Translations under genes and position numbers: made by a program
Origin: a phage
Direction: 5' to 3' (one strand)
Length of the DNA: 64,000 nucleotides
Assembly: GCA_036436775.1 (NCBI GenBank)
Contig: GCA_036436775.1_3676.1
Shown here: positions 1-64,000 of the stretch, piece by piece
Numbering within the stretch: position 1 is the stretch's first letter
Layout: each line of letters opens with the position of its first letter
The notes under the pieces: generated by a model
The model's input: only the letters and a program-made list of their open reading frames with translations
What the model was told of the DNA's origin: nothing
Databases searched by the model: none

Positions 1-2316
1 TTGATCACCAAGGTAATTAAAAGCAACGGATGTGAAGTGGCATTCGATCCAGAACGTTTAAATAAGGCAGCTATTTTCGGTGACGACGGTAACGGCAATT
101 GGTCACACATTGCACTGGATGCATACAAACGACTGTATGATGGATGTACGACCAAAGAAGTTAACCAAGCTATCATAGACTCCTGTGTTAGCCGTAAAGA
201 CGAAGCACATTCCCGTATGGCTGGTCGTGTTCTTATTGGTCAGATTTATAAAGAGGCTTTTGGAGGGTTTACAAAGATCCCTTCATTACCATCATTTTAC
301 AATACCATGGTTGAGAAAGGGTATTGGGAGGATATGGGTTATAGCTTTACCGAGCTAAATACTTTAGGCGCTGTTATTGACCACAGTAAAGATCTCGGTT
401 ACGGCTATGCAGTCCTTAAACAGTTTCGCGACAAATACGGGATCAAGGATACTCTTAAAGACACCCTGTTTGAATCTCCCCAGATGATGTTTATGGGGAT
501 AGCAATGGCTGTCATGAAGAATATGCCGAAAGAACGTCGTATCAACGATGTTGTAAAATTATACAATTATCTGTCCGACTTAAAGATCAATGCTCCGACA
601 CCGTACTTAAACGGGCTGCGCACAGGTAAGACAGGGTATGCATCTTGTTGTGTAATAAAAGCTGACGATACAGCAAAATCTATTGGTGTGGCACGTGAAG
701 TTGCGTACACAATGACGGTTAACCAAGCAGGTATCGGCTACTATTTATCATCAAGATCTGCAGGCGATGGTGTTCGTGGTAACACTATTAAACACATGGG
801 TAAGATTCCATATTATCGAGGTATTGATGCTGGGGTTAAGGAGAACAGACAACAATCACGTGGCGGTTCTGCAACAGTATCATTCCTTGCACTAGACCCG
901 CAGATTGATGAGCTAATCCGTTTGAGAAACCCTATGACTGTTGCTTCAAAAAGAATCAACACCATGGATTACTCTATAGGTATTAATAGGTCGTTTATCA
1001 ACCGTGTGGCTAAGAATTTAGATTGGATGCTTGTTTCTTATAAGCACGCGCCTCAACTGCATGAAGGTATCTTCACCATGTCTATGGAGGAGTTTGATGC
1101 AGAGGTTGATCGTATCGCTAAAGATGACAGTATTCCTAAAACATGGATCCGAGCTAGAGATCTTGCTGTGGAGCTGATCACGCAGCGTACCGAGGTGGGG
1201 AGACTGTACGTATACTGGACAGATGAGATGAATAGACATACACCTTTTAAAGATGTGATCTACTCAAGTAACCTGTGTGCAGAAATAGCCCTCCCGACAA
1301 AAGGCTATTCAGATATGCGTAATATCTTCAAGTACGATGCTGATGATGGCGAGGTTGCATTGTGCTTCCTGTCATCTCTTGTAGCTGGAAGGGTTAACCC
1401 AGAGGAGTATGAGGATGTTGCATACTACACGGTGCTTATGATTGACAATGTTATGGAAATCATGACATATCCGTATGAAAATATGGAGAGCACTGTTAAA
1501 AAACGCAGATCCATCGGGGTTGGCCTTACCAACGTTGCACATTTTATTGCCAGCCACAAGGTTACTTACGGATCTCCTGAAAGTAAACAGCTTGTTCACG
1601 ATCTTGCAGAACTTCACAGCTACAGCTTGCATAAGGCAAGTTTACGGTTGGCAAAAGAGCGTGGTGTCTGCGAGTGGATGCATAAAACAAAATATCCAGA
1701 AGGTTGGTTACCAATCGACACCTATAACAAAGAGGTCGATAGCGTGGTGAAAGATCCTTCTCTTAAACAGGATTGGGAAGGGTTACGTAAAGAAATCATT
1801 GAAAATGGTGGGCTACGTAATAGCGTTCTTGAAGCATATATGCCTAATGAAAGCTCTTCGCTGGCAACAAACACCACTAACGGGGTTTATCCTGTCCGTG
1901 AGCACATTATCTTTAAAAAATCTCCACAAGGGCAGGTGCTGTTTATCGTTCCTGAATACGATGCGCTGAAAGAGTATTACACTTCGGCTTGGGACGTTGA
2001 TACTAACGACATGATCGATATGTATGCTGTGATTCAAAAATTCACAGGCCAGGCAATCAGCGCGGATTTATACATAGACTACACCAAGTTGAAAGATGGT
2101 AAAATTTCAATGAAGGAGCAGCTAGGGTACCTTATCCGTGCCACTAAATTCGGGATGAAGACATGGTATTATTTAAACTCCAGGGTTGGTGCTGGTGACT
2201 CCTTGGCAGAGGAACTTCATGCCAAGAAACAAGCTGAAGATGAAACCAGAAAGAACTATCCTTTGATTGCAGATAGTTCAGTTGAAGATCCGTATTGCGA
2301 AAGCTGTGCACTGTAA
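1..2316 (+). CDS. nrdA: Ribonucleotide reductase class Ia large subunit NrdA (start at or just beyond window edge)
   Basis: 771-aa ORF; ATP-cone-like N-terminus, active-site motif SNLCAEIALPT, C-terminal Cys pair (CESCAL). Confidence 0.93.
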   Translation: MITKVIKSNGCEVAFDPERLNKAAIFGDDGNGNWSHIALDAYKRLYDGCTTKEVNQAIIDSCVSRKDEAHSRMAGRVLIGQIYKEAFGGFTKIPSLPSFYNTMVEKGYWEDMGYSFTELNTLGAVIDHSKDLGYGYAVLKQFRDKYGIKDTLKDTLFESPQMMFMGIAMAVMKNMPKERRINDVVKLYNYLSDLKINAPTPYLNGLRTGKTGYASCCVIKADDTAKSIGVAREVAYTMTVNQAGIGYYLSSRSAGDGVRGNTIKHMGKIPYYRGIDAGVKENRQQSRGGSATVSFLALDPQIDELIRLRNPMTVASKRINTMDYSIGINRSFINRVAKNLDWMLVSYKHAPQLHEGIFTMSMEEFDAEVDRIAKDDSIPKTWIRARDLAVELITQRTEVGRLYVYWTDEMNRHTPFKDVIYSSNLCAEIALPTKGYSDMRNIFKYDADDGEVALCFLSSLVAGRVNPEEYEDVAYYTVLMIDNVMEIMTYPYENMESTVKKRRSIGVGLTNVAHFIASHKVTYGSPESKQLVHDLAELHSYSLHKASLRLAKERGVCEWMHKTKYPEGWLPIDTYNKEVDSVVKDPSLKQDWEGLRKEIIENGGLRNSVLEAYMPNESSSLATNTTNGVYPVREHIIFKKSPQGQVLFIVPEYDALKEYYTSAWDVDTNDMIDMYAVIQKFTGQAISADLYIDYTKLKDGKISMKEQLGYLIRATKFGMKTWYYLNSRVGAGDSLAEELHAKKQAEDETRKNYPLIADSSVEDPYCESCAL

Positions 2317-2322
2317 TTTTAA

Positions 2323-2345
2323 AGGGGCTTCGGCCCCTGTCTTAG
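2323..2345 (+). terminator. GC hairpin after nrdA (GGGGC-TTCG-GCCCC), weak U tract
   Basis: Inverted repeat read directly; only a short T-rich tail, so may be an attenuator or stability element rather than a full terminator. Confidence 0.3.
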
Positions 2346-2355
2346 AGGTAGAATA

Positions 2356-3444
2356 ATGGCTGTATTTAATGCTGAGAACACTGCTCATAAAACTGGTGAC
2401 TATCCGCTGTTTTTAGGACAGCAAATGGGTATGTACGACTCTATTAACAAAAAATATCCACAACTGTTCGAACTGTACAAAAAACAAAAAGAACAAGACT
2501 GGGCAGAGGATGAAGTGGATTTGTCGCAATCTATTTCAGATTTTGTAACATGCTCCAAGTCAACTTATGACGTGATGGTGCAGACCTTGATGTGGCAATG
2601 GGAGGCTGATAGCGTTGCGGCAAGATCGATCATCTGCCTCTTTTCACCATTCATCACTAATAGTGAGCTTTTCACTCTATTGATGAAACAGTCAGAGATT
2701 GAAGTTCTTCACGCACTAACCTACTCAGAGATTGTTAGACAATGCCTTCCTAATGCTCGGGAGATTATAGAAGAGATTCAGGAAAACCAGAACGTACTGA
2801 GCAGATCTGGAGTTATTGTCAAATACATGCAAGAGCTTGAGATTATTGGTGCAAAATATCGACTGGATCCTTCTAGTGTTGAAGAAGATACTGTGCGGAA
2901 ATGCATTCTTAGAGCGCTTTTTGCACTTTTAGCTCTAGAAAGTATTGAGTTTATTGCAAGTTTTGCATGCACTTTCGCAGTAGCTGAACAGGGTATTTTT
3001 GTTCAGGTGGCGCAGCTTGTTCAAAAAATCATGCTTGACGAAATGCTGCATTCGAAAGGTGATTTTGCCATCATTGATATCCTGCTTAATGATCCAGCAT
3101 GGGAGAAAAGCTTCCTTGAGATAAAGGGAGAGTTAAAAGAGATTCTTGATGAAGTACGAACCAAGGAGTACGGTTGGAGTGACTATATTTTCAGCGAAGG
3201 AAGAGCGATTATAGGTCTTAACTCACCGTTGCTTAAAGAATGGGTTGACTATAACTGCTCACCGATTTATGATTACTACGACATCGACAAAGATTTTGTG
3301 CCGCCAACAAAGGACCCGCTACCGTTTATGCAGGTGTGGATGAAACCTTCATTGCAACAGACGGCTAACCAGGAAATGTCGAACACCGACTACCGAGTCA
3401 ACACAACTGTTAACGACGCTGAAGAAGAAATTTGGGAGTTTTAA
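2356..3444 (+). CDS. nrdB: Ribonucleotide reductase class Ia small subunit NrdB
   Basis: 362-aa ORF; ferritin-like motifs (EFIASFACTF...DEMLH), acidic C-terminal tail EEEIWEF. Confidence 0.93.
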   Translation: MAVFNAENTAHKTGDYPLFLGQQMGMYDSINKKYPQLFELYKKQKEQDWAEDEVDLSQSISDFVTCSKSTYDVMVQTLMWQWEADSVAARSIICLFSPFITNSELFTLLMKQSEIEVLHALTYSEIVRQCLPNAREIIEEIQENQNVLSRSGVIVKYMQELEIIGAKYRLDPSSVEEDTVRKCILRALFALLALESIEFIASFACTFAVAEQGIFVQVAQLVQKIMLDEMLHSKGDFAIIDILLNDPAWEKSFLEIKGELKEILDEVRTKEYGWSDYIFSEGRAIIGLNSPLLKEWVDYNCSPIYDYYDIDKDFVPPTKDPLPFMQVWMKPSLQQTANQEMSNTDYRVNTTVNDAEEEIWEF

Positions 3445-3447
3445 TAT

Positions 3448-3726
3448 ATGAGCTGTGAAAAATCTTTTTTCTTTATTATTTACGGTAAAGATAACTGCCC
3501 ACATTGTGTAAGAGCAAAAGAATTTGCAGTCAGTAAAGGTCTGCCTTTTGTATATAAGACACTTGGAGAGGGATACACAAAAGAAGAGCTTATTGAGAAG
3601 TGTAGTCCAATCGTCCCAAGAACGTTACCGCAGATCTTCTTAGAAAGCGATCTTGATAGTGTCCATGTAGGTGGTGCCGACGATTTCATCTCTTTTGTTA
3701 AGAATGATTTTGGAGAGAAAAAGTGA
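3448..3726 (+). CDS. Glutaredoxin-like redoxin (T4 NrdC-like)
   Basis: 92-aa ORF with CPHC redox motif and C-terminal LPQIF...VGG.DD pattern typical of glutaredoxins. Confidence 0.75.
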   Translation: MSCEKSFFFIIYGKDNCPHCVRAKEFAVSKGLPFVYKTLGEGYTKEELIEKCSPIVPRTLPQIFLESDLDSVHVGGADDFISFVKNDFGEKK

Positions 3727-5846
3727 AAGTTGTAAAACGGGACGGTAGAGAAGAGGTCTATAACGGAATTAAGGTGATCAAGGCGGCAGAGTCCGCCTTA
3801 CTTGAGTCTGGGCATACTGAAGAAGAAGCTTACCGGATCGCCTGCGCGGTTAATGAAGTTGTTGCTAACAATCTACCAACCGACCAGTGCACGATCTCTG
3901 TAAAAAATATCCATATCCTTGTTGAAGACGCTCTTATGGATATGGGTTTAAAATGTGCAGCCAGAGAATACATCCAGTATAGGCAGACAAGAGATAATAA
4001 CAGAGAGGCAGGTGGAAAACTGCTTGCAGATATTAGTGGCTTCCTGGATCGCACTTGTGATGAATTTACAAAAGAAAACGCAAATAAGCCTACCAATCAT
4101 GTACACACTCATCGTGACCTGCTTGCAGGCATCCTTAGCAAACACCTTGCATCGACACAGATCCTGCCAGACCGTGTCTCCGAAGAGCACAATAAAGGCT
4201 TCATCCATGTGCATGACCTTGACTATTTGATCAGTCCGTTAACAAACTGTTGTTTAGTAAATTATCCAGATATGTTGGAAAACGGATTCAACATTGGTAA
4301 CGCCCATGTCAGTAAGCCGAAGTCAATAGGGGTTGCAACAACAATCCTTAGCCAAATCTCTAGTGCGGTAGCTAGTGCTCAATATGGTGGTCAGACTATG
4401 AGCCATATTGATCATTATCTGGCACAGTATGCTGAAGCAACCTATGAGAAGAACCTTAAATTTTGCCAGGAACATTGGTTGCCAGATGCTGAGACTGTTG
4501 CAATGCAAATGACAGATAAAGACGTGTTTGACAGCATGCAGACGTTGCTTTATCAAATCAATACGTTAACTTCTGTCAACGGGCAAACTCCATTCATCAC
4601 ATTAAGTTTAGGACTGGATACCTCGGTCTTTGGTAGAATGATTACCAAAAACTACTTGAAAGTCCACAAAATGGGTCTTGGTGAAGAACGTATTACACCT
4701 GTGTTCCCTAAAGTGCTGTTCTTCCTAGAAGAGGGTGTCAACATGAACCCTGGAGATCCTAACTATGATTTGAAACGATTAGCTCTGGAATGCTCTGCAG
4801 AGCGGATTTATCCTGACTTTGTTTCTGTTCCACTAAATCGTAAAGTGACAGGCTCGACAGATGGTAAAGTAACGAGCATGGGTTGCCGGAGTTTTCTTAG
4901 CAAATACAATGACTTGGAAACAGGTGAGGAGAAATACCTTGGCAGATTTAACTTAGGCGTTGTTAGCCTTAACCTGCCAATGATTGCGGCAAAAGCTAAG
5001 ACGGAAGGTGTTGATTTCTTTGCCGTTCTTGACGAGTATCTGGATTTGGCATATGAAGCTCACCTTGTAAGAGTTAACCGTCTAAAAGGAACAAAGGCAG
5101 GGCAGAACCCTATCATGTGGTGTGAAGGCGCTCTTGCTCGCCTGGATCCTGAAGAGAGTATTGATAAACTCTTCTATGACGGGTACGCTTCCATCAGTAT
5201 TGGGTATATTGGTGTGTATGAAACCTGTCAGATTTTGGGCAGAGAGGGTGACAAGGCTTTGGCTCTTGGAATACTTCAGCACATGAGAGATGCTTGTGAG
5301 CGATACAAGAAGGAAAGTAGACTAGCGTTTAGCTTGTACGGCACCCCTTCTGAGAGTCTATGCTATAAAGCTGCAACCTGTCTGGATCGTGAATATCCTG
5401 AAGTGTTGAAGCATGAGCATGAATATCTCACCAACAGTTTCCATCAGCCAGTATGGATAAATAGCTCTCCTTTTGATAAGTGGGAATATGAGGAAGGTTT
5501 TGCTATAATCTCCTCTGGTGGCAACATCGGATACGTAGAGACACCAAATCTGAAAAACAACTTAGATGCTTTAGAGGCTCTTGTTGACTTCGGGTATAAA
5601 CACATTATGTATTTTGGTATTAACCAGCCTGTGGATAAATGTCTTAAGTGCGGATTCTCTGGCGAGTTTAGCGCAACAGCTAAAGGATTTGTATGCCCAG
5701 AGTGTGGAAACCATGAAGAGGGAACGATCAGTGTAATCAGACGTGTATCCGGGTACCTGTCTAGTCCAAACTCTCGTCCTTACAATAAAGGTAAGCAAGC
5801 GGAAGTTATAGAACGGGTTAAGCACTACGGAAGTTGTGGTTGCTGA
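3723..5846 (+). CDS. nrdD: Anaerobic ribonucleoside-triphosphate reductase NrdD (class III)
   Basis: 707-aa ORF; N-terminal ATP cone, Zn-ribbon CxxC...CxxC, C-terminal glycyl-radical motif RRVSGYL; GTG start with GGAGAG RBS. Confidence 0.9.
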   Translation: MKVVKRDGREEVYNGIKVIKAAESALLESGHTEEEAYRIACAVNEVVANNLPTDQCTISVKNIHILVEDALMDMGLKCAAREYIQYRQTRDNNREAGGKLLADISGFLDRTCDEFTKENANKPTNHVHTHRDLLAGILSKHLASTQILPDRVSEEHNKGFIHVHDLDYLISPLTNCCLVNYPDMLENGFNIGNAHVSKPKSIGVATTILSQISSAVASAQYGGQTMSHIDHYLAQYAEATYEKNLKFCQEHWLPDAETVAMQMTDKDVFDSMQTLLYQINTLTSVNGQTPFITLSLGLDTSVFGRMITKNYLKVHKMGLGEERITPVFPKVLFFLEEGVNMNPGDPNYDLKRLALECSAERIYPDFVSVPLNRKVTGSTDGKVTSMGCRSFLSKYNDLETGEEKYLGRFNLGVVSLNLPMIAAKAKTEGVDFFAVLDEYLDLAYEAHLVRVNRLKGTKAGQNPIMWCEGALARLDPEESIDKLFYDGYASISIGYIGVYETCQILGREGDKALALGILQHMRDACERYKKESRLAFSLYGTPSESLCYKAATCLDREYPEVLKHEHEYLTNSFHQPVWINSSPFDKWEYEEGFAIISSGGNIGYVETPNLKNNLDALEALVDFGYKHIMYFGINQPVDKCLKCGFSGEFSATAKGFVCPECGNHEEGTISVIRRVSGYLSSPNSRPYNKGKQAEVIERVKHYGSCGC

Positions 5847-5847
5847 T

Positions 5848-5877
5848 ACTTGACAAAAGCCACAAGGATGTGGCATA
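5848..5877 (+). promoter_or_regulatory. Sigma70-like promoter (TTGACA-N18-CATATT) with embedded 16-bp palindrome GCCACAAGGATGTGGC
   Basis: Hexamers and palindrome read directly; palindrome centre about 40 nt upstream of the ATG at 5908. Confidence 0.5.
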
Positions 5878-5907
5878 TTGTTGGCACAGTGAGCTAGGAG
5901 GTACAGT

Positions 5908-6024
5908 ATGTCTACAGGTATTTATAAAATTTGCAAGTGCGGATGTCGTTGCAATCTTCGTTGGTGCAAGGCACTGGACGATTTTATTTGGCATTGCCCT
6001 GAATGCGATGCGGAGTATCTATGA
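5908..6024 (+). CDS. Small Cys-rich (Zn-ribbon-like) protein, 38 aa, translationally coupled to nrdG
   Basis: AGGAGG RBS 7 nt upstream; 8 Cys (KICKCGCRC...CPEC); stop TGA overlaps nrdG ATG (ATGA); below ORF-track size cutoff. Confidence 0.5.
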   Translation: MSTGIYKICKCGCRCNLRWCKALDDFIWHCPECDAEYL

Positions 6025-6494
6025 ACATTGTCGGATACACAGAAATATCTTACACCGAAGGGCCAGGTATTAGAACCGCCTTGTGGGTATCTGGGTGCCC
6101 ACACGCTTGCCCTGGTTGCTTTAATCAGGCATTTTGGTCAAAAGATAAGGGGAGAGAGTTCACTGAAGAAGATTTACAAAAAATCTTGTCAGATTTAGAT
6201 AACCCATCTGTGTGCGGTATCTCTCTGCTGGGGGGAGAACCATTAGCATACTATAATGAGCCAGATATTATTAGCCTGATGGAGAAAATTAAGGAAAAAT
6301 TTGGTGACAAGAAAACTATTCTTGTATATACTGGGTTCACATTTGACCATATCTCTAGTGATGTTCTTAAACTGGCTGATATCATCATTGACGGTAAGTA
6401 TGTAAAAGATTTACCAACCAAGAAACCGTTCCGAGGCAGTGATAACCAAAGAATGTTTAAAAAAGTATCAGGCGGTTGGGTTCAGGTAGACTAG
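6021..6494 (+). CDS. nrdG: Anaerobic RNR activating enzyme NrdG (radical SAM)
   Basis: Cys cluster CPHACPGC (radical-SAM CxxxCxxC variant) near N-terminus; start moved to ATG 6021 (GGAG RBS); follows nrdD. Confidence 0.85.
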   Translation: MNIVGYTEISYTEGPGIRTALWVSGCPHACPGCFNQAFWSKDKGREFTEEDLQKILSDLDNPSVCGISLLGGEPLAYYNEPDIISLMEKIKEKFGDKKTILVYTGFTFDHISSDVLKLADIIIDGKYVKDLPTKKPFRGSDNQRMFKKVSGGWVQVD

Positions 6495-6497
6495 TTG

Positions 6498-6527
6498 TTG
6501 ACAAAGTTTTGTTTAGATAGGTATAAT
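6498..6527 (+). promoter_or_regulatory. Sigma70-like promoter TTGACA-N18-TATAAT
   Basis: Consensus hexamers read directly, upstream of a small ORF with a GAGGAGG RBS. Confidence 0.6.
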
Positions 6528-6558
6528 TATCGTAAAATGAAAGCAGAGGAGGTGCCAA

Positions 6559-6672
6559 ATGGCTAAAAAAGCCTTGAAGAAGGCGTACAAAAAAGAAATT
6601 GCGCTTGAGCTTAAGAAAAAACATAAGCGTGAAAAGAAACATCATGAGGATGAAGAGGGGGTGCAACAGTGA
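6559..6672 (+). CDS. Small lysine-rich basic protein (37 aa)
   Basis: ATG with GAGGAGG RBS directly after a consensus promoter; MAKKALKKAYKK...; not in ORF track (<60 aa). Confidence 0.45.
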   Translation: MAKKALKKAYKKEIALELKKKHKREKKHHEDEEGVQQ

Positions 6673-7019
6673 CACAAGAACGTATCGATTTGGCTAATAA
6701 GTTTGTAGATCTCATTTTGCCACGGTTAGTTACTCAACATGCAGACGCTATTTCTACTAATCTTGATGGCTTACGTCTAATGCTGAATCGCACAGATGAC
6801 CCTCGTATTCGGGCTGATTTAGAAGCCTCTGCCAACAAACTGGAAAAGTTCTTGCAAGTAGACACGCAAGAAGCCTTACACAAAATTATGGTGGAAGGTT
6901 TCTCTAAAGAATTTACCATTAAAGAGCTTAAGGAGCTGATCCACCAAGAAGAGATGAATATCCGAGTTCAGGCTGTTGCAAGCAGCATGGAAGCGGCTAT
7001 TGAAAAACTGTTGCAGTAA
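6669..7019 (+). CDS. Hypothetical protein
   Basis: 116-aa ORF, GTG start overlapping upstream stop. Confidence 0.5.
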   Translation: MTQERIDLANKFVDLILPRLVTQHADAISTNLDGLRLMLNRTDDPRIRADLEASANKLEKFLQVDTQEALHKIMVEGFSKEFTIKELKELIHQEEMNIRVQAVASSMEAAIEKLLQ

Positions 7020-7057
7020 ACGTACTTGGCACATCTCAATCTGAAAGGAGTCCCAAC

Positions 7058-7846
7058 ATGGGTCGAGCTAAAGAAACAAAACGCATGCGTGATGAAGCTA
7101 GAGAGGCTCGCAAATCTGATCGCCTGCGTAAGGCTGCTGAGAAATTTGCTGACGAACGAGAGCACACCGCTCCAGCTCTCCGACCAATGAATAAGAAGCA
7201 GCAAAAGTATCTTGATTATCTAGGGTCACGTAAGATTATTATTGTAAACGGTGTGTTTGGATCCGGTAAGACATTCATGGCATCTGCATATGCAGGTGAT
7301 CTTCTGCGTAAGAACGAGATTGATAAGATCATTGTTGCACGTCCTTACGTTCAGACAGGAAAGACTTCAGGATTTAAACCCGGGAATGCAATGCAGAAAC
7401 TGTGGCCTTATCTTCGAAGCATGATGGACACTATTTGTCGTCGTGTTGGCAAAGGTGCTTTTGCCGCAATGCTGGGAGATGGTCAGAACAGCCGTATCGA
7501 GATTTGTGAAGTTGAAAGCATTCGTGGTCGTAGTTTCGATGAGCGATGCTTTGTCCTGATTGACGAGGCACAGCAAACTAACCCTGAAGAAATGTTGTCA
7601 ATTATCACAAGGATCTCTGATCAGGCCACCCTTGTAATCATGGGCGATAATAGCCAACGTGACATCCCTGGTAAATCTGGACTTGCATGGGTGACGGATT
7701 TCTTTACTCGTCATCCAGATCCTGAGGTTGGAATGATCAGCTTTGATAGTCCAGACGATGTCGTTCGTTCCGGATTGGGTCGTCAGATTGCACTCAATCT
7801 TATTGAGGATCGTGCAAATCATATTTGGACTCCTGTTTCCGAGTAA
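7058..7846 (+). CDS. phoH: PhoH-like ATPase
   Basis: 262-aa ORF; Walker A GVFGSGKTF and PhoH-family motifs (ARPYVQTGK...GF.PG). Confidence 0.85.
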   Translation: MGRAKETKRMRDEAREARKSDRLRKAAEKFADEREHTAPALRPMNKKQQKYLDYLGSRKIIIVNGVFGSGKTFMASAYAGDLLRKNEIDKIIVARPYVQTGKTSGFKPGNAMQKLWPYLRSMMDTICRRVGKGAFAAMLGDGQNSRIEICEVESIRGRSFDERCFVLIDEAQQTNPEEMLSIITRISDQATLVIMGDNSQRDIPGKSGLAWVTDFFTRHPDPEVGMISFDSPDDVVRSGLGRQIALNLIEDRANHIWTPVSE

Positions 7847-7890
7847 TGCAGAAGGGTGGTTATTCCACCCTTAAATATCTAAAACAGTTG

Positions 7891-7920
7891 TTGACAAACA
7901 GGTAAAGCTTTAGATATTAT
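7891..7920 (+). promoter_or_regulatory. Sigma70-like promoter (TTGACA, AT-rich -10)
   Basis: TTGACA at 7891 followed 17 nt later by ATATTAT; preceded by hairpin AAGGGTGG/CCACCCTT. Confidence 0.5.
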
Positions 7921-7947
7921 TATTATTGGACAAGAGAAGGAGATAGT

Positions 7948-8259
7948 ATGGCTACAATACAAGAGAGACTGAATAAAATATACTGCCTGTTTGTCTATAA
8001 CGGCGAGACAATTTTGGCAAATAAAGGATACAAGAATGTGTGGATCAAGGATAGTGGTGGTAATATAATCAACTTAGCGTTGCTACGTGAGCGCCGACAC
8101 AGATTCTTTATCGAGTCTCGGATTATTGAAAGCAGCACCTGCTACAGAACAGGTGATAAAGTAATTGTTGACAATGATACGTGGTATGTGGTAGACTGGC
8201 AATCACTGAGCTGTGATGCTTCTGACAATCGTAAGTACTCTATAGTGATTGCTAAATAA
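7948..8259 (+). CDS. Hypothetical protein
   Basis: 103-aa ORF downstream of promoter with GAGAAGGAG RBS. Confidence 0.6.
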   Translation: MATIQERLNKIYCLFVYNGETILANKGYKNVWIKDSGGNIINLALLRERRHRFFIESRIIESSTCYRTGDKVIVDNDTWYVVDWQSLSCDASDNRKYSIVIAK

Positions 8260-8319
8260 AGGTAAATGTGAATCAGGTTTAAATAAATAGCTTTCAACTT
8301 CCAATATTAAGGATTTCTC

Positions 8320-9369
8320 ATGAATTTAACACCTCGCAGCACCATGGTACACGGCATGAAAGAAAAACAGAACGGTTTCGAACCTATGAGTAATAAAATG
8401 TTCGGTATGCCGGGTGGTATTATGGAAACATACAGCTACCCAACACCAGTTGTTGACCACGTTCTTTATATTGACGATTTGGAAGACTTACAAGATCATA
8501 TGTCTCGTCTGCAGACGATCCGTATGGCTCAGCCGGAAGAAAGCATTCGGGTGATCATCAATAGCCCTGGAGGTTGCGTGCACATTGCAATGGCTTATCT
8601 GCAGGCATTCCGCGAGTCTCAGGCAAGCGTTGTTGCACATGCTGAAGGGATGTGCTGCTCTGCTGGAACAATCTTATGGCTTGGTTGCAAAGAACGTACT
8701 GTGGCTCCGGACACAGAATTTATGTTCCACTACTATCAAGGTGGCACTTATGGTAACGGTGTGAACATGAATACTCAGGTCAGCTACTGGAAAAAACGTT
8801 TTGAACGCCTGATCGAAAAATACTACGGTGGGGTGCTGACAGAAGATGAGATCGCATCCATCACAGCTGGCGGTGAAGTGTGGTTAGATGGAGAAGAGCT
8901 GGCATCTAGAACTGGTGCTATCATTCTGGACGATGAAAACATTCAGCGCATTCAGAATGGACAGAAACCGAAAAAGCTTTTGGCAAAAAGTGATGAAGAA
9001 GGTGTGCTAGGCGAAGCAGGCCTGCCAGAGATTCACCAATGCACATCTCTGGACGAGCTGGTTCATGCTGTTGAGTCTGCAAAAGCAAATGGTATGAAAG
9101 ACGATGTTCACACTGTGTTCCTGAATCTGCAGATGGAAAGTGGTGAGACCGTCCGGATCGCCCTGGATGAAATTACTTCAGAAGATCTGCAGCGATTCTC
9201 TGTCGTCGAACTTCAGGATATTCTGTCTCAATTGAAGACTACTCTGAACGGCGGTGAAGAGGTTAAGGTGAAAGACAAGACCCGCAAGCGTCTGATGGAC
9301 AATATCATTAAAACAGCAAAAGAGCTCAATGAAAAAATCCTGGGTGCAGGAATTGTCGAAGAAGCTTAA
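8320..9369 (+). CDS. ClpP-family serine peptidase-like protein with ~150-aa C-terminal extension
   Basis: 349-aa ORF; INSPGG motif, catalytic-Ser context MCCSAGT, His context MFHYY, matching ClpP/S14 fold order. Confidence 0.7.
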   Translation: MNLTPRSTMVHGMKEKQNGFEPMSNKMFGMPGGIMETYSYPTPVVDHVLYIDDLEDLQDHMSRLQTIRMAQPEESIRVIINSPGGCVHIAMAYLQAFRESQASVVAHAEGMCCSAGTILWLGCKERTVAPDTEFMFHYYQGGTYGNGVNMNTQVSYWKKRFERLIEKYYGGVLTEDEIASITAGGEVWLDGEELASRTGAIILDDENIQRIQNGQKPKKLLAKSDEEGVLGEAGLPEIHQCTSLDELVHAVESAKANGMKDDVHTVFLNLQMESGETVRIALDEITSEDLQRFSVVELQDILSQLKTTLNGGEEVKVKDKTRKRLMDNIIKTAKELNEKILGAGIVEEA

Positions 9370-9381
9370 ACATTAATTCTA

Positions 9382-9406
9382 AAGCCCTCTTCGGAGGGCT
9401 TTTATG
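9382..9406 (+). terminator. Rho-independent terminator
   Basis: AGCCCTC-TTCG-GAGGGCT hairpin followed by TTTTAT. Confidence 0.7.
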
Positions 9407-9420
9407 ATCTGGAGATTTGC

Positions 9421-9954
9421 ATGACTTGTGCTAGAAAACCTGATGAACAACGTAACGCATACGATGAGTATGTGACACCGGAGTGGTGTGCAGAAGGACT
9501 GTATGACCTTATTCCGTTCCCAGAGGACTGGACCTACTTAGAGCCTTGCAGGAATAGTGCCTCAGGTGTGTTCTACTCCCGTATGCCGTTAGGATCTGCA
9601 TGGGGAGAAATCCAAGAAGGTGTTGACTATCTGAATACAGAATACAACCATGTTGACTGTATTATCACCAACCCACCATACAGTCTGGCCCGTGAGTTCG
9701 TAGACAAGGCGTTGAAAGATGCTGACGTAGTTATTATGCTTTTACGTCTTAATTTTCTGGAAAGCAAAGCCAGATTTGAATGGTGGCTTGATAATGCACC
9801 CACTACTGTGATCACAATATCTAAGCGTCCATCATTTCAATCAAATGGCAGAACTGACGGGCAAGCATATGCATATTTTGTGTGGGATAAGAAAAACCGT
9901 TTAGACTTGCCGCCGTTTATGTGGTTGGCACCTCCAGAGGTAGACCTGAAATGA
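9421..9954 (+). CDS. Small phage-type DNA N6-adenine methyltransferase
   Basis: 177-aa ORF with catalytic motif ITNPPYS (NPPY). Confidence 0.65.
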   Translation: MTCARKPDEQRNAYDEYVTPEWCAEGLYDLIPFPEDWTYLEPCRNSASGVFYSRMPLGSAWGEIQEGVDYLNTEYNHVDCIITNPPYSLAREFVDKALKDADVVIMLLRLNFLESKARFEWWLDNAPTTVITISKRPSFQSNGRTDGQAYAYFVWDKKNRLDLPPFMWLAPPEVDLK

Positions 9955-10235
9955 AAATGAGTGCTAAGGACAAATTACACCAGTTAGCGCTAAAACGTCC
10001 TGTAACGCTTCCTGACGAGCTTAACTCCATTTATGATGCGATTGTAGGGGAGATACAAAATAAAGCGTTAGCAGGCTTTCTGGGATGCGGATTTTCGATA
10101 AATCTACCCTCGCATCTCTCAGATTACTTCCCGCATATTGTTGGGGATTTGAGGGCAGGAGGTCTGCAGGTAGATGTTGTTGGCATCTCTCCAGAGAAAA
10201 ATAATACGGTTGCCTACTTGACAGTAACCTGGTAG
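9951..10235 (+). CDS. Hypothetical protein
   Basis: ORF; start moved to ATG 9951 overlapping upstream stop (TGAAATG), GAGGT RBS. Confidence 0.55.
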   Translation: MKMSAKDKLHQLALKRPVTLPDELNSIYDAIVGEIQNKALAGFLGCGFSINLPSHLSDYFPHIVGDLRAGGLQVDVVGISPEKNNTVAYLTVTW

Positions 10236-10269
10236 TTGTGTATTGTTGTTCTCAACAAGGGGGTCATTT

Positions 10270-10509
10270 ATGTACAAGTCATTTTCAATTTACTCAAGGC
10301 AGGCGAAACACTACACAGAGATCCTGATTACTCAGAAAAAATCTGTAGAAGGTGAGTGGGAATATCACCATAAAATGTTACGTCCAGATTGGGTTTTTGA
10401 TAGACTTATTGCCATGATTCCTCTTGGGGAAGTATACCCTCTGACAGGCGGGAGGGATGCTTGGGATTTAATTGATTACATAGATTCATTTAAGGAGCCC
10501 AGTGTATGA
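10270..10509 (+). CDS. Hypothetical protein
   Basis: ORF; start moved to ATG 10270 with AAGGGGG RBS. Confidence 0.55.
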   Translation: MYKSFSIYSRQAKHYTEILITQKKSVEGEWEYHHKMLRPDWVFDRLIAMIPLGEVYPLTGGRDAWDLIDYIDSFKEPSV

Positions 10510-10904
10510 AGATTGAGATCACTAAAGAAGGTAAGAAAGTGTCTGGAGACTATGCAACAGTAATTCGAGATTTAATGTTTGAAACCACCAAGTTCGGCAC
10601 ATCTAAAGTTGGTCAAACTGTTAGTGTGCAAGGCAATATCACCACAGGGGAGAAGATAATCATTGTAATCAAGGGGCAGGATCCTGTGGAAGGAACAGTG
10701 GGCCGAGGAGGATACCTGTGCATTTCTGAAGAGCCACGTATGCTGGTGGCTGACCACACTACAGGTGGGAAACGTGTGTGCGAGGCGGATGAGGTAATGA
10801 TTATTAAACCTGTTGATCCAGATGATCCAGCAACTTGGGTGGTAGGAAATGAAATCTTCTCCTTAGAAGAGTTATCCTTCCCAGCCCCACGCTCTGTTCA
10901 GTAA
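10506..10904 (+). CDS. Hypothetical protein
   Basis: 132-aa ORF, ATGA overlap with upstream gene. Confidence 0.6.
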   Translation: MKIEITKEGKKVSGDYATVIRDLMFETTKFGTSKVGQTVSVQGNITTGEKIIIVIKGQDPVEGTVGRGGYLCISEEPRMLVADHTTGGKRVCEADEVMIIKPVDPDDPATWVVGNEIFSLEELSFPAPRSVQ

Positions 10905-10943
10905 TAATTTATCTTGCCAGGGACGGTAGAAGCAGGAGGTAGC

Positions 10944-11177
10944 ATGAAAGTTAAATTTCTTACAGATTTAGGGTACCCTTCCTTGGTTGACTGCGTTGGT
11001 AAAATTGTGGAAGCAAAACGGCTATCTGCAAACGAGAATGTTGTCCTGGTTAAGGGAAAGGATTTACTAGCTGCAGGTGCAGAGTCTGGCAGGATCTCTC
11101 CTGACTATACATATTACCTATCTTTAAGTAATCTGCCAGAACGAGGCGGCAAAGGCCTTGAAGTTGTGGAGGAGTGA
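10944..11177 (+). CDS. Hypothetical small acidic protein (paralog family, ...LLAAGA...VEVVEE)
   Basis: ORF; start at ATG 10944 with GGAGGT RBS; shares motif with ORFs at 14607, 14821, 16697, 16965. Confidence 0.6.
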   Translation: MKVKFLTDLGYPSLVDCVGKIVEAKRLSANENVVLVKGKDLLAAGAESGRISPDYTYYLSLSNLPERGGKGLEVVEE

Positions 11178-11182
11178 CAGGT

Positions 11183-11707
11183 ATGCTTCTTATTAACTGG
11201 GAAGACCTCTATGGGGACAAAGACCCTGTTGCGTTTGTTGATCGTAGATGGAGATATACTGAAGAACAACTGGCTGCAAAAAATTTAACTGCGAAACGCA
11301 GAAAGATTATCCAGTGCAAGTACAAATACGCACAGTTTGCTGCAAAAGTGTCTCCACAAATCGAGAGCTTTGTACTTAAATTGTATGACGAGTATCTCAA
11401 ATTCAAATTGGATTTTGTGCAGGTATACCGTGCACAGGTACGCCCAGATACCAGCATTTGCAGATGGAAGGTTGTTTGTGACGGTAAAGCTTTGCCGATC
11501 AGCTTGACAATTGAGCAGCGTTGGGGGTATCATGAGTGTGGTCTGTATGAGACTTGGGATGTCATTGTAGATCCTGCTAAGTACCTGAACACAGAGGAGC
11601 TGGAATATATCAATAAGGTTATTCTAGATATGTTTTTCAACTACACCCGTGAAAACTCCGAGAAAGAACGAGATAATTTTCTTGACACCATCAGCAACCA
11701 TCTGTAG
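11183..11707 (+). CDS. Hypothetical protein
   Basis: ORF; start moved to ATG 11183 with GTGGAGGAG RBS. Confidence 0.6.
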   Translation: MLLINWEDLYGDKDPVAFVDRRWRYTEEQLAAKNLTAKRRKIIQCKYKYAQFAAKVSPQIESFVLKLYDEYLKFKLDFVQVYRAQVRPDTSICRWKVVCDGKALPISLTIEQRWGYHECGLYETWDVIVDPAKYLNTEELEYINKVILDMFFNYTRENSEKERDNFLDTISNHL

Positions 11708-11737
11708 TATATAATTTAACCTACAAAGGGAGGACTA

Positions 11738-11974
11738 ATGAGTATAGATGTTGCGCTAATAGGTTACCTGGTAATAGCCGTTATAACGGCAGTATTCTTG
11801 ACAGGTGTATGCATCGTGTCCACACGAAGGGTGAAGTTTGATGATTTTATCACTATCATCACTGCTGCACCTTTTTGGCCTGTTGTTATCTTCATCGTGA
11901 TAATGTGCCTGGTGGATTACTACAAGAATACCCGTAAGGAGAAAAAGGAGAGCAGGAATGGAGACTGCACCTAA
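11738..11974 (+). CDS. Small membrane protein
   Basis: 78-aa ORF with two hydrophobic segments; AGGGAGGA RBS. Confidence 0.6.
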   Translation: MSIDVALIGYLVIAVITAVFLTGVCIVSTRRVKFDDFITIITAAPFWPVVIFIVIMCLVDYYKNTRKEKKESRNGDCT

Positions 11975-12193
11975 AACTGTTTATACTGTTCTTAAAGAGA
12001 TTGCGTTCTACGCAGATCTTAGCCAGGCACCTTTATGGGAAAAGAGCATGTATTTAAAATGGTGCATTAATTTAGGGAGATCTTCCGGTGTTTCAAGCCA
12101 TGTTTATTGAAATGCTATCTGGGGTATTGTTACTGGTAACCATCTTAGGTGGTGCAGTTCTGATGTATAACTATCTTGAAAAAGGAGACAGCA

Positions 12194-12379
12194 ATGGTAA
12201 AAAATAAATCTTTAGAGCAGGCTGAAAACCTTCTCCACGAGCTGGTAAAGGAGTGGAAAGTTGAATACTCAGATTTTAATGCACGAGAGGGTGAAGATTA
12301 TTGGCCTACGGAGCGCTCAGAGGGTGAATGGTATCAAGATTTTATAGAGTGGTTATATCAGACGTGCGATGAGGGGTGA
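12194..12379 (+). CDS. Hypothetical protein
   Basis: ORF; ATG 12194 with AAGGAGA RBS. Confidence 0.55.
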   Translation: MVKNKSLEQAENLLHELVKEWKVEYSDFNAREGEDYWPTERSEGEWYQDFIEWLYQTCDEG

Positions 12380-12381
12380 CG

Positions 12382-12837
12382 ATGTTTGTTAAATATGTAA
12401 AAACGTGCCTCAATAGCCTTGGCAGAGAGCATTGGTATACCTTGCTTGAAAAAGGAGAAATTTTAACAAAATCTGGAAAGATAACTTTGGTGCCTCTTGA
12501 CAGTAAAGACCCGTCACTACTTGTTATAGATGATTACGTTACAGGTGTGACGTTCGAGGTATCTGTGGAGAGGTTAATACGCAGAGCTGGCGGCCCTTAT
12601 GACCGAAGAGAGTATGTTTTCGATTCCGTTACAGAGAGGGAGCATCCGTCTTTAATGTTCAGGATGGTAATCAGAGATATGAGGTCATCTATAGATAGGA
12701 TCGTAAAGGACATTAAGGAACCTTTTAGGGTAAAAGTTAAGAAGTTTTTTGATTCTAAGATTAACATACTTGCCGTTGTGCTGGGTGTAATTCAACTTCT
12801 GTTAATTTTGCACTATCTTGAACTGTTGTTTAAGTAG
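12382..12837 (+). CDS. Hypothetical protein with C-terminal hydrophobic segment
   Basis: ORF; ATG 12382 with GAGGGG RBS. Confidence 0.55.
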   Translation: MFVKYVKTCLNSLGREHWYTLLEKGEILTKSGKITLVPLDSKDPSLLVIDDYVTGVTFEVSVERLIRRAGGPYDRREYVFDSVTEREHPSLMFRMVIRDMRSSIDRIVKDIKEPFRVKVKKFFDSKINILAVVLGVIQLLLILHYLELLFK

Positions 12838-12847
12838 TGTACAATAA

Positions 12848-12864
12848 GGCACAAAGGATGTGCC
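12848..12864 (+). promoter_or_regulatory. Palindromic operator-like site GGCACAAAGGATGTGCC
   Basis: Second copy of the CACA-N4/5-TGTG palindrome seen at 5857-5872, same ~40-nt distance from the downstream ATG. Confidence 0.45.
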
Positions 12865-12897
12865 ATAACTAAATAAACTAAGAAAGAGGTAGAGAGA

Positions 12898-13245
12898 ATG
12901 CCAAAGATTAAATCGATATTAATGTGGGTAGCTGTTGTGGCTTTTATAGGGTACTGGGTTTGGGAAACTGAATTAAAAGATATCGGATATACCAGTCTTG
13001 AGAGCAAGGCGTGTATTGGCATAACCGATGCGTTCAGGCAAAACGCTATGGATCACGAATGTGTTGATGCAGATATAGATGAGAAACTGTCTAAGGACAA
13101 AGATTTTTACCATGGGCGTGCTTTGCTTGATAGTGGTGACACTGTAGAGTTCTGGTCGTGGTTCCGTGAAGATGGAACAATAAAAACAGCAGTAAAGATC
13201 TCTAACAAAGAGTTAATGCTGTTACAGCAGAAGGAGGCTCAATGA
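12898..13245 (+). CDS. Membrane-anchored hypothetical protein
   Basis: 115-aa ORF, N-terminal TM segment, AGAGGTAGAGAG RBS. Confidence 0.6.
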   Translation: MPKIKSILMWVAVVAFIGYWVWETELKDIGYTSLESKACIGITDAFRQNAMDHECVDADIDEKLSKDKDFYHGRALLDSGDTVEFWSWFREDGTIKTAVKISNKELMLLQQKEAQ

Positions 13246-13529
13246 TCTGGATATCCTATACTGATGGCACCATGCTGTATACTGCAGGTACCAGATATGA
13301 GGTTCAGGAGGACGATAAAAAATTTATCGTAAAAACATTTGACAAGGACGACAACCTTTTGCTAGAATTGGCTTACAAAGTGGGAGAGGTATCCAATATC
13401 CAATTGGATTGTGGTCATAAAGATAATCCACTCAAAAAACCTGGAATAGGAAAGGCTTCAGAAGAACGTTTGTCTCGTATTGCAGAAAGCGTTTCTCCCC
13501 AAAAATCTAAGAAGAGGATTAGAAAATGA
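13242..13529 (+). CDS. Hypothetical protein
   Basis: 95-aa ORF, ATGA overlap. Confidence 0.55.
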   Translation: MIWISYTDGTMLYTAGTRYEVQEDDKKFIVKTFDKDDNLLLELAYKVGEVSNIQLDCGHKDNPLKKPGIGKASEERLSRIAESVSPQKSKKRIRK

Positions 13530-13726
13530 GTGACAAAATTCTTAAATTTAATACCTACTATGAGAATGATTTGAACGATCTGTATTATATAGTGCGTAGC
13601 GAAAACCCAAATGTAGTACTGTTTTGCCGAGAACCTTTCAAAAAAGAGGAGATTGAATCTACCATGAATGTGGATCAGATTTCACACCTACTGCTCCTTG
13701 GATCATTAAAAGAGGCAGTATTCTAA
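13526..13726 (+). CDS. Hypothetical protein
   Basis: 66-aa ORF, ATGA overlap. Confidence 0.5.
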   Translation: MSDKILKFNTYYENDLNDLYYIVRSENPNVVLFCREPFKKEEIESTMNVDQISHLLLLGSLKEAVF

Positions 13727-13745
13727 ACCAAGGTAGAGGGTTTTT

Positions 13746-13931
13746 ATGAAGCACTATTGTCTATCTGGTAGAATGGGTGCAGATTGCGATTGGGTTTTCT
13801 TAAAACTTGTCAGCATTCGAGAGTGCATTCCAGAGGAAGAGCAAGAAAGCGAGCTGATGTCATGGATCAACCATTACGGTAACACTTTTCGGCATGTTAA
13901 GGTAGAAGAGTTGCCAAGCGAGGCTGATTGA
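13746..13931 (+). CDS. Hypothetical protein
   Basis: 61-aa ORF with GGTAGAGGG RBS. Confidence 0.5.
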   Translation: MKHYCLSGRMGADCDWVFLKLVSIRECIPEEEQESELMSWINHYGNTFRHVKVEELPSEAD

Positions 13932-13933
13932 CT

Positions 13934-14023
13934 ATGATTGCATCAATATTAACGTTTATGGGTGGCGTGGCATTCGGATTCATTGTTTGCCTGTTTATAG
14001 TGATTATGTCTATGCGAGGCTGA
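13934..14023 (+). CDS. Small hydrophobic peptide (29 aa)
   Basis: ATG with GAGG RBS; single predicted TM helix; fills gap between flanking genes; not in ORF track. Confidence 0.4.
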   Translation: MIASILTFMGGVAFGFIVCLFIVIMSMRG

Positions 14024-14026
14024 ATT

Positions 14027-14323
14027 ATGAAACTTTTTGAGTGGTTTAAAAAGTTTAAATATAAAGCTGTAGCCATCGTGCCGTGGTCCATTCAGTGGGT
14101 TGATGAAGGTGGTCTACCAATACCTGGTGACAAAGATACTGGGTACTGGATTATGATGGAGAACGGGTTTGGAAAGCGAAAGTATACGTGCACAAACTCT
14201 ACTCGATCTGCACTTAATAGAGTGCCTGGTTACAAACTTATGGTTGTGTGGAAAATGTCAGGTGTTCCTCCAGCTAATGCTCAATTTCTTACTGACAATC
14301 CGACCACGGTGGAGGGAGATTGA
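14027..14323 (+). CDS. Hypothetical protein
   Basis: 98-aa ORF. Confidence 0.55.
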   Translation: MKLFEWFKKFKYKAVAIVPWSIQWVDEGGLPIPGDKDTGYWIMMENGFGKRKYTCTNSTRSALNRVPGYKLMVVWKMSGVPPANAQFLTDNPTTVEGD

Positions 14324-14325
14324 TA

Positions 14326-14607
14326 ATGAAAAAGATTAACAGTGGTGAAGTCGAGTTTAAACTTGTCGGGAAAGGCACTTACTGGGAAGTTCGTCAAAAG
14401 GTATATTTGTTCGGTCTTATTCCCTATTGGTCTAAATTCTACTGGGGAGCTAACGAGTTGGGAAGATACGCCACCAAATCAATGGCACTTATTGGTATAG
14501 CAGAGTACATTGCAGCTAGAGATAGGGTTGGAGACACTTATTACTATACTGCGGACGATATTCGTAACAGTGTTTACGTCCCACAACCACCTGATGGAGA
14601 CCGTTGA
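14326..14607 (+). CDS. Hypothetical protein
   Basis: ORF; ATG 14326 with GGAGGGAG RBS. Confidence 0.55.
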   Translation: MKKINSGEVEFKLVGKGTYWEVRQKVYLFGLIPYWSKFYWGANELGRYATKSMALIGIAEYIAARDRVGDTYYYTADDIRNSVYVPQPPDGDR

Positions 14608-14831
14608 TGAAAGTTAGAGTTTTAGATTCAAGCTTCTATATTGGTCAGGAGCCTTTAGTAGGGAAAGTGTTTACTGCTGTCCCTAACGAAGATTACCCTG
14701 ACCTTTTAAAAATAAAAGGGGCAGATCTTATTGCCGCTGGTGCATCTCAGGAATGCTTTGACAGTCAGTGGACCTACAACTTTGCCCTAGGGGAGGATGT
14801 GGAGGTAGTGGAGGACGATCATGAAAGTTAA
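14607..14831 (+). CDS. Small acidic protein (paralog family A)
   Basis: MKVRVLD...GADLIAAGA...VEVVED; paralogous to 14821, 10944, 16697, 16965. Confidence 0.6.
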   Translation: MKVRVLDSSFYIGQEPLVGKVFTAVPNEDYPDLLKIKGADLIAAGASQECFDSQWTYNFALGEDVEVVEDDHES

Positions 14832-15075
14832 AATTCTTGACTCTAACGTCTACTTGGGACAATCCTTCCTGAAGGGAAAGGTCGTACCTGCTGTATACTT
14901 CGAAGAGTTGCCGTGGGATGATCCTGTGCGGCAAAATCACAGCTATGTAGGCCACAATGTGGTTTTCATCTTGGGATCAGACCTAATAGCGGCTGGTGCC
15001 CCGGAATATTATTTCGGAGAGGACTCGTATTATGCCTTTGGGGTAGGGTCAGATGCAGATATTTTAGAGCTGTGA
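14821..15075 (+). CDS. Small acidic protein (paralog family A)
   Basis: MKVKILD...GSDLIAAGA...; paralog of adjacent gene. Confidence 0.6.
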   Translation: MKVKILDSNVYLGQSFLKGKVVPAVYFEELPWDDPVRQNHSYVGHNVVFILGSDLIAAGAPEYYFGEDSYYAFGVGSDADILEL

Positions 15076-15485
15076 TGGGGACTGTTGTGAAAAATAAACT
15101 GTTCAAAGTTACAATGAAAATTCGCGGAGCTTGGAGCGTAAAGCAAGGGCGTATCCCGGAATTTGAGAAAGACTTCTACGTAGTCTCCACCTCTGAAGAG
15201 GCTGCATGCTGGCAGGCTGGCTATGCCTATGCAAGAACTTGGTACGAAGGATACCAGACTGGGGGCTATGACGGAGAAATTATCAGCAAGGGTGTAGAAG
15301 AAATTAATGTGTTGACAAGTGAAAAAGTTTTTGTTATAGTGCATCCAGATTCCAGAGTGAAGCATTATTGGAATGCCAGAACAAAAACTTGGACACCGTT
15401 TGCAGATTCTGCTACACCACTTTTAAACCAAAAAGCTCTTGACTCTGCCCCGAGCTATGGGGTTGTTGAAGAAAAGCTAAACTGA
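15075..15485 (+). CDS. Hypothetical protein (paralog family B)
   Basis: Shares HP.S...YW...TWTP...TPLL segment with ORF 17297-17692. Confidence 0.6.
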   Translation: MGTVVKNKLFKVTMKIRGAWSVKQGRIPEFEKDFYVVSTSEEAACWQAGYAYARTWYEGYQTGGYDGEIISKGVEEINVLTSEKVFVIVHPDSRVKHYWNARTKTWTPFADSATPLLNQKALDSAPSYGVVEEKLN

Positions 15486-15502
15486 AACAGTGAGGTGCCA
15501 CT

Positions 15503-15793
15503 ATGATGGATTTAGTTCTGAATATTGATAACGCAGGAGAGGTTAAAGACGATGGTGTAACAAGCATGGACCAACCATGCCCTGCAAAGATTGACTCAAA
15601 ATGGACATATAAGTTTGACGGAGAGATCTCTGCAAATGATGAAAAGGTTGTAGATGCTGCAGCCATTTTGAACGCTCTAGGGTACGACCCTGTGAATTCT
15701 TTGATCAAGGATCCTGTTGAGTTTGCAGAGTATGTTCGAAAAATGGCAGATCTTGCTGTAGATATTTTAAATACTATCGACAACAATCTGTAA
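15503..15793 (+). CDS. Hypothetical acidic protein
   Basis: 96-aa ORF with GAGGTG RBS. Confidence 0.6.
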   Translation: MMDLVLNIDNAGEVKDDGVTSMDQPCPAKIDSKWTYKFDGEISANDEKVVDAAAILNALGYDPVNSLIKDPVEFAEYVRKMADLAVDILNTIDNNL

Positions 15794-15799
15794 AAACTG

Positions 15800-15828
15800 T
15801 TGACACAACGCTTCAGCTATAGTATTAT
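15800..15828 (+). promoter_or_regulatory. Sigma70-like promoter TTGACA-N17-TATTAT upstream of HPF homolog
   Basis: Hexamers read directly. Confidence 0.55.
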
Positions 15829-15877
15829 TGTTTTCAAAGAGAGAGCTATATTCCCTCTTCTTTAAAAGGAACACGTT

Positions 15878-16195
15878 ATGCAAATTGAGATCACTGGCAA
15901 CGTAGAAATCACCGAAGGTATGGTGTCTTTCATTTCCCACAAAATGTCAAAACTGGAGCGTCTACATCCTTCTGTAAATCATGCACGTGTAAGTGTAAAA
16001 GTTGAAAATGATCACCAGGAAGTTATGGCGTTCATTTTTGACACTTCTGGAAAAGAAGTTATTGCCAAAGCTAAAGGCAGTGATGCTTACGAGGCAACTG
16101 ACCGTATGGTAGATGTTGCAGCACGTCAGCTGGCTAAATGCGGTGGAAAGAAAGGTAAAGGGAAAGGAAAAGTAAAGATTGACTTTGGAGAATGA
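15878..16195 (+). CDS. hpf: Ribosome hibernation promoting factor / RaiA (YfiA-HPF family) homolog with Lys/Gly-rich tail
   Basis: 105-aa ORF; MQIEITGNVEITE...KLE...VKVE...ARQL pattern matches bacterial HPF from memory. Confidence 0.7.
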   Translation: MQIEITGNVEITEGMVSFISHKMSKLERLHPSVNHARVSVKVENDHQEVMAFIFDTSGKEVIAKAKGSDAYEATDRMVDVAARQLAKCGGKKGKGKGKVKIDFGE

Positions 16196-16204
16196 GGTGC
16201 TACA

Positions 16205-16306
16205 ATGGGCGTGATTAAGAAATTAGTCCCAAGTGTAGAGATTGCATGCTTTGAAATTATGTTTGCAATCGCAGTTGTAGTTAATGTGTTAGGTTACGGC
16301 TATTAA
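16205..16306 (+). CDS. Small hydrophobic peptide (33 aa)
   Basis: ATG with GAGGTG RBS right after HPF stop; hydrophobic C-terminus; not in ORF track. Confidence 0.4.
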   Translation: MGVIKKLVPSVEIACFEIMFAIAVVVNVLGYGY

Positions 16307-16332
16307 TATCAAATAATTGAGGAGACCTCTAA

Positions 16333-16602
16333 ATGAAAATTAAATTATTCAAAACCGAGCTGGCAGACAAAAACTGTGGACTGGTTGAAGGCATGATCGT
16401 TGAAGCACAACCAGTAGACTACATGAAGGTAGTTCGTGATGCCTTGGGTGAAGGTTTTGATCTGATGGAACCAGCTCTGCGAGAAGATGTTATCGAGATG
16501 GCTAAAAAGCACACACCTGAAGGCATGGTGGTGTTTGTTGCACCGGGTAACGGAGAAGAGTTGATTGTAACCCCTGATGTGTATGAGATTGTAGAAGAAT
16601 AA
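16333..16602 (+). CDS. Small acidic protein
   Basis: 89-aa ORF with GAGGAG RBS; ends ...EIVEE. Confidence 0.6.
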   Translation: MKIKLFKTELADKNCGLVEGMIVEAQPVDYMKVVRDALGEGFDLMEPALREDVIEMAKKHTPEGMVVFVAPGNGEELIVTPDVYEIVEE

Positions 16603-16696
16603 TCCTGCTTGGATTGGCATGCTTCCTCAATAAAAAGAGAAGTTTGTAATTATTTGTGGGAAAGGAATCCCAATCTCTTACCAGAGGTGATACTAT

Positions 16697-16960
16697 ATGA
16701 TTGTTTATTTTAAAACTTCAGGTGGATACCCTGATTCTCAAAGCTTGATCGGAAAAACGTGCACAGCATACTCACCTCTTGATGAAGAGGTAGGTGATAT
16801 TCTACGAAATATGTATCGGATTGACCCCCAAGAAGCTTTTGATCAAAACCTTGTATTTGTCAAGGGCTCAGACATGAAGTCTTTGGGAGCATTCCCTGAA
16901 GCAGATGATGATGCCGTTTATTCGTTCATGACCCCTTTTGAAGCTATGGTTGTTGGGTGA
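16697..16960 (+). CDS. Small acidic protein (paralog family A)
   Basis: ...VKGSDMKSLGAFPE... resembles 14607/14821 products. Confidence 0.55.
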   Translation: MIVYFKTSGGYPDSQSLIGKTCTAYSPLDEEVGDILRNMYRIDPQEAFDQNLVFVKGSDMKSLGAFPEADDDAVYSFMTPFEAMVVG

Positions 16961-16964
16961 TAAT

Positions 16965-17297
16965 ATGAAAGTACGCTTTATTGGTGAAACAATTCCTGTG
17001 CATCTCCGGTCGCCTGAAGATTCTGCAGATCTTGCATCTCAGAAGGCGAGAGGTTATGATAAGAAAGTAATCTCAACCGATGTAGAACTTGAGGCCACTA
17101 GTCTACCTGACCCCGCTGCATTCTTTAATCATTATGGATACTATTTCAGCAATCTGATGAATATCGGTGAGCTTGTGTTTATTAATGGTGGAGAAATTGT
17201 TAGCAAGCTTGGCGGCGATCCGGATGTCTTTCATGAAACCTGTCCTTTTGCATTTGTTGTTGGTTCAGATGTGGAAGTTATTGAGGAGGTGCGGTAA
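16965..17297 (+). CDS. Small acidic protein (paralog family A)
   Basis: ATG 16965 with GGGTGA RBS; ends ...GSDVEVIEEVR. Confidence 0.55.
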   Translation: MKVRFIGETIPVHLRSPEDSADLASQKARGYDKKVISTDVELEATSLPDPAAFFNHYGYYFSNLMNIGELVFINGGEIVSKLGGDPDVFHETCPFAFVVGSDVEVIEEVR

Positions 17298-17692
17298 TGA
17301 TAAGCCTATACCGTGTCGAGTATAGCTCAGATACTGTATACAACGTAAGAAGCAAAGATCGCAGCGACAGAGTGCAAGAAATGTATGTTCTTGCCGACAG
17401 TCCTTTATCTGCAGCGTTCAAGGCAGGGGCTCTTGCATCTCGTTGGAAATTTGAAGGCGGATCTTTCTATGAAGAAACCCTTGAAGATTCTGTTGTTATT
17501 TCTTCTGTAGGGGTTTCAGATGATTACGAAGGGAAAAAGTTCGTAATGCGGCACCCACACAGCAACATTGCGTACTACTGGGATGTTCTGAACAACGAGT
17601 GGACCCCAGATCTTCAGAAGGCTACTGTGCTAACACCGTTTTTGGCAGATAAGTTCCCACCAGAAGGTAATTTATCCGCACTGTTTCAGTAA
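17297..17692 (+). CDS. Hypothetical protein (paralog family B)
   Basis: Paralog of 15075-15485 (RHPHSNIAYYW...EWTPDL...VLTPFL). Confidence 0.6.
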   Translation: MISLYRVEYSSDTVYNVRSKDRSDRVQEMYVLADSPLSAAFKAGALASRWKFEGGSFYEETLEDSVVISSVGVSDDYEGKKFVMRHPHSNIAYYWDVLNNEWTPDLQKATVLTPFLADKFPPEGNLSALFQ

Positions 17693-17710
17693 TTTTCTTG
17701 CACACAGGTG

Positions 17711-17739
17711 TTGACAACACCAACCCTGTGTGAAATAAT
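17711..17739 (+). promoter_or_regulatory. Sigma70-like promoter TTGACA-N17-AATAAT
   Basis: Hexamers read directly. Confidence 0.5.
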
Positions 17740-17771
17740 ACCTTCATCTTAACAAGACAGGAGACTGATTG

Positions 17772-18029
17772 ATGAAGATTAAACTGAAAAACCTTGAAAT
17801 GGCAGAGATTCAGGATGGTGTTGATTTCCGCTCTAAAGATGGTGACATCTTAGAGGTAAATCTTCCAACCTACAAGCTGATTAAAGGTTTTGGCAACGTT
17901 CCGGAAGAGGATATTCCAGAAATTCTTATGATGTTGATTCTTGACGGAACTGTGTTTGTAGGTGAAGGTGAGAACGCTATTGCAATCCCAGGCCATTTTT
18001 ATGAAGTAGTTGACGAAGAGGTGCTGTAA
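17772..18029 (+). CDS. Small acidic protein
   Basis: ORF; ATG 17772 with AGGAG RBS. Confidence 0.6.
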   Translation: MKIKLKNLEMAEIQDGVDFRSKDGDILEVNLPTYKLIKGFGNVPEEDIPEILMMLILDGTVFVGEGENAIAIPGHFYEVVDEEVL

Positions 18030-18380
18030 ATGAAAGTAGAAATTACTGGTTTTGATGTTAATGTGGTTCCGGAAGATATTTTAGCTAATCTTCCGGAAGG
18101 TTTTGGTAACGGTGTTGTGGTGGATGCTGTTCCTCCTACCAAAGACATTCTGCTGCAGTACGGTGTAGCAGAGGAAGATGTCGATAAAGTTCTTACAATG
18201 ATGGCAATCGATCGTGTTGTCGTTGTTAAAGGTCTTGATAATTTTGAGAGTGATCCCCTGATTATTCGTGGAGATGACTACCGAATCATTGATAATGAAG
18301 GCCAAGAGTTCTATGAACCTTGTGCAGAAGATATTCTTAACTTATTACTGGAAGCAGGCACCGAAGAGGAGGACGAATAA
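18030..18380 (+). CDS. Small acidic protein
   Basis: 116-aa ORF immediately after upstream stop. Confidence 0.6.
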   Translation: MKVEITGFDVNVVPEDILANLPEGFGNGVVVDAVPPTKDILLQYGVAEEDVDKVLTMMAIDRVVVVKGLDNFESDPLIIRGDDYRIIDNEGQEFYEPCAEDILNLLLEAGTEEEDE

Positions 18381-18709
18381 TGAAGATTGACCAGTTACTG
18401 AAAGCTCGTGCAGAAAAAGCGTACACCATTAAGCTGACCAACCTGGTTCCTACTTGTCATCCGGATGTAGGTTGGCCCGAAGGTCTGGTAGAGGGAACTG
18501 TAACAGCTGCATACCTTCCTAACATCAAGTATCTTATGGAGATCTTAGAGATGGATGAGGAAACTGCAGAACAGTTCCAGTTAGATATGAAACAGAGTGG
18601 GACTTTGGTTATTCACGGGTGGTATAATACTAAAGATGCAGAAGACCCTCTGGTAACTTCTAATCTGGCATATGAAATCTTAGGGCCTTTGAACCTGGAG
18701 GAAGCCTAA
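18380..18709 (+). CDS. Hypothetical protein
   Basis: 109-aa ORF, TAATG overlap. Confidence 0.6.
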   Translation: MKIDQLLKARAEKAYTIKLTNLVPTCHPDVGWPEGLVEGTVTAAYLPNIKYLMEILEMDEETAEQFQLDMKQSGTLVIHGWYNTKDAEDPLVTSNLAYEILGPLNLEEA

Positions 18710-18996
18710 TGAAAGATCTGGTTAAGATTAAGATTAAAGATACCAATGGAGAACTCAGCCATTTTGGAATTAATGATGGTGACGAGCTGATCGCACACCT
18801 GCCTACTAAGGAGGTTGTAAGCAAAGCAGTTGCCGGAGAAGAAGCTGCAATGCAGGCTGCAGGTGTGGATGAAAACTATGTAGCTATGTGCATGTGCCGA
18901 GATCAGGTTGTTCTGTATAAAGCGTATCGACCAAACGGATCCACGGAGTGGCTTGTATTCCGACCCGAAGGATATGAAATCTTAGAGGCACTATGA
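18709..18996 (+). CDS. Hypothetical protein
   Basis: 95-aa ORF, TAATG overlap. Confidence 0.6.
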   Translation: MKDLVKIKIKDTNGELSHFGINDGDELIAHLPTKEVVSKAVAGEEAAMQAAGVDENYVAMCMCRDQVVLYKAYRPNGSTEWLVFRPEGYEILEAL

Positions 18997-19085
18997 TAAA
19001 TCTTGCCAAGGTTGCAACGGCACTGTTAATTATTTGCTGGTCTGTAACCTTAACACTGTGTCTTGTATTTCAGTGAGGTGCTTGT

Positions 19086-19349
19086 ATGAACATCCTGATG
19101 TGGGTTATAGCAGTGGCGTTTGTTGCATGTTTTTGCTGCTGGGTTGCGGTGAGGATTTCTGTAGCTACCCTTCGGAAGTTGGGGTTCTCAGAATGGGATA
19201 TTAATATCCTTTCTTTTCGCAATGAAACAATCTCAGCCGCCCTGCTTTGTAAGAAATTCAAGTGGGAACCTTGTGAGGTCATGAGCTATCTAAGAACAGG
19301 TGATATCCCTGAAAGATTTAAAAAAGTTCTTGACGGCAAGGATAAATGA
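19086..19349 (+). CDS. Membrane-anchored hypothetical protein
   Basis: 87-aa ORF with N-terminal TM (MNILMWVIAVAFVACF...); GAGGTG RBS. Confidence 0.55.
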   Translation: MNILMWVIAVAFVACFCCWVAVRISVATLRKLGFSEWDINILSFRNETISAALLCKKFKWEPCEVMSYLRTGDIPERFKKVLDGKDK

Positions 19350-19504
19350 CAGTATAGTGACTAACAAGAGGTGAGGAGTGACTGATTTTACTGAAGCTTT
19401 AATGATGGCCTTGTCTGTTTTAGCGCTATCGGTGTGTTTTGGGGCGTTATTCACATCTCTGGTTAAAGTTTTACATACAGTATTAATACCCAAGGGGCGC
19501 AGTA

Positions 19505-19756
19505 ATGACGAAGATTGACTTGAATGCTGGCGATCATGTTGTTGTCAAATGCATTGGAGATTATCTTGGATTCACAATCGGCAATACTTACGAGGCGGTA
19601 GTGGCGAAGGTTTATCATGATAAAGTCCTCAGTCTTGTATTTGACTGCGATGATGATGGGGATGACCGATACGTCTGTGAGGTGCTGGCACGAGACGATA
19701 GTGAAGACCAGAAATTTCTGGTTATTGAACTGAACGGTATTTTTGTAGAACGTTAA
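19505..19756 (+). CDS. Hypothetical protein
   Basis: 83-aa ORF. Confidence 0.55.
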   Translation: MTKIDLNAGDHVVVKCIGDYLGFTIGNTYEAVVAKVYHDKVLSLVFDCDDDGDDRYVCEVLARDDSEDQKFLVIELNGIFVER

Positions 19757-19783
19757 TTTAAAACAACTAAGGAGACTCTTACT

Positions 19784-20089
19784 ATGGCTAAATCTAAAGT
19801 TGAACTGTTTACCTCTCTTCCTTCTGACACTGCAGAGCGTGATCGCCTTCGCAAAACAATCGAAGAACTGGTGGAACTCCAACTCCAGATTAAAGATCTG
19901 AAAGATGCCATTAAGGATATCATTCTCGTTGAGAAGCAGGATCATCTGTATTCTCCTAAATTCATCAAATCTCTGGTGGCTACCGAGTTCGATATTCGCT
20001 ATGAGGCTGAAAAACGTCGAGCTAAAATCGAAGAAGAGGTTGAGCACATGTCTGAGGCAGACATTCTGTTCAAACGCTCTGCAGAATAA
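19784..20089 (+). CDS. Hypothetical protein (coiled-coil-like)
   Basis: 101-aa ORF with AAGGAGA RBS. Confidence 0.6.
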   Translation: MAKSKVELFTSLPSDTAERDRLRKTIEELVELQLQIKDLKDAIKDIILVEKQDHLYSPKFIKSLVATEFDIRYEAEKRRAKIEEEVEHMSEADILFKRSAE

Positions 20090-20095
20090 TGACAA

Positions 20096-20119
20096 AGAGG
20101 GGCTTGGGCCCCTCTTTTT
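20096..20119 (+). terminator. Rho-independent terminator
   Basis: GAGGGGC-TTGG-GCCCCTC hairpin followed by TTTTT. Confidence 0.7.
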
Positions 20120-20142
20120 ACTATCTATGAAGGAGATTTGAG

Positions 20143-20475
20143 ATGGGTATGCCGATCACTGTAAAAGAATTGAATGAACGTGATGCAGGTGGTCTATGGC
20201 CTGCACGAAAAATCCGCTGCATCCGTATGAAAGAGAACCTTGAGCATCTTGAGCAACAGAAACGGATTGAGGTTGGTGATATTTTCGAAGTATTTTATTC
20301 TGATCGCCGTAACTGGGAAACCATTCAACCTTCCGGTTTTGTTCTTGCTAAGCTTGACACTGGAGAAGTGATTATCCCAGGGTTGGATATTATCTTCGAA
20401 ATTATCCAGGAGTGGGATCCGGACAAGATTAGATACGAAGAGTTATTCGGTGAAGGTATTATCAAACCTGTGTGA
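20143..20475 (+). CDS. Hypothetical protein
   Basis: 110-aa ORF with GAAGGAG RBS. Confidence 0.6.
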   Translation: MGMPITVKELNERDAGGLWPARKIRCIRMKENLEHLEQQKRIEVGDIFEVFYSDRRNWETIQPSGFVLAKLDTGEVIIPGLDIIFEIIQEWDPDKIRYEELFGEGIIKPV

Positions 20476-20483
20476 GGTGGATT

Positions 20484-20783
20484 ATGTCTACAAAGGCGGC
20501 TAAATACTCCTACATGCCATCAACCTCTGCAGAAACAAACTTCAGTTTCGATGTGTTTCCACTGTTTGAGGTGGTTCTGGCATACCCAACAATACTATCT
20601 ACTCCCGAATCACTTGTGCCTGTTAAGTTGCAGAACGCTATGCATTCTATGCACTACAACAATAAATGTAGGCACAGATGGTGTCAGGACGAGGAAAAAG
20701 ATCTGGATAGTTTGAGAGATTTTGACAATCACCTTTTGACACCTTTCCGCTACTCCAACCTTGATAAGCCCTCATGGGTATAG
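20484..20783 (+). CDS. Hypothetical protein
   Basis: ORF; ATG 20484 with GAGGTGG RBS. Confidence 0.5.
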   Translation: MSTKAAKYSYMPSTSAETNFSFDVFPLFEVVLAYPTILSTPESLVPVKLQNAMHSMHYNNKCRHRWCQDEEKDLDSLRDFDNHLLTPFRYSNLDKPSWV

Positions 20784-20807
20784 CAAAATATCAAATTTAA
20801 GACACCT

Positions 20808-20838
20808 AGGACGCTCTGTGGCGTCCTTTTCTTTATTT
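20808..20838 (+). terminator. Rho-independent terminator
   Basis: AGGACGC-TCTGTG-GCGTCCT hairpin followed by TTTTCTTTATTT. Confidence 0.7.
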
Positions 20839-20996
20839 AGTGCACGATTGCATACCTTGGACAGATAATCTCATTACAGAGCGTTTAAGAGCTTCCTACA
20901 AACAACTCCATATTTCGAGCGTAGCGAGAACGCACGCCCGTTTTGACCCAAATCACCATACGCTCGGATTTTAACCAAACCCTCGCGGCGTTTCTG

Positions 20997-21025
20997 TTGA
21001 CACATTACCGCTCCAGTGATAGTAT
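20997..21025 (+). promoter_or_regulatory. Sigma70-like promoter TTGACA-N17-TAGTAT
   Basis: Hexamers read directly. Confidence 0.5.
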
Positions 21026-21477
21026 CCACACATAGTCTGAAGAATATGGAGTGCACAATGAGAACATTGTCAGAGGTTTTTGTGGTGATCCTGATGATCA
21101 TTACGTCCATAGCGGCTGTTGCAGGAATACTCACGGGTGGAACATGATAAACACACATGCATCTGAAGAGACATCCAAAGGAGTGACTATATGTCCCTTG
21201 ACTGAGCCAGTGAAAGAGGAAAACTTCGATTCTGAAGACTCTCCATCTTCGCTCCAGGTAGATCCTGAGGCTGATGACCTGACGTGGGAGGACATTGTAG
21301 ATATCTGGTTCTCTATTATGCCTGAGCACGAAGAGTTCAGGGGTGGTAGACTATGAAGCACCGAGCCCACACAGGTTCCTCATGCTAAAGCATGGCCTGA
21401 AGAGGCAAACGTGCATAATTCCTGTGCATTGGGACATATAAAACCCTGTTCACACTCTCATTTACAGAGGAGATTTC

Positions 21478-21693
21478 ATGAAGATAGAAATATTTGGTGG
21501 AGCTGACAACACTCGTGGCCTGATTTACCTTGAATTCGATGAATCATACCTGCCAGAGGTGTTAAATATGGACTCTGTTGCTGATGCTTTGGGAGTAAGT
21601 CCTAAAGATCTCTACTCTGGTGCCGAGATTGATGGTTGGGAGGAGACCATGAACATTGATTTCAATGAAGTAGAGGATGAACCGCTGGACTGA
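21478..21693 (+). CDS. Small acidic protein
   Basis: 71-aa ORF with AGAGGAG RBS. Confidence 0.6.
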   Translation: MKIEIFGGADNTRGLIYLEFDESYLPEVLNMDSVADALGVSPKDLYSGAEIDGWEETMNIDFNEVEDEPLD

Positions 21694-21869
21694 CACACAA
21701 TTAGCTGCCCGGCTAAAGTGCTGGAAGCACCTATAACACATCTTTCAACTAAATTTCCCACCACCACAATCACTTACCTCCCACACATGACTGTTTGCTT
21801 GTTTAGTGAGCAGTCATGCCTTGACATTCTTGCCTATCCTGATAAAATTAAGTTCTTCTCTTTTCTTTT

Positions 21870-21895
21870 ACCGAGTAATTCGGGTTTTCTGTTCT
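21870..21895 (+). terminator. Candidate terminator ending the + strand block
   Basis: CCGAG-TAA-TTCGG hairpin followed by GTTTTCTGTTCTCTT. Confidence 0.4.
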
Positions 21896-23189
21896 CTTCG
21901 GTTTGAAGGGGTATGGAGATACACCTGAGTGAACAGGGTGAACAACCGAACCATTGGCTATGGCATTAGCATGGCGAAGCGGACGGGTGACGAAAGAGGG
22001 GCCGGAGGACACCAGTCACTGCCATATGATATATGGGTGATAACCTGAAGAGTCTGAATAAGTGTTTAAGTACCAGTCAGAGGAAAAGGTGAATGGTAGC
22101 CGAAGGGGGAGGGGGGGTTACCTGCTTCTGTAAACATGCATCTGAAATACTACTTTAGATAACCTGAACCTGCCTTTCTGACAAATATTCCCTATTAAAC
22201 TTGAATTATTTATAGAAAATACCACAACACCACTTAAGTCTTTGATTTTACACACAAATCCTACAGATATTCACCTTCCATATTTAACATACTTGTAACA
22301 TATCTATACCTAACCTGTCCGATCAACTCCCCCACCCACATCCTCCATATTTTCCCTGTCTGTACCACCCCTGCCCCGCCGGGAGTCCCGTCATATCTGG
22401 CTTTCCAGCAAATATCACACCCACAAATATCATTGCCTGAAGAGGGTTTCATCCCATAATACATGCCTTACCTGAAGAGCGCTTCATATACCCAGTAAAT
22501 TTTTTAATTGACCCCCCTCCCAGCCGCCGGAGGGGTTGGCTTTTCCCACACAGACCTGAAGAGTCAGCCAGAAATATCTGAAGAGGTCCAGTTATGCCAC
22601 GATTTTGTGCTTGTCCTACAGGAGTGCTTCCCTGTCAGGAGCCGGTAGCGACTGGAGTGCTGCCAGGCGGACGAAATGGGAATCATTCTCATTCTTATAA
22701 CAATTCTCAAATATCGAGGCAGTGAGGCAAATTAATAGGTGAGGCCGTTCACACAGTGGCACAACATTTGCAACCTATCTTTTATGGGTGAATGAGAATA
22801 CCTATCATTGTGAGAATAGTTATCATTACGGGCAATTTAACATAATACCCATTATGCGCACCACTGGCGATACATACAGGGATTGATAACATGAGTTACT
22901 GTTTACACACATAACAATTATATTTCTTACTATTTGTGTGGGATATAGTTAGCAGCCGATAGATTAGATATTGACCTGCAGGCTTCCAACCGTCCAGACG
23001 TCTAAACGCCCACACAACAAGGATTATACATACAACACTGAATGTAAACAGGGCCGCAAAAATGCTACCATACAAGCTTGTAAATTTTTCATGCAGCACT
23101 TGACAAAGAGGAGAAAAACTTGTCTGACACAATATGACTTAATTGCCACAACATGACACTTTTGCACACCTGATTGTTTGCATGTCTAA

Positions 23190-23554
23190 TAGTTTACATA
23201 GATAACTGTTCACATACTTATCATTTACATGATTGACTGTTTACACAAAGATGATAAGCCATGCCATTCGTTTGCATGACAATAATTAACTGGTTTGCAA
23301 TTAACAAGTTAATAATCTTTCACTGGCTATGCCAGGTGACCTTTGGTCACACCTTCGGGTGTTTCTATGACATAATATAAAAGCAGGGCAACTATTAGCA
23401 GATATATAGTTGCCTTGCTTGTTATGTCATGATTAACTAAATACAAGGCAACTATGATCTGGTTAATAGTTTGCAGACAAACTATCACGGGGGTGATGGT
23501 TACTGCTTTTATATTATGTCGCGACTCCGTCGCGCCATGCCATTCGTTTGCATA
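23190..23554. repeat. Iteron/palindrome cluster (candidate origin or regulatory region)
   Basis: TGTTTACA-type iterons 23193-23250; 20-bp direct repeat GCCATGCCATTCGTTTGCAT at 23258 and 23535; 18-bp perfect inverted repeat at 23369-23386 / 23504-23521; GGCAACTAT palindromes between. Confidence 0.6.
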
Positions 23555-24172
23555 GTTGCCTTATTGTTACATATAAAATAATTGTATTGTTAATTATTTC
23601 TTATCTTTCTCTTAGTCATCTAATGATTCCAGTCAGTATAGTAATGTACAGTAAACATTAGACGACTAAAGATTTATATGCTTATAATAACTTACAGTGA
23701 CAATTTCGGACTGTTTACGAAAAATGTTGACACCTGAGCTGATTTATGTTATGCAGTTTACACGAATAATTATTTTATGCAGGTATTGACTATTCCGTTA
23801 TTCTATGGTCGGAATAAATACTTAGCAGACTATAGAATGGTGACGCTACGTGAATTCTGGAATTTAGTGGCTATAGTTATACCCGATTTTTCACGTAGAA
23901 CACGCTTTTGTGGTTATGTAAGTGTATGACTTATAAAGATTTTTAGTTGTTGACAAGACACTGAAGATATGCATCAGGTTAAATTTTGTGCAATAGCGGC
24001 ATTACGTGCAATTTTGGAAGGAAAAACGTGTAAAAATGGCCCTGCTACCACACAATGAAAGATTATGCAATAGCTATTTTACATGTATATTTGTACAGTG
24101 TGTGGGATTGATGGCTAGTCAATTATTCCACTTGCAGGCTGGGCCGTTTGTGGTAGGAGAAATACAGACAAA

Positions 24173-24207
24173 AAGAAAGGGGCCTTTTAAAGCCCCTGAT
24201 AGTTTAG
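24173..24207 (-). terminator. Rho-independent terminator ending the - strand small-gene island
   Basis: On - strand AGGGGC-TTTAAAA-GGCCCCT followed by TTCTTTTTGTCTG. Confidence 0.65.
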
Positions 24208-24215
24208 TTAAGAAA

Positions 24216-24635
24216 TTATAATGATTCGTATATTTGATAGATTCGATTTGCCAGGTCATTACGATAGCGGAATTTTTCATCACGCTTGATCATCAGATCT
24301 TTGAAGCCATATTCTTTAAGCACTTCATTAACTTTATAGCGGCATACCTTCATATTATCTTGCGCGTCACCGATAAATTTGTTGCTATGATGCATGGCTT
24401 TGATCTCTTCCTCCAGAGCCAGGGCAACTACGCGGACCGGATCAAGCTGATATGCGGTAACATCAATGCGGCATTGTAAACGGCTTTTAACGTCTGCCAC
24501 CGGATATACTGCAACCTCTTCCCCGTCAACATTCACAATAACCAGTTTACCATCAATTTCAAAACCTTTTGCGGCTGGGCCGTGACAAAAAGCGTTATCA
24601 AAGCTGTATGCGGGATTGTTAGATTTAATATTCAT
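24216..24635 (-). CDS. Hypothetical protein
   Basis: 139-aa ORF; upstream promoter and AGAGG RBS. Confidence 0.65.
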   Translation of the reverse strand: MNIKSNNPAYSFDNAFCHGPAAKGFEIDGKLVIVNVDGEEVAVYPVADVKSRLQCRIDVTAYQLDPVRVVALALEEEIKAMHHSNKFIGDAQDNMKVCRYKVNEVLKEYGFKDLMIKRDEKFRYRNDLANRIYQIYESL

Positions 24636-24682
24636 GGTGTTTACCTCTTAGATAATTTTCTTACAACTTCCTTCTGAAAAAG

Positions 24683-24711
24683 AATATAGCAAAACTGCCG
24701 ATCCTTGTCAA
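24683..24711 (-). promoter_or_regulatory. Sigma70-like promoter TTGACA-N17-TATATT (- strand)
   Basis: Hexamers read on reverse complement. Confidence 0.55.
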
Positions 24712-24773
24712 TAAGGATAGCATTATTTTTCAGAATCAAGGGGCTTTCGCCCCTGGTTGTATGGCTTGCTGTA

Positions 24774-25037
24774 TTACTTGTTATTCATCCAGTATTCCCA
24801 ACTTGCCTGATATTCTGCTTCATCACGGCGGATCTCTTCTTGCTCGGCAAGGCGGATCTCTTCTTCCAGGTATCCCAAGATATCGCCCTTTTTAGTCTGG
24901 CGTAACATCCAGTCGTCCTTTTTGCGGGTGAAAATTTTGTAAGCTTTTTCACAAACTTCTTTTTTGCTGCCTTTTTGAACTTCAAGGATACGGTAAGCCA
25001 TATGTTGAACTACTTTAAGCTGATCGATGCGTTTCAT
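24774..25037 (-). CDS. Hypothetical protein
   Basis: 87-aa ORF; RBS AGAGAGGAAAACATT. Confidence 0.6.
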   Translation of the reverse strand: MKRIDQLKVVQHMAYRILEVQKGSKKEVCEKAYKIFTRKKDDWMLRQTKKGDILGYLEEEIRLAEQEEIRRDEAEYQASWEYWMNNK

Positions 25038-25097
25038 AATGTTTTCCTCTCTATGTGGTCTTGATTAGTGGGCCTTTCGGCCCGTGTCATTATCTTA

Positions 25098-25370
25098 TTA
25101 CTTACGGCGGCAGAATTCAAGCGTTTTTAATTGATAATCTTCTTCGGCCTGGAGAACAACCGCCTCGATCATTTGGTTGGCGTTATCGAATCCGTATCCT
25201 CTGGCGAACTCATCAGCACCGCCTTTATGGTTGTATTCTGCGTTCATCGCTTCCACAAAATGGAATTCAAGATTATTGAGGTAAGGGCTTGATGTTCCGT
25301 CCTCTTTTTCGATGAGATCCCAAATAGCATTAAAACGTGATTCGACTTCTTGATTAATCCAGCTTGACAT
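25098..25370 (-). CDS. Hypothetical acidic protein
   Basis: 90-aa ORF; RBS AGAGAGGAAAACATC. Confidence 0.6.
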   Translation of the reverse strand: MSSWINQEVESRFNAIWDLIEKEDGTSSPYLNNLEFHFVEAMNAEYNHKGGADEFARGYGFDNANQMIEAVVLQAEEDYQLKTLEFCRRK

Positions 25371-25589
25371 GATGTTTTCCTCTCTTCTGGTTGTTGTGTT
25401 GGCACTTTTGCCCCTTCAAGATAATGTTACCCCACCCCCCTGGCAGATGTCAACGGTTTTTATAGTTCCTATATGACAGGCAGGTCCGGTGGTTGTCTCC
25501 CCCTGTTCCCAAGTGCCGCCCGTTTAATAAGAATAGCAAAAGGGGCCGAACAAGTCAACCCCCAAAATAAGTACCAAAACACTTTTTAT

Positions 25590-25901
25590 TTATACGGTCC
25601 GATCATTGGCCTTTGTCCAGGACCTGGCGATCCGTTTCCCGGTCACCTGGAACGGAGACTGCATTGTGTGTAAGGAGTCCAGCGTAAGGGAGGACCGTTT
25701 ACGGCGTATCTTCAGGATCGCTAACGTATTGTCCATCTCACGGCCAGGCCCTAGGCGGTATGGTGTGCCTCCAGCGTTAAGGTTGATGATCTCATGTATT
25801 GAGATCCGGCGTTGTTTTGCTTCCGCATCTTTGAAGATAGCCAGCGGGGGAGCTATGCGTTGCCGATACCAATCTAAAACGGTTGGCGTAATAGCGATCA
25901 T
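25590..25901 (-). CDS. Hypothetical protein
   Basis: 103-aa ORF with AGGGGG RBS; C-terminal extent uncertain. Confidence 0.4.
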   Translation of the reverse strand: MIAITPTVLDWYRQRIAPPLAIFKDAEAKQRRISIHEIINLNAGGTPYRLGPGREMDNTLAILKIRRKRSSLTLDSLHTMQSPFQVTGKRIARSWTKANDRTV

Positions 25902-26089
25902 ATTTTACCCCCTATGTAGTCAGGTCGGTTTTTCTCTGTCATGCGCTTAAGCAATTCTTGCATATGGCTGATAGCTTGTAGCGTGTCTTCTTCCAGGCTT
26001 GAATCTACATAATCAGGATCGTCTATGACCTTTCTATGATTATGATAACGCAGTACCGCCAATACCTTTCTAACTTGTTCAGTATTCAT
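25898..26089 (-). CDS. Hypothetical protein
   Basis: 63-aa ORF with AAGGGAGATG RBS. Confidence 0.55.
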   Translation of the reverse strand: MNTEQVRKVLAVLRYHNHRKVIDDPDYVDSSLEEDTLQAISHMQELLKRMTEKNRPDYIGGKI

Positions 26090-26105
26090 TTTACATCTCC
26101 CTTAC

Positions 26106-26396
26106 TTATTGTTGGCGGTTTACGTAAGCTTTACCGTTTACCGTCATCGGCAAATCTTCCAGGTCTGGATCTTCCTTAAGGTCGCGAGCAAGTTCACCGC
26201 ACCGGATACCCTCGAATCCGTAGTACTCTGTTGTGCCGTCCTTAAAAGTTTTAGCGGCAAGGCATAAGCGATAAGTAACCCCGATTCGATTGACGGCATG
26301 AATATCCGTTAGATTAACCTCTTTTGCCAGCTCTTTAGCCATTACAGGCGCATTAAGTCCAACAACCAGGGCAACTACTGCGATCATCTTTTTCAT
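26106..26396 (-). CDS. Secreted/periplasmic small protein (signal peptide)
   Basis: 96-aa ORF; N-terminus MKKMIAVVALVVGLNAPVMA resembles a Sec signal peptide. Confidence 0.6.
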   Translation of the reverse strand: MKKMIAVVALVVGLNAPVMAKELAKEVNLTDIHAVNRIGVTYRLCLAAKTFKDGTTEYYGFEGIRCGELARDLKEDPDLEDLPMTVNGKAYVNRQQ

Positions 26397-26487
26397 TGTG
26401 TCTAGCCTCTTTCTGCTACGTTTAAGGCGGCGGTAACCGCCTGTTTATGCTTTGTTGGTTAATTTTCGGGTATCGGTATAAATTAAA

Positions 26488-26703
26488 CTATGCTGTACGC
26501 TCAACTATAACAACGGTTTGAGGAATCTCACCTTCCACCACTAGCAAGGCCTTTTTCTGCGTGATGGATATCTTTACCCGTTGTAGCGTGGCGGTGAAGT
26601 CTTTCATTTCGTCACGTGGTGTTTTAGTGCAATGCCAGATCTCAGGCTTACCTATTTGCAAGCCGCGTAAAAATTCTGTTTTCCCTGTTTTGTTAGTGAT
26701 CAT
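26488..26703 (-). CDS. Hypothetical protein
   Basis: ORF; start moved to ATG with AAGGTGGAG RBS. Confidence 0.5.
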   Translation of the reverse strand: MITNKTGKTEFLRGLQIGKPEIWHCTKTPRDEMKDFTATLQRVKISITQKKALLVVEGEIPQTVVIVERTA

Positions 26704-26713
26704 TTGCTCCACC

Positions 26714-26818
26714 TTAACCGATACCGTTGGAAGATAGGATCATGTTAGCCAGAGTCGCAACCACTCCAACCGATAACACCAGGCCCACTATTACAACCGT
26801 GAAAATTTTCTCTAACAT
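26714..26818 (-). CDS. Small hydrophobic peptide (34 aa)
   Basis: ATG with GAGGGT RBS; single TM helix; not in ORF track. Confidence 0.4.
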   Translation of the reverse strand: MLEKIFTVVIVGLVLSVGVVATLANMILSSNGIG

Positions 26819-26860
26819 GATTCTACCCTCATTGATGGGCGTTACTGCCCCGCTTATGGT

Positions 26861-27097
26861 TTATTGATTGATGTTATAATGAAAGTTATTTTCTTCAGTA
26901 GCTTTTAAAATAAAAGCCGTGATCGCTTTCGTGTCTACTTGTTCGAACGTATCAGAATAGCACCAATAATAATCATCCCCTACTTTCGGCGGGTAAACCT
27001 GGACAAGGAGATCGCCACTTGGTTGATCTATAATCTCAACATGCAAGCCGGATGATTCAGCGGTTTTAACGGCGGTTAATACTGTTGCAATACTCAT
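26861..27097 (-). CDS. Hypothetical protein
   Basis: 78-aa ORF with AAAGGAAAAG RBS. Confidence 0.55.
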   Translation of the reverse strand: MSIATVLTAVKTAESSGLHVEIIDQPSGDLLVQVYPPKVGDDYYWCYSDTFEQVDTKAITAFILKATEENNFHYNINQ

Positions 27098-27177
27098 AAT
27101 CTTTTCCTTTCCGATGTGGGGGCGTTGCCTTATTGCCCCGCCCTACGAAATACATTCTATCAGATAACAAATTATCG

Positions 27178-27324
27178 TTAAGATTTATTTTTTACTTCCC
27201 AAACGGAAAATTCACTACCTATCGGGAGCATTCTTTTAATCTTGTTTGCTGCCGCTACCAGATCCACGGCTTGCACTGTAATAATATAGCCAATTGTCGA
27301 GGCTGTTGCGTTGAAAGTTTTCAT
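27178..27324 (-). CDS. Hypothetical small protein (48 aa)
   Basis: Start moved to ATG with AGAGGATAAT RBS; promoter TTGACA-N17-TAAGAT at 27362-27390. Confidence 0.5.
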   Translation of the reverse strand: MKTFNATASTIGYIITVQAVDLVAAANKIKRMLPIGSEFSVWEVKNKS

Positions 27325-27396
27325 TATATTATCCTCTAATCTAGGCCGCCCTACGTGATACATCTTACACTATTTGAAAATGTTGTCAAACTATTT

Positions 27397-27576
27397 TAAC
27401 GATAATCATCATATGCTTTATTTACCTGGCGAATATAACATTCAAAAGCCAGATCAATAGATTCATATTCACGGATATATTCACCATAGGAAACCACGTA
27501 CATCTTTATAGCTTCCTCATATGCTAGGAGAATAGAATCTAACCCTACGATCTCAGTCTTTGCAATAATAGCCATG
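27397..27576 (-). CDS. Hypothetical small protein (59 aa)
   Basis: ATG with AAGAGGATAAAAATC RBS; not in ORF track. Confidence 0.5.
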
Positions 27577-27650
27577 ATTTTTATCCTCTTTGTGGTTGGT
27601 GGGGCTTGTTGCCCCCTTTGATTTATATATTACAGTCTTATATGGTCATG

Positions 27651-27884
27651 TCAACTATTTTCAAAAAATTTTTCTGCTGTGATATTCTTCCCGGTGGGGT
27701 TAGCTACTTTTAAAATTTTATCATGCACTGGACGCCCAAAAGAATAAGATCCGTATGCAGTAAACCAATAATCGCCGTCAGGTTGTACTATTACCGCCGC
27801 ATATGGTACGCCTTTTTCGTTTTTGCTGACAAAATAGATCACATTGCCATTAATAGCCTCAGCGCGTTTAATTTGTTCCATCAT
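27651..27884 (-). CDS. Hypothetical protein
   Basis: 77-aa ORF with AGAGAGG RBS; GC hairpin in 5'UTR. Confidence 0.6.
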   Translation of the reverse strand: MMEQIKRAEAINGNVIYFVSKNEKGVPYAAVIVQPDGDYWFTAYGSYSFGRPVHDKILKVANPTGKNITAEKFFENS

Positions 27885-27938
27885 GATGATTTACCTCTCT
27901 TTATTTTCATAATTGGGGCCTTTTCGGCCCCGCCAGGT

Positions 27939-28223
27939 TTATTTATTGATAGCGTGCAGCGGGAAAGGTACGCCAGGTTGATAAATAACTTTTACAACCT
28001 CATCCGGGCAAAAGTAGTTGCAGAATTCACCCTGGTAGGCTTCTTCTTCTTTCAATTCGTCATCAACATACTCAAAAAAGTAGTCAACACTTGGATAATC
28101 TTGACCGGAGTTATAATCAACCATAGTGAGGACCAGTTCAAGATCATTGCGGATGATATGCATACCAGCTTTTAAATACTTCGCTTCCATTTTTACTACA
28201 TCGCCAGCGGTAACAATAGCCAT
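27939..28223 (-). CDS. Hypothetical acidic protein
   Basis: 94-aa ORF with TAGGAG RBS. Confidence 0.6.
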   Translation of the reverse strand: MAIVTAGDVVKMEAKYLKAGMHIIRNDLELVLTMVDYNSGQDYPSVDYFFEYVDDELKEEEAYQGEFCNYFCPDEVVKVIYQPGVPFPLHAINK

Positions 28224-28351
28224 GATTTTAACTCCTATCTATCTGGTTAATGATTGGGGGCCTCCCCCTCGACAACTCTTATTATCCATATTGTCGGGAA
28301 TGATGCAAGTACTTCTTTAAAAATTTTTTAAGCGCCCCGTATGCCGTTGTA

Positions 28352-28390
28352 ACGCCAAAATAATAAAGGCCATGCAACCGCATGGCCTTT
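28352..28390 (-). terminator. Rho-independent terminator (- strand)
   Basis: On - strand GGCCATGC-GGTT-GCATGGCC followed by TTTATTATTTTGG. Confidence 0.6.
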
Positions 28391-28448
28391 ATGTGATTAT
28401 ATTGCTGCAGGCCCTGCTAGGGGCCTTATTTTGCACCATTTGCCGGAA

Positions 28449-28757
28449 TTATTCAGAGAAAACATCGTTCACAATAGCGATCACAATGCCGCCCACCTTG
28501 TCACGGTCAACAATGCACAAATCACCATAAATCATGTGGTAGTCTGGATGATCTTTCACGGAATAGTCAATGAGTGTTTTCTTATCGTCCAGCTTCGTAA
28601 CTTCCATTCTCATAACGATATGAGAATCATCAAAGGCATTATTCCGAAAAGTCATAGCCTGACCGCCAGGGCACCCGGTGATCTCCACTTCCACACCATC
28701 TACAATCTGACCATCAAAGAAATAAAGATTATTAGCCTGGATAAACATGTCTATCAC
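28449..28757 (-). CDS. Hypothetical protein
   Basis: 102-aa ORF with AAGGAG RBS. Confidence 0.6.
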   Translation of the reverse strand: MIDMFIQANNLYFFDGQIVDGVEVEITGCPGGQAMTFRNNAFDDSHIVMRMEVTKLDDKKTLIDYSVKDHPDYHMIYGDLCIVDRDKVGGIVIAIVNDVFSE

Positions 28758-28794
28758 TCCTTGTTAACTGCGTGGTATTTTAACAGGGTTTAAA

Positions 28795-28839
28795 TTTACT
28801 TTATTGATGGCCCTGGAGTCAAGGCCATCTAAAAATAAA
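28795..28839. repeat. 45-bp exact repeat, copy 1 (TTTACTTTATTGATGGCCCTGGAGTCAAGGCCATCTAAAAATAAA)
   Basis: Identical to copies at 32521 and 33141; starts 2 nt after a - strand stop codon; contains palindrome GATGGCC...GGCCATC with TTGACT in the loop. Confidence 0.9.
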
Positions 28840-28841
28840 TT

Positions 28842-29042
28842 TTACAGGCCTACAATCTCTTTGATTCGTTTAACCGCTGCCTCAGCGCCTTGGGGGTAAA
28901 AATTATGGTAACCAATCACGCGAGTGATACTAATCGCCGTTTGATGATCTTCATAATCGCCCTTGAAGATTTCTTGACCATCGACCAGAACAGCCAGTTT
29001 TTCATCTTTTTTAAAATTGATAACGCGAATATTCTTGCTCAT
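28842..29042 (-). CDS. Hypothetical protein
   Basis: 66-aa ORF with GAAGAGGAGAAAG RBS. Confidence 0.6.
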   Translation of the reverse strand: MSKNIRVINFKKDEKLAVLVDGQEIFKGDYEDHQTAISITRVIGYHNFYPQGAEAAVKRIKEIVGL

Positions 29043-29144
29043 TTTCTTTCTCCTCTTCAGGCTTTTGTTTGTGTGGTGGGGATGTTTCCCCGTTGATTGT
29101 TATTATCCATATTGCGGACCAGATTGCAACACCCTGGAAGAAAA

Positions 29145-29180
29145 ATTTTTTGAAAAAGATAAGCCCCCATGATTGGGGGC
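29145..29180 (-). terminator. Rho-independent terminator (- strand)
   Basis: On - strand GCCCCCA-ATCA-TGGGGGC followed by TTATCTTTTTC. Confidence 0.55.
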
Positions 29181-29185
29181 CGTTC

Positions 29186-29305
29186 TTAGTTACTTACAGC
29201 GATAAAGTACATCCCTACGCCTAACAATATTTCAAGGGCGATGATCTCCAGCCATACCATAACCCGGCGCACCTTATCGGTGCTGGGCTTATCCTTGGTT
29301 GTCAT
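29186..29305 (-). CDS. Small membrane peptide (39 aa)
   Basis: ATG with GGGGAGACG RBS; TM helix; not in ORF track. Confidence 0.4.
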   Translation of the reverse strand: MTTKDKPSTDKVRRVMVWLEIIALEILLGVGMYFIAVSN

Positions 29306-29341
29306 CGTCTCCCCCTTTCCTTCTGGTAGTAGTGACGTGGT

Positions 29342-29548
29342 TTACAATGGCCCCCCAGGAGTACCATCACCACGCACATCACAAGAAAAATTATCTCTGT
29401 CGTTGTTCGATCCATTGTTATAAAATTCCTCAAGATCAGGCCTGAAAATAAAGCGTTCGTTATTGAATCCGTCACGCCAAGCGGCTGGCTTCAAATCTTC
29501 ACTAAAGGGATTAATTAACGTGGCATTATTTAAACGGTTGGCCCACAT
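29342..29548 (-). CDS. Hypothetical protein
   Basis: Start moved to ATG with GAGAGGAA RBS. Confidence 0.45.
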   Translation of the reverse strand: MWANRLNNATLINPFSEDLKPAAWRDGFNNERFIFRPDLEEFYNNGSNNDRDNFSCDVRGDGTPGGPL

Positions 29549-29900
29549 ATTTTCTATTCCTCTCAAATAAGCGATCCGCCTCAGTTAAACATATCTCATG
29601 GGCTTGATCTCTGGTTTTAGCTTCATCAAAAACTTGTTGCGCCAGGCTGCAGCGCAAGGAGACCGGAAGATCACTATAATAGGCGTTAACAAAAGTTTGA
29701 GCGTCATACAGGTCGGAAAATACTTTACCCTTATTATTATTATTATCCTTGTCAACAATTGCAAGGATAACTAGTACAATGGTTGCAACCACTCCCAGGA
29801 AAATAGATATAACAAACCATAGAAAAGCGGATCTACCTATTTTGCCAGCTATCCAGGCGTTGAACAAGGCAACTACTACAGCCAAAATAATAAATTCCAT
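29526..29900 (-). CDS. Membrane protein (2 predicted TM helices)
   Basis: Start moved to ATG with AAAGAGGTACATAGA RBS. Confidence 0.6.
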   Translation of the reverse strand: MEFIILAVVVALFNAWIAGKIGRSAFLWFVISIFLGVVATIVLVILAIVDKDNNNNKGKVFSDLYDAQTFVNAYYSDLPVSLRCSLAQQVFDEAKTRDQAHEICLTEADRLFERNRKYVGQPFK

Positions 29901-29964
29901 TCTATGTACCTCTTTTGCAGTTCTGTTTAACAATAAGGCGGCAAATATGCCGCCTGTTACCTGA

Positions 29965-30345
29965 TTAAAAATTATCGCCGTAAATCTTTCCGCTTTCTGC
30001 CCACACTACCACGCGGGGCATGTTATCCCATACATCTTGTTTTAGATTTAACGCGTGCAATTCTTCGGTGGTGCTCATACCAGGCACGGGCTGATTGTAT
30101 ACTGCAAAACGACCACCTGCATAATCATAGGCCAGAGTTAAATCACACTGGATCATCTTTTTGATCATGGCGTTGAGCATAGCGTTAGCCGCATACTGGT
30201 CACGTTTTAAAGGCAACTCTTTGATTAGTTTGCGATAGTTTTCAATGTGATCACACACTGTTTCACGTGGAAGATCTTTCATATCCTCGCGAAAGGTAAC
30301 CAGGTTAAACATAACGGTGTCAATAGCTTTAGTAGTGTTTTTCAT
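29965..30345 (-). CDS. Hypothetical protein
   Basis: Start moved to ATG with AAAGAGGAAAACATC RBS; promoter TTGCAA-N16-TATATT and hairpin in UTR. Confidence 0.6.
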   Translation of the reverse strand: MKNTTKAIDTVMFNLVTFREDMKDLPRETVCDHIENYRKLIKELPLKRDQYAANAMLNAMIKKMIQCDLTLAYDYAGGRFAVYNQPVPGMSTTEELHALNLKQDVWDNMPRVVVWAESGKIYGDNF

Positions 30346-30435
30346 GATGTTTTCCTCTTTGTTTTGTGTGGGGGGCAAACGTCTTGCCCCTTGAGTTTTA
30401 ATATAGCAGGTTTTTAGGTTATTGCAACACTTTAT

Positions 30436-31059
30436 TTATGAAAAAGTCATCTCACCATATTCATCGACATCAAACCGCCAATCATTGGCCTCGATAAGGC
30501 CGATCAAGTTTTCAGATGTGAATTGCTCCAAATAGGCCGCTTCCAAGTCTACGTAAACCTTGCGAGATAGTTCACGTACAGTCTCGGTGATCAGCTCTTC
30601 CAGATCTTCCACTTTGTTTTCTTGCTTGGTGGTCAGGTCCAGCCATGTAGTATCGATGTATCCGTTTACAGTGTTTTCGTGACTATATCGGCTGTATGTG
30701 TCACGTTCAACACTTGCGGATAGCTCGCCATCGTGCATTGTGCCGAACAAGTGACGAATTGAGCGGAATTTAGTCAGAGACTTGACTTTACGCAAGAATT
30801 TTTCTAAATCCACGTTTTCAGCACTGATTGACGCGCCGTCACCCTGGCACCAAAAGCCGGACCAATGTACATCTGTATCTTCAAGCCCGTACTCTGGAAA
30901 AACATATTCTTTATAGTATTCAATTACACTTTCTGCGAAAAAGTTATCGCCGCTGTTTTCTTCTCTTTCGCGGACCATTTCAACGGCTTTTTCTTTTTGT
31001 TCATCAGTCAGCACGTCGAAAGATAAATTGTAACCTGCGGTAATGTTAACGGTAGTCAT
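30436..31059 (-). CDS. Hypothetical protein (207 aa)
   Basis: ORF with AGGAGAAAATATC RBS; own promoter and 5'UTR hairpin GGCGGGAA-AAA-TTCCCGCC. Confidence 0.65.
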   Translation of the reverse strand: MTTVNITAGYNLSFDVLTDEQKEKAVEMVREREENSGDNFFAESVIEYYKEYVFPEYGLEDTDVHWSGFWCQGDGASISAENVDLEKFLRKVKSLTKFRSIRHLFGTMHDGELSASVERDTYSRYSHENTVNGYIDTTWLDLTTKQENKVEDLEELITETVRELSRKVYVDLEAAYLEQFTSENLIGLIEANDWRFDVDEYGEMTFS

Positions 31060-31116
31060 GATATTTTCTCCTATTTTCTTCGGTGGTGGCGGGAATTTTT
31101 CCCGCCTATGTGGTTA

Positions 31117-31144
31117 AGTATACTTGTCTAATCTTACTTGTCAA
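31117..31144 (-). promoter_or_regulatory. Sigma70-like promoter TTGACA-N16-TATACT (- strand)
   Basis: Hexamers read on reverse complement. Confidence 0.55.
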
Positions 31145-31394
31145 CACTATTTTTTAAATTGTTGTAGCGTAAAACGTTCAAGATATCTTTGATATCATCA
31201 GCACGGCGGCAATTTTTAAACGCTACCAATTGCCCCAGGATTTTAATCACCGGGCGGCCTTGCCAGTGCCCTTGAAGAAAGCGCGCCTTAACCTTATCGG
31301 TGGAACTATCACGCCACCAAACGGCTTTATTATTGCAGTAGTAAAAATTATTTAGGACAACATCGACTTTATCAAAATTTTTCAATTTACGCAT
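31134..31394 (-). CDS. Hypothetical basic protein
   Basis: 86-aa ORF with AAGGGG RBS; promoter TTGACA-N18-TATACT at 31430-31459. Confidence 0.55.
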   Translation of the reverse strand: MRKLKNFDKVDVVLNNFYYCNNKAVWWRDSSTDKVKARFLQGHWQGRPVIKILGQLVAFKNCRRADDIKDILNVLRYNNLKNSVDK

Positions 31395-31616
31395 GGCGTT
31401 TACCCCTTACTTCTCGCTTTGATGTGATTAGTATATCTAGAGTATTTTTAGATGTCAACAATATTTTTAACGCTTTAAAACAGCCTTTGACGATGTTTTC
31501 AGGTTAAGAAAGGGGATTGCATGGGTAGGGGGCCTTTAGGGCGTTGTGGGGCCAACCAGGGGCGCTATTCGTAGGATAGAAATAAAAAGCCCCGCACGAT
31601 GGCGGGGCGTTGGTTG

Positions 31617-31814
31617 TTAGTTGCCTTTGTGGCGGTATCGTTCCGCCTGCCGTTCACGTTCCAAAAGGAGGCCCGGCAATTTACGATCATAATGATTCCG
31701 CCAGATCTTCCCAAATCTTTTTGGCTTATTCAGTTTATTGTTACGCTGGCGGCGTTCCGGCAGCTCTTCGGAATCATGAGATCGCTTTACAATCTTCTCA
31801 AAATTAATCTTCAT
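31617..31814 (-). CDS. Hypothetical basic protein
   Basis: Start moved to ATG with AAGGGGGGAATAT RBS. Confidence 0.5.
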   Translation of the reverse strand: MKINFEKIVKRSHDSEELPERRQRNNKLNKPKRFGKIWRNHYDRKLPGLLLERERQAERYRHKGN

Positions 31815-32157
31815 ATATTCCCCCCTTGCTAACTTCAATATTGGCCTGAATAGCCCTGATACGTCGCTTTATAGCTTCCTGATTTGTGTGATCGTATCCC
31901 CAAAAGTCTACAATTTTTGCGCCACCAGCCTCCAGGCGGTATAGTGTTTCCTGCATCTTGTAAGCTGGGATCGGTCGCGGTGTTACTTGGTCACCTTCTT
32001 TATTTTTATACTTTACAATATAATCTTCGTTATCGTTGAATATCCAAAATGGATATTCTGCAAGGGCGGTACTTCCTCTTTCCTTTTTATCCTGGATCTT
32101 GTTTACAATTAAAGCCGTAGCAATAGCGCCAATAATAAAACTAGCCCCGCTGATCAT
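31804..32157 (-). CDS. Membrane-anchored hypothetical protein
   Basis: Start moved to ATG with AAAGGAGAAAG RBS; N-terminal TM helix. Confidence 0.55.
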   Translation of the reverse strand: MISGASFIIGAIATALIVNKIQDKKERGSTALAEYPFWIFNDNEDYIVKYKNKEGDQVTPRPIPAYKMQETLYRLEAGGAKIVDFWGYDHTNQEAIKRRIRAIQANIEVSKGGIYED

Positions 32158-32234
32158 GTTACTTTCTCCTTTCATGGTGTTAGTAAATTATCTTTACAGA
32201 TGTGGCCCTGCAGCCAGGACCACCGAAAAAATAA

Positions 32235-32480
32235 CTATTTCACAATGCCTACAAAACAGATCCCGCCTTCACCTATATAAGCAATGTCGGTAATTTTATA
32301 ATTTGTTAAGATCCGCGTATTCAGCTCGTTAATAAAATCGGTCATCGCGTTGGTGTAGTTGTCTTCCATGTCTAGGGAATAATCCCAGGTGTAAACCTTT
32401 TTACGTCCGAAGCCTTTTACCATGATCCGGGCGCTTTTGGTGTTGGTGGGCGCATAGTATTTGGTAATTAGTGCTGCCAT
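32235..32480 (-). CDS. Hypothetical protein
   Basis: 81-aa ORF with TGAGGAG RBS. Confidence 0.6.
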   Translation of the reverse strand: MAALITKYYAPTNTKSARIMVKGFGRKKVYTWDYSLDMEDNYTNAMTDFINELNTRILTNYKITDIAYIGEGGICFVGIVK

Positions 32481-32520
32481 GGTTTTAACTCCTCATTAGT
32501 TCAGTGTTAACAGTGTAAAG

Positions 32521-32565
32521 TTTACTTTATTGATGGCCCTGGAGTCAAGGCCATCTAAAAATAAA
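32521..32565. repeat. 45-bp exact repeat, copy 2
   Basis: Identical to 28795-28839; starts 2 nt after the stop of the 32567-32908 gene. Confidence 0.9.
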
Positions 32566-32566
32566 T

Positions 32567-32908
32567 TTATTCGTTTTCTTCCAGTTCTGAAAGCTCTTCT
32601 TTCACTTCCTCAAGCTCTGTCTGCAATTCCTGGTATTCTTCATCGTCCTCAATATCCAGGCTGTCGATGTAGTCGCTAAATCCGCAGCGGTAAGCGATAG
32701 GATCTAGCTCCTTGAGGATACGCGACGGAAGAAAAGAAATGTTTCCGATCATAATTTCGCCGTAGATCTCGTCTAACCATTCATCATAGTTTTCGTCGTA
32801 CTTGTCCTCGTCGATTTCAAAGTTATCGATCTTATTCTCAAGGTCTGCGATCTGTTTTTTCAGCGCGGCGATCTGCATGGCTTTTTCTGCGGCGGTCATA
32901 GTAGTCAT
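32567..32908 (-). CDS. Highly acidic coiled-coil-like protein
   Basis: 113-aa ORF, strongly D/E-rich, AAAGGAGAAAACAC RBS. Confidence 0.6.
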   Translation of the reverse strand: MTTMTAAEKAMQIAALKKQIADLENKIDNFEIDEDKYDENYDEWLDEIYGEIMIGNISFLPSRILKELDPIAYRCGFSDYIDSLDIEDDEEYQELQTELEEVKEELSELEENE

Positions 32909-32957
32909 GGTGTTTTCTCCTTTTGTGTGTTCTGGGAAGTTTTCCCGTTGATGTGCT

Positions 32958-32986
32958 TAGTATATCGATCTAAGTTAGCTTGTCAA
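32958..32986 (-). promoter_or_regulatory. Sigma70-like promoter TTGACA-N17-TATACT (- strand)
   Basis: Hexamers read on reverse complement; followed by hairpin CGGGAA-AACT-TCCCAG. Confidence 0.55.
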
Positions 32987-33106
32987 TTAAAAATTTAAGA
33001 AAAATTTTGCAAAACTGTTAGCGCTACTCATCAACATTTGCGCCAGGATGTACCCAATGATGCAAACGATGATGGTTACCTTTGTGTGCTGGCGTGTAGT
33101 GCTCAT
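32987..33106 (-). CDS. Small membrane peptide (39 aa)
   Basis: ATG with AAAAAGGAGG RBS; TM helix; not in ORF track. Confidence 0.45.
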   Translation of the reverse strand: MSTTRQHTKVTIIVCIIGYILAQMLMSSANSFAKFFLNF

Positions 33107-33140
33107 CTTCAAGCCTCCTTTTTAGCTTAACTGGGATTAG

Positions 33141-33185
33141 TTTACTTTATTGATGGCCCTGGAGTCAAGGCCATCTAAAAATAAA
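33141..33185. repeat. 45-bp exact repeat, copy 3
   Basis: Identical to 28795-28839; starts 2 nt after the stop of the 33187-33582 gene. Confidence 0.9.
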
Positions 33186-33186
33186 C

Positions 33187-33582
33187 TTAGTAAGTTTTCA
33201 GTACTTTCCCGTCCAGTCTGTCAAGCTGGATCTCGATAGCTGCAGAAAACCTATTATAAACCACATCGCCCATGGAGTCCAGCCAATCTATGACGTTATA
33301 CACCTGCTCTTTGTTCTTGCAAGTCCGGATCCGTTTCATTACGTAAGACGGATCAATATTAGTGCTCTCGTTGTTGTGGTCATGCGCCTGGCCTGCTGCA
33401 TTAGTTATAGATTTTACAACCACCTGAAAGGGCTTTAAGGTGCCTTTTGCGTTCATCTCACGCGCTTTTGCGGCGCGGTTGTTATATGTTACACAACGGC
33501 GGCAAATGTTGACTAAATGCATATCAATAATTTTTTCATCGTTTGCCAGTTCGTTCATGATGCGGCGTACGTTCTTATTCAT
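33187..33582 (-). CDS. Hypothetical protein
   Basis: 131-aa ORF with AAAGGAAAAAGATC RBS; 5'UTR hairpin GGCGGGAA-TGT-TTCCCGCC. Confidence 0.6.
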   Translation of the reverse strand: MNKNVRRIMNELANDEKIIDMHLVNICRRCVTYNNRAAKAREMNAKGTLKPFQVVVKSITNAAGQAHDHNNESTNIDPSYVMKRIRTCKNKEQVYNVIDWLDSMGDVVYNRFSAAIEIQLDRLDGKVLKTY

Positions 33583-33630
33583 GATCTTTTTCCTTTGTGT
33601 TGGCGGGAAACATTCCCGCCTTTTGTGCCT

Positions 33631-33659
33631 AGTTTACTTTAATTTTGCAGCGTGTCAAT
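33631..33659 (-). promoter_or_regulatory. Sigma70-like promoter TTGACA-N17-TAAACT (- strand)
   Basis: Hexamers read on reverse complement. Confidence 0.5.
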
Positions 33660-33668
33660 AATTTTTTT

Positions 33669-34067
33669 TTATTCGTGGGCGCATGTCACAATGTGCTTTT
33701 TATACCCCAGGTGGGCAGCAAGTGCTGACAAAAACTCATCCTCATAGATCCAGCCGTTGGCAGTGATCCCCATAGCATTTAACGCGCTTTCAAGTGCTGC
33801 ATTGGCCTTATCATAACCGTGACCGCTCGCCTTGCCACCAGTATAACCGTACTTGTTGTTCTTGCTGTCGTGCATCCAAAAGACGCAATAATGAGTGTTA
33901 CCGCTGGAGGCGGCATAATACCGGATCTCGGCTACTTCGTGTAAATTATTATCATCGTCTAGGCCAACCAGATTATAAGCCTTGTAGAATCCCCGCTCAC
34001 GGCGGCAGTTCTTAACATCAGAAAAAGAGAAGTCAGCATTATCAAAATTAAAGGTTGTAGTTTTCAT
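33669..34067 (-). CDS. Hypothetical protein
   Basis: 132-aa ORF with AAGAGGATAAAATC RBS. Confidence 0.6.
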   Translation of the reverse strand: MKTTTFNFDNADFSFSDVKNCRRERGFYKAYNLVGLDDDNNLHEVAEIRYYAASSGNTHYCVFWMHDSKNNKYGYTGGKASGHGYDKANAALESALNAMGITANGWIYEDEFLSALAAHLGYKKHIVTCAHE

Positions 34068-34131
34068 GATTTTATCCTCTTAGTGTCTTTTGTGATTTAA
34101 GTATATTTTGTGTCAGACTACATGTCAATAT

Positions 34132-34329
34132 TTATTTTTTATTAAACCAGTGGTTGATCTGACCTTTTGTCAGGGCGCAACGGTTAAGCTGTTGCAGGGT
34201 ATAGCTATGACCGCGACGAAATTTATAAAGGCCTTGCCCGTTGTTGATGGTTACATCCACCAGGCAAACCACTTGATCGGTGACCACCTGGCGAGTGTTG
34301 CGACGTACTTTGATTCCGTATGCGTTCAT
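34132..34329 (-). CDS. Hypothetical basic protein
   Basis: 65-aa ORF with AAAGAGGATAAAAAATC RBS; promoter TTGACA-N16-TATTCT at 34382-34409. Confidence 0.55.
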   Translation of the reverse strand: MNAYGIKVRRNTRQVVTDQVVCLVDVTINNGQGLYKFRRGHSYTLQQLNRCALTKGQINHWFNKK

Positions 34330-34412
34330 GATTTTTTATCCTCTTTACTAGTTAGTGTGGTGTTGTTCACCTTGTAGGATAAGAATAGCAGGACTCCCCC
34401 GGTTGTCAACAA

Positions 34413-34591
34413 TTATTTTAAATTATTTTTATGATAGAATCCACCTGCCGCCGCCCCTACCAGGTTAACCATCATTTTTTCGTACTCTTCTTTATGTTCC
34501 AACGCTCCCGCCATAGCCTTTTCAACCAGGGCGATAGCCTCAGCGTCATTAATAGCTACATTTTCCAGGGGGGATCATATTACCTTTCATT
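34413..34591 (-). pseudogene. Small gene interrupted by frameshift at a C6/G6 homopolymer
   Basis: Strong RBS GAAGAGGAGG + ATG; frame breaks after 13 codons at CCCCCC; a 1-nt change would give a continuous ~59-aa ORF. Confidence 0.35.
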
Positions 34592-34748
34592 TTTGTACCT
34601 CCTCTTCAATTGTTACCTATCCTACAGTATAGGCCCACCAGGTTTACAAGCCTTCATTCTCTCCTACCTGGTCAGTTAGGTCCTGCCAGGCTGGCCCACC
34701 AGGTTGCAGCGGTTAGTGCATCAGGTTAGAAAAATTTTTTGAAAAGTG

Positions 34749-35010
34749 TTGACAGCGGCCCCGCCAGGTGGCACAATATACCTATCGAAAGGACGGAAGG
34801 CACCGGTGACGGGGGAGACAACCACCGGGGATGGGCGCTGCATAAAATGAGAACGGTTATCATTATCATTTAAAAGTTTATGCAAAAAATCCTTGCTCTC
34901 TTTGTCCTGTGTGATACTATAATAACAAGCCGGGGCAACAGGGGCCGGGAGACAACCACCGGGCCTGCCCGTTATTCTGCAAACGAGAATGATTATCATT
35001 CAAAATTCTA
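34749..35010 (+). ncRNA. Two tandem promoter-associated structured units (candidate small RNAs)
   Basis: Each unit has GC stem-loop with identical 17-nt core GGGAGACAACCACCGGG (34813-34829, 34946-34962) and downstream GAGAAYGRTTATCATT palindrome; first preceded by TTGACA and AT-rich UP-like stretch. Confidence 0.35.
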
Positions 35011-35079
35011 AATGAGAACTCCTCGCATTTAATAAATTTAATTAGCATGCTAATTACCCTCCGTAACAATTTCCTATAA

Positions 35080-35560
35080 AACAATACACCATAAAATTTC
35101 CATATAGAAATTTTAAAAATCCATTTCTGAAAACGAAAAATCGATTTCGTCCCAAAAAATTTCAGGCCGAGAGCCGGAACGATTCCCAGAAAATCCGATT
35201 CAGAAAACGAAAAACAGATCGAGTACTGAGAAATTTATCGAGAAAAGTTTTCAGAAAATCAGAGCCCTGAAATGAAAAGTAGATCGAGTACCTGGAAATC
35301 CGCACCGTGACTTCAAGATAGTGGTTAGATTGTTACCATAGAAGGTCAAGGGTAAGTGGAGGAAGTTCTAGTAGAGGGATGTTAGCATGTGCGAGAAATC
35401 TGTAATGGTGGCCTGGAATATGGTGCAAACGATAGGATGGGTGATTCAGCTTGTCGCGCCCACTCTGAAAAAAATCCATTTTAGTTTTCGATCTATTTTC
35501 TGATTTTCTAAGAATTTTAAAATATCTGGCCCGGTGAAATATCAAAAGGAGGAAATCCAT
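35080..35560. repeat. AT-rich tandem/inverted repeat region
   Basis: About 40-45-bp units around CAGAAAAYGAAAAA...GATCGAGTAC repeated 3x at 35100-35300; AAATCCATTTT at 35100, 35467, 35549. Confidence 0.6.
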
Positions 35561-35605
35561 TTTAGAAATCCCCCTTACACTTGATATGCCAGGAATTTTC
35601 AAGTA

Positions 35606-35935
35606 TCAGCTGTCTTTGTTTTTAGGTTTGTACATGCGCAGAGGTATGGTCTTTGTAACATTCCATTTCCTCAATCCTTCCCAGCTCCAGTTGTGGGCGT
35701 GGTATCCGGTTATGCATGCACTACTGGAGTGATCGTAAGCATAAGAGAACGCTAAGCGCACTAGGTGAGGCCAGTCCTTCCACGGTTGTGGTCCGTAAGC
35801 TTTTCTCCAACACCGACACAAACTAAATGTCTCAAGAATAGGCAGGATAACAAATCCATACACCGCCACCAGAATAGCCAGCGCAATGATTGTCAGGAAT
35901 ACATACCCTGCAGTTGAAACGATGATCTCCGTCAT
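35606..35935 (-). CDS. Membrane-anchored hypothetical protein
   Basis: 109-aa ORF, N-terminal TM, AAGGGG RBS, ATGA overlap with upstream gene. Confidence 0.6.
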   Translation of the reverse strand: MTEIIVSTAGYVFLTIIALAILVAVYGFVILPILETFSLCRCWRKAYGPQPWKDWPHLVRLAFSYAYDHSSSACITGYHAHNWSWEGLRKWNVTKTIPLRMYKPKNKDS

Positions 35936-36129
35936 TTGTCATCCCCTTTCTTATGAATATAGATGTGTGAGCCTGCCTGTATATAAATTTCTCGACCATC
36001 TTCTGAAAAGATGTGGAATACACGGTCACCTTCATACTCGATACGAGATATCTTCATAATAGTTTTTCCACCTGGAATACGGATCTCGTCACCTACAGCA
36101 ATGTTCCATGCGGATTTAAGCTTAAACAT
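35932..36129 (-). CDS. Hypothetical protein
   Basis: Start moved to ATG with AAAGGAGGGTG RBS. Confidence 0.55.
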   Translation of the reverse strand: MFKLKSAWNIAVGDEIRIPGGKTIMKISRIEYEGDRVFHIFSEDGREIYIQAGSHIYIHKKGDDK

Positions 36130-36367
36130 CAGCACCCTCCTTTGGGAACTTAAACTCTGGCATAGCCATATACGCCACAACAGGGTTGTGATCAAAGTAG
36201 AACTGACCGTTAATTATCCCGGTTTTACTCACATAGTTACCAGATCCTGCAAGAACAACCTCGCAAGCTCCGAAATCTACATTGCCATCCTCATCAGCCA
36301 TGGCTACGATATACTTTCCAAGAGGCATGTTTTTAACGCCGTCTACAAATGTCCACTCTGTGTTCAT
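36122..36367 (-). CDS. Hypothetical protein
   Basis: 81-aa ORF. Confidence 0.55.
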   Translation of the reverse strand: MNTEWTFVDGVKNMPLGKYIVAMADEDGNVDFGACEVVLAGSGNYVSKTGIINGQFYFDHNPVVAYMAMPEFKFPKEGADV

Positions 36368-36376
36368 ACTTTACCC

Positions 36377-36709
36377 TTAAGGTAGCCAGTAAACAATCTC
36401 GCCTTTCAGCTTCATGTCGTTTCCAACATAAATTTCCCAGCCATCCATCTTAGCAACTGTAGGCCCAAAGTCATCAGCACCCCTTACCTCTTTCCAGGCT
36501 CCGTAGTCAGGTTGCCAGATATAGAATCCACCTTCTTTGTCCCATGCTCCGTACACTACGTTTAACAGGTTTCCCATTGCAACAATGGTGGGCCGTGGGA
36601 ATAATACATCTACAGATGCGCCACAATTTCGGGTATCTTTTAAGTTGCAATCCCAAAAGATATCTGCCAGTGTGGCGGCGATAGCTTTACGTCTTTCTAA
36701 TGTTACCAT
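36377..36709 (-). CDS. Hypothetical protein
   Basis: 110-aa ORF. Confidence 0.6.
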   Translation of the reverse strand: MVTLERRKAIAATLADIFWDCNLKDTRNCGASVDVLFPRPTIVAMGNLLNVVYGAWDKEGGFYIWQPDYGAWKEVRGADDFGPTVAKMDGWEIYVGNDMKLKGEIVYWLP

Positions 36710-36718
36710 ATATCATAC

Positions 36719-36910
36719 TCACTTGTTGTTAATAAGTTCTAAAACTTTCTGTCTTACTTTGTCAAGGTCTGTTGATTCAAAAACTGTGCGATATCCCCAA
36801 CTTTGCCCATAGGAGTGACTGCAATCTCCGTAACACCATTGCTCAATTTGATAGTATTCAAGGAACGGGTGCTGCCTGACTATGATACCGTCTCGATTAA
36901 AAATTACCAT
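36719..36910 (-). CDS. Hypothetical protein
   Basis: 63-aa ORF with GAGAGGGATAT RBS. Confidence 0.55.
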   Translation of the reverse strand: MVIFNRDGIIVRQHPFLEYYQIEQWCYGDCSHSYGQSWGYRTVFESTDLDKVRQKVLELINNK

Positions 36911-36941
36911 AATATATCCCTCTCTGCTAGTTTATGTTTGT

Positions 36942-36970
36942 ATTATACACCGCAGTTTTCAGATGTCAAC
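36942..36970 (-). promoter_or_regulatory. Sigma70 consensus-like promoter TTGACA-N17-TATAAT (- strand)
   Basis: Both hexamers perfect on reverse complement. Confidence 0.6.
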
Positions 36971-36973
36971 CTC

Positions 36974-37168
36974 TTACAGATTGCTCCAGTACAATCGGCA
37001 TTTACATTTTGGGCAATGAGGTTCTTTTATGTAATAACCGTCAGTCTTTGGAACACTTTTTGGTGCAGTTTTAACATTGTACCTGGTAAAACATCGGAAG
37101 CAGGTTACCTCTCCGATCTGTTGATCGTTGATCCACTCGCCAGAGTAAAGCTCTTTCTTGTTTCTCAT
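36974..37168 (-). CDS. Small Zn-ribbon-like protein
   Basis: Start moved to ATG with GGGAGAGAATT RBS; CFRC...CPKC Cys pairs. Confidence 0.5.
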   Translation of the reverse strand: MRNKKELYSGEWINDQQIGEVTCFRCFTRYNVKTAPKSVPKTDGYYIKEPHCPKCKCRLYWSNL

Positions 37169-37419
37169 AATTCTCTCCCAAATCCTCTGCAATCTTATAC
37201 CAAAATCTCCAGCCAGAAAGCACACGGGAACACTTTGAGGATTGAATCTTTACTTGGCTCGGAAGTTCTTTTTCCGTATGGCAGGTAGAAATACCCTCCT
37301 GCAGATTCGAATATAGCTCCTTCGGTTGTATCTACCACAGCAAGAATTAAGATTTTAGTCTCCACAGTGCTCTCCTCTCTCAGTTGTTGTGGAAACTATA
37401 TCACCTCAGAAGATGGTCG

Positions 37420-37959
37420 TCAACACTTTTTGTACCCCACCACGATCACATCAATGTCTGTGGTGGCAAGATTAATGACGTCTTCCACGTGTTCCCACTT
37501 TAGACCACCAATACCGCATCCGATTTTAGGAATGTAGAACGGTAATGACATACCTTTGAATACCTCGTTGACTCGCTCAAAGCCTTTCATGATTGAGAAG
37601 TATTCAGCATTTGGCCCTGGGTAGAACTGGGTATACAGGTTGATTCCATATACGACCCTGTTCTTGGCAAAATGCTCCCAACAAGAAAACATGCCCAGCT
37701 TGTCTAGATTACCATAAGCAGTCTCTTTGTCGGCTGCCAGTGCTTGAGGGAACTCACGGGCAATATCTTTCGCTATACCTGCACCCATTGTGTGAAAGCA
37801 GTTACAACCGTGGATCATGTGGCCTGACCCTTTCTTGAAAATGGAGATTAGATCTCCACCTATAGTATCAATAATCACGGTATGCCAGCTCCTCTTCCGC
37901 AATTTCAAAAAACTCAGTCCAGCACTGTGGCATATTGGAGTTACCGAAGTGGCTTTCAT
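37420..37959 (-). CDS. Macro-domain protein (ADP-ribose binding/hydrolase fold)
   Basis: GDL...HGCNCFHTMGAGIAKDIAR and IPKIGCGIGG resemble macro-domain Gly-rich motifs; start uncertain, overlaps upstream gene. Confidence 0.55.
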   Translation of the reverse strand: MKATSVTPICHSAGLSFLKLRKRSWHTVIIDTIGGDLISIFKKGSGHMIHGCNCFHTMGAGIAKDIAREFPQALAADKETAYGNLDKLGMFSCWEHFAKNRVVYGINLYTQFYPGPNAEYFSIMKGFERVNEVFKGMSLPFYIPKIGCGIGGLKWEHVEDVINLATTDIDVIVVGYKKC

Positions 37960-38293
37960 AGTAAAGGTTCTCACCACTCGGAAGATAGAAATCTGTTACC
38001 TCGTAGAATCCACAATCGTCGCACTCACCTTCTTCAAACTTGGCCTCAACCTTAATACCGAGGAAGGTGAAAAGTTTATGGATATCTTCAGTTTCGAACT
38101 CCCAGTGAATGTTGTTTTCCGCATCGGTGTAGAACTGGATCAGCAGACCATTGTCCAGTTTACCAAAATACTCTGTGAAGTAACTTCCTTCCCAGAAATC
38201 TTTATGACAAATAATATCCATGCGTTTGCCCATAATAATGGTGTGAGCGTTTTGGGCATCGTCACGAATCAGTTTTGGCATTTCATAGATCAT
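37868..38293 (-). CDS. Hypothetical acidic protein
   Basis: 141-aa ORF; 3' end overlaps macro-domain ORF by ~90 nt. Confidence 0.55.
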   Translation of the reverse strand: MIYEMPKLIRDDAQNAHTIIMGKRMDIICHKDFWEGSYFTEYFGKLDNGLLIQFYTDAENNIHWEFETEDIHKLFTFLGIKVEAKFEEGECDDCGFYEVTDFYLPSGENLYYESHFGNSNMPQCWTEFFEIAEEELAYRDY

Positions 38294-38361
38294 CTTAGTT
38301 CTCCGGGTTCAACAGGTGGTGGTGCTACAGGAAGATCATAAAACATGGCTATCACAGTCTC

Positions 38362-38559
38362 TTACACAGGAATTGCTTCAAATAGACCGTTATCTATACC
38401 GTCCTTCAGATAGAGATTATATTCTATGTCGGTATCTGTATAAAGGGCAGCATCCAGCATTCTATCTGTGAGTCCATCCATCGGGTGGAGAAACCACCAC
38501 CCACGCCAGTCAAAGTAACAGCCTGGTGCATCTTCTCTTACACGGATTCGATAAATCAT
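38362..38559 (-). CDS. Hypothetical protein
   Basis: 65-aa ORF with AGGAGG RBS. Confidence 0.55.
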   Translation of the reverse strand: MIYRIRVREDAPGCYFDWRGWWFLHPMDGLTDRMLDAALYTDTDIEYNLYLKDGIDNGLFEAIPV

Positions 38560-38655
38560 GGGCAGTGGCCTCCTGTTAGCTATACATCCCAGTTTTCTTC
38601 GTTCATCGCGTCCTCCCGTTATATGAAGTTATAATTGCACACCTTTCAACCTGTG

Positions 38656-39072
38656 TCAACAGAAAACTTCAACAAATTCTTCCACAGTTTTAATGTCGTG
38701 GGAAAAAGGTTTACGGCTATAACGGGCAATAGCACTATCAACCACCGCCCGGTACTCAAGATCTTCAGAGTATTTCATGAAGCATTGTAGTGTTTCTGGA
38801 CAGATAGCCAGATAGCTCCACCACCCTTCATCAGATTGATAGTCAAATCCCATACTCTCCAACCATGAAGCATATACTCCAGCACCCTCAAGCCAGTGAG
38901 TATTTTCATCCAGAAACTTGTTAACAGACATGTGAGCTTCTAAGCACTTGTCCAGCTCTTTTCCGTTAACCAGCCACGCACTAACTGTGGCGCATCCAAG
39001 GTCTACAGATTGAGTTGACAGGTTGTATTGGTCATAGTTCTCAGGTTTAACAATGATATCTTCTAATGTCAT
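38656..39072 (-). CDS. Hypothetical protein
   Basis: 138-aa ORF with AAGGAGATCTG RBS. Confidence 0.6.
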   Translation of the reverse strand: MTLEDIIVKPENYDQYNLSTQSVDLGCATVSAWLVNGKELDKCLEAHMSVNKFLDENTHWLEGAGVYASWLESMGFDYQSDEGWWSYLAICPETLQCFMKYSEDLEYRAVVDSAIARYSRKPFSHDIKTVEEFVEVFC

Positions 39073-39134
39073 TTTTCAGATCTCCTTATGCAAAAATGCC
39101 CCACCCTTTCGGGCAGGGCTATGTTAACTAATTG

Positions 39135-40361
39135 TTAAAAAGGGATGTCATCATCAAAGGAGTACTGTGCTGGATTCTGATCCATTGGGTCATCTTCCTC
39201 ATCATTTACAGGAGGAGCGTCTACAGTGTTTTGCTGTGGAGCTGCTTCCTGTTTGGCAGCCTGAGGTTCTTGATGGTCAGTTGACCCAGCACCGTTCTTG
39301 ATCCAATCGTACAACGGCTCAGCCAGATTAGTCAAGACATCTTTTGCTTCTGCAGTAATTGCCGCTGCAAAATCATCAACTTTCGTTTTCTTGTCAATAC
39401 GGCGACAAGCGTTCAACACCGCATTACCGACACTGGCACCTACTTCATCTTCAGTTCGGTTGGTGGCTTGAGCATACTCTTTCTTAAGCTCAATGGTGAC
39501 TACGTGCAGTGTTTTAGCCACGCCTAGTGGGTCGTCTACCTTAAACCCGCGATCCAGGATGATCTGCAACGCATTGATGCTATGCCCCGTCTCCACACCA
39601 ATAGGGTCGTAAGAGGATTTACGCTTGCCACCAGAACCTTGGGTGCCGTTCTCTGCCTTAGGTGGATAGGCTTTGAAACCACTGATAATGTTTCCGGTGT
39701 CTTTGTCAACAATGGCTGCAACACGACCACCTACCACCAGGTCTTTAAGCTGCTCATCCGTGACAACCATAGCACCTTCGCCGATCTTGTGGTCATTAAC
39801 AGTAACCACGTTGCCAACAATCTGAGTCACATCGCCATAGATGCGTAAAACGTCCTGATTGGCATTCTGCTGAGGTTTCTGCTTCTGACCTTGTGATTGT
39901 GCACCTTGTTGCTGTTTTTGCTGCTGAGTCGCTGCTGGAGCCTCTCCTGCACCCAGTTTGACCATCTTAGCCAGTGAGCCTTTGTAATAGGTCTTACCGT
40001 TATGCTCGTTTGCCTTCAAAGGAATATTTACGATCCATCCTGGCGTTACGGTTTCCCACTTGTCATCAATCTTAACAGAGACAGAGTCTTGATGACCAGG
40101 TTTAAGCAGCTTATCACCCATGCTGATCCAGACTTCTTCACCGCCTTGAAGCAGGTTATCAGAGGAATCCAGTTCAGAAATCAGTAAAGAGATGGTGTGG
40201 CTGGATTCAATTTTCTTACCTTGCCACACAGTGGTTTTAATACCTGTTGCAGGATCAGCCCCTTTAATAGGTTTGATGCTAACACGCTTGATCATACCGT
40301 GAGCCAGTAAAACAGTTTCACGCGGATTCATCGGGTTAGCGAATTGTTGAATAACGCTCAT
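39135..40361 (-). CDS. Putative ssDNA-binding protein with SSB-type acidic C-terminal tip
   Basis: 408-aa ORF; Q/G-rich linker and terminal DDDIPF identical to bacterial SSB C-terminal motif; AAGGAGACAAATA RBS. Confidence 0.5.
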   Translation of the reverse strand: MSVIQQFANPMNPRETVLLAHGMIKRVSIKPIKGADPATGIKTTVWQGKKIESSHTISLLISELDSSDNLLQGGEEVWISMGDKLLKPGHQDSVSVKIDDKWETVTPGWIVNIPLKANEHNGKTYYKGSLAKMVKLGAGEAPAATQQQKQQQGAQSQGQKQKPQQNANQDVLRIYGDVTQIVGNVVTVNDHKIGEGAMVVTDEQLKDLVVGGRVAAIVDKDTGNIISGFKAYPPKAENGTQGSGGKRKSSYDPIGVETGHSINALQIILDRGFKVDDPLGVAKTLHVVTIELKKEYAQATNRTEDEVGASVGNAVLNACRRIDKKTKVDDFAAAITAEAKDVLTNLAEPLYDWIKNGAGSTDHQEPQAAKQEAAPQQNTVDAPPVNDEEDDPMDQNPAQYSFDDDIPF

Positions 40362-40726
40362 TATTTGTCTCCTTGTTCTTCGTTAGTGTTTGCCGTGTGT
40401 GCAAACCCTGCTTGAATTAATTTGTCCTGAACTTGAGCCAACAGGCCCATTGCAAAACTTGTGGTCCCAGAGAGGGCCATCAACATATCTCGTTGTTGAG
40501 CTACCCAACCTAAGGCATAGTCCAAACGACGATATTTTTCTTCTTCACGCAGAGCCTGAAATAATTGTTCAGCCTCCGGTTGTTGTGTGAGCTCCTGAAG
40601 TCTTCCCATGAAAGAAGAAAGCACTAGCAAAAGAGACACTTGATCTTTACTTAACCCTAAGAAAAATTCTTGAGGTTGTTCTTGCTCGTTCATCGCAACC
40701 GACTCTTGATCGTTCATTTGTTCCAT
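40361..40726 (-). CDS. Hypothetical protein
   Basis: 121-aa ORF, ATGA overlap with SSB-like gene. Confidence 0.6.
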   Translation of the reverse strand: MEQMNDQESVAMNEQEQPQEFFLGLSKDQVSLLLVLSSFMGRLQELTQQPEAEQLFQALREEEKYRRLDYALGWVAQQRDMLMALSGTTSFAMGLLAQVQDKLIQAGFAHTANTNEEQGDK

Positions 40727-40809
40727 TATGGAATCTCCGATTTTATTTGAACAACATAGAAGGAGACACTATTTTAGCATCCCCTTCTGTAAATTACAAT
40801 AGGTATTTG

Positions 40810-41055
40810 TTAGCCAATCACTTCGAAAGTTCCCCAATTCCCGTCCAGCAGGCAGGTGATCGGATCCCCATCGTCGTCAAAGATTTCAAAGTTTTCAGCA
40901 TCCAGGATGTGGCCCTCGAACACAATACTTTCGTCGCCACCACCAGAGATAACAGCGTATTCCTTACCTTGAGTCAAGTTTTGACACCCTTTGCCACCAA
41001 AACCTACTTCAACACAACGTACTTTCTGTCCTGCGCGAGCAACTGCTTCAGCCAT
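40810..41055 (-). CDS. Hypothetical protein
   Basis: 81-aa ORF with AGGAGACC RBS. Confidence 0.55.
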   Translation of the reverse strand: MAEAVARAGQKVRCVEVGFGGKGCQNLTQGKEYAVISGGGDESIVFEGHILDAENFEIFDDDGDPITCLLDGNWGTFEVIG

Positions 41056-41072
41056 CTTAAGGTCTCCTGATA

Positions 41073-41393
41073 TTAATCGTTAAGTTCAAAATAGATTTTA
41101 ACAGCTTCATCGAAGATTGGAATCCCGATGTTGTTGATAAGCTGCCAAACTACCATATCTTTACCTGGATCTGGGAGAATGTCAACCTTTCTCCATGCGC
41201 TGTATACCCAGTTCGGACCGCCTTCTGCACTAACTGGCAGATTTTCACCAGCTTCCTGTAGATACTTATGCAGCAAAAGATATTCTGGATACTCTAGAAC
41301 ACTGTCCTCTGTAGTATATAGCAGTTCACGGTATACTTTTAAGAACCCTGCTGGGGTAATGTTTTCAGTCTTCATTTGCCGCTTCTCCTGCAT
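41073..41393 (-). CDS. Hypothetical protein
   Basis: 106-aa ORF with AGGAGAAG RBS. Confidence 0.55.
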   Translation of the reverse strand: MQEKRQMKTENITPAGFLKVYRELLYTTEDSVLEYPEYLLLHKYLQEAGENLPVSAEGGPNWVYSAWRKVDILPDPGKDMVVWQLINNIGIPIFDEAVKIYFELND

Positions 41394-41757
41394 TCATCAG
41401 ATCTGCCATAGCGTCACCAACGAAGAGGACAACCACATCGTTGACAGCGTCAGCATCATCTTTGTTGACGTTGCTGAATTTAGGACACACAGCAATGATC
41501 ATGTAAACACCATTACCAACCTGAACTGTCCGTGTGGTGCACATCATGGCGGTATTTGTACCTTCTTTGAAAGCGAAGCCTTGAAGACGCTCCTCCAAAG
41601 TGTTACCGGTAGATTTCAGAAGCGCCAGCTCGTCCAGGGCATAGATGATATCTCCGGAAGTTAGTGTTGCCTTGCCATCAGACACCATAATCACTCCATC
41701 AGCGCCATCAAGCTTAGAGGCTTCAAAGATATCAATATCCCAAATATTTTTCATCAC
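41365..41757 (-). CDS. Hypothetical protein
   Basis: 130-aa ORF. Confidence 0.55.
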   Translation of the reverse strand: MMKNIWDIDIFEASKLDGADGVIMVSDGKATLTSGDIIYALDELALLKSTGNTLEERLQGFAFKEGTNTAMMCTTRTVQVGNGVYMIIAVCPKFSNVNKDDADAVNDVVVLFVGDAMADLMNAGEAANED

Positions 41758-42026
41758 GCTTCCTCATCATCTAAGTAATCATCAAGAGAGGTGAAGATTT
41801 CACCGAAGTATTCTAAGATTTCTAGCTCACGTGTGGTGCAGCAAACATAATCGCCTTGGTCGTCCTTAATAGTGGCCTCTTTACCCAGAATATCTACTTC
41901 AAGTTCATCGTTCAACAGGACGGCCCCTGTGTAAACTTTGTCAGCTGTGCAGTCACGAAAAGCAGAGTCCTTCTCCAGATAGCCTGGCTTAACCTTGGCT
42001 TTAATTCGTTGGTATTGTTTGGTCAT
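41754..42026 (-). CDS. Hypothetical protein (paralog of 42091-42345)
   Basis: Shares D.AFRDCT...KDD.GD.V.CT segments with neighbour. Confidence 0.55.
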   Translation of the reverse strand: MTKQYQRIKAKVKPGYLEKDSAFRDCTADKVYTGAVLLNDELEVDILGKEATIKDDQGDYVCCTTRELEILEYFGEIFTSLDDYLDDEEA

Positions 42027-42090
42027 TGCTGTGGTCCCCCTTTCGTTTTGATAGGGCCATTATATTAGGCCATATCACTGTTGTCAAGTA

Positions 42091-42345
42091 TTAATGTTCA
42101 GTTTTTACAAAAACTACTTCGTTAACAGTGCACCAGACAGAGTCTCCTTCATCATCTTTAAAGGTAAGGCACTGTGCTGAGTTTTCCAGCTCATCAAGCT
42201 CTTCTTGTGATAGAGGGGCCCCTTCTTCCAAAAGGGCTTTTACCAAAGGGTTATCACAAAACTCTGCTTCATAAATAGCGCCAAGTGTGCAATCTTTAAA
42301 AGCTCGGTCGTTTGCAACGCATTCTGGTTTCAACATGATTTTCAT
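42091..42345 (-). CDS. Hypothetical protein (paralog of 41754-42026)
   Basis: 84-aa ORF with AAGGAGACC RBS. Confidence 0.55.
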   Translation of the reverse strand: MKIMLKPECVANDRAFKDCTLGAIYEAEFCDNPLVKALLEEGAPLSQEELDELENSAQCLTFKDDEGDSVWCTVNEVVFVKTEH

Positions 42346-42421
42346 CTTGGAGGTCTCCTTAATTATTTAACAATCAATGCTCTGTTTGTGGGAAGTATCT
42401 TACATCTAACCTTACTTCTTG

Positions 42422-42793
42422 TCAACGACTATTTTCAATCATCCACCAAGGATCAAGGTAGGTTTGTTGACTTTTTGCCCACTGGCAAACATCTTCGTAC
42501 ATCTGAACTTCGTTTTCAGTCAGTTCGCGAATAGGCTCATCTATACCCTCATTTTTGTGGTAATCCCAGCTGGCATCGATTTCCCATAGCCACGGTTTGT
42601 TATTTCCACGTTTACGCACACAGAAGTCACCAGGACGGCCTGCCAATGCATTTAAGAACTCGTTCTCCGCTCGCTCCTGAAGAATACTAAGGAGCAAAAC
42701 GTTGGAGCATGACCGTAAAATATGCTTCAGCTCGCAGTCATCAATCTCAACTTCAATACGTTGTTTGACTGTGTGGGTACCTTTTACTAACAT
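42422..42793 (-). CDS. Hypothetical protein
   Basis: Start moved to ATG with GAGGAGG RBS. Confidence 0.55.
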   Translation of the reverse strand: MLVKGTHTVKQRIEVEIDDCELKHILRSCSNVLLLSILQERAENEFLNALAGRPGDFCVRKRGNNKPWLWEIDASWDYHKNEGIDEPIRELTENEVQMYEDVCQWAKSQQTYLDPWWMIENSR

Positions 42794-42803
42794 CCTACCT
42801 CCT

Positions 42804-42998
42804 CTAAACGAACTCTGCAAGAGTTGTGTTGTTCACTGCACCGCAGTAAATGGAGTATCCCAGCCCATTAGAGTGCAGAAACCACGGCGTGCCGAAATTA
42901 TCTTTCACGTAGACATCGCCGTTGTTTGTAAAGGGCCAATATTCTTCACCAAGGGTAAAATACCTATTCATACCTTCAGCAAGATACTTTACTTTCAT
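42804..42998 (-). CDS. Hypothetical protein
   Basis: 64-aa ORF. Confidence 0.5.
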   Translation of the reverse strand: MKVKYLAEGMNRYFTLGEEYWPFTNNGDVYVKDNFGTPWFLHSNGLGYSIYCGAVNNTTLAEFV

Positions 42999-43222
42999 AG
43001 GTCCTCTTCAACAACTACAAACTTGGCAAGCAAAGTGGTTCCGTAGATATGATACTCACCGTTTGCCAGGTGAGAGATATACCAGGCAACCCCTTCCTCG
43101 TCTTTAATCATTTTGTTTGCACGAGCTTTATCGTAATAAACCTCGTAGGTCTTTCCTTCTTTAAAGAATGACAGGTCTGTCATCTTTTCTTCTACAAAGG
43201 TAGCTTTAACCAAAGTCGTCAT
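42995..43222 (-). CDS. Hypothetical protein
   Basis: 75-aa ORF. Confidence 0.5.
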   Translation of the reverse strand: MTTLVKATFVEEKMTDLSFFKEGKTYEVYYDKARANKMIKDEEGVAWYISHLANGEYHIYGTTLLAKFVVVEEDL

Positions 43223-43503
43223 TGATCGGTCTCCCTCTTGTTAAGTCTGAATACTGCAATAATAGCATTCCCAAGGTGCAGTGTCAAGTCATTTCCAAGA
43301 TACCACAGCATCCCACGGTCATCTTTAATGAAAGGGTAACAATCTGGTGCCTTCCAGACATTGTACACTTTCCCAACCTGAAAGAAATCAGGCCCTGTTG
43401 GGATTTTGGTACCAGGCCACACTTGAGATACCTGAACACACTCCACCTGCATAATAACAGGAATAGTCATGGATGTAAATGTTTTTGTTGGTTCTACTAC
43501 CAT
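43219..43503 (-). CDS. Hypothetical protein
   Basis: Start moved to ATG with AAAGAGGAAACTTTT RBS. Confidence 0.5.
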   Translation of the reverse strand: MVVEPTKTFTSMTIPVIMQVECVQVSQVWPGTKIPTGPDFFQVGKVYNVWKAPDCYPFIKDDRGMLWYLGNDLTLHLGNAIIAVFRLNKRETDQ

Positions 43504-43552
43504 AAAAGTTTCCTCTTTGCTTAACAGCACCTCCCTGTGCTGATAGTTTACA

Positions 43553-43906
43553 TTAGTGACAATCACCCCAGTTACGACCACACAAGTATTCACCTGTGAT
43601 CTGGAACGGGACTCCCATCATTTTAGAAGCTTGCCAGAAGCAATGCACCACCATTTCACCTACAGGGCTCCAGATAAGTTCAAGCTTTCCGTCATCGTTC
43701 AGGATAGGATCGTACACCGTGTTTCCGTCTCTGTCAACCACTTCGTTTCCGTCCTCATCCTTGCGTGCTTTTTTGTACTTATGACCGTCGAACACATGAA
43801 GTTTGGCCTCCTGCTCTGCCTTAAATGCTTCCAGTTCTTCAATTGTGTCGAAGGTGTACACAGTCTTATACTTCGGTGTGTCAGGGACTTGAAGTTGGTA
43901 CTCATC
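43553..43906 (-). CDS. Family-A DNA polymerase, C-terminal segment (candidate exon 2, motif C onward)
   Basis: Frame begins DEYQLQV...; ends GRNWGDCH, matching the G.NW..H terminus of Pol I/T7 gp5 as recalled; no ATG or RBS of its own. Confidence 0.7.
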   Translation of the reverse strand, partial: DEYQLQVPDTPKYKTVYTFDTIEELEAFKAEQEAKLHVFDGHKYKKARKDEDGNEVVDRDGNTVYDPILNDDGKLELIWSPVGEMVVHCFWQASKMMGVPFQITGEYLCGRNWGDCH

Positions 43907-44182
43907 CAATAGTTCAGGTAGGTCGTTAAGCTACCCCGCACCATTACGTGCATAGCCATACGTTTTCACGTAGGATCGGACCATCTCATATTCCTATGAT
44001 AAGCAACCACAGGAATCCTCCCATTTCGACCGCACTTGCTGGTCTACTTCCTTTCGGAATGGCCTCTGAGCGTTCGCTCTTTTGAGCGCTTCGTTGCGGA
44101 TTACCTTGCCATAAGGTTTAGGCTTCCCGCAGTTAAAGAGGTTATTCGACATAGATTACTCTATGAAGCCACAATGTTATTT
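43907..44182 (-). ncRNA. Candidate 276-nt group I intron splitting the DNA polymerase at motif C
   Basis: Upstream exon ends in U (codon CAT=His); intervening sequence ends in G before GAT GAG; joining gives YHDEYQLQV; internal GACCA/UGGUC pairing; contains stop codons. Confidence 0.5.
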
Positions 44183-46606
44183 ATGGTAATAAATAATACG
44201 GCGAACACCTTCATCGTACCACCCACGCTTCACCATTTGGTGGTGCATGAGTATCCCAACTAAGTCACACAGCGATGCACCACCATTCTGTTGGTATGCA
44301 TTAAGTAAAGAGTGTTTAGATCGGGTCCAGATAGCATGACCATCAAAAGAGTAGATAAACTTCTTACCAGTTGCTTCCCAGAATTTCTCCAGATCCTCTT
44401 TGCGCCCCTTAAGACCGGGGTTGGCATCCCAAAGCGCATCGATTACCCTTTGTCCCAACTCTGGAGAGATGTCCAGCATATCTGCAACTTTATCTTTTTG
44501 TGCCCCGTACATAACCCCATACGTGATAGGTTTACCGTCGTTACGGGACACCTCTCTACCTGCTACTTTCGTATATGCCTCAGCATTGTTTTGGTGTGCA
44601 TCTCCGTTACTTACAACATCGTAATACAGGCCGTTGTCGAACTCAAAGGCACCCCAAGCCCCGATAAGCTGCTCTAAGTTGGACCCGTCAATACCGATCT
44701 CAAAGTATCCTGGAGGAACACCCCACAAGCTACGCATCTCTTTACCCATAACCACTTTAGGAGATGGTTTAGGCATGTTTGCACAAATACTGTGTTTCTG
44801 TCTGGAAGTGTTTGTCAGCCCAGAACTTTTAGCAGGAAGCTTATGGTCAATCTTCAAACGTGGGTGATTAAGAAGACCAGTATCAACCTTATCCTCCTTG
44901 ATTGGATCAAGGACCGATCTGCGGTTTCGCAATGATAACCACAAGACGATATCTTTAGCCATCTCTCCGTTCAATTTTTCAAGATTCGGACACAGGTGTC
45001 CAAACGTATCTTTCAGTTGCGGAGAAGTAATAAGTGCTCTGGCTTTTCTACGTATTTTCCCGAATACTTCCTTTTTAATCCTTTCAGAGTTAGGAAAGCT
45101 TCGGAACTTGTGCACAGTTGTCTGGAACTTGGCATCAGTTTTGTTCCAGAAGTTGATAATCAGGTCACAATACTCTGACTCTAAAAGCTCGTCCATATAT
45201 GCATATACTCGTGCATCAACATCCGCATCAGGTAGAGCTTTCTTCTTGCTATCTTTAGTTACATCTTTAGTTCTCCACATTGTCGGTAGCCAGCCAGCAC
45301 TGATCAGATACCGCTTAATGTCGTCCTGATTGCTGATTTTCATAGGTATCTTGCAGTCCGGCATTCGCTTCTGCTGTAGATCACTTATTGCCTGATCCAT
45401 CAGCTCTTTAGGCAAAGGGTGGGGTGTGGAAGTGCCCTTAATATAGCCTCTCAAGAAATCAGCCATCTTATCGGGGTCTTTGCAGCCCATCTCTTCACAC
45501 CATTTTATCCCTATCTTGCTGACATCCCCTGTAGAGGTAAATGCTCGCTTAGGCGGGGCTTTGAACTCTAAAGCGCTCATGTCTACAGGATAGCCAAGCT
45601 TATCTTTTAACCATTTCCAACCATTATTAGAGATTGTCCCGTCTTGGTTAAACGGCTTTTCAGGGAACTTGGGCCGCTGAGACATTGACAGCTCTTTTAA
45701 AGGCAGCTGTGGTTCAACACGATCAGCGATTTCTTTCATCCACGCATCGCAACGGTCACGTAAAGCAATAGCTCCATCTATGTCGAAGTATACACCCTGA
45801 CGGGCCTGCAGCTCCATCAGGAAGTGCTGCAGCATGCCTCGACGTAGTGCGTTCTTCCAGGTGATCTTCTTGAACCCTTTCGGCTTCTCTTTGGCTGGAT
45901 CGTACATAAAGTTCTGCATGTCAGATTTGCCGTAGAATACACCTTTTGATTCCGCTACCAGCTCTTTCCAGAGCAGCTCCTGGATGATAACGTCCTCGAA
46001 TACACGATCCACATACTTCCACAACGGAAGATCGCGCCAGTCATCAATTTGAACTTTCTGGTTACCAAGGGCGTAGCCCCATGCCATAAGGCCGTGAGGA
46101 CCAACGGGCTGCATTTTCTTAGTAACCGGGTTGAATACAGAATCCGGACAACCTTTTGGTAAAGGGCGATCAGGCCACAAGATTCGGCTCATCGCCAACG
46201 TATCAAACAGATTAACCTGGTGGTCGTTGATAGTCCCCATACACTTAGGGTCACGGAACATATCAAAATGAATACCGGATAATCTTTCCATCAGCATAAA
46301 GTCATAACTGTAGCAGTTATGGCAGTTCAAAGCTGTTGGTGACCAGTCAGAATTTCCTGTAAGCCAACCTTCCAACTCCGAAAAATCTGCTATGCGAACT
46401 TCAAAATCTTTATAAAGAGTTTTCTTTGCCAGAATAAAGTTCTTAGCCTTCTCTATATCCTCTTCAGAGTAGTGTGTGCGGTCATTTAGAGGAAGGAACA
46501 GCATAAAACGGTTCTTATTCAGCTCTTTAAACAAGCCGCAGTGATAATAAAGATCTAGGTCTTCTAGTAAACCAGAGGCCTCAAGGTCGAAAGACCACAT
46601 ACTCAT
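44183..46606 (-). CDS. Family-A DNA polymerase, N-terminal segment (3'-5' exo domain, palm/fingers, motif B)
   Basis: FDLEASGL exo motif; Pol-A motif B KPITYGVMYGAQ; ORF runs into stop 8 codons past the point where motif C is expected; AAGGAGAACTGTAT RBS. Confidence 0.85.
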
Positions 46607-46664
46607 ATACAGTTCTCCTTAAAGGGGAGGCGGTTGTACTACCCCTCCCACTCTTGGTTAAACA

Positions 46665-48743
46665 TTAAAAAGGTGTTTCATCGTCTTCAAAACCTGGAAC
46701 AGGGTCAGAGGACGGATCATCATACGGAAGGTCTTCCTGTGTGTCAACAGGGTTAACAGTAGGAGTTACAACCTTATCAGCCACAACCCTACCTACAGGT
46801 GTTTCTACAACTGCGTGCTCTTGATCCTCGAACATAGCTTGAGGTCTCCAAACAACCTCCCCACCTTCGCCGTCTGTGAACATCTGCATTTCTTTGTCCC
46901 AGTACCAGTTGCTGGCATCGTGGAACTTACCTGTGTGGGGATCCATAACTAAGGTATCCGCAATGCCTAACGTTTTTGCTGGGCGGTTTTTAAGACCTAC
47001 CAGTCGGACACGTCCACGGGAACGATCCACCATCTCTTCTGCCTCCACCCCAACAACTACCCAGCTAAGTTGCTCCAATCCGGCACTACCCCGAAGGTTC
47101 TCTTTTCGTACAGGATACCAGAAAGGTAACGGATTCCCATCCTTGTCCTTTGGAGGCACAATCTCTGTGCGTTTCAGGTGAGCGATCACCAAGATAAATA
47201 CATTAAACTGCTTACAGAACGCGGCTAGTTGCGTCATAGCCATGTCAAGTTCTTTGCGCTCATCCTTAACATTAAGCCCTGAAATTACCATGGACAGGTG
47301 ATCCAGCACAATGTAACGGCAGTGATACAGACACACCATTTGTTTAAGCTTAGTGATCAACTCATCTACAGGAATAGACCCAAAATGCTTGAACACTTTG
47401 ATTTTTCCCGCCTTGGCCCAAGATTGGTGAATCTCGGCATGCTCCTGATCAGTCAGGAACTGACTAGGGTCTTCAACAAACTCTTTAACATCAAACCCCA
47501 ACTGGTTGGCGTATAGAGAGTTAATTGCTTCCTCAGGGTCCTCTTCAAGGTGAATCAGACACAGGCGATCATCCTCTTCATAATCATCGGCTTTAGGGCA
47601 TGTCGGATCCATCAAGTATTTTGCAATGCAATGTTCTAGTTTCTTGGCTACAGTTGTTTTACCACCGCCAGATGGGCCTGTCAGCATCATCAAGGTGCCT
47701 TTGTGGAGTCCTTTCAGCATCTTCTGCAATTTAGGGAACTCCGCGCTGATATCTACGCCATTAGAAGTCTTCTTACGAAGAGATTCAATGGAGAAGTCTT
47801 CTAAATCAGATACAGCATCGGGCACATATTTGACTGGGTGACGGAACATGTTGACAATATCTTCCAGCTTTTTAGCCTTCAGCATGTCACGGATATCTTT
47901 TACACCGTCAGGGTCGTTTACCTCACTGGGGTATTCCACGTGGTAAACGTTATCAGCCATCAAAAATGCCGCGATATTATGTGTGGCTTCAACACCTTTG
48001 ATAACGTGTTTTTGCTTCTCTACCTCGTTAGCTGCATCGTTGTCCATTGCAAGGACCACTGTTCCGTAGCTACGGATAAATTTCTCATTGTTTGCAAAAG
48101 TATCTACTGCGTTTGCACATCCACAGTTAATTCCAACAAAAGGTAGACAGGGTTTTCCTGCCAGATCACCTCCGTTGATAACTGCATCGATCCCGTCCTG
48201 GACCTCTTTAGCCCACTGCTTAACCTTTGCTGGGGCCTTGGCATTAGTGAGAATCCCTTTTACTTGTATCTGATATGCAGCCTGCCACGCTGCAATAACA
48301 TCACCTTCCCCCTCACAAACGTTAATTTGCTTACGGTTGTTGGAAGATGCACACAGCTTTTGACCAAACATCTGGGAGTTAGCCTTCACGATCCCAACCG
48401 TCGTAAAGTGCCCACGTTGCTCTTTAGGAATCGTCCAGTCACGCTTTTTGAAACCGGATAGATTTCCGTAGCGGTCGTAATATGGGAAATATGTTGCAGT
48501 GACTGTCACACCGTCTTCTTGGGACAATGCTGATCGCACACCAAAATATTGTGCAGCCATCAGACCGATGTTTTGTTGCGGGACAGGGACAATTTTAGTA
48601 TTTTCTAAAACAGTCTCTACAGTTTCAACTTCTTTTTCATCACGATAGTCTCGTTTCACACTTCCCCCACTTTTATACTTAGTTGCTTTCGGGTTTGGCT
48701 CACCGAAACGGTTGTATGCAGATGCCATAAATTTACTTCCCAT
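46665..48743 (-). CDS. DNA primase-helicase (TOPRIM primase + DnaB-like helicase)
   Basis: 692-aa ORF; TOPRIM acidic motifs (VCEGEGD, LAMDNDAAN), Walker A GPSGGGKTT, Walker B VLDHLS. Confidence 0.75.
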   Translation of the reverse strand: MGSKFMASAYNRFGEPNPKATKYKSGGSVKRDYRDEKEVETVETVLENTKIVPVPQQNIGLMAAQYFGVRSALSQEDGVTVTATYFPYYDRYGNLSGFKKRDWTIPKEQRGHFTTVGIVKANSQMFGQKLCASSNNRKQINVCEGEGDVIAAWQAAYQIQVKGILTNAKAPAKVKQWAKEVQDGIDAVINGGDLAGKPCLPFVGINCGCANAVDTFANNEKFIRSYGTVVLAMDNDAANEVEKQKHVIKGVEATHNIAAFLMADNVYHVEYPSEVNDPDGVKDIRDMLKAKKLEDIVNMFRHPVKYVPDAVSDLEDFSIESLRKKTSNGVDISAEFPKLQKMLKGLHKGTLMMLTGPSGGGKTTVAKKLEHCIAKYLMDPTCPKADDYEEDDRLCLIHLEEDPEEAINSLYANQLGFDVKEFVEDPSQFLTDQEHAEIHQSWAKAGKIKVFKHFGSIPVDELITKLKQMVCLYHCRYIVLDHLSMVISGLNVKDERKELDMAMTQLAAFCKQFNVFILVIAHLKRTEIVPPKDKDGNPLPFWYPVRKENLRGSAGLEQLSWVVVGVEAEEMVDRSRGRVRLVGLKNRPAKTLGIADTLVMDPHTGKFHDASNWYWDKEMQMFTDGEGGEVVWRPQAMFEDQEHAVVETPVGRVVADKVVTPTVNPVDTQEDLPYDDPSSDPVPGFEDDETPF

Positions 48744-49527
48744 TAATTCTGCTCCTTACTACAGGCTCGTTTGCTAAGAATACGGCTTTTGCCCAGCCAC
48801 GGGGTGTGAGGCTTCGGATCATCTTCGTCCTTGCACTTTTTCCACCTAGCTTAGCGTGTTGCATGGAATAACCGCTAACCACATCAACTATTTGCGGGAC
48901 AGGTTTTGTGGCCGGGATTATAAATCCATTACCTATCCATCCGCAAGTTATTTTTGGATAGGCATCGCGTGGAGCTATAAATTCAGGAAACCATGGGTTT
49001 ACATCATCTTCCGGTAAATACCCGCCATAATCAGAAGGGTGAAAACGGTAGTCAGGTTTGCGCCACAATGTGGACATAACTCCAACAGGGTTCTCTACAT
49101 GCCACGGGCAATCGTAAATCTCTCCCAACTCTTCTGCAACCCGAGCATCCTTTACAGCATTAATTTGGATCAGCGGATCCTTAGCCAGTTTCTTCTTAAA
49201 GTGTGCAGCACCGGACACCGCTAAGTGAGTGCACGGAGGAAATGCAAGAACAAAGTCCGGAGCTGGGTACATGCAGAAAGTTTCCTGAGGAAACCATGGA
49301 TCAATCCAATAATCTACATAGTGAATATTTGGATGATCGGTTATCACCTCTGCATAACTGCCGTGGTCAGCACCTTCTGCGTTAAAGCACAGGCACAGAT
49401 ACCCAGCTTTTGCCCAGTCAATGACTGCACCTCCAGACCCGTCAAATAGACTCCACACAACACCTTTGTGGTAGTGCTCTTTATAGATAAATTTCAATTT
49501 GCTGTCTCCTAATGCAAAAAGCCCCAC
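48733..49527 (-). CDS. DNA cytosine-C5 methyltransferase-like protein (atypical)
   Basis: Motif I-like SLFDGSGG, motif IV-like PPCTH (not canonical PCQ), motif VI-like HVENPVG; short at 264 aa. Confidence 0.45.
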   Translation of the reverse strand: MGLFALGDSKLKFIYKEHYHKGVVWSLFDGSGGAVIDWAKAGYLCLCFNAEGADHGSYAEVITDHPNIHYVDYWIDPWFPQETFCMYPAPDFVLAFPPCTHLAVSGAAHFKKKLAKDPLIQINAVKDARVAEELGEIYDCPWHVENPVGVMSTLWRKPDYRFHPSDYGGYLPEDDVNPWFPEFIAPRDAYPKITCGWIGNGFIIPATKPVPQIVDVVSGYSMQHAKLGGKSARTKMIRSLTPRGWAKAVFLANEPVVRSRINGK

Positions 49528-49548
49528 CCTTTCGGGCAGGGCCTAGTG

Positions 49549-50031
49549 TTAAACCCGGATACCTATTGTATACTCGGTGGATACCAATGTCAAATCTAAA
49601 TTTAAAATTTCTTGCATCTCATAATATGCGTCCAGGGTTAGATACATTTCCCCATCCTTTTCTACATACTTGTCCAAGTGCTTGAGGCATTTCGGATAAC
49701 TATCAAGTGCAGCTTTCAGGCACTCAAACTCTGTGCTGTTGATGAATCCTTCCATCTTGGCTACCCGTTCTGGGGTAATGATAGCACTGTAGTGAGATTT
49801 AGCTTCCTGAATGCAATGGGTCCAAGCATCAACCTTCTCTTCGAAAAGTCCAAAGAACTTCTTTTTGGTGAGCTTCAGATTCTTTAAGTGCTTAAGCACT
49901 CGGTTGCCGATTACAGCCACATCACGAAACTTAAGAATCACTTTGTCGATATCTTCGCGACCTATTTTCACAAAACAGGCCTTACACATTTCAGGGGAGG
50001 AATAACCAACTTTCCACATAAAATCTGACAT
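49549..50031 (-). CDS. Hypothetical protein
   Basis: 160-aa ORF with GGAGAAGG RBS. Confidence 0.6.
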   Translation of the reverse strand: MSDFMWKVGYSSPEMCKACFVKIGREDIDKVILKFRDVAVIGNRVLKHLKNLKLTKKKFFGLFEEKVDAWTHCIQEAKSHYSAIITPERVAKMEGFINSTEFECLKAALDSYPKCLKHLDKYVEKDGEMYLTLDAYYEMQEILNLDLTLVSTEYTIGIRV

Positions 50032-50043
50032 ACTACCTTCTCC

Positions 50044-50439
50044 TTATTCCTGAAAAGCAACGATATCATATGAACTTGCAGACGATCCTAGTGAAGAATG
50101 ACTCCAGTCTAGGTTATCAGAGTAGTCAGCGTACTGTGCACCACTACGTAGTTTATATTTTACCCACTTACCTGGTGCAGGGTTTTCACCACCTTCCCAT
50201 ACTTCCCAGTCTTCTGGCAGGCCGTCCTGAGGGTAGTCATCCACCTCACTAATAATCTTAGGGTTTGGCACCAAGACCCATGCAGGCTCTTCCTTCCGGG
50301 TAAGTGTCCACACAGCGTAGGTATCTGAGCAGGCGCATGATAGCAAAGTATATCCACTATTCAGAACTTCTGCAAGCTCTTTTTCAGCATCTTCCAATTT
50401 GGTTAAGTGGTATTGGATAATCTTCACACCTGTAATCAT
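50044..50439 (-). CDS. Hypothetical protein
   Basis: 131-aa ORF with GGAGG RBS. Confidence 0.6.
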   Translation of the reverse strand: MITGVKIIQYHLTKLEDAEKELAEVLNSGYTLLSCACSDTYAVWTLTRKEEPAWVLVPNPKIISEVDDYPQDGLPEDWEVWEGGENPAPGKWVKYKLRSGAQYADYSDNLDWSHSSLGSSASSYDIVAFQE

Positions 50440-50741
50440 CAGAAACCTCCAACTTCTTCAGCAAATGCAGCTGCTGTCGTCGCTGCATCCAGATAGGACT
50501 CTAGTTCACGGGCTGCACGTTTGTAAATTGAGTGGCGCATATCGTTTGGTAGTTGGTGGAAGTCCACCTCTTCACCGTTGTGGTAAACACGCACATCGGT
50601 AATTTGTCTAAATCCGTAATAGTCAACATCAGAGTCACGGCACTCCGAGTCTGGCAACTGGACAACTGCTTGAGCTTCCACAGTAAACATATCGTCAAGT
50701 TCGAAATCGATTTCAAAAGTGTATGGTTTATAACGTTTCAT
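50439..50741 (-). CDS. Hypothetical protein
   Basis: 100-aa ORF with AAGGAAGCAC RBS. Confidence 0.6.
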   Translation of the reverse strand: MKRYKPYTFEIDFELDDMFTVEAQAVVQLPDSECRDSDVDYYGFRQITDVRVYHNGEEVDFHQLPNDMRHSIYKRAARELESYLDAATTAAAFAEEVGGF

Positions 50742-50801
50742 CGTTTAGTGCTTCCTTAGTTTTTGTGGGGAGGAGTGCCTCCCCTTTAGACTAACATCTT
50801 A

Positions 50802-51143
50802 CTACTGAAGGTCTTCAGAGTCAAGCTCAAAAAGAATCAAACTGTGCATGCTTGCAGAGAGATCAACGCACCCTGCAATAATAAGGGTCTGATAGTAAGG
50901 TTCAGCACCCTCAATGTCTTCGTTAAAATCTACAACAAGATAGTCACCTTTGTTAAAGGTGTATTTGTCCGATGTAAACGCAAAACCTGCCCAGTCCCCT
51001 ACTGCAGGATCTTTATCAGTCACCTTTGTTAGCAGTAGGTCTTTTTCACGAGATCTTTTAGTAAAATCGTGAATCACAACATCCTTCTCTTCAGGAGTTG
51101 GACTACCACACACGTAGTTAACTATATTTCTCCACAAACTCAT
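50802..51143 (-). CDS. Hypothetical protein
   Basis: 113-aa ORF overlapping helicase stop. Confidence 0.6.
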   Translation of the reverse strand: MSLWRNIVNYVCGSPTPEEKDVVIHDFTKRSREKDLLLTKVTDKDPAVGDWAGFAFTSDKYTFNKGDYLVVDFNEDIEGAEPYYQTLIIAGCVDLSASMHSLILFELDSEDLQ

Positions 51144-52510
51144 ACGTCCCCCTCTTCTGCTCTGGTTTCAAAATCTTTCCTGACAATTTTGTCTAAGTCA
51201 GGGAATGTTGTATTGTAAAACTCTACGACTCGCGGGTCAACAATAATATCAACTTCTCTTAGTGGACGCAACAAGTTTATCCCTTGTATTGTCTTAACTC
51301 GACTCAAAGCAACATACGTCATCCCAGGAGAGAAAGCTCCGTTCTTTCCAAGGTCTAGGTTGTAACAATCTAGCGTAAGTCCTTGACTTTTATGAGATGT
51401 TACGGCGTACCCAGATTTTAGAGGAAGTTGCTTGTATGACCCAATCACCACCCTCTCTATAAACTTCTCCATCTTCCTTTCTGCAATGTTGTATCTTTGA
51501 GATGGCTTATACTCGTTATTCTCCCACAACCTTTGCTCTATGTCAACCTGTGTTCCATCTTCAAGCTCCACCACCACCGCCTTGTTCTTAAATTTAACAA
51601 TTGTGGCACGTGTTCCGTTAACATAATAAGGTACTTTGTGCGTCGGGTCAACATCGTTGGCGGTTATCATAACCTTCATGCCAATTTTCAACTTCATCTC
51701 CTGCTCAACTGGCAGGGTGGAGGGAAACTTACCTTTCATTTCACCAGTGTATACCTTTTCTGGGGCGTTGATGGCATCATAGAACCTTCTGTTCACTTCC
51801 TCCGCTTGTTTGTTGGTGGCGCAAATTGTGAGAGCGTCTGTTGGTACACCGCCTTTGTAACAACGAGCATTAAGTTCTGCTACAACCTCTTTTATGCGAC
51901 GACCCTCACGAACACAGTTGAGCATTGTGGCAAATCGAATAGACTCCTGTCGGAACTGATCTACTAGGGCTATGTTGTGGAGGTCAAGCTCTTTCCAAGA
52001 TTCGGTATAGCAACACAGGTCCGTATGGTAGAAGTTGAAGTAGGCTTCCTTCTCCATAGAAGAGACAACAGGAGGTGCTTGGTAAAAATCGCCAAACAAT
52101 ATGACCTGTATGCCTCCGAAAGGTTTGTCATTTTTTCGAAGGAAGCGGAGTTTCCTATCCATCTCTATAAACTTATCAGCACGAATCATAGAGATTTCAT
52201 CGATAATTAGGATGGTAAATGCCTTGCTTTTCAAAGGCTTTGCTGTTTTTGCCCTTATTGCAGTCCAGTCTGACTCCATGCTCACACCTGCTGCAAGATC
52301 GAATGTTCGGTGTGCTGTTGCTCCATTAACGTTTAATGCGGCTACCCCTGTCGGGGCAACCGTTATGCAAGAGTCTCCATACATGGACTGGATCATGTTG
52401 ATGAGATACGTCTTCCCACAACCTGCGGGTCCTGAAACGAAGACATTCTCACCGCTCATGATTGCAATGAGGGCAGCATCTGTGCCTACGTCATACTGCC
52501 CTTTTTCCAT
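51140..52510 (-). CDS. SF1 DNA helicase (Dda/RecD-like)
   Basis: 456-aa ORF; Walker A SGPAGCGKTY, Walker B ILIIDEISM, C-terminal TSHKSQGLTLD motif. Confidence 0.65.
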   Translation of the reverse strand: MEKGQYDVGTDAALIAIMSGENVFVSGPAGCGKTYLINMIQSMYGDSCITVAPTGVAALNVNGATAHRTFDLAAGVSMESDWTAIRAKTAKPLKSKAFTILIIDEISMIRADKFIEMDRKLRFLRKNDKPFGGIQVILFGDFYQAPPVVSSMEKEAYFNFYHTDLCCYTESWKELDLHNIALVDQFRQESIRFATMLNCVREGRRIKEVVAELNARCYKGGVPTDALTICATNKQAEEVNRRFYDAINAPEKVYTGEMKGKFPSTLPVEQEMKLKIGMKVMITANDVDPTHKVPYYVNGTRATIVKFKNKAVVVELEDGTQVDIEQRLWENNEYKPSQRYNIAERKMEKFIERVVIGSYKQLPLKSGYAVTSHKSQGLTLDCYNLDLGKNGAFSPGMTYVALSRVKTIQGINLLRPLREVDIIVDPRVVEFYNTTFPDLDKIVRKDFETRAEEGDV

Positions 52511-53715
52511 TACGCCTCCTCGTAGATAATGTCGATGATGTTACCATCACGGTCAACTACGTATTCAATCGGATCGCCATCTTTGCGTGATTCCGGTGCT
52601 GCTACGATTTCGTAGCGGCATGCACGGCACTTAGCACTGTTGTGTTGGTATGGCACACTAACCACATCCGCAGGGTCAACCATAACCATCATTACGGTGC
52701 CATAGCCAGCTGCATACTCTTTGCTGGCGCAGTGCAGGCCATAAGAACACGCAGCTTCCGGATCATCTTCTACAAAGTTACGAGGCATGGATACAAAAGC
52801 ACCCTGGTATTGTGGAACTTTACCGCTGTGCCAATCCACCCACTTGCCTCCGTTAAACTGAACCCCTTTATAGCAAATGATTCGACCATCTTCTGCAACC
52901 TGGATGTCATTAGCCTGCATGAAATCGTAGAGCATGTTCACAGATTTTGCAGACGGGTTGCGTAGCAGACGGACAAGGAATTTAACATATCGGTCGTCCA
53001 GTGTTCCATCTACATAATCTTCCTCAATTTTCTTTGCAATGGTAGATTGCATCTCTACACCGTAGTAATAGAGCTTACCATCTTTCATAATCAGGTTGTC
53101 TGCAAGTGTAGTGAACTCATTCTTGCGTTCCAACCAGACAAGGATTTCACCAATTGCCTCGTCATATTTCTGAACAGAGATATGGTCGAAGACTTTCTGG
53201 TAAACTTCCTCACTTTCACTGCGGCGAATTTCAAAAATACCTTCGTTGCAGGTGATCTGGAGAAGTTCTCCACAAATAACTACTAAAGGCTCTATGCTTC
53301 GAGTCTGTTGTTGAGACACACTGCTTACCACCTCCAGCACCGGATCTTTGACTTCTACTGAAGGTTCTTCTGACTTGATTGCTACTCCAGTGAACCCCAC
53401 ACCGTGAACAACGCACAGTGGGTATACCACACTCCAACGTTTAACGGAACCTTCTCCTGAATCTAAGATCATGGCGTACTTACCGTTGTCTTCCAGTCCG
53501 TAGCGGAATAAACGGGCCTCTTCGCGGGTTTCAAAATCCTCACGGGTATAGCAGACACTATCTCGGTCAGGATCAAACAGCTCTGGGGCACCCACTGCCA
53601 GTGTCCATGTTGTAGTACCTTTCTCAATAGCACATGTGAAACCCTTCTTCTCAAGTTCTGCACGGCGGTCGCGTGCTTCTTTACGAGTTTTGAAATGTTC
53701 GTAGATGAAAATCAT
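52510..53715 (-). CDS. rIIB-like protein (tentative, by adjacency to rIIA-like gene)
   Basis: 401-aa ORF immediately downstream of GHKL-ATPase gene; no diagnostic motif recognised. Confidence 0.35.
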   Translation of the reverse strand: MIFIYEHFKTRKEARDRRAELEKKGFTCAIEKGTTTWTLAVGAPELFDPDRDSVCYTREDFETREEARLFRYGLEDNGKYAMILDSGEGSVKRWSVVYPLCVVHGVGFTGVAIKSEEPSVEVKDPVLEVVSSVSQQQTRSIEPLVVICGELLQITCNEGIFEIRRSESEEVYQKVFDHISVQKYDEAIGEILVWLERKNEFTTLADNLIMKDGKLYYYGVEMQSTIAKKIEEDYVDGTLDDRYVKFLVRLLRNPSAKSVNMLYDFMQANDIQVAEDGRIICYKGVQFNGGKWVDWHSGKVPQYQGAFVSMPRNFVEDDPEAACSYGLHCASKEYAAGYGTVMMVMVDPADVVSVPYQHNSAKCRACRYEIVAAPESRKDGDPIEYVVDRDGNIIDIIYEEA

Positions 53716-53725
53716 AGCTGTCTCC

Positions 53726-55708
53726 TTATTTGGTGTTATTCTTTGCGTCGATCAGTTCACGGTATTCAATCATAGCAGGAGTGTCCCAATATTTCAAGCC
53801 TGCATGCTTCAAAAGTGGATATTTCTTTTCCAATCTTGCAATATAGGCCTTCCCGCACTTGACTCGGTTGGCGATTAAGATTTTGGCACGATGATTTAGC
53901 TCACTGTGCTTCCACGTGGTGTTACCTTCCCACTTGTGGAAATGTGGCCGATAATTTCCAAAATCTTGCATGGGAATAATTTTCCCTAATTGTCTATACA
54001 GGCTGTCATAAGAAGTCTCATTTGCTGCACGGGTCAGTAAGAATTTCCAAGCATCCTCTTTCAACAGGTGCTCCACATTCTTCTCTGTAACATACTGGCA
54101 ATCAGGATCAGTCCAAAGCAGACGAGATTCAGATACCAGATACAGATCTTCACCTTCAGGAATCTGAAGTGCCGCACGCACACGGTCATAATCTTGCTGG
54201 TAGATGTTACTCATCTGCCCCAGCCAACAACTTCCACGTTGGATATCACCCTCATAAGGGATGCAGTGTTTAATCTTCCGGAACTCTGCCTTAGTAATAC
54301 GCTCACGGCGGAAGTAACCATCCTTTTCAAGTTTTTTAACCCAATAACCTGGCTCATAACGAGTTTTTGTTTCACCTTTCTTGACAGGTCGGCGAGGGAG
54401 CTCTGATAACAATTTGACCGTATCTGCAAAGAACGGGTGGTGTGCCGCTTCTTTAAACTCTTCCACCAGATCCGTGTTCCGGCAATAGAAAACGTTGCGT
54501 CCGGTGATCTCGCTTAAATAGTTGCACTTATTTCGGTTATATTTGCCGTCTCCGTCGTTAAATACTAAATAGACTCCCCGTAAGAACTCTGACTTTCCGT
54601 AACGAGCATAGCCTATGCGGCCCTTATTTAAGCCGCCAGCGAAAATTTCACAATCGCCTAAGTCACCAAGCCCTGTTTCTTCCCAACGGTTCCACATAAA
54701 GTTTTTGCCGAAGATGTGTCCGAACACACCACTATTCTTCATCATTTCACGTGCTTCTGCGGAGGTTTTTGCCGTCTCCAGTTCTGCAACAACTTCTGCC
54801 CCGCGAAGACGTATACCTTCTTTGACAAAGGCCTCCAGGCGATCCTGGAATCCACCGTCGTCATGGCCCTCTATGGTCCATTCGCGCCCAGGGTTAATAT
54901 TGCAATCCCCGATAGGGATCTCTACACAGATTGCAGGGTAGTCTGTCAATGTTTCCAGAAACTTAGAGCGGTAAGGTTGGTGTCCCATCACCACACGGCT
55001 CTCATCAGAGCTGGTATAACCTTTCAGGATAGTCATTTTCCAACCATCTTTCTCGTAGCGATACTGCGCCTCAACCTTGTCACCTTCCAGCATCTTACTG
55101 GTCATAGGGTCGGTAACGGTAAACGGAAACTTTGCATAGCGTAGGCATGACGCAATAGCAGTGCGATATTTCAGAACATGCTCTTTCTTAACATGGAACT
55201 GAACTTTTACCCCGTTGTGCTCTTCAGTCTTCCGCTCGCGGATCTTGGTAACGTTTGGGATACCCTGATCCAAGAACAACAGATATGTGCTTTCAACACC
55301 GTTGTGCACACTGATCACATCGAAAGTGTCCACCATGCTGAACGGGGCCTTTGAACCTACACCTTTATTACCTACCAGAGCGTTGCTGTTGCGCTTGGTT
55401 GACTCCCCGAGGTTCATGAAAGTGTTGCGGACCATCTCTTCTGACATGCCCAATCCAACATCCTGCACAAAGAAGTATGGTTCAAGGTCTGTAGGAGAGT
55501 GAATGATGATCGGTACATCACCCCGTCCAGACTCAACATGGGAGTCCACAGCATTGAAGATTGGTTCACGGCAGCTTGCCAGCACCTTATCTTCGTAAAT
55601 CCCTTTAATGATTAGCCCAAAAGTCTCTTTGTTCAGAGAAATTGAGCCCCTGGTGACCTCCATATTTCCGGTCAGTACTGCTTTAGTTTCATTACTGTTT
55701 ACAATCAT
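53726..55708 (-). CDS. rIIA-like protein with N-terminal GHKL (Bergerat-fold) ATPase domain
   Basis: 660-aa ORF; N-box EPIFNAVDSH, G1 box VQDVGLGMS, G2 box GNKGVGSKAPF. Confidence 0.55.
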   Translation of the reverse strand: MIVNSNETKAVLTGNMEVTRGSISLNKETFGLIIKGIYEDKVLASCREPIFNAVDSHVESGRGDVPIIIHSPTDLEPYFFVQDVGLGMSEEMVRNTFMNLGESTKRNSNALVGNKGVGSKAPFSMVDTFDVISVHNGVESTYLLFLDQGIPNVTKIRERKTEEHNGVKVQFHVKKEHVLKYRTAIASCLRYAKFPFTVTDPMTSKMLEGDKVEAQYRYEKDGWKMTILKGYTSSDESRVVMGHQPYRSKFLETLTDYPAICVEIPIGDCNINPGREWTIEGHDDGGFQDRLEAFVKEGIRLRGAEVVAELETAKTSAEAREMMKNSGVFGHIFGKNFMWNRWEETGLGDLGDCEIFAGGLNKGRIGYARYGKSEFLRGVYLVFNDGDGKYNRNKCNYLSEITGRNVFYCRNTDLVEEFKEAAHHPFFADTVKLLSELPRRPVKKGETKTRYEPGYWVKKLEKDGYFRRERITKAEFRKIKHCIPYEGDIQRGSCWLGQMSNIYQQDYDRVRAALQIPEGEDLYLVSESRLLWTDPDCQYVTEKNVEHLLKEDAWKFLLTRAANETSYDSLYRQLGKIIPMQDFGNYRPHFHKWEGNTTWKHSELNHRAKILIANRVKCGKAYIARLEKKYPLLKHAGLKYWDTPAMIEYRELIDAKNNTK

Positions 55709-56205
55709 TTATTGCGCTCCTTGTAGTAGATATGGCTCCCGAATTGAGCTGTCCTCTGCATCTTTTTTGCCCATTTCGGTCGTACTTTGGTTGTATGGTA
55801 GTGTGTTGCTCCACATGTTATATCCATAGCCATGTATGCAACATGGTTGTTATTATAGACCTTTAGAAGCATCTTTGCAAGACTTTTAGCGTGATCCCAT
55901 GAATCTTTTTCTGTCACCTTAAAAGTTTTGCCGTAGTTTGTCCACGAAAACTGATTAGGTTGGTAGACAATCTTTCTTATAGTGTCTGGGTATTTGGGAT
56001 GAGATTTCCTGTTTAGGGTGGCAAACCCAGATGCCAGCATACCCATCGTGCCATCCCCTCTAGCTTCCCTGTAGATATTGCATGCTAGAATGTTTTCCTT
56101 AGTATCTGATGGCTTGCAAGTATGGTATACTTTTTGTTTTGGTGCTGCAACAACAGGCAGCGATAAAAATGCGCTCAAAATAATAGCAAAGATCTTAATT
56201 TTCAC
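55705..56205 (-). CDS. Secreted cell-wall hydrolase (SleB/CwlJ-like) with signal peptide
   Basis: 166-aa ORF; N-terminal signal peptide MKIKIFAIILSAFLSLPVVAAP; motif IYREARGDG...ATLNR...YPDTIRKIVYQPNQFSW. Confidence 0.6.
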   Translation of the reverse strand: MKIKIFAIILSAFLSLPVVAAPKQKVYHTCKPSDTKENILACNIYREARGDGTMGMLASGFATLNRKSHPKYPDTIRKIVYQPNQFSWTNYGKTFKVTEKDSWDHAKSLAKMLLKVYNNNHVAYMAMDITCGATHYHTTKVRPKWAKKMQRTAQFGSHIYYKERNK

Positions 56206-56253
56206 AATAACTCCAAATAGAAAATCCCCGCCGAAGCGGGGTGGTCTTAGAAA

Positions 56254-56634
56254 TTAATCGTAGTGTGCCAAAATCTCTCCGTCGTTGCAAGTTCCCTCTA
56301 CAAAGTTATGAAGATTCATGCACTCATCTTGATAGAAGAATTTACCGCTTTTCAGCCGTAAGCCAAACAACTCCGCATCTCCACGATGGCAAGCCTCTAC
56401 AAGTTCATAGATTTCATACGGCAACTCTCCGTCGTCATGGAAGAACCCAGCCTTATCGTTGACATAGATGAAGAAATAATCACTGCTATCGCAAGCGTCC
56501 AATATTTTAAACCAGATTTCATCTACATCTTTTTCTCGGATATCGATCACGCAAGTGGAGCTGCATTCGTACTCCTTCTCCGGCTCCTCGGTCAATACCA
56601 CCAGGTAGTTTCCCCGCTTACCTACTTTAGCCAT
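56254..56634 (-). CDS. Hypothetical Cys-rich acidic protein
   Basis: 126-aa ORF with GGAGG RBS. Confidence 0.6.
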   Translation of the reverse strand: MAKVGKRGNYLVVLTEEPEKEYECSSTCVIDIREKDVDEIWFKILDACDSSDYFFIYVNDKAGFFHDDGELPYEIYELVEACHRGDAELFGLRLKSGKFFYQDECMNLHNFVEGTCNDGEILAHYD

Positions 56635-56643
56635 ACAACCTCC

Positions 56644-57828
56644 TTAAGCTTTAGCCAAAATGGCGCTAAACTCTTCACCAAACTCTTTTACAATCTTCAT
56701 CAGGTTTGGGTATGCTTTGATCAGCTGAGCAACAATCTTGTCACGACCTTTACCGATAAGCAAGGCATTTCCTAAGGCATTAGGTTTCATCATCGCCATA
56801 AAGACTGAGAATACAAAATCTCGGTTCTCGTCCTTGAAGTTTTCCCAAAGGAAATCGAGGAAGTTTGCCACGCAGCTGACAAGATCTTCGTCTGAGATAC
56901 TTGCATTTTCCATCATATTACGAATAGCGATACAACCTTCAGATCCAAGAATCCACAAGATGTCTGGCTGTTTAGGACCTACGTATTCTTTGCAACCTCC
57001 TGCCATAATCCGACCGATTTCCGGTAAGTTGCGTTTCTTGGTGTGGTAAGTCCAGATCTCTACCGCTGCAGTGTGACCAATAGCGCCTTGCAGAAGAACA
57101 CGGGCCATAGCGTCAGAAATAATACCACTGTCAAAATCGTGCAAAATATCAGATGCAGCAACCCAAGATCGCGGTGTGGCAAAAGATGGACAATTAATCT
57201 CAGCCATGGCCTCATAATTATCGATAGCTGATGGAACTCTTTTCAGATATCCAATTACAGAGGAGTGCACCCCATTAAGGAATGCGTAGTCCTCAATAAA
57301 CACCTCTGCATTGCTTGTAACTTCTACAATGATAAAACGGTTAGCCAGAGGGGCTTCGAGCGCCGAAAGAACCGCACCATCTGTAGAACGGTTACCAGCA
57401 GCCACAAAAACAGAGCCTTTAGGGAATGCATAGGTGCCGCACTTGTGGTCGAGCATAATTTGCATTGCAACCTTTTGCAGGTAGTTATCTGCATGAGTGA
57501 GCTCATCAAGAAAGATAATTCCGCTCCAGTCAGGATCCGCAGGCCAAAATTCTGGAATTGCAAACACTGTACGTGTAGTTCCATCCGCTTCTACAGGGAT
57601 AGGTAGCCCAGATAAGTCGGCAGGATCTTTATCTGACAGCCGCACGTCAACTAGGTTGTCATCTCGCTCACCGAACATATTGTCGGCGATCTGCTTCATC
57701 ACCTGGCTCTTTCCCACGCCCATTGGTCCTAAAATCAGGACAGATCGGTTATGACGCTGGGCAAACTGAATGATAGCTGGCAACTCACGGACAGTGATTT
57801 GACCACTTTCAAATACGTTTCTTGACAT
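56644..57828 (-). CDS. MoxR-type AAA+ ATPase
   Basis: 394-aa ORF; Walker A LILGPMGVGKSQ, Walker B IIFLDELTHAD. Confidence 0.7.
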   Translation of the reverse strand: MSRNVFESGQITVRELPAIIQFAQRHNRSVLILGPMGVGKSQVMKQIADNMFGERDDNLVDVRLSDKDPADLSGLPIPVEADGTTRTVFAIPEFWPADPDWSGIIFLDELTHADNYLQKVAMQIMLDHKCGTYAFPKGSVFVAAGNRSTDGAVLSALEAPLANRFIIVEVTSNAEVFIEDYAFLNGVHSSVIGYLKRVPSAIDNYEAMAEINCPSFATPRSWVAASDILHDFDSGIISDAMARVLLQGAIGHTAAVEIWTYHTKKRNLPEIGRIMAGGCKEYVGPKQPDILWILGSEGCIAIRNMMENASISDEDLVSCVANFLDFLWENFKDENRDFVFSVFMAMMKPNALGNALLIGKGRDKIVAQLIKAYPNLMKIVKEFGEEFSAILAKA

Positions 57829-58097
57829 TAGTAAAAGTCCTCTACTTGTGTGTAAGTGTTTTCAAAGTTTTCCAAAACAGATATCACATCGGATATGTCA
57901 ATATCATACGTGACTCTCCAGTTGTACGCAACCCTTTCTGCTGTTGCCTCTTCTGGCGCTAGTCGTCTGCTGGCATAAAAGAGTGTTGGAGTACACTTTC
58001 TTGCTTGCCCTCTAACTTTCCCATAATAATATCTGTGAATATCTTTGTCAAAATTTAACTCTTTTTCTGCACGAAGTTCATATTGCTGGTATAACAT
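57828..58097 (-). CDS. Hypothetical protein
   Basis: 89-aa ORF, TAATG overlap, GGAGTAGTAGAG RBS. Confidence 0.55.
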   Translation of the reverse strand: MLYQQYELRAEKELNFDKDIHRYYYGKVRGQARKCTPTLFYASRRLAPEEATAERVAYNWRVTYDIDISDVISVLENFENTYTQVEDFY

Positions 58098-58141
58098 CTC
58101 TACTACTCCTTAAGCAGCATCCTTGCCGCCATTCCTGCCCA

Positions 58142-58522
58142 CTAAAATGCAGTCCGAATCCAGACAAGGTTCTTATCTGCCCAATCATAGAGGCAAGTCA
58201 TTGCACTATTGAATTGCTCACACGGAGGATAATCTTCTTCCATCTGGCGCATAGCAGAGCCTTGTGGGTAAAGCTCCCGTGCTGCAAACCACGCGTCGTA
58301 GTCATCAACGGTGTCGAAGTAGTATACAACATCCTCCAACTCAGGATCGAACTTTGAACTATCAGGATCCAGTTGTTCAGGGAACTTGGAGCGTAACTTA
58401 CCAGCCACAATACTTGCCAACTCGCTAACATGCTTATTGTCCCACTCCACTAGCTTCCCGTCTTCAGTGATGCGTCCTAACCACTGATCATGAAGGTCAA
58501 CTGTTGTCTTCCACTGAGCCAT
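58142..58522 (-). CDS. Hypothetical protein
   Basis: 126-aa ORF with GAGGTGGACTGATA RBS. Confidence 0.6.
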   Translation of the reverse strand: MAQWKTTVDLHDQWLGRITEDGKLVEWDNKHVSELASIVAGKLRSKFPEQLDPDSSKFDPELEDVVYYFDTVDDYDAWFAARELYPQGSAMRQMEEDYPPCEQFNSAMTCLYDWADKNLVWIRTAF

Positions 58523-58524
58523 TA

Positions 58525-58782
58525 TCAGTCCACCTCTTCTTCTCGTTGTAGTTCAAGGTACCCGTAGGTCTGGACATCTTGAAGGGTGTGGAACTCCCCA
58601 TCTGCCGCTAAGGCACGAACAACTTGGCACAAAACCTTATGAGGAACTTCATCCAGACCCAGATTCAGTGCAGGGAACACCTTATCTAAGTCAACAAAAT
58701 AAACGAACTGTAGCTCACCAGCTTCAAAAGGTGTATCTTCAATAAACATCTTCTCGGCATTAGTCAAGATCTGCACTTTCAT
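58525..58782 (-). CDS. Hypothetical protein
   Basis: 85-aa ORF with GAGGAGGTAGA RBS. Confidence 0.6.
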   Translation of the reverse strand: MKVQILTNAEKMFIEDTPFEAGELQFVYFVDLDKVFPALNLGLDEVPHKVLCQVVRALAADGEFHTLQDVQTYGYLELQREEEVD

Positions 58783-59138
58783 TATTCTACCTCCTCTTCT
58801 TTTTCTTCGGCATTAGTTTCATGGCTACCCCACTCTGGAGTTTCCACCTCGATAGTAAACTCACGCACTACACGGTAATTGCCCATGAAGCGCTCCACTT
58901 CGTCAAGGCTTACGGAGAAGCCATTGGCAACCAGGTCTGCAGCACCCTCTTCTACCAGGTAGTCCAGATTGGCTTCCAAAGCTTCAGGCTCAAACCCTGT
59001 TAATGCAATCAGATAACCTTCCCCTTCATCAGGGAGGACAATACATCCCAACTGATTTTCTTTGAAAAGGCAGTGACCATCATTGTTGATTGGGTGTTCA
59101 TTGCAGTAAATAGCTGCACGATAAGTAACTTTAGACAT
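58782..59138 (-). CDS. Hypothetical acidic protein beginning MSKVTYRA
   Basis: Start set at ATG with AAGGAGACC RBS; first 8 codons lie in a 27-bp inverted repeat shared with the + strand gene at 60979. Confidence 0.55.
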   Translation of the reverse strand: MSKVTYRAAIYCNEHPINNDGHCLFKENQLGCIVLPDEGEGYLIALTGFEPEALEANLDYLVEEGAADLVANGFSVSLDEVERFMGNYRVVREFTIEVETPEWGSHETNAEEKEEEVE

Positions 59139-59141
59139 CGG
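59115..59141 (-). repeat. 27-bp perfect inverted repeat, copy A (CCGATGTCTAAAGTTACTTATCGTGCA on - strand)
   Basis: Reverse complement of + 59115-59141 is identical to + 60979-61005; covers a start codon and first 8 codons. Confidence 0.9.
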
Positions 59142-59151
59142 CAAGGTCTCC

Positions 59152-59430
59152 TTAGGCAATTGTCATTTTACATTCTTGAAATTTTAGCACAAGACGGTGA
59201 TTGTGTCTAGTGTCTAAAAAGGTTTTTTCAACCATCAGGCACACGGTATAACCGTCCATCTTGTTGACAACAAAATCTCCAGGGTGAGGGAGGATGTCCC
59301 CCGGATTGGGGAAACATAGTCCACTCAGAAAGGCATCGTCAGTGGTGGACTTAATAGATTTCCACACATTGTCTGCCTGAACATGTTCACCGACGTAATA
59401 TACATTACCACATGCCTTCATCATAGTCAA
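59152..59430 (-). CDS. Hypothetical protein
   Basis: 92-aa ORF, ATGA overlap with upstream gene. Confidence 0.55.
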   Translation of the reverse strand: MTMMKACGNVYYVGEHVQADNVWKSIKSTTDDAFLSGLCFPNPGDILPHPGDFVVNKMDGYTVCLMVEKTFLDTRHNHRLVLKFQECKMTIA

Positions 59431-60326
59431 ACCCTCGCATAAATTAAACTTGTATCAGTATACTTCTTTAATGGACAGATATCCGGCCCGTAGATGTAGT
59501 CATTGAACACCTCATCTATCCAAAGACTGCTCTTATACCCCATCATCTCCAAGACATCCATCTCTTCTTTAGTGAATTTATCACCGCTCTTGCAAGATGT
59601 CAATACCTCATTCTGTACTCTTGCTACCTCGAAGCGGTTATTGGCAATATCACTATTGGCGATCAAATACTCACCCAAAGGGTGTGCAGCATCAAAGATG
59701 CACAAAGGTCGGTTGACGTAATAGTCCCCGGGTGTGTAGAAATTATTCAGGTCCTTCACCAGAACATTCTTATCCGTCACCTCATTTATAACATCATGCA
59801 TACCGCACATCTTTATATGCTTGAGGATTCCATCTCCCATCACAAAATAAAAACTTGCTGAGATACCCTCGACATAGATCTTACTAGATCCGTTGTAGTT
59901 GTATTTTACGCGAATACTCACGGGGGTTTTTCCTGTCGCGTTAGCCATCATCCAAAGAAATGGCAGCTCATACTTCTCCTCTGAGGAAACAAAAGGTGAA
60001 GTTGCCAGAGATCGAAAACCTCCAGAGAAGTTGAAAGTTACAGAACCGCTCCGGCGGTATGATACTGCGTATTCTACTTTTATATCAACATATCCGTTGG
60101 AGTAAGTATGCCCTCCATTATCAAGGTATGTCCACTTATCAGACCCGGATACCAATCTACGCTCAATAACCTTCATCACTACAGGAATTAGCGGGTTGGT
60201 ACAAACCGCTTTTGAAGTAGCTTTAGCATCTAAAGCCTCGTAAATTGCAGAAAGGATGTCCCCAGCTGAAAGATTTGTTGTTATGTCCTGTTTCCACCGC
60301 GTACTAAAACTGTTAAGATTTGCCAT
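59427..60326 (-). CDS. Hypothetical protein (299 aa)
   Basis: ORF with AGGAGCACCCCC RBS; first gene of the - strand block, divergent from promoter at 60409. Confidence 0.6.
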   Translation of the reverse strand: MANLNSFSTRWKQDITTNLSAGDILSAIYEALDAKATSKAVCTNPLIPVVMKVIERRLVSGSDKWTYLDNGGHTYSNGYVDIKVEYAVSYRRSGSVTFNFSGGFRSLATSPFVSSEEKYELPFLWMMANATGKTPVSIRVKYNYNGSSKIYVEGISASFYFVMGDGILKHIKMCGMHDVINEVTDKNVLVKDLNNFYTPGDYYVNRPLCIFDAAHPLGEYLIANSDIANNRFEVARVQNEVLTSCKSGDKFTKEEMDVLEMMGYKSSLWIDEVFNDYIYGPDICPLKKYTDTSLIYARV

Positions 60327-60408
60327 GAGGGGGTGCTCCTATGTTAGTTTTATTTCTAATGGGTGCACTATATCGGAGATTCAGAGTAAAGTCAACACGT
60401 TTTTGATG

Positions 60409-60437
60409 TTGACATCTATTGAAACAATTGATACGAT
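60409..60437 (+). promoter_or_regulatory. Sigma70-like promoter TTGACA-N17-TACGAT
   Basis: Hexamers read directly; 30 nt upstream of ATG 60469. Confidence 0.55.
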
Positions 60438-60468
60438 TTCTTCACTTACAGAGCACGAGAGACAACTC

Positions 60469-61446
60469 ATGAATCTTGAAAAATATTATACACCAGAAGA
60501 GTTAGAGCGCCTGCTCAAAAAATATAGACGCAAACAGAATAATGCACGGAAACGAGATATAGAGTTCGACCTGTCATGGGAAGAATACCTCCTATTTGGT
60601 AAAAAACTTTTAGGAGATGGAGTATGCGACTATACCCTTATACCTTTTGACATGCACACAGATGAAAACGGGCTGGGAAATCCTTTCTACCCATCTCTGG
60701 AGCGGATAGATGATGAAGGTCCTTATGCGGTTGATAACTGTTGTGTGGTGGGATTGAGATGCAACTCTCTAAAGGACTGTCTGGTAGATAAAAAGACTGC
60801 AGTCTCGATTAAAGACGAAACTGATCGAAAAATTGTCCAGCAGATGATGCTCCACCTGAGCGAAGAGCGTATGGAGAAATTGAAAGGTGATTATACTTTT
60901 GAAGATTTCATCTTGCAATATGGAACGGAAGAGGATAAACTAGCACTCTTTGACGAAGAAGAGGAGGAAGATATGCTACCGATGTCTAAAGTTACTTATC
61001 GTGCACCCAAGAAGCACATTTCCGACATTGTAAACGAGCCTATCACAGAAGAGATTGAAGAAATGACGCAACAGGTGCATGAAGAGGAAAAAGAGACTCA
61101 GTGGGTCGAAGAGGAGCTTACAGAAGAGGTTCCTGCACTACCTGATGATGTTGAGATTGCCAAAGCTTACACTTTCTATTGTCAAGCGTTCTACGATGTA
61201 GGTATGAAAGTTGATCTGTCGTTCAGCCAATTTAAGAGTTCGTATATTCGCAAATGCTGTGCTTTAACTGGTGAACGTCTTGGAGCTGGACTTAAACCCC
61301 TGTTGGTGACCGACTGGAATAAAGGTTTCACTAAAGGAAACTTTATGGTAGTATCTCCAATTATGGAGAAAGCTATGACAGATCTCATGAAGACCACCCG
61401 CATGACAATGACCGAGTTGGCAGGTATTTTCAAACACGTTAAATAA
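60469..61446 (+). CDS. Hypothetical protein, possibly two in-frame cistrons (second start near 60975-60987)
   Basis: Continuous ORF from ATG 60469; internal strong GAGGAGG RBS + ATG at 60975 followed by MSKVTYRA inside the 27-bp repeat. Confidence 0.55.
   Translation: MNLEKYYTPEELERLLKKYRRKQNNARKRDIEFDLSWEEYLLFGKKLLGDGVCDYTLIPFDMHTDENGLGNPFYPSLERIDDEGPYAVDNCCVVGLRCNSLKDCLVDKKTAVSIKDETDRKIVQQMMLHLSEERMEKLKGDYTFEDFILQYGTEEDKLALFDEEEEEDMLPMSKVTYRAPKKHISDIVNEPITEEIEEMTQQVHEEEKETQWVEEELTEEVPALPDDVEIAKAYTFYCQAFYDVGMKVDLSFSQFKSSYIRKCCALTGERLGAGLKPLLVTDWNKGFTKGNFMVVSPIMEKAMTDLMKTTRMTMTELAGIFKHVK
60979..61005 (+). repeat. 27-bp perfect inverted repeat, copy B
   Basis: Identical to the reverse complement of 59115-59141. 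Confidence 0.9.
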
Positions 61447-61479
61447 TGACAGGGGCCAATGGCCCCTTCTGGAGTTTTA

Positions 61480-62940
61480 ATGGATAGCAGAAGTTCAGAA
61501 ATCATTGCCTCACAGAAAGATGATGCCTTGAGAATGTTGCAGGCTGCACGTATGTATCTCCTTGAAAAGCTGCCGTTTTATGGCACACTACTGTCAGGGT
61601 TGCAGTTCGTAGAAAACCACACATGGTGCTCCACCATGGCAACCGACCATAAACGCATCTATTACAGTCCTGAGTTCATTATGGGATTGGCTGATGAACG
61701 CAAGGCTATTCTTAAGGCTTCTCTGACTGACGAGCAGTTTGAGATGGCTGAAGTTTTCTATTCCCCAAAATCTGTGAAAGAGGTGGCCTTCCTTCTGTCA
61801 CATGAGGTGGGGCATATTATCTGTGATCACCTAGTCCGTGGTAAAAGCTTTGAGCCGGAACTGTTCAATATTGCTTGTGATCACGTTATCAACACAGGTC
61901 TTGTGGTTGACTTTAGCAAGCCTCCTTGTGTTTTCTTCCCGAAGGGGAAAAGCACTACGTTCGTGAAAGGTAAACCTTTTGGCTTCTTAGCCAGCTGCTA
62001 CTGCGATATGAAGTTTCATGGATGGATTGCTGAGAACGTTTATGCAGTTCTTGATAAGCAAAGAGATCAGAATAACGGTAAAAGTAAGAACGGTAAAGGT
62101 GAGAACTCTCAAGGGGATAAGCGACAAACAGATGATCACATGAGTGGGAACGGTGGCACCAGTGATGATCTTGGAAAAGCTATGGGGTATGATCAGCCAC
62201 AACCTGTAATCAGCCAATCTGATAAAGATCAGGCCATGCAGGACTCTGGTGATATGCTGGAGGCAGCAATGCAAGCGTCCGGAGGCCGTTGCCCTGAGGC
62301 GGTGCGTGAGTTTGTCAAGAACAGAGGTAAGCCTGTAATCAACTATATAGACATCATTAAGCAACGCATGTTGTCTAAACGAAAGGCTGAACTGACCTAC
62401 AGAAAACCTGGTCGCCGATCTGGGTCTTTGACCAGCACAATGCGAAAAGTTGGGGCTATAAACAAGAACCAGCACGTTATTGTTCCTGGTCGTAATCCGG
62501 AAAACACTATAGATATTGTGGTGGCTTTAGACGTTTCTGGCTCGATCTCTCAAAGAACTTTAAAGAAAATGTTCAATGAAATCACCGGATTGTGCAATCT
62601 GTATAAAGAGTTTAAGGTTACAATGTTCTGTTGGTCAACTGAGGTTGGAGAGGTTAAAGTATACACTCGCGGCAACATAGACGAGATGATTAACTATGAG
62701 GTCCACTCAACATGGGGCACAACAGCTGCTTGCGTGTTCGAGTATCTGGATGCCAACATACCGAATGCAAAAGATGTCATCGTCCTGACCGACCTATACT
62801 TTGAGCATAACTTTGAACAAAAGGCTGTTGACAACAAGTGGAAAAAGTACGATACTTTATGGGTTCTCACTGAAGGGTATAATAAAAATTATATCCCGAG
62901 CTTTGGGAAAACTGTGGAATTAATCGAGTACGCTAAGTAA
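61480..62940 (+). CDS. HExxH metallopeptidase-like N-domain fused to vWA (MIDAS) domain protein
   Basis: N-terminal SHEVGHIICDH (HExxH) and C-terminal VVALDVSGSIS (DxSxS) vWA motif; start set at ATG 61480 (first ATG lies in a hairpin). Confidence 0.65.
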   Translation: MDSRSSEIIASQKDDALRMLQAARMYLLEKLPFYGTLLSGLQFVENHTWCSTMATDHKRIYYSPEFIMGLADERKAILKASLTDEQFEMAEVFYSPKSVKEVAFLLSHEVGHIICDHLVRGKSFEPELFNIACDHVINTGLVVDFSKPPCVFFPKGKSTTFVKGKPFGFLASCYCDMKFHGWIAENVYAVLDKQRDQNNGKSKNGKGENSQGDKRQTDDHMSGNGGTSDDLGKAMGYDQPQPVISQSDKDQAMQDSGDMLEAAMQASGGRCPEAVREFVKNRGKPVINYIDIIKQRMLSKRKAELTYRKPGRRSGSLTSTMRKVGAINKNQHVIVPGRNPENTIDIVVALDVSGSISQRTLKKMFNEITGLCNLYKEFKVTMFCWSTEVGEVKVYTRGNIDEMINYEVHSTWGTTAACVFEYLDANIPNAKDVIVLTDLYFEHNFEQKAVDNKWKKYDTLWVLTEGYNKNYIPSFGKTVELIEYAK

Positions 62941-62955
62941 GAGAGGAGGTTATTT

Positions 62956-63219
62956 ATGGCAACAGAGTTAAAATTTGCATCAAACCGTAAAACTAAGAAG
63001 TATCTGTCCTCAGTGGCTCCAGGCACTGTGGTGATGTTTATTGATGAACTTGGGGATGTGAATACAGCACTTGTTGTAAAATCACATCCTGCAAACATAT
63101 ATGTTGGGGTATTTGACCTGTTCAGAAAGGTGTTTGTAGAACTACCTCACAGTTTGGTTGTTACAGAAATGGATGCCTGCATAGAAATTCTTGGCGAAGT
63201 TATGGTGGAGGAACAATAA
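62956..63219 (+). CDS. Small protein, tandem paralog 1 of 4
   Basis: 87-aa ORF with AGAGGAGG RBS; pattern ...GTVV...V.E...ILGE shared with next three ORFs. Confidence 0.6.
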   Translation: MATELKFASNRKTKKYLSSVAPGTVVMFIDELGDVNTALVVKSHPANIYVGVFDLFRKVFVELPHSLVVTEMDACIEILGEVMVEEQ

Positions 63220-63482
63220 TGGCTACTAGCATTGTATTCAATTCTAAGGTGAAGAACAAAAAGCGTGCAGACAGTTTTCCGTGTGGGACCGTGGTAAGTT
63301 GCGACGGAGACGGCATTCAAAACATAGTTATGATTGTCAAAACAGGAGAACATTGTGTGTGGGGGTTCGATTTAGAAAATAATGAGTTGTACGATCTGCC
63401 GCCAAACATGAAAGTTACAGAGCTTGACACCAAAATTACCATCCTTGGAGAGACAAGCTATTCAAAAGAAGGAGGAGAATAA
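63219..63482 (+). CDS. Small protein, tandem paralog 2 of 4
   Basis: 87-aa ORF, TAATG overlap. Confidence 0.6.
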   Translation: MATSIVFNSKVKNKKRADSFPCGTVVSCDGDGIQNIVMIVKTGEHCVWGFDLENNELYDLPPNMKVTELDTKITILGETSYSKEGGE

Positions 63483-63745
63483 TGACCACAAAAATCACTA
63501 TCGCAGAGCCGAAAGCTAACACTCAGCCTATCGAAAAGTTTAAGTGCGGTGAGGTGGTAACATTCACACCAGATAATGAAGATGCTAAGATTTTCGCAAT
63601 GGTCACAGCTGAGTGGATGTGTGACAACACCACACAAGTACTACGTTTCGATACCTACCTCACAGATGAGATCCGAAACGATAAGATCGTGACAGGTGTG
63701 GACACTGAAATTATTTTCTACAAGAGCTTTTTAGAGGGTTTCTGA
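63482..63745 (+). CDS. Small protein, tandem paralog 3 of 4
   Basis: 87-aa ORF, TAATG overlap. Confidence 0.6.
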   Translation: MTTKITIAEPKANTQPIEKFKCGEVVTFTPDNEDAKIFAMVTAEWMCDNTTQVLRFDTYLTDEIRNDKIVTGVDTEIIFYKSFLEGF

Positions 63746-63746
63746 T

Positions 63747-63980
63747 ATGGCAAAAATTCGTAAATTATCCAGCAATCAGGTTGTGAAAGACTTTGAATCT
63801 GGAGAGATTCTGTATGTTCGTGATGCAGATGACGAAGGTGAAGATCTTGTTATGTTGGTGGGGCACGCTGAGGACGGATGCATCCAAGCTGTTTTTCTTG
63901 AAACAGCTATGGTGCACTGGATAGAGCTGGACTTGAAAGCACGAAAACCTAAAGCAGAAATCCTGATCTACGAAGACTAG
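63747..63980 (+). CDS. Small protein, tandem paralog 4 of 4
   Basis: 77-aa ORF. Confidence 0.55.
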   Translation: MAKIRKLSSNQVVKDFESGEILYVRDADDEGEDLVMLVGHAEDGCIQAVFLETAMVHWIELDLKARKPKAEILIYED

Positions 63981-64000
63981 TAACTAAAGGAGAGAGCCGT

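Follow-up and report, generated by a model that had tools for sequence, protein, structure and literature searches.

A compact, well-conserved Dcm-like cytosine methyltransferase gene in an rV5-like Vequintavirus

Results

Gene content of the locus and position of the start codon

The DNA examined here (the window, a stretch of 64,000 nucleotides) belongs to an rV5-like Vequintavirus. On its minus strand, at 48733..49527, lies an open reading frame that encodes 264 aa in its longest possible reading and whose product carries FDGSGG, FPPCTH and ENP. The first-pass annotation had described this frame with its three motifs, and all of them are present (residues 28-33, 96-101 and 145-147; residue numbers refer to the 264-aa reading throughout). 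It had also listed a separate small adenine methyltransferase, and the corresponding NPPY frame is found where it was placed. The features of interest are as follows:

9421..9954, plus strand: small NPPY N6-adenine methyltransferase of 177 aa, with NPPY at aa 84-87 (PHROG 799, E = 8e-67)
46665..48743, minus strand: DNA primase/helicase gene directly downstream of the methyltransferase, named after the Bas48 annotation, its start overlapping the methyltransferase stop by 11 nt
48733..49497, minus strand: compact Dcm-like C5 cytosine methyltransferase coding sequence, 254 aa from its most likely start, a TTG; the GTG reading is 10 codons longer upstream
48802..48819, minus strand: IRSLTP, putative motif X, aa 237-242, with Arg238 for the canonical Asn of GN[AS]VxP
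48937..48969, minus strand: RDAYPKITCGW, putative motif VIII strand, aa 187-197, with K192 where the canonical Arg stands
49087..49095, minus strand: motif VI ENP, aa 145-147, with catalytic Glu145 (E145 invariant, N146 and P147 above 90%), equivalent to E128 of the phage K42 Dcm
49228..49242, minus strand: motif IV FPPCT, aa 96-100, with catalytic Cys99, assigned from family conservation and equivalent to C82 of the K42 Dcm
49429..49446, minus strand: motif I FDGSGG, the predicted SAM-binding loop, aa 28-33, placed by hhalign alignment to canonical enzymes
49506..49510, minus strand: Shine-Dalgarno AGGAG, read from the sequence, 8 nt upstream of the TTG at 49497
49519..49544, minus strand: terminator-like GC-rich hairpin with a T-run (11-pair stem, 7 GC) between the upstream gene and the methyltransferase start
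49565..49593, minus strand: sigma-70-like promoter match TTGACA-17-TACAAT (11 of 12 positions, a consensus match only) in the 3' end of the upstream gene

The reading frame and stop given by the first-pass annotation stand, but its start, the GTG at 49527, is less likely than the TTG at 49497. The GTG falls within the terminator-like hairpin (49544-49519), a Shine-Dalgarno sequence precedes the TTG, the GenBank annotation of the same gene in Bas48 spans 765 nt and hence uses the TTG, P0001, the database protein most similar to this one (254 aa, beginning MKFIYKE), shares this start, and pLDDT stays below 50 over residues 1-13 of the 264-aa model; for these reasons we take 48733..49497 to be the most likely coding sequence. 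The gene upstream ends at 49549, and rV5 GenBank records carry a promoter annotation across the stretch that contains our promoter match. Downstream, the 11-nt overlap suggests that the methyltransferase and the primase/helicase are co-transcribed and translationally coupled. A helicase gene adjoins family members in several other phage groups as well.

Family membership and selective constraints

The only confident HMM match of the 264-aa protein is PHROG 757, "DNA methyltransferase" (E = 1e-86, residues 10-261), and the search that the first-pass annotation had proposed as a possible refutation thus returned no family other than a methyltransferase one. Searches of Pfam and NCBIfam with the window protein gave no match, PF00145 being absent from its Pfam results even at E <= 1; this Pfam family is matched at E <= 0.1 by 12 of 26 close relatives (best E = 1.3e-6), and three homologs have a precomputed PF00145 match. 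PHROG 757 is a large family (2,032 clusters at 50% identity, 1,502 phage records) of compact proteins of about 225-255 aa, whose long members contain only an inserted HNH endonuclease or low-complexity N-terminal tails, none of them being fused to the 177-aa adenine methyltransferase. Domains resembling the family do occur fused to helicases, and a distant member, P0125, is encoded within the early region of a T7-like temperate element.

The gene is kept in 114 of 118 close relatives, and many GenBank records of rV5-like phages already name it "Dcm-like C5 cytosine methyltransferase"; among E. coli phages of the rV5 type it is an ordinary and well-conserved gene. Comparison with the Bas48 ortholog yielded 45 synonymous and 2 conservative changes (dN/dS = 0.01), and the gene is under strong purifying selection. 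Six residues are invariant in the family (C99, E145, P164, Y190, W197 and P205), all of which are present in this protein, and FPPCT, ENP, K192 and R238 are each conserved at more than 90%.

Catalytic motifs

Motifs I, IV and VI occur in canonical order and spacing. In the hhalign alignments FDGSGG falls on LFAGIGG of Dcm, FAGGGG of CmoX and SLFDGIATG of DNMT3A, FPPCT on PCQ of Dcm, PCS of CmoX and PCN of DNMT3A, and ENP on ENV of Dcm and CmoX. Motif I reads FDxTG in the broader family as against FDGSGG here, and at the motif II position Asn49 stands where 102 of 116 family representatives have Asp, the homolog from phage Bas06 having Asn likewise. The catalytic Cys99 is invariant across 86 diverse sequences.

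Towards the C-terminus the assignments are based on sequence pattern and on predicted structure. DAYPKxT may correspond to motif VIII, with Lys192 taking the place of the canonical Arg of QxRxR, as its residues D188, Y190, K192, T194 and W197 (conserved at 90-100%) and the predicted secondary structure would indicate. IRSLTP, in which R238, S239 and P242 are each conserved at more than 90%, is a candidate for motif X: it lies in a predicted loop between two C-terminal helices, its pattern matches GRSWSVP of DNMT3A, and MAC alignment places it, with low confidence, on GRMVPP of CmoX with R238 on R350. Motif IX is not recognisable in this protein.

The first-pass annotation had regarded PCT in place of PCQ as a sign of altered chemistry or of inactivity. 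This view is not supported, since the residue after the catalytic Cys is Thr in 100 of the 116 diverse representatives of the family, an active homolog has PPCT and dN/dS is 0.01. Moreover, active enzymes such as DNMT3A (PCN) and CmoX (PCS) also differ from PCQ at this position. FPPC-T, ENP and the C-terminal IRS-TP are the consensus of the PHROG 757 family, and PCT is therefore not a decayed PCQ.

Predicted fold and comparison with canonical enzymes

The protein is predicted to adopt a class-I methyltransferase fold with C5-methyltransferase topology, and its structural matches are C5-methyltransferases, in agreement with its first description as C5-cytosine-methyltransferase-like and unusually short (254 aa being its likely length). 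The canonical order and spacing of the motifs, the PF00145 matches of relatives and this match in fold together establish that the resemblance to C5-methyltransferase motifs is not due to chance. At the level of profiles, hhalign related the family to CmoX (E = 3.5e-5 over motifs I-VI) and to DNMT3A (E = 3e-4). No solved C5-methyltransferase was found in the PDB by sequence with a profile of the broad family, the best E value in PDB sequence searches with the protein and two family profiles being 0.12 (DNMT3B, motifs I-IV). Single-sequence hhalign comparisons with HhaI and Dcm were not significant and were set aside, C-terminal alignments from such runs being unreliable.

The best structural match is the catalytic domain of DNMT3A/DNMT3B, at about 11-14% identity. 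The phage enzyme shares with it a small recognition region, an LFDG motif I, PC[N/T]DL[S/A] as motif IV and, at the putative motif X, an Arg-Ser dipeptide, whereas DNMT3 proteins, which form hetero- or homotetramers, read ENV, show a motif IX that can be recognised and carry regulatory domains. The same chemistry is expected as for E. coli Dcm and M.EcoRII (CCWGG), from which the GenBank name "Dcm-like" comes, but Dcm has 472 aa with a full recognition domain against 254 aa here, and we found no similarity to that domain (hhalign E = 0.15-0.17, covering motifs I-VI only, not significant). In the phage protein the target-recognition region, from the putative motif VIII strand to the C-terminal helices, comprises only about 35-40 aa. 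An enzyme with almost no target-recognition domain would probably read a short motif, possibly as an oligomer.

An experimentally studied homolog

The Dcm-like protein of phage KarlJaspers (Bas06) aligns with the window protein over its full length at 53% identity (E = 5e-86), and the two have in common FDGSG, CFN..ADHG, FPPCT, ENP, KKTC/KITC and IRSLTPRG. Phage K42 is a close relative of Bas06, and its enzyme produced high levels of 5mC on the msDNA of retron Ec86, detected by LC-MS, while the quadruple mutant C82A/E128A/K175A/K176A did not (bioRxiv 10.1101/2023.08.16.553469). These four residues align with C99, E145, K192 and I193 of the window protein. The assay was done by over-expression in cmoA-positive E. 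coli MG1655, with msDNA rather than phage DNA as substrate; the K42 enzyme acts at a CCTGG-containing stem, and its assignment to CCWGG comes from analogy with host Dcm and mutagenesis of the msDNA site, not from direct determination of the motif (bioRxiv 10.1101/2023.08.16.553469). Its authors modelled it on DNMT3A, found its over-expression toxic to E. coli and identified the K42/KarlJaspers methyltransferase as a trigger of retron Ec86 (Eco1) (bioRxiv 10.1101/2023.08.16.553469). K42 and Bas06 are siphoviruses (Drexlerviridae) with an enzyme of 236 aa, in contrast to the Vequintavirus myovirus and the 254 aa of the present case. With about half of the residues different, the two enzymes could recognise different target sequences.

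The adenine methyltransferase and nucleotide composition

The 177-aa protein has weak Pfam matches to Dam and EcoRI-methylase families (Dam PF05869, E = 1e-3, under the cut-off) and is at least 99% identical in 109 phage records. Its D69, D79 and T83 are the three positions mutated in an enzyme of phage Bas51, and these do not fit the genus's other methyltransferase, of 441 aa. We infer from the three matching residues and the genus-wide conservation that it corresponds to the Bas51 N6-adenine methyltransferase, an enzyme on which GATC m6A of virion DNA depends and which also sets off the retrons Asa1 and Squ1 (PMC12548924).

Depletion of CpG was considered as a footprint of cytosine methylation (CpG rho 0.74 and TpG/CpA 1.15 in the window) and rejected, because Bas11 (Drexlerviridae), which has the gene, and T1, which has not, show the same CpG value (1.16 and 1.15, respectively). 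CCWGG occurs in the window at about its expected frequency (128 observed, 149 expected), and over- or under-representation of palindromes in the window gave no pointer to a cytosine target.

Discussion

Taken together, these results make it likely that the product of the gene is an active orphan DNA (cytosine-5) methyltransferase that depends on SAM and belongs to the compact, phage-specific PHROG 757 family. The activity, target sequence and benefit of this particular protein we infer by analogy with related enzymes. By what is established for C5-methyltransferases, Cys99 of FPPCT would attack C6 of a flipped-out cytosine and Glu145 of ENP would protonate N3, Lys192 would stand in for the Arg of motif VIII, and FDGSGG, Asn49 and the IRS loop would bind SAM, whose methyl group would then pass to C5. 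As the gene belongs to the replication module and shares 11 nt with the primase/helicase gene, the enzyme would be expected to act on newly replicated phage DNA.

That the protein is a degenerate remnant or a DNA-binding pseudo-enzyme, as the first-pass annotation had allowed, we regard as very improbable. The protein is short, has no Pfam match and carries non-canonical residues at motifs II, IV, VIII and X, but an active homolog shares these residues, the catalytic Cys and Glu show no variation in about 2,000 clusters, and neither a dN/dS of 0.01 nor retention in 114 of 118 close relatives is what such a remnant would lead one to expect. Somewhat more weight, although still little, can be given to a competent C5-methyltransferase that acts naturally on something other than double-stranded phage DNA. 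Its substrate might be tRNA (the case of Dnmt2) or another RNA, host DNA, or replication intermediates in single-stranded form, and its role would lie in regulation or takeover and not in self-protection. The minimal recognition domain, the toxicity of the over-expressed homolog and the continuing sensitivity of Vequintavirinae to restriction (PMC8594841) would fit such a role, and msDNA, the one substrate demonstrated for a homolog, is a small stem-loop. That stem-loop, however, is a DNA duplex, the best structural matches of the window protein are DNA enzymes, and the gene lies among replication genes, beside helicases in several phage groups, with family-like domains even fused to helicases.

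A further alternative concerns the donor of the transferred group. In CmoX of Synechococcus phage S-B43 (PDB 8YF3) the carboxymethyl group of carboxy-SAM is bound by an Arg at the motif X position, and the window enzyme could by this token use carboxy-SAM made by host CmoA and install 5-carboxymethylcytosine, alone or beside 5mC. Both proteins have the C5-methyltransferase fold, a small hydroxyl residue after the catalytic Cys (PCS and PCT) and, as proposed here, an Arg at motif X, IRSLTP lining up with GRMVPP and R238 with R350. An Arg at that position turns M.MpeI and M.CviPI into carboxymethyltransferases, and a cationic residue there is a generalizable route to carboxy-SAM use (PMC13288465); in vivo, E. 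coli CmoA makes enough carboxy-SAM for CmoX (PMC12783734). On the other hand, CmoX has 372 aa and a PF00145 match and is encoded beside CmoA and an amide ligase, whereas neither of these genes is present in the annotated Vequintavirus region or around the distant member P0125. The window protein has FPPC, without the SPPC signature that defines CmoX (PMC12783734), and the alignment of R238 with R350 is of low confidence. Above all, DNMT3A/B carry the same Arg (GRSW) yet use SAM, and the 53%-identical Bas06/K42 enzyme, with the same IRSLTPRG, CFN and PCT, gave 5mC by LC-MS in cmoA-positive MG1655, and for these two reasons we consider that there is only a slight chance of carboxy-SAM being the donor. 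The LC-MS analysis of the K42 homolog looked for 5mC only (bioRxiv 10.1101/2023.08.16.553469). A more general version, in which Arg at motif X together with the Asn at motif II of the enterobacterial branch lets compact enzymes accept host-made carboxy-SAM, seems to us highly unlikely; if true, some 5-carboxymethylcytosine would occur in rV5-like, T1-like and Dhillonvirus phages of E. coli even with no CmoA gene of their own.

Returning to an orphan DNA (cytosine-5) methyltransferase, this enzyme and the 177-aa GATC adenine methyltransferase would give virion DNA two kinds of methyl marks. The proposal of the first-pass annotation that the phage modifies its own DNA on both adenine and cytosine is thus plausible by analogy, because the Bas51 enzyme, which the 177-aa protein matches at the residues named above, is needed for GATC m6A, and the 53%-identical homolog makes 5mC in E. 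coli. We found no report in the literature of 5mC, or of any other cytosine modification, in virion DNA of any Vequintavirinae. The benefit would presumably be protection from some restriction systems; Vequintavirinae are nevertheless described as exceptionally sensitive to those restriction systems that were tested (PMC8594841), and a protective role is therefore not evident.

As a discovery the gene is of low value, being already annotated and belonging to a family of which one member makes 5mC and triggers retron Ec86. The variants PCT, ENP, Lys and Arg characterise a phage family of very many, very compact proteins that goes unrecognised in Pfam and NCBIfam. Both types of methyltransferase in this phage are documented triggers of retrons, which is relevant to choosing or engineering phages for therapy.

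Locus and translation start of the methyltransferase gene

The window is a section of an rV5-like myovirus of the genus Vequintavirus, and the 2.5 kb surrounding the cytosine methyltransferase gene share 95-97% identity with over 100 phage genomes in GenBank, rV5, LL12 and the BASEL phages among them. In these relatives the gene is called "hypothetical protein", "DNA methyltransferase", "putative site specific DNA methylase" or "Dcm-like C5 cytosine methyltransferase". The open reading frame at 48733..49527 (-) with FDGSGG, FPPCTH and ENP, and the NPPY frame at 9421..9954 (+), are present as the first-pass annotation had described them; the start codon proposed there, GTG 49527 (264 aa), probably lies ten codons too far upstream. 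The following features precede the gene:

49565-49593 (-), near-consensus sigma-70 promoter match, TTGACA-17-TACAAT, directly upstream of the hairpin
49544-49519 (-), GC-rich terminator-like hairpin after the upstream gene, containing GTG 49527
49510-49506 (-), AGGAG, 8 nt upstream of TTG 49497

TTG 49497, favoured by this SD sequence, gives 765 nt and 254 aa, as in the annotation of the related phage Bas48 and in agreement with the nearest database protein; residues 1-13 of the 264-aa model are disordered in the predicted structure. Both the promoter match and the strong hairpin immediately precede the methyltransferase start, and transcripts starting at the former would need to read through the latter.

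The gene forms part of the replication module, because there is an 11-nt overlap between its stop and the start of a primase/helicase gene, with DNA polymerase next downstream and a Dda/RecD-like helicase upstream. Dozens of unannotated GenBank records of "Campylobacter phage" (MG0656xx, host C. jejuni) match E. coli rV5-like phages at 95-100% identity in both methyltransferase genes, and these labels probably reflect contamination or mislabelling.

A compact family of C5 cytosine methyltransferases

The protein truly belongs to the C5-methyltransferase superfamily, of which it is a divergent member lying under curated HMM thresholds. Pfam and NCBIfam gave no match for it, and an HMM search placed it end-to-end in a methyltransferase family, PHROG 757 ("DNA methyltransferase", E = 1e-86). 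The AlphaFold2 model, built on 26 relatives, was confident (pLDDT 86, pTM 0.86), and its top fold matches were cytosine-5 methyltransferases throughout, with the DNMT3A/B catalytic domains at E of about 2e-6 in Foldseek; PF00145 was matched by 12 of the 26 relatives (best E = 1.3e-6). Profile comparisons, in which motifs I, IV and VI align in canonical order, gave E = 3.5e-5 with the CmoX profile, 3e-4 with DNMT3A, 0.15 with Dcm and 0.21 with HhaI.

A word-indexed search returned more than 3,500 homologs of 225-260 aa, and an exhaustive profile search 2,032 clusters (50% identity), of which 924 scored below 1e-10. By tblastn the protein was found in 1,502 of 50,697 phage records, including Vequintavirinae, Phapecoctavirus-size myoviruses, Drexlerviridae, Dhillonvirus, Klebsiella Webervirus-size siphoviruses and some Vibrio, Shewanella, Aeromonas and Arthrobacter phages. 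A helicase gene frequently adjoins the family gene in phage records, an adjacency echoed in BFVD by family-like domains fused to large helicase-type proteins of uncultured phages (A0A6J5SE15, 1397 aa; A0A6J5NPY6, 1126 aa). For the related Pectobacterium phage CB7 a Dam and cytosine-methylase pair had already been predicted by HHpred, and the cytosine enzyme is absent from some Certrevirus members (PMC7344957), so that the gene is accessory.

Among 86-116 diverse representatives (264-aa numbering), C99, E145, P164, Y190, W197 and P205 are invariant, and F96, P97, T100, G106, K113, N146, P147, D188, K192, T194, R238, S239, P242, G244 and A248 exceed about 90%. To judge from sequence and model, SDYGG...RDAYPKxTCxW would correspond to the DYGxPQ...QxRxR region (motifs VII/VIII) with Lys192 replacing Arg, and the C-terminal xxKxIRS(L/A)TPRGFAxAV to motif X (GN[A/S]VxP, then the last helix) with Arg238 in the Asn position. 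No motif IX was recognisable in the conserved blocks or predicted secondary structure, and probably only about 35-40 residues are left for target recognition. LFDG in motif I, PC-N/T-DL-S/A in motif IV and Arg-Ser in motif X appear to be shared with DNMT3, which is consistent with the structural ranking. Two long representatives, P0254 and P0270, have eukaryotic-looking, low-complexity N-terminal extensions of ~180 aa rich in Ala, Pro, Ser and Glu. The FPPCNDLS of P0270, whose PCNDLS is identical to DNMT3, hints that the phage family may be kin to DNMT3.

Activity and chemistry of the cytosine enzyme

PCT in place of PCQ had been taken as a possible sign of inactivity or altered chemistry. Thr follows the catalytic Cys in 100 of 116 family sequences, and PCT is therefore the norm for the compact family rather than a lesion. 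An inactive remnant is very unlikely, given the dN/dS of 0.01 against the Bas48 ortholog (45 synonymous codon differences, 2 conservative replacements) and the retention of the gene in 114 of 118 close relatives. The experimental evidence comes from phage K42 (genome 95.4% identical to KarlJaspers/Bas06), in which escape mutants of retron Ec86 were selected: in all four escapers the lesions lay within or directly ahead of a 711-bp "Dcm-like C5 cytosine methyltransferase" gene, msDNA 5mC increased when the protein was expressed (LC-MS against a standard), the C82A/E128A/K175A/K176A mutant gave no rise, and defence was lost once the CCTGG of the msDNA stem had been altered, the substrate being msDNA under over-expression and the CCWGG specificity being assumed from host Dcm (bioRxiv 10.1101/2023.08.16.553469). 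A later paper cites these findings as established. The Bas06 product and the window protein share 53% identity over the full length (E = 5e-86), and the former likewise carries CFN, ADHG, FPPCT and IRSLTPRG; C82, E128 and K175 align exactly with C99, E145 and K192. The residues that had seemed atypical are therefore all compatible with SAM-dependent 5mC formation, and the suspicion attached to PCT finds no support.

The CmoX match, together with published reports that use of carboxy-SAM is conferred by a cationic residue in place of the motif-X Asn (PMC12783734, PMC13288465), made formation of 5-carboxymethylcytosine worth considering, and carboxy-SAM for such an enzyme can be supplied by the CmoA of E. 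coli. We nevertheless regard this chemistry as highly improbable: the Arg is also found in DNMT3A/B, which use SAM, the K42 homolog, alike in these residues, yielded 5mC in a cmoA-positive host, the window protein is devoid of the SPPC signature, and neither a CmoA nor a ligase gene was found in the phage annotation. Our literature search found no report of cytosine modification in Vequintavirinae virion DNA; these phages are reportedly exceptionally sensitive to tested restriction systems (PMC8594841).

Adenine methyltransferases and sequence composition

The pairing of a C5-methyltransferase-like protein with a Dam-type enzyme was read correctly in the first-pass annotation. The 177-aa NPPY protein matches PHROG 799 (E = 8e-67), gives only weak hits to the Dam and EcoRI-methylase models of Pfam, and has at least 99% identity in 109 phage records. 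In Bas51, also a Vequintavirus, the retron escape mutations D69G, D79G and T83P fall in "an N6 adenine methyltransferase", and the T83P phage lost nearly all GATC m6A by nanopore sequencing. D69, D79 and T83 (the T of ITNPPY) are present in the 177-aa protein, whereas positions 69, 79 and 83 are C, G and E in the genus's other adenine methyltransferase (441 aa, DPPF), from which we infer that the window NPPY gene encodes the GATC enzyme. The window contains 329 GATC sites, in line with the 339 expected. A ClpP-like protease gene (8320-9369, +) precedes the NPPY gene. The glycosidase gene co-mutated in the Bas51 escapers may be the neighbour about 1 kb downstream of the GATC methyltransferase gene, a "putative glycosidase" lying about 1.2 kb downstream in Bas54.

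The 441-aa enzyme is a variable cassette within the genus. Annotated as "putative N6 adenine methyltransferase" in Bas48 (L007:14235-15560), it is missing at the corresponding site 50741-50802 through a clean ~1.33 kb indel with a 9-bp junction overlap, and no copy was found elsewhere in the window. In the Bas51 study m6A was quantified at GTAC besides GATC, and the absent protein could be the GTAC enzyme, in which case this phage would be exposed at GTAC. Among the 4-bp palindromes of the window, only one is more under-represented than GTAC (118 observed, 189 expected, ratio 0.62). Several GC-rich 6-bp palindromes are nearly missing against Markov expectation (GGCGCC 0 against 6.3, TGGCCA 0 against 8.4, CGATCG 1 against 9.2, CGTACG 1 against 6.2, GGGCCC 2 against 8.5), which looks like restriction-site avoidance. 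The window is poor in CpG (symmetrised odds ratio 0.74, against 1.26 in a 6-kb E. coli chromosome sample and about 1.15 in phages T1 and Bas11), with TpG/CpA at 1.15, and we found no link between this depletion and the cytosine-methyltransferase family.

The cytosine methyltransferase gene had already been annotated and is an ordinary representative of a large phage family in which one relative has been characterised, and part of its residual value lies in that this compact family is missed by curated HMM libraries.

Follow-up and report, generated by a model that had tools for sequence, protein, structure and literature searches.

A MoxR-class ATPase and a zincin-like vWA protein of an rV5-like coliphage belong to the N4 gp24/gp25 family

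The 64-kb stretch of DNA analysed here (the window) comes from a Vequintavirus, an rV5-like E. coli phage with 97-98% identity to LL12, Murica and Bas51. Two of its genes concern us, and both reading frames were confirmed at the coordinates given in a preliminary description made from the sequence. The first (56644-57828, minus strand; 394 aa) encodes a MoxR-type AAA+ ATPase that is orthologous to N4 gp24 and matches phrog_1297 'ATPase' at 1.4e-110. The second (61480-62940, plus strand; 486 aa) is an N4 gp25 orthologue with a zincin-like (HExxH) N-domain and a C-terminal vWA domain carrying a MIDAS motif; a start at 61459 is the alternative to that at 61480, which has a GGAG Shine-Dalgarno site and agrees with the GenBank annotation. 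The two genes lie on opposite strands, 3,651 nt apart, with about eight genes between them, seven to the left of a promoter-bearing gap and one to its right. Near them, in this replication/early region, lie rIIA, rIIB and genes for a Dda-like helicase, primase and DNA polymerase, and no virion structural genes could be recognised in the 64-kb window around the pair. The phage also encodes metalloenzymes, such as a class III ribonucleotide reductase and its activase.

The divergent intergenic region (60327-60468) is predicted, from a consensus scan and its sequence, to hold back-to-back sigma70-like promoters: TTGACT-17-TATAGT leftward (60395-60367, minus strand) and TTGACA-17-TACGAT with an extended TG rightward (60409-60437, plus strand). 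Both -35 hexamers fall within the arms of an inverted repeat (60391-60413), and no transcript data for these promoters were found. The preliminary description had set the two genes around a divergent promoter. The promoter region is indeed present, but the genes do not immediately flank it, as the vWA gene is the second of the rightward arm and the ATPase gene about the seventh of the leftward arm, 2.5 kb from the intergenic region. A promoter scan returned another strong predicted sigma70-like match, TTGACA-17-TATTAT (58051-58023, minus strand), inside an 89-aa ORF that precedes the ATPase gene (57828-58097, minus strand). Given that the stop codon of this ORF overlaps the ATPase start codon (TAATG), the sequence suggests translational coupling of the two. 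LL12 and Bas51 have this ORF annotated and A51.2 does not, and its membership in the module is uncertain. A predicted intrinsic terminator (CCCCGCTTCGGCGGGG and a T-rich tail; 56226-56241, minus strand; terminator scan) would end the leftward unit holding the ATPase gene, upstream of a SleB-like gene (55705-56205). This neighbour, earlier taken as a signal-peptide hydrolase next to the module, does match SleB-type Hydrolase_2 (3e-18) and has an N-terminus that is hydrophobic by eye, but shows no detectable link to the module; a 126-aa gene and the predicted terminator set it apart from the ATPase unit, and no SleB-like gene was found beside the pair in other phages. On the rightward arm, a GC-rich hairpin found by terminator scan and in the sequence (AGGGGCCATTGGCCCCT; 61451-61467, plus strand), which could serve for attenuation or RNA stability, lies between the vWA gene and the Srd-like gene directly upstream of it.

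By sequence and predicted fold, the minus-strand product is a MoxR-class AAA+ ATPase. The Walker A (GPMGVGKS, residues 34-41) and Walker B (IIFLDE, residues 104-109) motifs, already recognised as MoxR-like, hold up well: their catalytic residues G37, G39, K40, S41, D108 and E109 do not vary among 56 homologues. The same is true of N146/R147, N163/R164 ('ANRF') and P219/R220, which from their positions would provide the sensor 1 Asn, the arginine finger and the sensor 2 Arg. The AAA+ core and lid span residues ~1-270 and are followed by a family-specific helical C-terminal domain (~270-394). HMM searches support the MoxR assignment indirectly, since the Pfam AAA_5 model scores 16.7 bits on the window ATPase, below its curated cut-off of 22; the assignment draws on the homologues, on a search with a profile and on the predicted fold. 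AAA_5 and AAA_3 match 26 of the 56 homologues at E <=0.001 and bpMoxR matches 10 of the 56, and the homologues carrying these domains align with the window ATPase at E ~1e-45. In the profile search against the PDB, Midasin was the first match (5e-11). The AlphaFold2 model (pLDDT 86.4) was closest to NorQ and CbbQ, with Foldseek placing at the top NorQ (E 6e-8, TM 0.65 by target length), NorQ-NorD complexes among its entries, CbbQ2 (6l1q), cso-CbbQ (5c3c) and CHU_0153 (2r44). The ATPase probably forms a hexameric ring. A beta-hairpin is predicted at residues 75-90, after the invariant series D61-R63-L64...P69...D71...G74. PADLOC defence-system models gave P-loop-level matches alone with the ATPase (E above 5e-4) and no match with the partner.

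The partner also proved to have the architecture first proposed for it, with both of its domains above the Pfam cut-offs: DUF2201_N at 99.7 bits (cut-off 23.2; 3e-28) and the VWA-like DUF2201 at 43.7 bits (cut-off 26.4; 3.6e-11). The zincin-like motif reads H108-E-V-G-H112-xxxx-H117, then N130xAxD134xxxN138, and the MIDAS is complete (D351xS353xS355 ... T414 ... D438). Every motif residue is kept in 174-184 of 184 family members: D351, S353 and S355 in all 184, T414 in 181, D438 in 183, H108 and H112 in 182 each and E109 in 174. H117 (179/184) and D134 on the next helix (183/184) are candidate third metal ligands. In the AlphaFold2 model (pLDDT 82.4) the vWA domain has a fold like those of NorD, Midasin and BchD; fold searches with the partner returned vWA matches alone and no zincin match. 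The predicted secondary structure of the N-domain (H13-30, E42-45/53-55/59-62, H99-118, H126-144) fits the order of a zincin, that is, a backing helix, a three-stranded sheet, an active-site helix and a ligand helix. Weak Peptidase_M48 matches occur in 17 of 37 partner family members (best 8e-4), and PDB profile matches to M48, HtpX, BepA and selecase, again weak (E 0.04-0.4), fall on the HExxH helix. Since the Glu of HExxH does not bind the metal, the fact that it is conserved speaks for hydrolysis, and the N-domain is probably a working hydrolase. Family members differ in the length of a disordered low-complexity insert (residues 202-227), and no finger like that of NorD is obvious inside the compact vWA domain of ~150 residues.

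Functional pairing of the two genes, originally proposed from domain co-occurrence, gains strong support from their linkage elsewhere. A profile search of IMG/VR with the ATPase gave 80 loci, 70 of which also contain a DUF2201-type gene, and in 68 of these 70 the ATPase gene is followed immediately, on its own strand, by the vWA gene, with gaps of -58 to 548 nt between the adjacent ORFs. In nine of the 10 loci without a vWA gene the contig stops less than 200 nt beyond the ATPase, and the tenth has an inserted gene and then the contig end. N4 (gp24-gp25) shows this arrangement too, as do phAPEC6 (gp265c-gp264c), environmental phage contigs, a 578-kb jumbo-like contig, an NCBI genome contig and a Paracoccaceae chromosome, where the cassette has no phage genes nearby. 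The pair is thus retained across podoviruses, myoviruses, jumbo phages and bacteria. All rV5-like coliphages examined contain it, and in a phage collection the counts of the two genes are close for several host genera (for example, Escherichia 214/216, Pectobacterium 26/26 and Cronobacter 17/17). The rV5-like lineage alone has the pair split, an arrangement common to L008, L009 and 115 of 122 near relatives. Adjacency is retained in L010, which is more distantly related, and the split is derived from an ancestral two-gene operon. It is very likely that the two proteins work together.

This pair is already known, as it is the gp24/gp25 core pair of N4 and is annotated in near-identical phages, whose GenBank records read 'MoxR ATPase' and 'putative metallopeptidase'. 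For the window, the result is a correct re-discovery of existing annotation and not a new feature. Profile alignment by hhalign gave a probability of 99.9% (E 3.9e-36) for the ATPase against gp24 and 100% (E 6.4e-51) for the partner against gp25. Both proteins are homologous to those of N4 (Schitoviridae) over nearly their full length at an identity of about 23-28%, with catalytic and MIDAS motifs in common, and the wider order (pair ... rIIA - rIIB - helicase - DNA polymerase) is also shared. In contrast to the split window pair on opposite strands, the N4 genes are adjacent and co-oriented, ATPase first, with a gap of 167 nt, and the N4 middle RNA polymerase transcribes them, whereas the window genes stand behind predicted sigma70-like promoters. 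Inserts at partner residues ~70-97 and ~316-329 and a longer ATPase C-terminus are features of the rV5 clade absent from N4. Among 25 N4-like phages gp24 and gp25 are two of 14 core genes, and in N4 they are middle transcripts (PMC4193335). A MoxR and metallopeptidase-vWA 'chaperone-cochaperone' pair was also described in group 2.2 jumbo phages by Iyer et al. 2021 (PMC7824862). The phAPEC6 pair has the two-protein architecture of the window with its genes adjacent; gp265c is annotated 'MoxR ATPase', and gp264c, annotated 'N4 gp25-like', matches DUF2201_N and DUF2201. In the literature searched, we found no experiments on, and no function for, any member of the gp24/gp25 family.

Among characterised systems, NorQ-NorD and CbbQ-CbbO offer the best structural matches to the ATPase and likewise have a vWA partner with a MIDAS encoded side by side, although sequence identity to the window pair is ~17%. 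NorD and CbbO are larger, have no HExxH domain and insert a vWA finger into the ATPase pore, a finger not evident in the window partner, and they serve known metalloenzyme or Rubisco clients that these phages do not have. The finger-in-pore NorQD structures provide a mechanistic template (PMC13036017). A virus-encoded pair is also known from the archaeal Acidianus two-tailed virus, in which p618 (MoxR) and p892 (vWA), as cited in PMC7824862, take part in extracellular tail development; the likeness is one of description, and p892 as described there has no peptidase domain. The classical MoxR/vWA systems carry out metal insertion or protein remodelling and do not degrade proteins, which speaks against a protease reading. 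As an ATP-dependent zincin protease, FtsH is the functional analogue, with its AAA+ ring and M41 HExxH zincin in one fusion. It is a single membrane-anchored chain with a motor of the classical AAA clade, and it threads its substrates. Unlike FtsH, the window pair has a MoxR-class motor, a putative M48-like zincin on a separate chain and a vWA adaptor.

From the homology, motifs, folds and gene linkage found here we infer a physical interaction, proteolysis, a timing in the window phage and a kind of target. We lean towards the view that the products of the window genes together make up a single conserved phage machine of two subunits, the N4 gp24/gp25 family, which would be ATP-dependent and act before particle assembly. 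By analogy with NorQ-NorD, CbbQ-CbbO and Rea1/Midasin, the vWA domain would dock on the ATPase ring, where a conserved basic linker of the partner (P310-x-R312-R313) may contribute and the invariant helix-2 insert of the ATPase (D61-x-R63-L64 ... P69-x-D71 ... G74) probably joins in; this docking mode may differ from that of NorD because the compact vWA domain has no obvious finger. The MIDAS would then grip an acidic residue of the target protein, and ATP-driven movement of the ring would remodel the target and hand it to the zincin domain for cleavage or, alternatively, activate that domain. The outcome would be an ATP-dependent protease built from separate subunits. Both window genes would be transcribed from the predicted sigma70-type promoters in the early replication region. 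Since these promoters lie in an early region and the N4 genes are of the middle class, the machine would most likely work on a host or phage protein in the cytoplasm, either ahead of particle assembly or as it begins. Gene position and N4 expression class together point to the early-to-middle phase of infection, and a non-virion target met before assembly is our tentative suggestion. Coupled expression in the window phage is not guaranteed, given the separation of the genes by 3.65 kb and their location on opposite strands.

The most serious competitor, which we consider somewhat unlikely, is a virion-assembly chaperone with a maturation protease that would act late on structural proteins, in head or tail assembly and in trimming. 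Such a role was proposed for the jumbo-phage pair by analogy with p618/p892 of the Acidianus virus (PMC7824862), as a hypothesis that agrees less well with where the genes are found in rV5-like phages and in N4. The phAPEC6 pair is located near genes for head completion, neck and sheath, and gp265c was detected in purified virions by mass spectrometry (6 peptides). However, the virion list also includes thymidylate synthase, making carry-over of non-structural proteins likely, and gp264c is absent from the portion of that table covered here. In N4-like roseophages virion proteins are encoded beside the gp24/25 homologues, and in RPP1 these adjoin a 'second structural module' expressed in mid-infection, but in N4 itself the pair belongs to the middle genes (PMC4193335). 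Against late action we can also set the early position of the window pair behind predicted sigma70-like promoters, the lack of recognisable structural genes in the window, the 5'-3' exonuclease, thymidylate synthase and dCTP deaminase that neighbour the pair in environmental phages and N4, and the bacterial cassette with no phage genes nearby.

It is quite improbable, in our judgement, that the pair is a chaperone for metal-cofactor insertion in the manner of NorQD, CoxDE, CobST and BchID, with HExxH holding or delivering a metal and no protein being cut. NorQ and CbbQ are the closest solved relatives of the ATPase, the partner's vWA fold resembles NorD and BchD, VWA_CoxE also matches 21 of 37 partners, and the phage has metalloenzymes. 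However, the bacterial cassette and the N4-like, rV5-like and jumbo phages have no metalloenzyme partner in common, the N-domain is similar to peptidases of the M48 type, and the Glu of HExxH, dispensable for metal binding, is kept in 174 of 184 members. That the two genes are independent and their co-presence coincidental is hardly credible, for all that they are separated by about eight genes on opposite strands in the window, given their adjacency and co-orientation in 68 of 70 loci, their joint retention from podoviruses to bacteria, the close counts in several host genera and a split arrangement that 115 of 122 near relatives have kept.

The pair matters for its place in the 14-gene core of the N4-like phages and for the very large size of the partner family, which public data resolve into 33,322 clusters at 50% identity. 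As a speculation that we think unlikely to hold in full, the N4 gp24/gp25 family would be a new kind of ATP-dependent protease, a MoxR ring with a zincin-vWA adaptor, with which virulent phages from three or more major lineages would destroy or reshape one specific host protein complex during early-to-middle infection, for host takeover or counter-defence. If so, the bacterial homologues, which number in the tens of thousands, would put this chemistry to an unrecognised cellular use. E. coli K-12 supports the growth of rV5-like phages such as EdH4 and Bas51, and EdH4 has already been subjected to RNA-targeting knock-down; the pair is thus a practical entry point for the whole family.

The 7-kb region 56000-63000 matches many Vequintavirus (rV5-like) coliphages along its full length at 96.5-97.8% identity, with MiataMamis, WalterGehring (Bas51), LL12, Murica, EdH4 and FFH2 among the near-identical relatives, and 115 of the 122 phage records matching it cover at least 80% of the query as a single co-linear piece. 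In the matching GenBank records the ATPase is already labelled 'MoxR ATPase' or 'ATPase', and its partner 'putative metallopeptidase' or 'VWA-like domain containing protein'. The feature has existing annotation, and the literature already describes the two genes as a pair; what we add here is explicit orthology to gp24/gp25 of phage N4, gene linkage put into numbers, and recognition of the opposite-strand layout as a derived split. The observation made in the preliminary description is confirmed, and its reading of the two genes as a paired module is supported. Its placement of the pair in a replication/early region also holds, given the surrounding rIIA, rIIB, Dda/Pif1-like helicase, methyltransferase, primase-helicase and DNA polymerase genes.

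The partner gene was found where it had been placed, at 61480-62940 on the plus strand, with a GGAG ribosome-binding site 5 bases before its start at 61480; an alternative ATG at 61459 falls within a hairpin. The HExxH metallopeptidase-like N-domain and vWA domain claimed for it correspond to Pfam DUF2201_N ('putative metallopeptidase domain', 99.7 bits) and DUF2201 ('VWA-like domain', 43.7 bits), both above threshold. In its AlphaFold2 model (pLDDT 82.4) the N-terminal domain is helical and contains a sheet of three strands; residues 202-227, a low-complexity insert, are disordered, and a linker leads on to the vWA domain, which is compact and forms the C-terminus. Both match lists of the fold searches were filled by vWA, so the zincin domain was not reached; the order of the predicted N-domain elements fits a minimal M48-like zincin. 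Weak Peptidase_M48 matches occur in 17 of 37 family members, and weak PDB profile matches to M48, HtpX, BepA and selecase are located on the HExxH helix. Searched exhaustively by profile, the family has 33,322 cluster representatives with E no higher than 0.001, of which 14,623 reach 1e-30 or lower. We aligned 184 sequences: the window protein, 150 representatives among the matches listed, and the earlier homologues. Among these, H108, H112, H117, D134 and N138 are kept in 179-183, the five MIDAS residues in 181-184, and the catalytic glutamate E109 in 174. In established zincin chemistry the HExxH glutamate does not bind the metal but acts as the general base in hydrolysis. Conservation of E109 thus speaks for the N-domain being an active hydrolase. 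A basic motif, P310-x-[RK]312-[RK]313, is conserved in the linker immediately before the vWA domain.

The names given to the partner elsewhere are discordant. It matches PHROG phrog_1314 at 5.8e-123, whose label, 'HNH endonuclease', has been passed on to RefSeq records including N4 gp25 (5165-6307 in the N4 locus, L089); other records carry 'anti-sigma factor' or 'tail protein'. No scan that we ran matched the partner to an HNH nuclease family, and because the protein is DUF2201_N plus vWA, the HNH label looks like a propagated error.

The ATPase required more than single-sequence searching. The open reading frame (56644-57828, minus strand; 394 aa) and the claimed motifs are present, Walker A as GPMGVGKS and Walker B as IIFLDE. 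As for the profile assignments, the partner lies well above the Pfam thresholds, whereas AAA_5 scores only 16.7 bits against a cut-off of 22 for the window ATPase itself, and it is the homologues and family profile that give MoxR. Single-sequence searches of PDB and NCBIfam returned P-loop-level matches to ClpB and ClpC only, an iterated word-indexed protein search contributed little to the sequence set, and PADLOC and NCBIfam held no family matching the pair. The MoxR signal came out with a family profile and the predicted fold. Homologues at 31-36% identity (E ~1e-45) carry AAA_3, AAA_5 and sometimes bpMoxR, and 26 of the 56 family members in the alignment match AAA_5 and AAA_3 with E no higher than 0.001. 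Against PDB, the family profile has Midasin as its top match (5e-11), aligned from Walker A to the arginine finger. The folds nearest to the AlphaFold2 model (pLDDT 86.4) are NorQ, including NorQ complexed with the NorD vWA domain, followed by CbbQ2, cso-CbbQ and the MoxR protein CHU_0153. Invariant residues follow the MoxR pattern (sensor 1 N146, R164 of 'ANRF', R220 of the sensor 2 'PR', and a helix-2 insert, D61-x-R63-L64...P69-x-D71...G74, that is strictly conserved). Because these four lines agree, we assign the ATPase to the MoxR type. From residue ~270 to 394 it has a helical extension peculiar to this phage family.

That MoxR ATPase and vWA protein belong together is borne out by their linkage. 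We scanned IMG/VR with the ATPase alignment, chosen over the diverse vWA alignment, which has no conserved stretch; the 80 loci obtained were all translated and searched with profiles of both families. The partner is present in 70. In 68 of these it directly follows the ATPase in the same orientation, and only the rV5-like contigs L008 and L009 have the split layout. Nine of the ten loci lacking it end <200 nt past the ATPase. In the tenth, the environmental phage contig L037, a 340-aa ORF (2961-3983) precedes the contig end in the partner's usual place; by eye, it has a radical-SAM-like CxxxCxxC. The 80 loci were not de-replicated and come mostly from one environmental clade, and independent lineages were therefore checked singly. 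A distant ATPase homologue, P0047, lies on phage-like contigs directly upstream of a DUF2201_N + DUF2201 gene, the pair adjoining 5'-3' exonuclease and thymidylate synthase. In N4, gp24 ('ATPase') and gp25 adjoin, and hhalign relates them to the window ATPase (probability 99.9%, E 3.9e-36) and partner (probability 100%, E 6.4e-51). In jumbo phage phAPEC6, gp265c ('MoxR ATPase') adjoins gp264c ('N4 gp25-like'). Two further contigs, one jumbo-like (578 kb) and one from an NCBI genome, have upstream of the partner a gene that Pfam does not recognise but that the family profile identifies as an ATPase homologue (E 3.5e-80 and 4e-73). A Paracoccaceae chromosome has an AAA_3/AAA_5 gene immediately before a DUF2201 gene, in a neighbourhood of ordinary metabolic genes; a genome-contig scan with this bacterial partner as query returned its source contig alone. 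The genes thus co-occur in related and distant phages. In the phage collection, tblastn counts of the two genes per host genus agree closely in several genera, at 214/216 for Escherichia, 102/108 for Pseudomonas, 26/26 for Pectobacterium and 17/17 for Cronobacter, and diverge in Vibrio (49/103). The same collection holds 16 'Campylobacter phage' records (host C. jejuni) ~97% identical to E. coli rV5-like phages; their assigned host looks doubtful, or contamination of the samples may be behind it.

In the present phage the ATPase comes seventh in a leftward unit predicted to start at a sigma70-like promoter (TTGACT-17-TATAGT, 60395..60367, minus strand) and to close at a terminator (56241..56226, minus strand). 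Its start codon and the stop of an 89-aa ORF overlap (TAATG); this ORF is unannotated in one GenBank record, A51.2. Within this ORF, just upstream of the ATPase, lies the best sigma70 match of the region (TTGACA-17-TATTAT, 11/12; 58023-58051, minus strand), which could serve as a separate promoter for the ATPase. The partner comes second in a rightward unit predicted to start at TTGACA-17-TG-TACGAT (60409..60437, plus strand), after a 325-aa Srd/HNH-like gene labelled 'anti-sigma factor' in GenBank. The opposite-strand layout is a derived split of an ancestral two-gene operon; as a more distant relative (L010; 35% identity, 146-kb contig) keeps the two genes adjacent, the split happened inside the rV5-like group.

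On either side of the divergent promoter region lies one arm of a perfect inverted repeat of 27 nt (59115-59141 and 60979-61005, 1,837 nt apart). The two arms fall in coding sequence, in frame, each encoding PMSKVTYRA; one spans the start of a 118/125-aa gene (58782-59159, minus strand), and the other lies within the Srd-like 'anti-sigma' gene, where a preceding GAGG makes an internal start possible. The repeat is kept in LL12, A51.2 and WalterGehring, with a single arm in L008, and possibly stems from recombination or inversion, or is a shared translation-initiation leader. We rejected it as the cause of the split, as ATPase and partner both lie outside the arms.

The best-supported account of the pair is a MoxR ring with a zincin-vWA adaptor, of which we infer the interaction, the proteolysis and the timing in this phage. 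The MIDAS would capture a target protein, ATP-driven motion would remodel it, and the zincin domain would then cleave it. For NorQ-NorD, solved by Kahle et al. 2026, the authors expect the finger-in-pore mode to be general for AAA+/vWA pairs (PMC13036017). According to Chan et al. 2014, gp24 ('unknown') and gp25 ('vWFA domain') belong to a core of 14 genes in 25 N4-like phages, and both are middle transcripts (PMC4193335). Because of gene position, promoters and this expression class in N4, we favour a machine that acts no later than the onset of assembly. A possible alternative is the role in virion assembly, together with proteolytic processing, that Iyer et al. proposed for jumbo phages on the model of Acidianus two-tailed virus (PMC7824862); roseophage virion genes do adjoin gp24/25 homologues, and virion mass spectrometry detected the phAPEC6 ATPase, but it likewise detected thymidylate synthase. 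Metal insertion is less likely than cleavage by a ring-and-adaptor machine, as the lineages have no client metalloenzyme in common and the catalytic glutamate of HExxH is conserved.

Our literature search found no functional paper on DUF2201, PF13203, PF09967 or COG3864. A CRISPRi-ART paper on EdH4 and N4, covering capsid and rII genes only, has no data on the pair, and Vequintavirus proteomics and daunorubicin papers contain nothing on the two genes. Deletion data for orf63/orf66 of Bacillus phage 0305phi8-36 are not applicable as an essentiality test: that MoxR is of another subtype (bpMoxR + AAA_lid_8), and its partner has no DUF2201 match.

On the 578-kb, jumbo-phage-like JGI contig Ga0495625_0000006 (L006, 592-7591), the pair stands among HSP20, ClpS and ClpP genes, which looks like a protein-quality-control cluster and fits a proteolysis or chaperone role. 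N4 and the window (L089 and 51140-57828) have a common gene order, pair ... rIIA - rIIB - SF1 helicase - DNA polymerase, which in an rV5-like myovirus and a podovirus suggests an exchanged or ancient common replication module.

The neighbouring SleB-type cell-wall hydrolase (55705-56205, minus strand) was likewise recovered (Hydrolase_2, 3e-18). It has a signal-peptide-like N-terminus, MKIKIFAIILSAFLSLPVVAAP, lies just after the predicted terminator, and overlaps the rIIA start by 4 nt at its 3' end; an exported hydrolase in the early region instead of a lysis cassette is unusual. Its suggested link to the module was rejected, as the terminator intervenes and the hydrolase does not lie beside the pair in the other phages examined. 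Per Bas51 annotation, ~1-12000 (plus strand) encodes an anaerobic ribonucleotide reductase of class III, whose gene is broken up by homing endonucleases, together with its activase and a PhoH-like ATPase. A 349-aa 'ClpP-like protease' is also encoded there (8320-9369), and the phage may thus have a further protease system besides the pair. No tRNA genes occur in the window. Directly 3' of the vWA gene, four tandem genes of 77-87 aa (62956-63980, plus strand) probably form a small array of paralogues: the first and second share 38% identity, and the other two are alike in length and layout at only 15-20% identity.

Follow-up and report, generated by a model that had tools for sequence, protein, structure and literature searches.

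A perfect inverted repeat shared by two unrelated genes of a Vequintavirus phage is probably the scar of a single templated mutation

Introduction

Why should two unrelated genes of a phage share 27 identical nucleotides in opposite orientation? The case lies in a 64-kb stretch of DNA (hereafter the window) from a Vequintavirus (rV5-like) phage with ∼118 sequenced relatives. An earlier note, made from the sequence of the window, had placed the repeat on the start codons of two divergently oriented genes and proposed selection or recent recombination as its cause, with a translational operator, a recombination or gene conversion site, or an invertible 1.8-kb segment as options. We propose, with a probability of roughly 0.85, that the repeat is the fossil of one microhomology-bounded templated mutation and probably a neutral scar without a function of its own.

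Results

The repeat described earlier was confirmed: the 27-mer CCGATGTCTAAAGTTACTTATCGTGCA occurs exactly twice in the window, at 59115-59141 on the minus strand and at 60979-61005 on the plus strand, with 0 mismatches. No third copy was found in the window at up to 3 mismatches, the number of matches expected by chance was 0 (100 shuffles), and the pair is the sole perfect inverted repeat of at least 20 nt within the 64 kb. In the complete 139-kb genome of the relative FFH2, which also carries both copies, a 29-bp form of it is the longest perfect inverted repeat, and the 27-29 nt tract identical to the start of gene gp008 is present exactly twice in the window as well as in the whole FFH2 genome. 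Both copies are read as MSKVTYRA and the identity extends to all synonymous positions, after which the two proteins diverge completely, in agreement with the earlier statement that the genes are unrelated.

The left copy starts 3 nt before the ATG of the gp008 homologue (58782-59138, minus strand, 118 aa, PHROG 12908, restricted to Vequintavirus), at the end of the 5' UTR, and runs through codon 8 with an exact match. The annotated ATG of this gene (59138-59136, minus strand) thus lies inside the repeat, and its Shine-Dalgarno sequence AAGGAG is located 9 nt further upstream. The right copy is found within the gp011 homologue (60469-61446, plus strand, 325 aa, PHROG 3118), which consists of two conserved domains and a variable linker between them. 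It is situated in this linker (60950-61130, plus strand), which is hypervariable, acidic and rich in indels in the protein alignment, and its ATG at 60982 is in frame within the 325-aa ORF. Of the two start codons that the repeat was thought to occupy, only that of gp008 therefore stands. Similarly, the "strong internal RBS" in front of the right copy exists as the motif GAGGAGG (60961-60967), but its distance of 14 nt from the repeat ATG is a poor placement. The motif is part of a run of Glu codons in the acidic linker, lies 5 nt from a different in-frame ATG at 60973, and is also present in relatives without the right copy.

The 1837-bp segment between the copies (59142-60978) encodes the gp009 and gp010 homologues on the minus strand and the first 170 codons of gp011, and contains a divergent promoter region at 60327-60468. 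None of gp008, gp009, gp010 and gp011 had a Pfam match and the PHROGs search returned family names only, while the record names for gp011 homologues vary between "anti-sigma factor", "anti-termination" and "HNH endonuclease". An internal duplication within gp011 was considered and is unsupported, since BLASTP revealed no significant similarity between its N-domain and C-domain. We also rejected the idea that the right copy preserves an old start codon left over from a gene fusion: the two-domain ORF is continuous in all genera of the subfamily, and relatives without the right copy have the same ATG as an ordinary Met codon.

The states of both sites in the relatives were read from MAFFT alignments. 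The left copy is present in 117 of 117 relatives that possess gp008, tblastn matches to gp008 begin at residue 1 in all 117 records, and in 14 of 14 sampled Vequintavirus relatives the copy is found with occasional single-base changes. The right copy is restricted to 28 of the ∼118 records, which represent 26 distinct genomes, and 27 of the 28 are identical over 81 nt; a 137-kb metagenome contig carries it in addition. Hence, the comparison with related genomes that had been suggested as a check showed both genes to be kept, but not the right copy: ∼90 relatives retain the genes without it. These non-carriers have a 12-nt-longer unrelated sequence between the same flanking bases, the site reading CC(A/G)ATG-CAGGAYTTTAARAAYTTYATGGCWRAY-CGTG(C/G)A or, continued by GCC, CGTG(C/G)AGCC.

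The non-carrier linker, as read in L010, shares two stretches with the inverted gp008 start, ACCGATG (7 nt) and ATCGTGCAGC (10 nt), which flank an unrelated core of 25 nt. In carriers, gp008 sequence stands between these two anchors in place of the core: 25 nt of linker are replaced by 13 nt of gp008 sequence, the newly copied core of the right copy being TCTAAAGTTACTT. The result is a net in-frame deletion of 12 nt and a protein change from QDFKNFMAD to SKVTY. The bases beside the core were already donor-like in non-carriers, except for single changes just inside the anchors in some lineages (A/G in CCRATG, C/G in CGTGSA). Chance alone readily gives inverted quasi-repeats of 7 + 10 nt, with ∼150 per 64 kb of shuffled sequence and ∼10 of these having arms less than 3 kb apart. 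Three haplotype-specific substitutions adjoin the tract, TCA to CTA upstream and GCC to CCC and AAC to AAG downstream; the donor provides no template for them, and they need either later drift or error-prone synthesis.

Since the non-carrier version is common to at least three diverged linker alleles with differences at several, largely third-codon, positions, it is old. A second copy of the non-carrier core was detected neither in the window, with up to 3 mismatches allowed, nor in the whole FFH2 genome, with up to 5 allowed. In flank trees with midpoint rooting only, the carriers fall within the non-carriers and do not form one clade on either flank. Outgroup polarisation failed because gp008, which was not found outside the genus Vequintavirus, is genus-restricted and the gp011 linkers of Seunavirus, Avunavirus and Mydovirus do not align with that of Vequintavirus, so that the derived state of the right copy is based on distribution, nesting and midpoint rooting. 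Among carriers, divergence reaches 7-9% in neighbouring genes and is 0-4.8% in the linker, and this smaller difference in the linker indicates that the allele probably had one origin and was then spread by recombination. Between carriers and non-carriers, the linker downstream of the patch (61006-61130) differs by 13.6-19%, compared to means of ∼5-6% (range 1-12%) in the flanking domains.

The perfect repeat is not of the same length in all carriers. It comprises 29 bp in Murica, inoa, FFH2 and the metagenome contig (in Murica, inoa and the contig as TACCGATGTCTAAAGTTACTTATCGTGCA), 27 bp in the window and 24 bp in ECP32. The shortening from 29 to 27 bp in the window is due to a single window-specific substitution at 59142, where the plus strand has C and all other sampled genomes that align gap-free here have T. 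At the edges the two copies differ from each other within one genome and do not co-vary, and judged from these alignments the edges are eroding independently in different carriers.

The orientation of the 1837-bp segment is the same in every relative. The 116 full-length relatives, with the 28 carriers among them, are collinear without exception, and neither these genomes nor the one metagenome contig, all of them consensus assemblies, represent an inversion isomer. In the parental arrangement the gp011 linker and the repeat are followed by CCCAAGAAGCAC, and in an inverted one they would be followed by GCTATTTACTGC. We also searched with a degenerate pattern that covers the junction in either arrangement. 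IMG/VR gave 0 matches and the metagenomes a single contig in parental orientation, a weak negative result as these assemblies are consensus-only. In line with the earlier observation that the window has no recombinase, the annotation of FFH2 lists no invertase, integrase or site-specific recombinase. The same annotation has only two ∼100-aa "transposase-like" ORFs, which are located ∼66 kb away.

Discussion

We propose that an ancestor of about one quarter of the known Vequintavirus genomes had a gp011 linker that already contained ACCGATG and ATCGTGCAGC, and that, in the course of replication or recombinational repair, a DNA 3' end annealed to the gp008 start through one of the two microhomologies. 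The donor may have been the gp008 start of the same genome, at a distance of 1.8 kb, or that of another genome copy replicating alongside it. Approximately 13-29 nt of gp008 would have been copied before the growing strand switched back to its first template at the other microhomology, converting an imperfect inverted repeat into a perfect one of 29 bp, and the allele would then have spread through the vequintaviruses via ordinary homologous recombination. As the site belongs to a weakly constrained acidic linker, the change was probably tolerated, and the patch itself may well be neutral. The molecular route could be a replicative template switch, short-patch ectopic gene conversion or ssDNA annealing; the arm distance of 1.8 kb favours a cross-fork, in-trans or repair-associated route over hairpin fold-back. 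Of the two causes offered in the earlier note, selection or recent recombination, the comparative data thus point to a past copying event resembling gene conversion and speak against the functional options.

It seems improbable that the direction of change was the reverse. In that case the perfect repeat would have been present at the base of the genus and maintained by selection or concerted evolution, and non-carriers would have acquired their sequence through a later replacement. An unrooted tree permits either direction on the branch between carriers and non-carriers, and an alignable outgroup is absent, but the carriers are nested in non-carrier diversity and polyphyletic in both flanks. 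A replacement would also have to account for a non-carrier core that is shared by three or more linker alleles and lacks a source elsewhere in the window or in FFH2. Furthermore, the patch is invariant in 27 carrier records while the start of gp008 itself varies between lineages (TCC, TCA, GTC, GCT), and the edges do not co-vary, both of which speak against a reversed direction. That the identity reflects coincidence, convergent selection for the peptide MSKVTYRA or an assembly artefact can practically be dismissed, short as the element is: the chance expectation is zero, all synonymous positions are identical, and the same allele was recovered in 28 records from many laboratories and in the 137-kb metagenome contig.

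The two functional readings are contradicted by the ∼90 of ∼118 related phages that keep both genes without the right copy. A translational operator or initiation region, by which gp008 and gp011 would be co-regulated or a free gp011 C-domain would be made, is suggested by the in-frame ATG within the copy and the purine-rich stretch before it. We nevertheless regard this as very unlikely, since the right copy is missing in about three quarters of the relatives with both genes, the Shine-Dalgarno sequence of gp008 lies outside the shared tract, and GAGGAGG amounts to mere Glu codons that non-carriers have as well. RNA folding of both copies and one non-carrier site gave no significant or shared structure either, with z-scores of -1.3 and -0.65. 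In the case of a phase-variation-like switch, the repeats would be the recombination sites of an invertible 1.8-kb segment. A flip would join the gp011 N-domain to gp008 and leave the gp011 C-domain as a separate product downstream of the gp008 ribosome-binding site. Both resulting ORFs would be intact, since the repeats are perfect and inverted and keep the reading frame of either gene, and at 24-29 bp they approach the minimal length reported for homologous recombination. Such a switch is nonetheless highly unlikely in view of the uniform orientation in genomes and metagenome, the missing right site in relatives that keep the flanking genes, the lack of an annotated recombinase in FFH2, the decaying repeat edges and the conservation of two-domain gp011 as one ORF across the subfamily. 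There is also only a slight chance that the repeat of the carriers serves as a substrate for rare homologous inversion during infection. In that event, minority genomes with an in-frame gp011N-gp008 fusion and a free gp011 C-domain expressed from the gp008 ribosome-binding site would arise, a newly born domain-swapping polymorphism that is independent of a recombinase and open to later selection.

With the templated scar as the preferred reading, a candidate genetic switch or operator is dropped from consideration. Instead, the locus represents a clean natural case of templated mutation in a lytic phage, bounded by microhomology and acting over a long range (1.8 kb, or in trans). Donor and recipient can both still be seen, as can the original linker in ∼90 genomes and the altered one in 28. 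Templated events of this kind can yield perfect repeats of designed appearance, change a number of codons in one step and give misleading candidates in scans for regulatory or recombination sites. The locus may be used as a reference case for recognising such events, by comparison of relatives and a search for prior microhomology at the ends of the tract.

Inverted repeats of ∼26-34 bp surround the kilobase-scale invertible segments of phage Mu (G segment, Gin), phage P1 (C segment, Cin) and Salmonella (Hin). The arrangement described here resembles them in that a segment of similar scale is flanked by inverted repeats and a flip would swap in-frame protein parts, but it has no annotated recombinase gene (in FFH2), a single orientation in the genomes, and a repeat that is unconserved and decaying. 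Another parallel is bacteriophage T4, for which Schultz and Drake in 2008 reportedly described templated mutagenesis from imperfect direct or inverted repeats, the laboratory mutants in a reporter gene being said to include complex mutations copied from ectopic imperfect donors in either orientation. Both cases concern a large lytic phage and an ectopic, imperfectly repeated donor; unlike the T4 laboratory mutants, the allele described here is natural and established in about one quarter of a phage genus.

Template switching that turns imperfect inverted repeats into perfect ones is documented in E. coli and yeast (PMC7202029, PMC8604942). The vequintavirus repeat shares with this quasipalindrome mutagenesis the one-step perfection of a repeat, a tract bounded by prior short homologies, a multi-nucleotide change over several codons, and the phylogenetic finding of a derived perfect against an ancestral imperfect repeat. 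Classical quasipalindrome switching prefers short spacers (PMC8604942), while here the arms are 1837 bp apart, a net 12 nt were lost and the donor was possibly another genome copy in the infected cell. Compared to ordinary gene conversion, the anchors of 7 and 10 nt are far shorter and the site bears no sign of a break. In template switches during double-strand-break repair, as described in one account (PMC12891019), a DNA end dissociates, copies a short stretch of an alternative template and returns. The untemplated substitutions near the vequintavirus tract would fit error-prone repair synthesis.

Results

The 27-mer CCGATGTCTAAAGTTACTTATCGTGCA occurs twice in the window without mismatch, at 59115-59141 (- strand) and 60979-61005 (+ strand), while no third copy was found there with up to three mismatches allowed. 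Shuffled sequence is expected to give no such match, and the pair is the only perfect inverted repeat of at least 20 nt in the 64 kb; the observation of the earlier note is correct, and the identity is far beyond chance. The start codon (59138) of the gp008 homologue, a 118-aa ORF (58782-59138) with a Shine-Dalgarno AAGGAG 9 nt upstream, falls within the left copy, and the right copy lies in frame within a 325-aa ORF, the gp011 homologue (60469-61446). In agreement with the earlier reading, both copies encode MSKVTYRA, after which the two proteins diverge. The proposed strong internal ribosome binding site exists as GAGGAGG (60961-60967), but it belongs to a stretch of Glu codons in the gp011 ORF and stands 14 nt from the ATG of the repeat (60982) and 5 nt from another in-frame ATG (60973).

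The window belongs to a Vequintavirus (rV5-like) phage. A 3.1-kb query around the repeat matched 120 phage records at 88-96% identity, 116 of them in a single collinear match. Sixteen GenBank records of the MG0656xx series (e.g. H6, H23, H52-H55) are named 'Campylobacter phage' with host Campylobacter jejuni; their identity to rV5-like phages of E. coli over the repeat region is 92-96%, and these host labels look doubtful. In the numbering of phage Murica, a MoxR ATPase and then gp005-gp010 lie on the - strand; beyond a divergent promoter region, the + strand carries gp011 and the gene for a DUF2201 metallopeptidase/VWA protein. The genes gp005-gp011 form a variable cassette flanked by the MoxR-type AAA ATPase (56644-57828) and the DUF2201/VWA protein (61459-62940), a pair usually found together that is encoded here on opposite strands. 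In RefSeq both the VWA protein and gp011 carry the label 'HNH endonuclease'; for the VWA protein, the domain matches do not support it. The gp010 homologue (59427-60326, - strand), called 'putative alpha-1,3-fucosyltransferase' in other annotations, gave no match to Pfam. It is the stretch most diverged from the closest relatives, with 7-16 differences per 100 nt (∼11 on average) from Murica in its first 500 nt compared to 0-3 in most neighbouring bins, which suggests a mosaic or fast-evolving gene.

The gp008 family (PHROG 12908) is restricted to Vequintavirus and its product has no assigned function. gp011 (PHROG 3118) shows weaker similarity to the T4 Srd and 'sigma-70 decoy' families and is named, depending on the record, 'anti-sigma factor', 'anti-termination' or 'HNH endonuclease'. 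In other Vequintavirinae genera, full-length homologues share 23-40% identity, and their alignment reveals two conserved domains separated by an acidic, indel-rich linker that is unalignable across genera. The right copy is located in this linker. Compared across the window and loci L001-L015, the linker (60950-61130) falls into no fewer than three or four allele types within the genus, which differ by 14-19% and several indels, while the flanking domains differ by ∼5-6% on average.

The alignment comprised the window and 14 relatives from across the genus, with ECP32 and a metagenome contig added later. All aligned genomes have the left copy, with occasional single substitutions (TCC, TCA, GTC, GCT, CCT), and gp008 matched from residue 1 in 117 of 117 records (tblastn). 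Of the aligned genomes, those with the right copy are the window, Murica, inoa, ECP32 and the metagenome contig alone; a search with an 81-nt query recovered it in 28 records, 27 of them identical. The remaining ∼90 records carry GATATGTCACC(A/G)ATG-CAGGAYTTTAARAAYTTYATGGCWRAY-CGTG(C/G)AGCC at this site, encoding MQDFKNFMA(D/N)R. This version is common to at least three diverged linker alleles, differing at several, largely third-codon, positions, and a second copy of its core was found neither in the window nor in the complete FFH2 genome.

In non-carriers such as typing phage 14 (L010), the recipient site has ACCGATG (7 nt) and ATCGTGCAGC (10 nt) in common with the inverted gp008 start even without the patch; between these two stretches lie 25 unrelated nt in the recipient and 13 in the donor. 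Carriers have the donor sequence in place of the core, a net in-frame loss of 12 nt that yields the perfect 29-bp inverted repeat TACCGATGTCTAAAGTTACTTATCGTGCA. Next to the tract, three changes have no donor template (TCA to CTA, GCC to CCC, AAC to AAG). Recent recombination or gene conversion, one option of the earlier note, is in this respect right as history.

Neighbour-joining trees of the two flanks nest the carriers among FV3-type non-carriers and do not group them as one clade. Divergence between carriers reaches 7-9% in neighbouring genes, equal to that between carriers and non-carriers, while in the linker carriers differ by 0-4.8% among themselves and by 13.6-19% from non-carriers. 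Carriers are nearly alike in the linker but diverged in neighbouring genes, which indicates that the patch-bearing allele has a single origin and moved by homologous recombination onto different backgrounds. Murica, inoa, FFH2 and the metagenome contig have a perfect repeat of 29 bp; a private substitution at 59142 shortens it to 27 bp in the window, and it is 24 bp in ECP32, whose two copies differ upstream of the ATG. The repeat edges therefore drift independently, and neither homogenisation nor selection on the repeat itself is apparent.

Discussion

We conclude that the 27-bp repeat marks a single templated copying event in a linker that tolerates change, rather than a working element. The earlier note had also considered an inversion of the 1.8-kb segment as a switch. 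This fails the refuting conditions set in that note itself: all 116 full-length records are collinear, every carrier included, and ∼90 relatives lack the right copy. A degenerate pattern covering both the parental and the inverted junction gave no match in IMG/VR and, in metagenomes, a single contig of parental type. The annotation of FFH2, a carrier genome that is complete, lists no invertase, integrase or site-specific recombinase. Inversion could still take place rarely within a population, though with low probability. The shared operator fails the conditions of the note as well, and an internal start in gp011 does not hold either: three quarters of the relatives that keep both genes lack the right element, the gp008 Shine-Dalgarno falls outside the copied tract, and RNA structure is not significant at either copy (z-scores -1.3 and -0.65). 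A gene-fusion relic was rejected: throughout the subfamily both domains lie in one uninterrupted ORF, and non-carriers already have the Met codon.

Judged from the alignments, the carrier patch is a microhomology-bounded templated mutation signature. An imperfect inverted repeat would have been 'corrected' against its gp008 partner, and Schultz and Drake reportedly described the same kind of templated correction in phage T4 in 2008. Such correction by quasipalindrome template switching is documented in E. coli and yeast (PMC7202029, PMC8604942). Shuffled sequence contains ∼150 chance quasi-repeats of 7 + 10 nt per 64 kb, ∼10 with arms less than 3 kb apart, so the substrate needs no special explanation. 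While described events prefer short spacers (PMC8604942), the arms here are unusually far apart at 1.8 kb, which makes a simple hairpin fold-back unlikely. More plausible routes are a cross-fork switch, a switch to a second copy of the genome within the same infected cell, or short-patch conversion during repair. The three non-templated changes would have arisen either by drift after the event, the linker being fast-evolving, or by error-prone synthesis during it. The scar is a fresh instance of a known mutational process with a well-preserved before-and-after record.

Other repeats and intron

A group I intron (Rfam, 43957-44192, - strand, 64.7 bits, full-length model) splits the DNA-polymerase gene (43553-46606, - strand) into an 809-aa ORF (44177-46606) and a 118-aa ORF (43553-43909). 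The corresponding gap in carrier phage FFH2 contains an ORF for an HNH endonuclease (gp079); that of the window has only ∼268 nt, so the intron here appears to be an ORF-less version. A 63-nt intergenic direct repeat is present in three copies (28781-28843, 32507-32569, 33127-33189; 86-100% identical) and includes a hairpin (GATGGCC...GGCCATC) with an A/T-rich run after it. The element, also repeated in FFH2, probably serves the small-ORF early region as a recurring terminator/promoter module. The longest perfect repeat of the FFH2 genome is a 329-nt direct repeat (19179 and 19515), directly downstream of a 5.6-kb gene with Ig-like domains.
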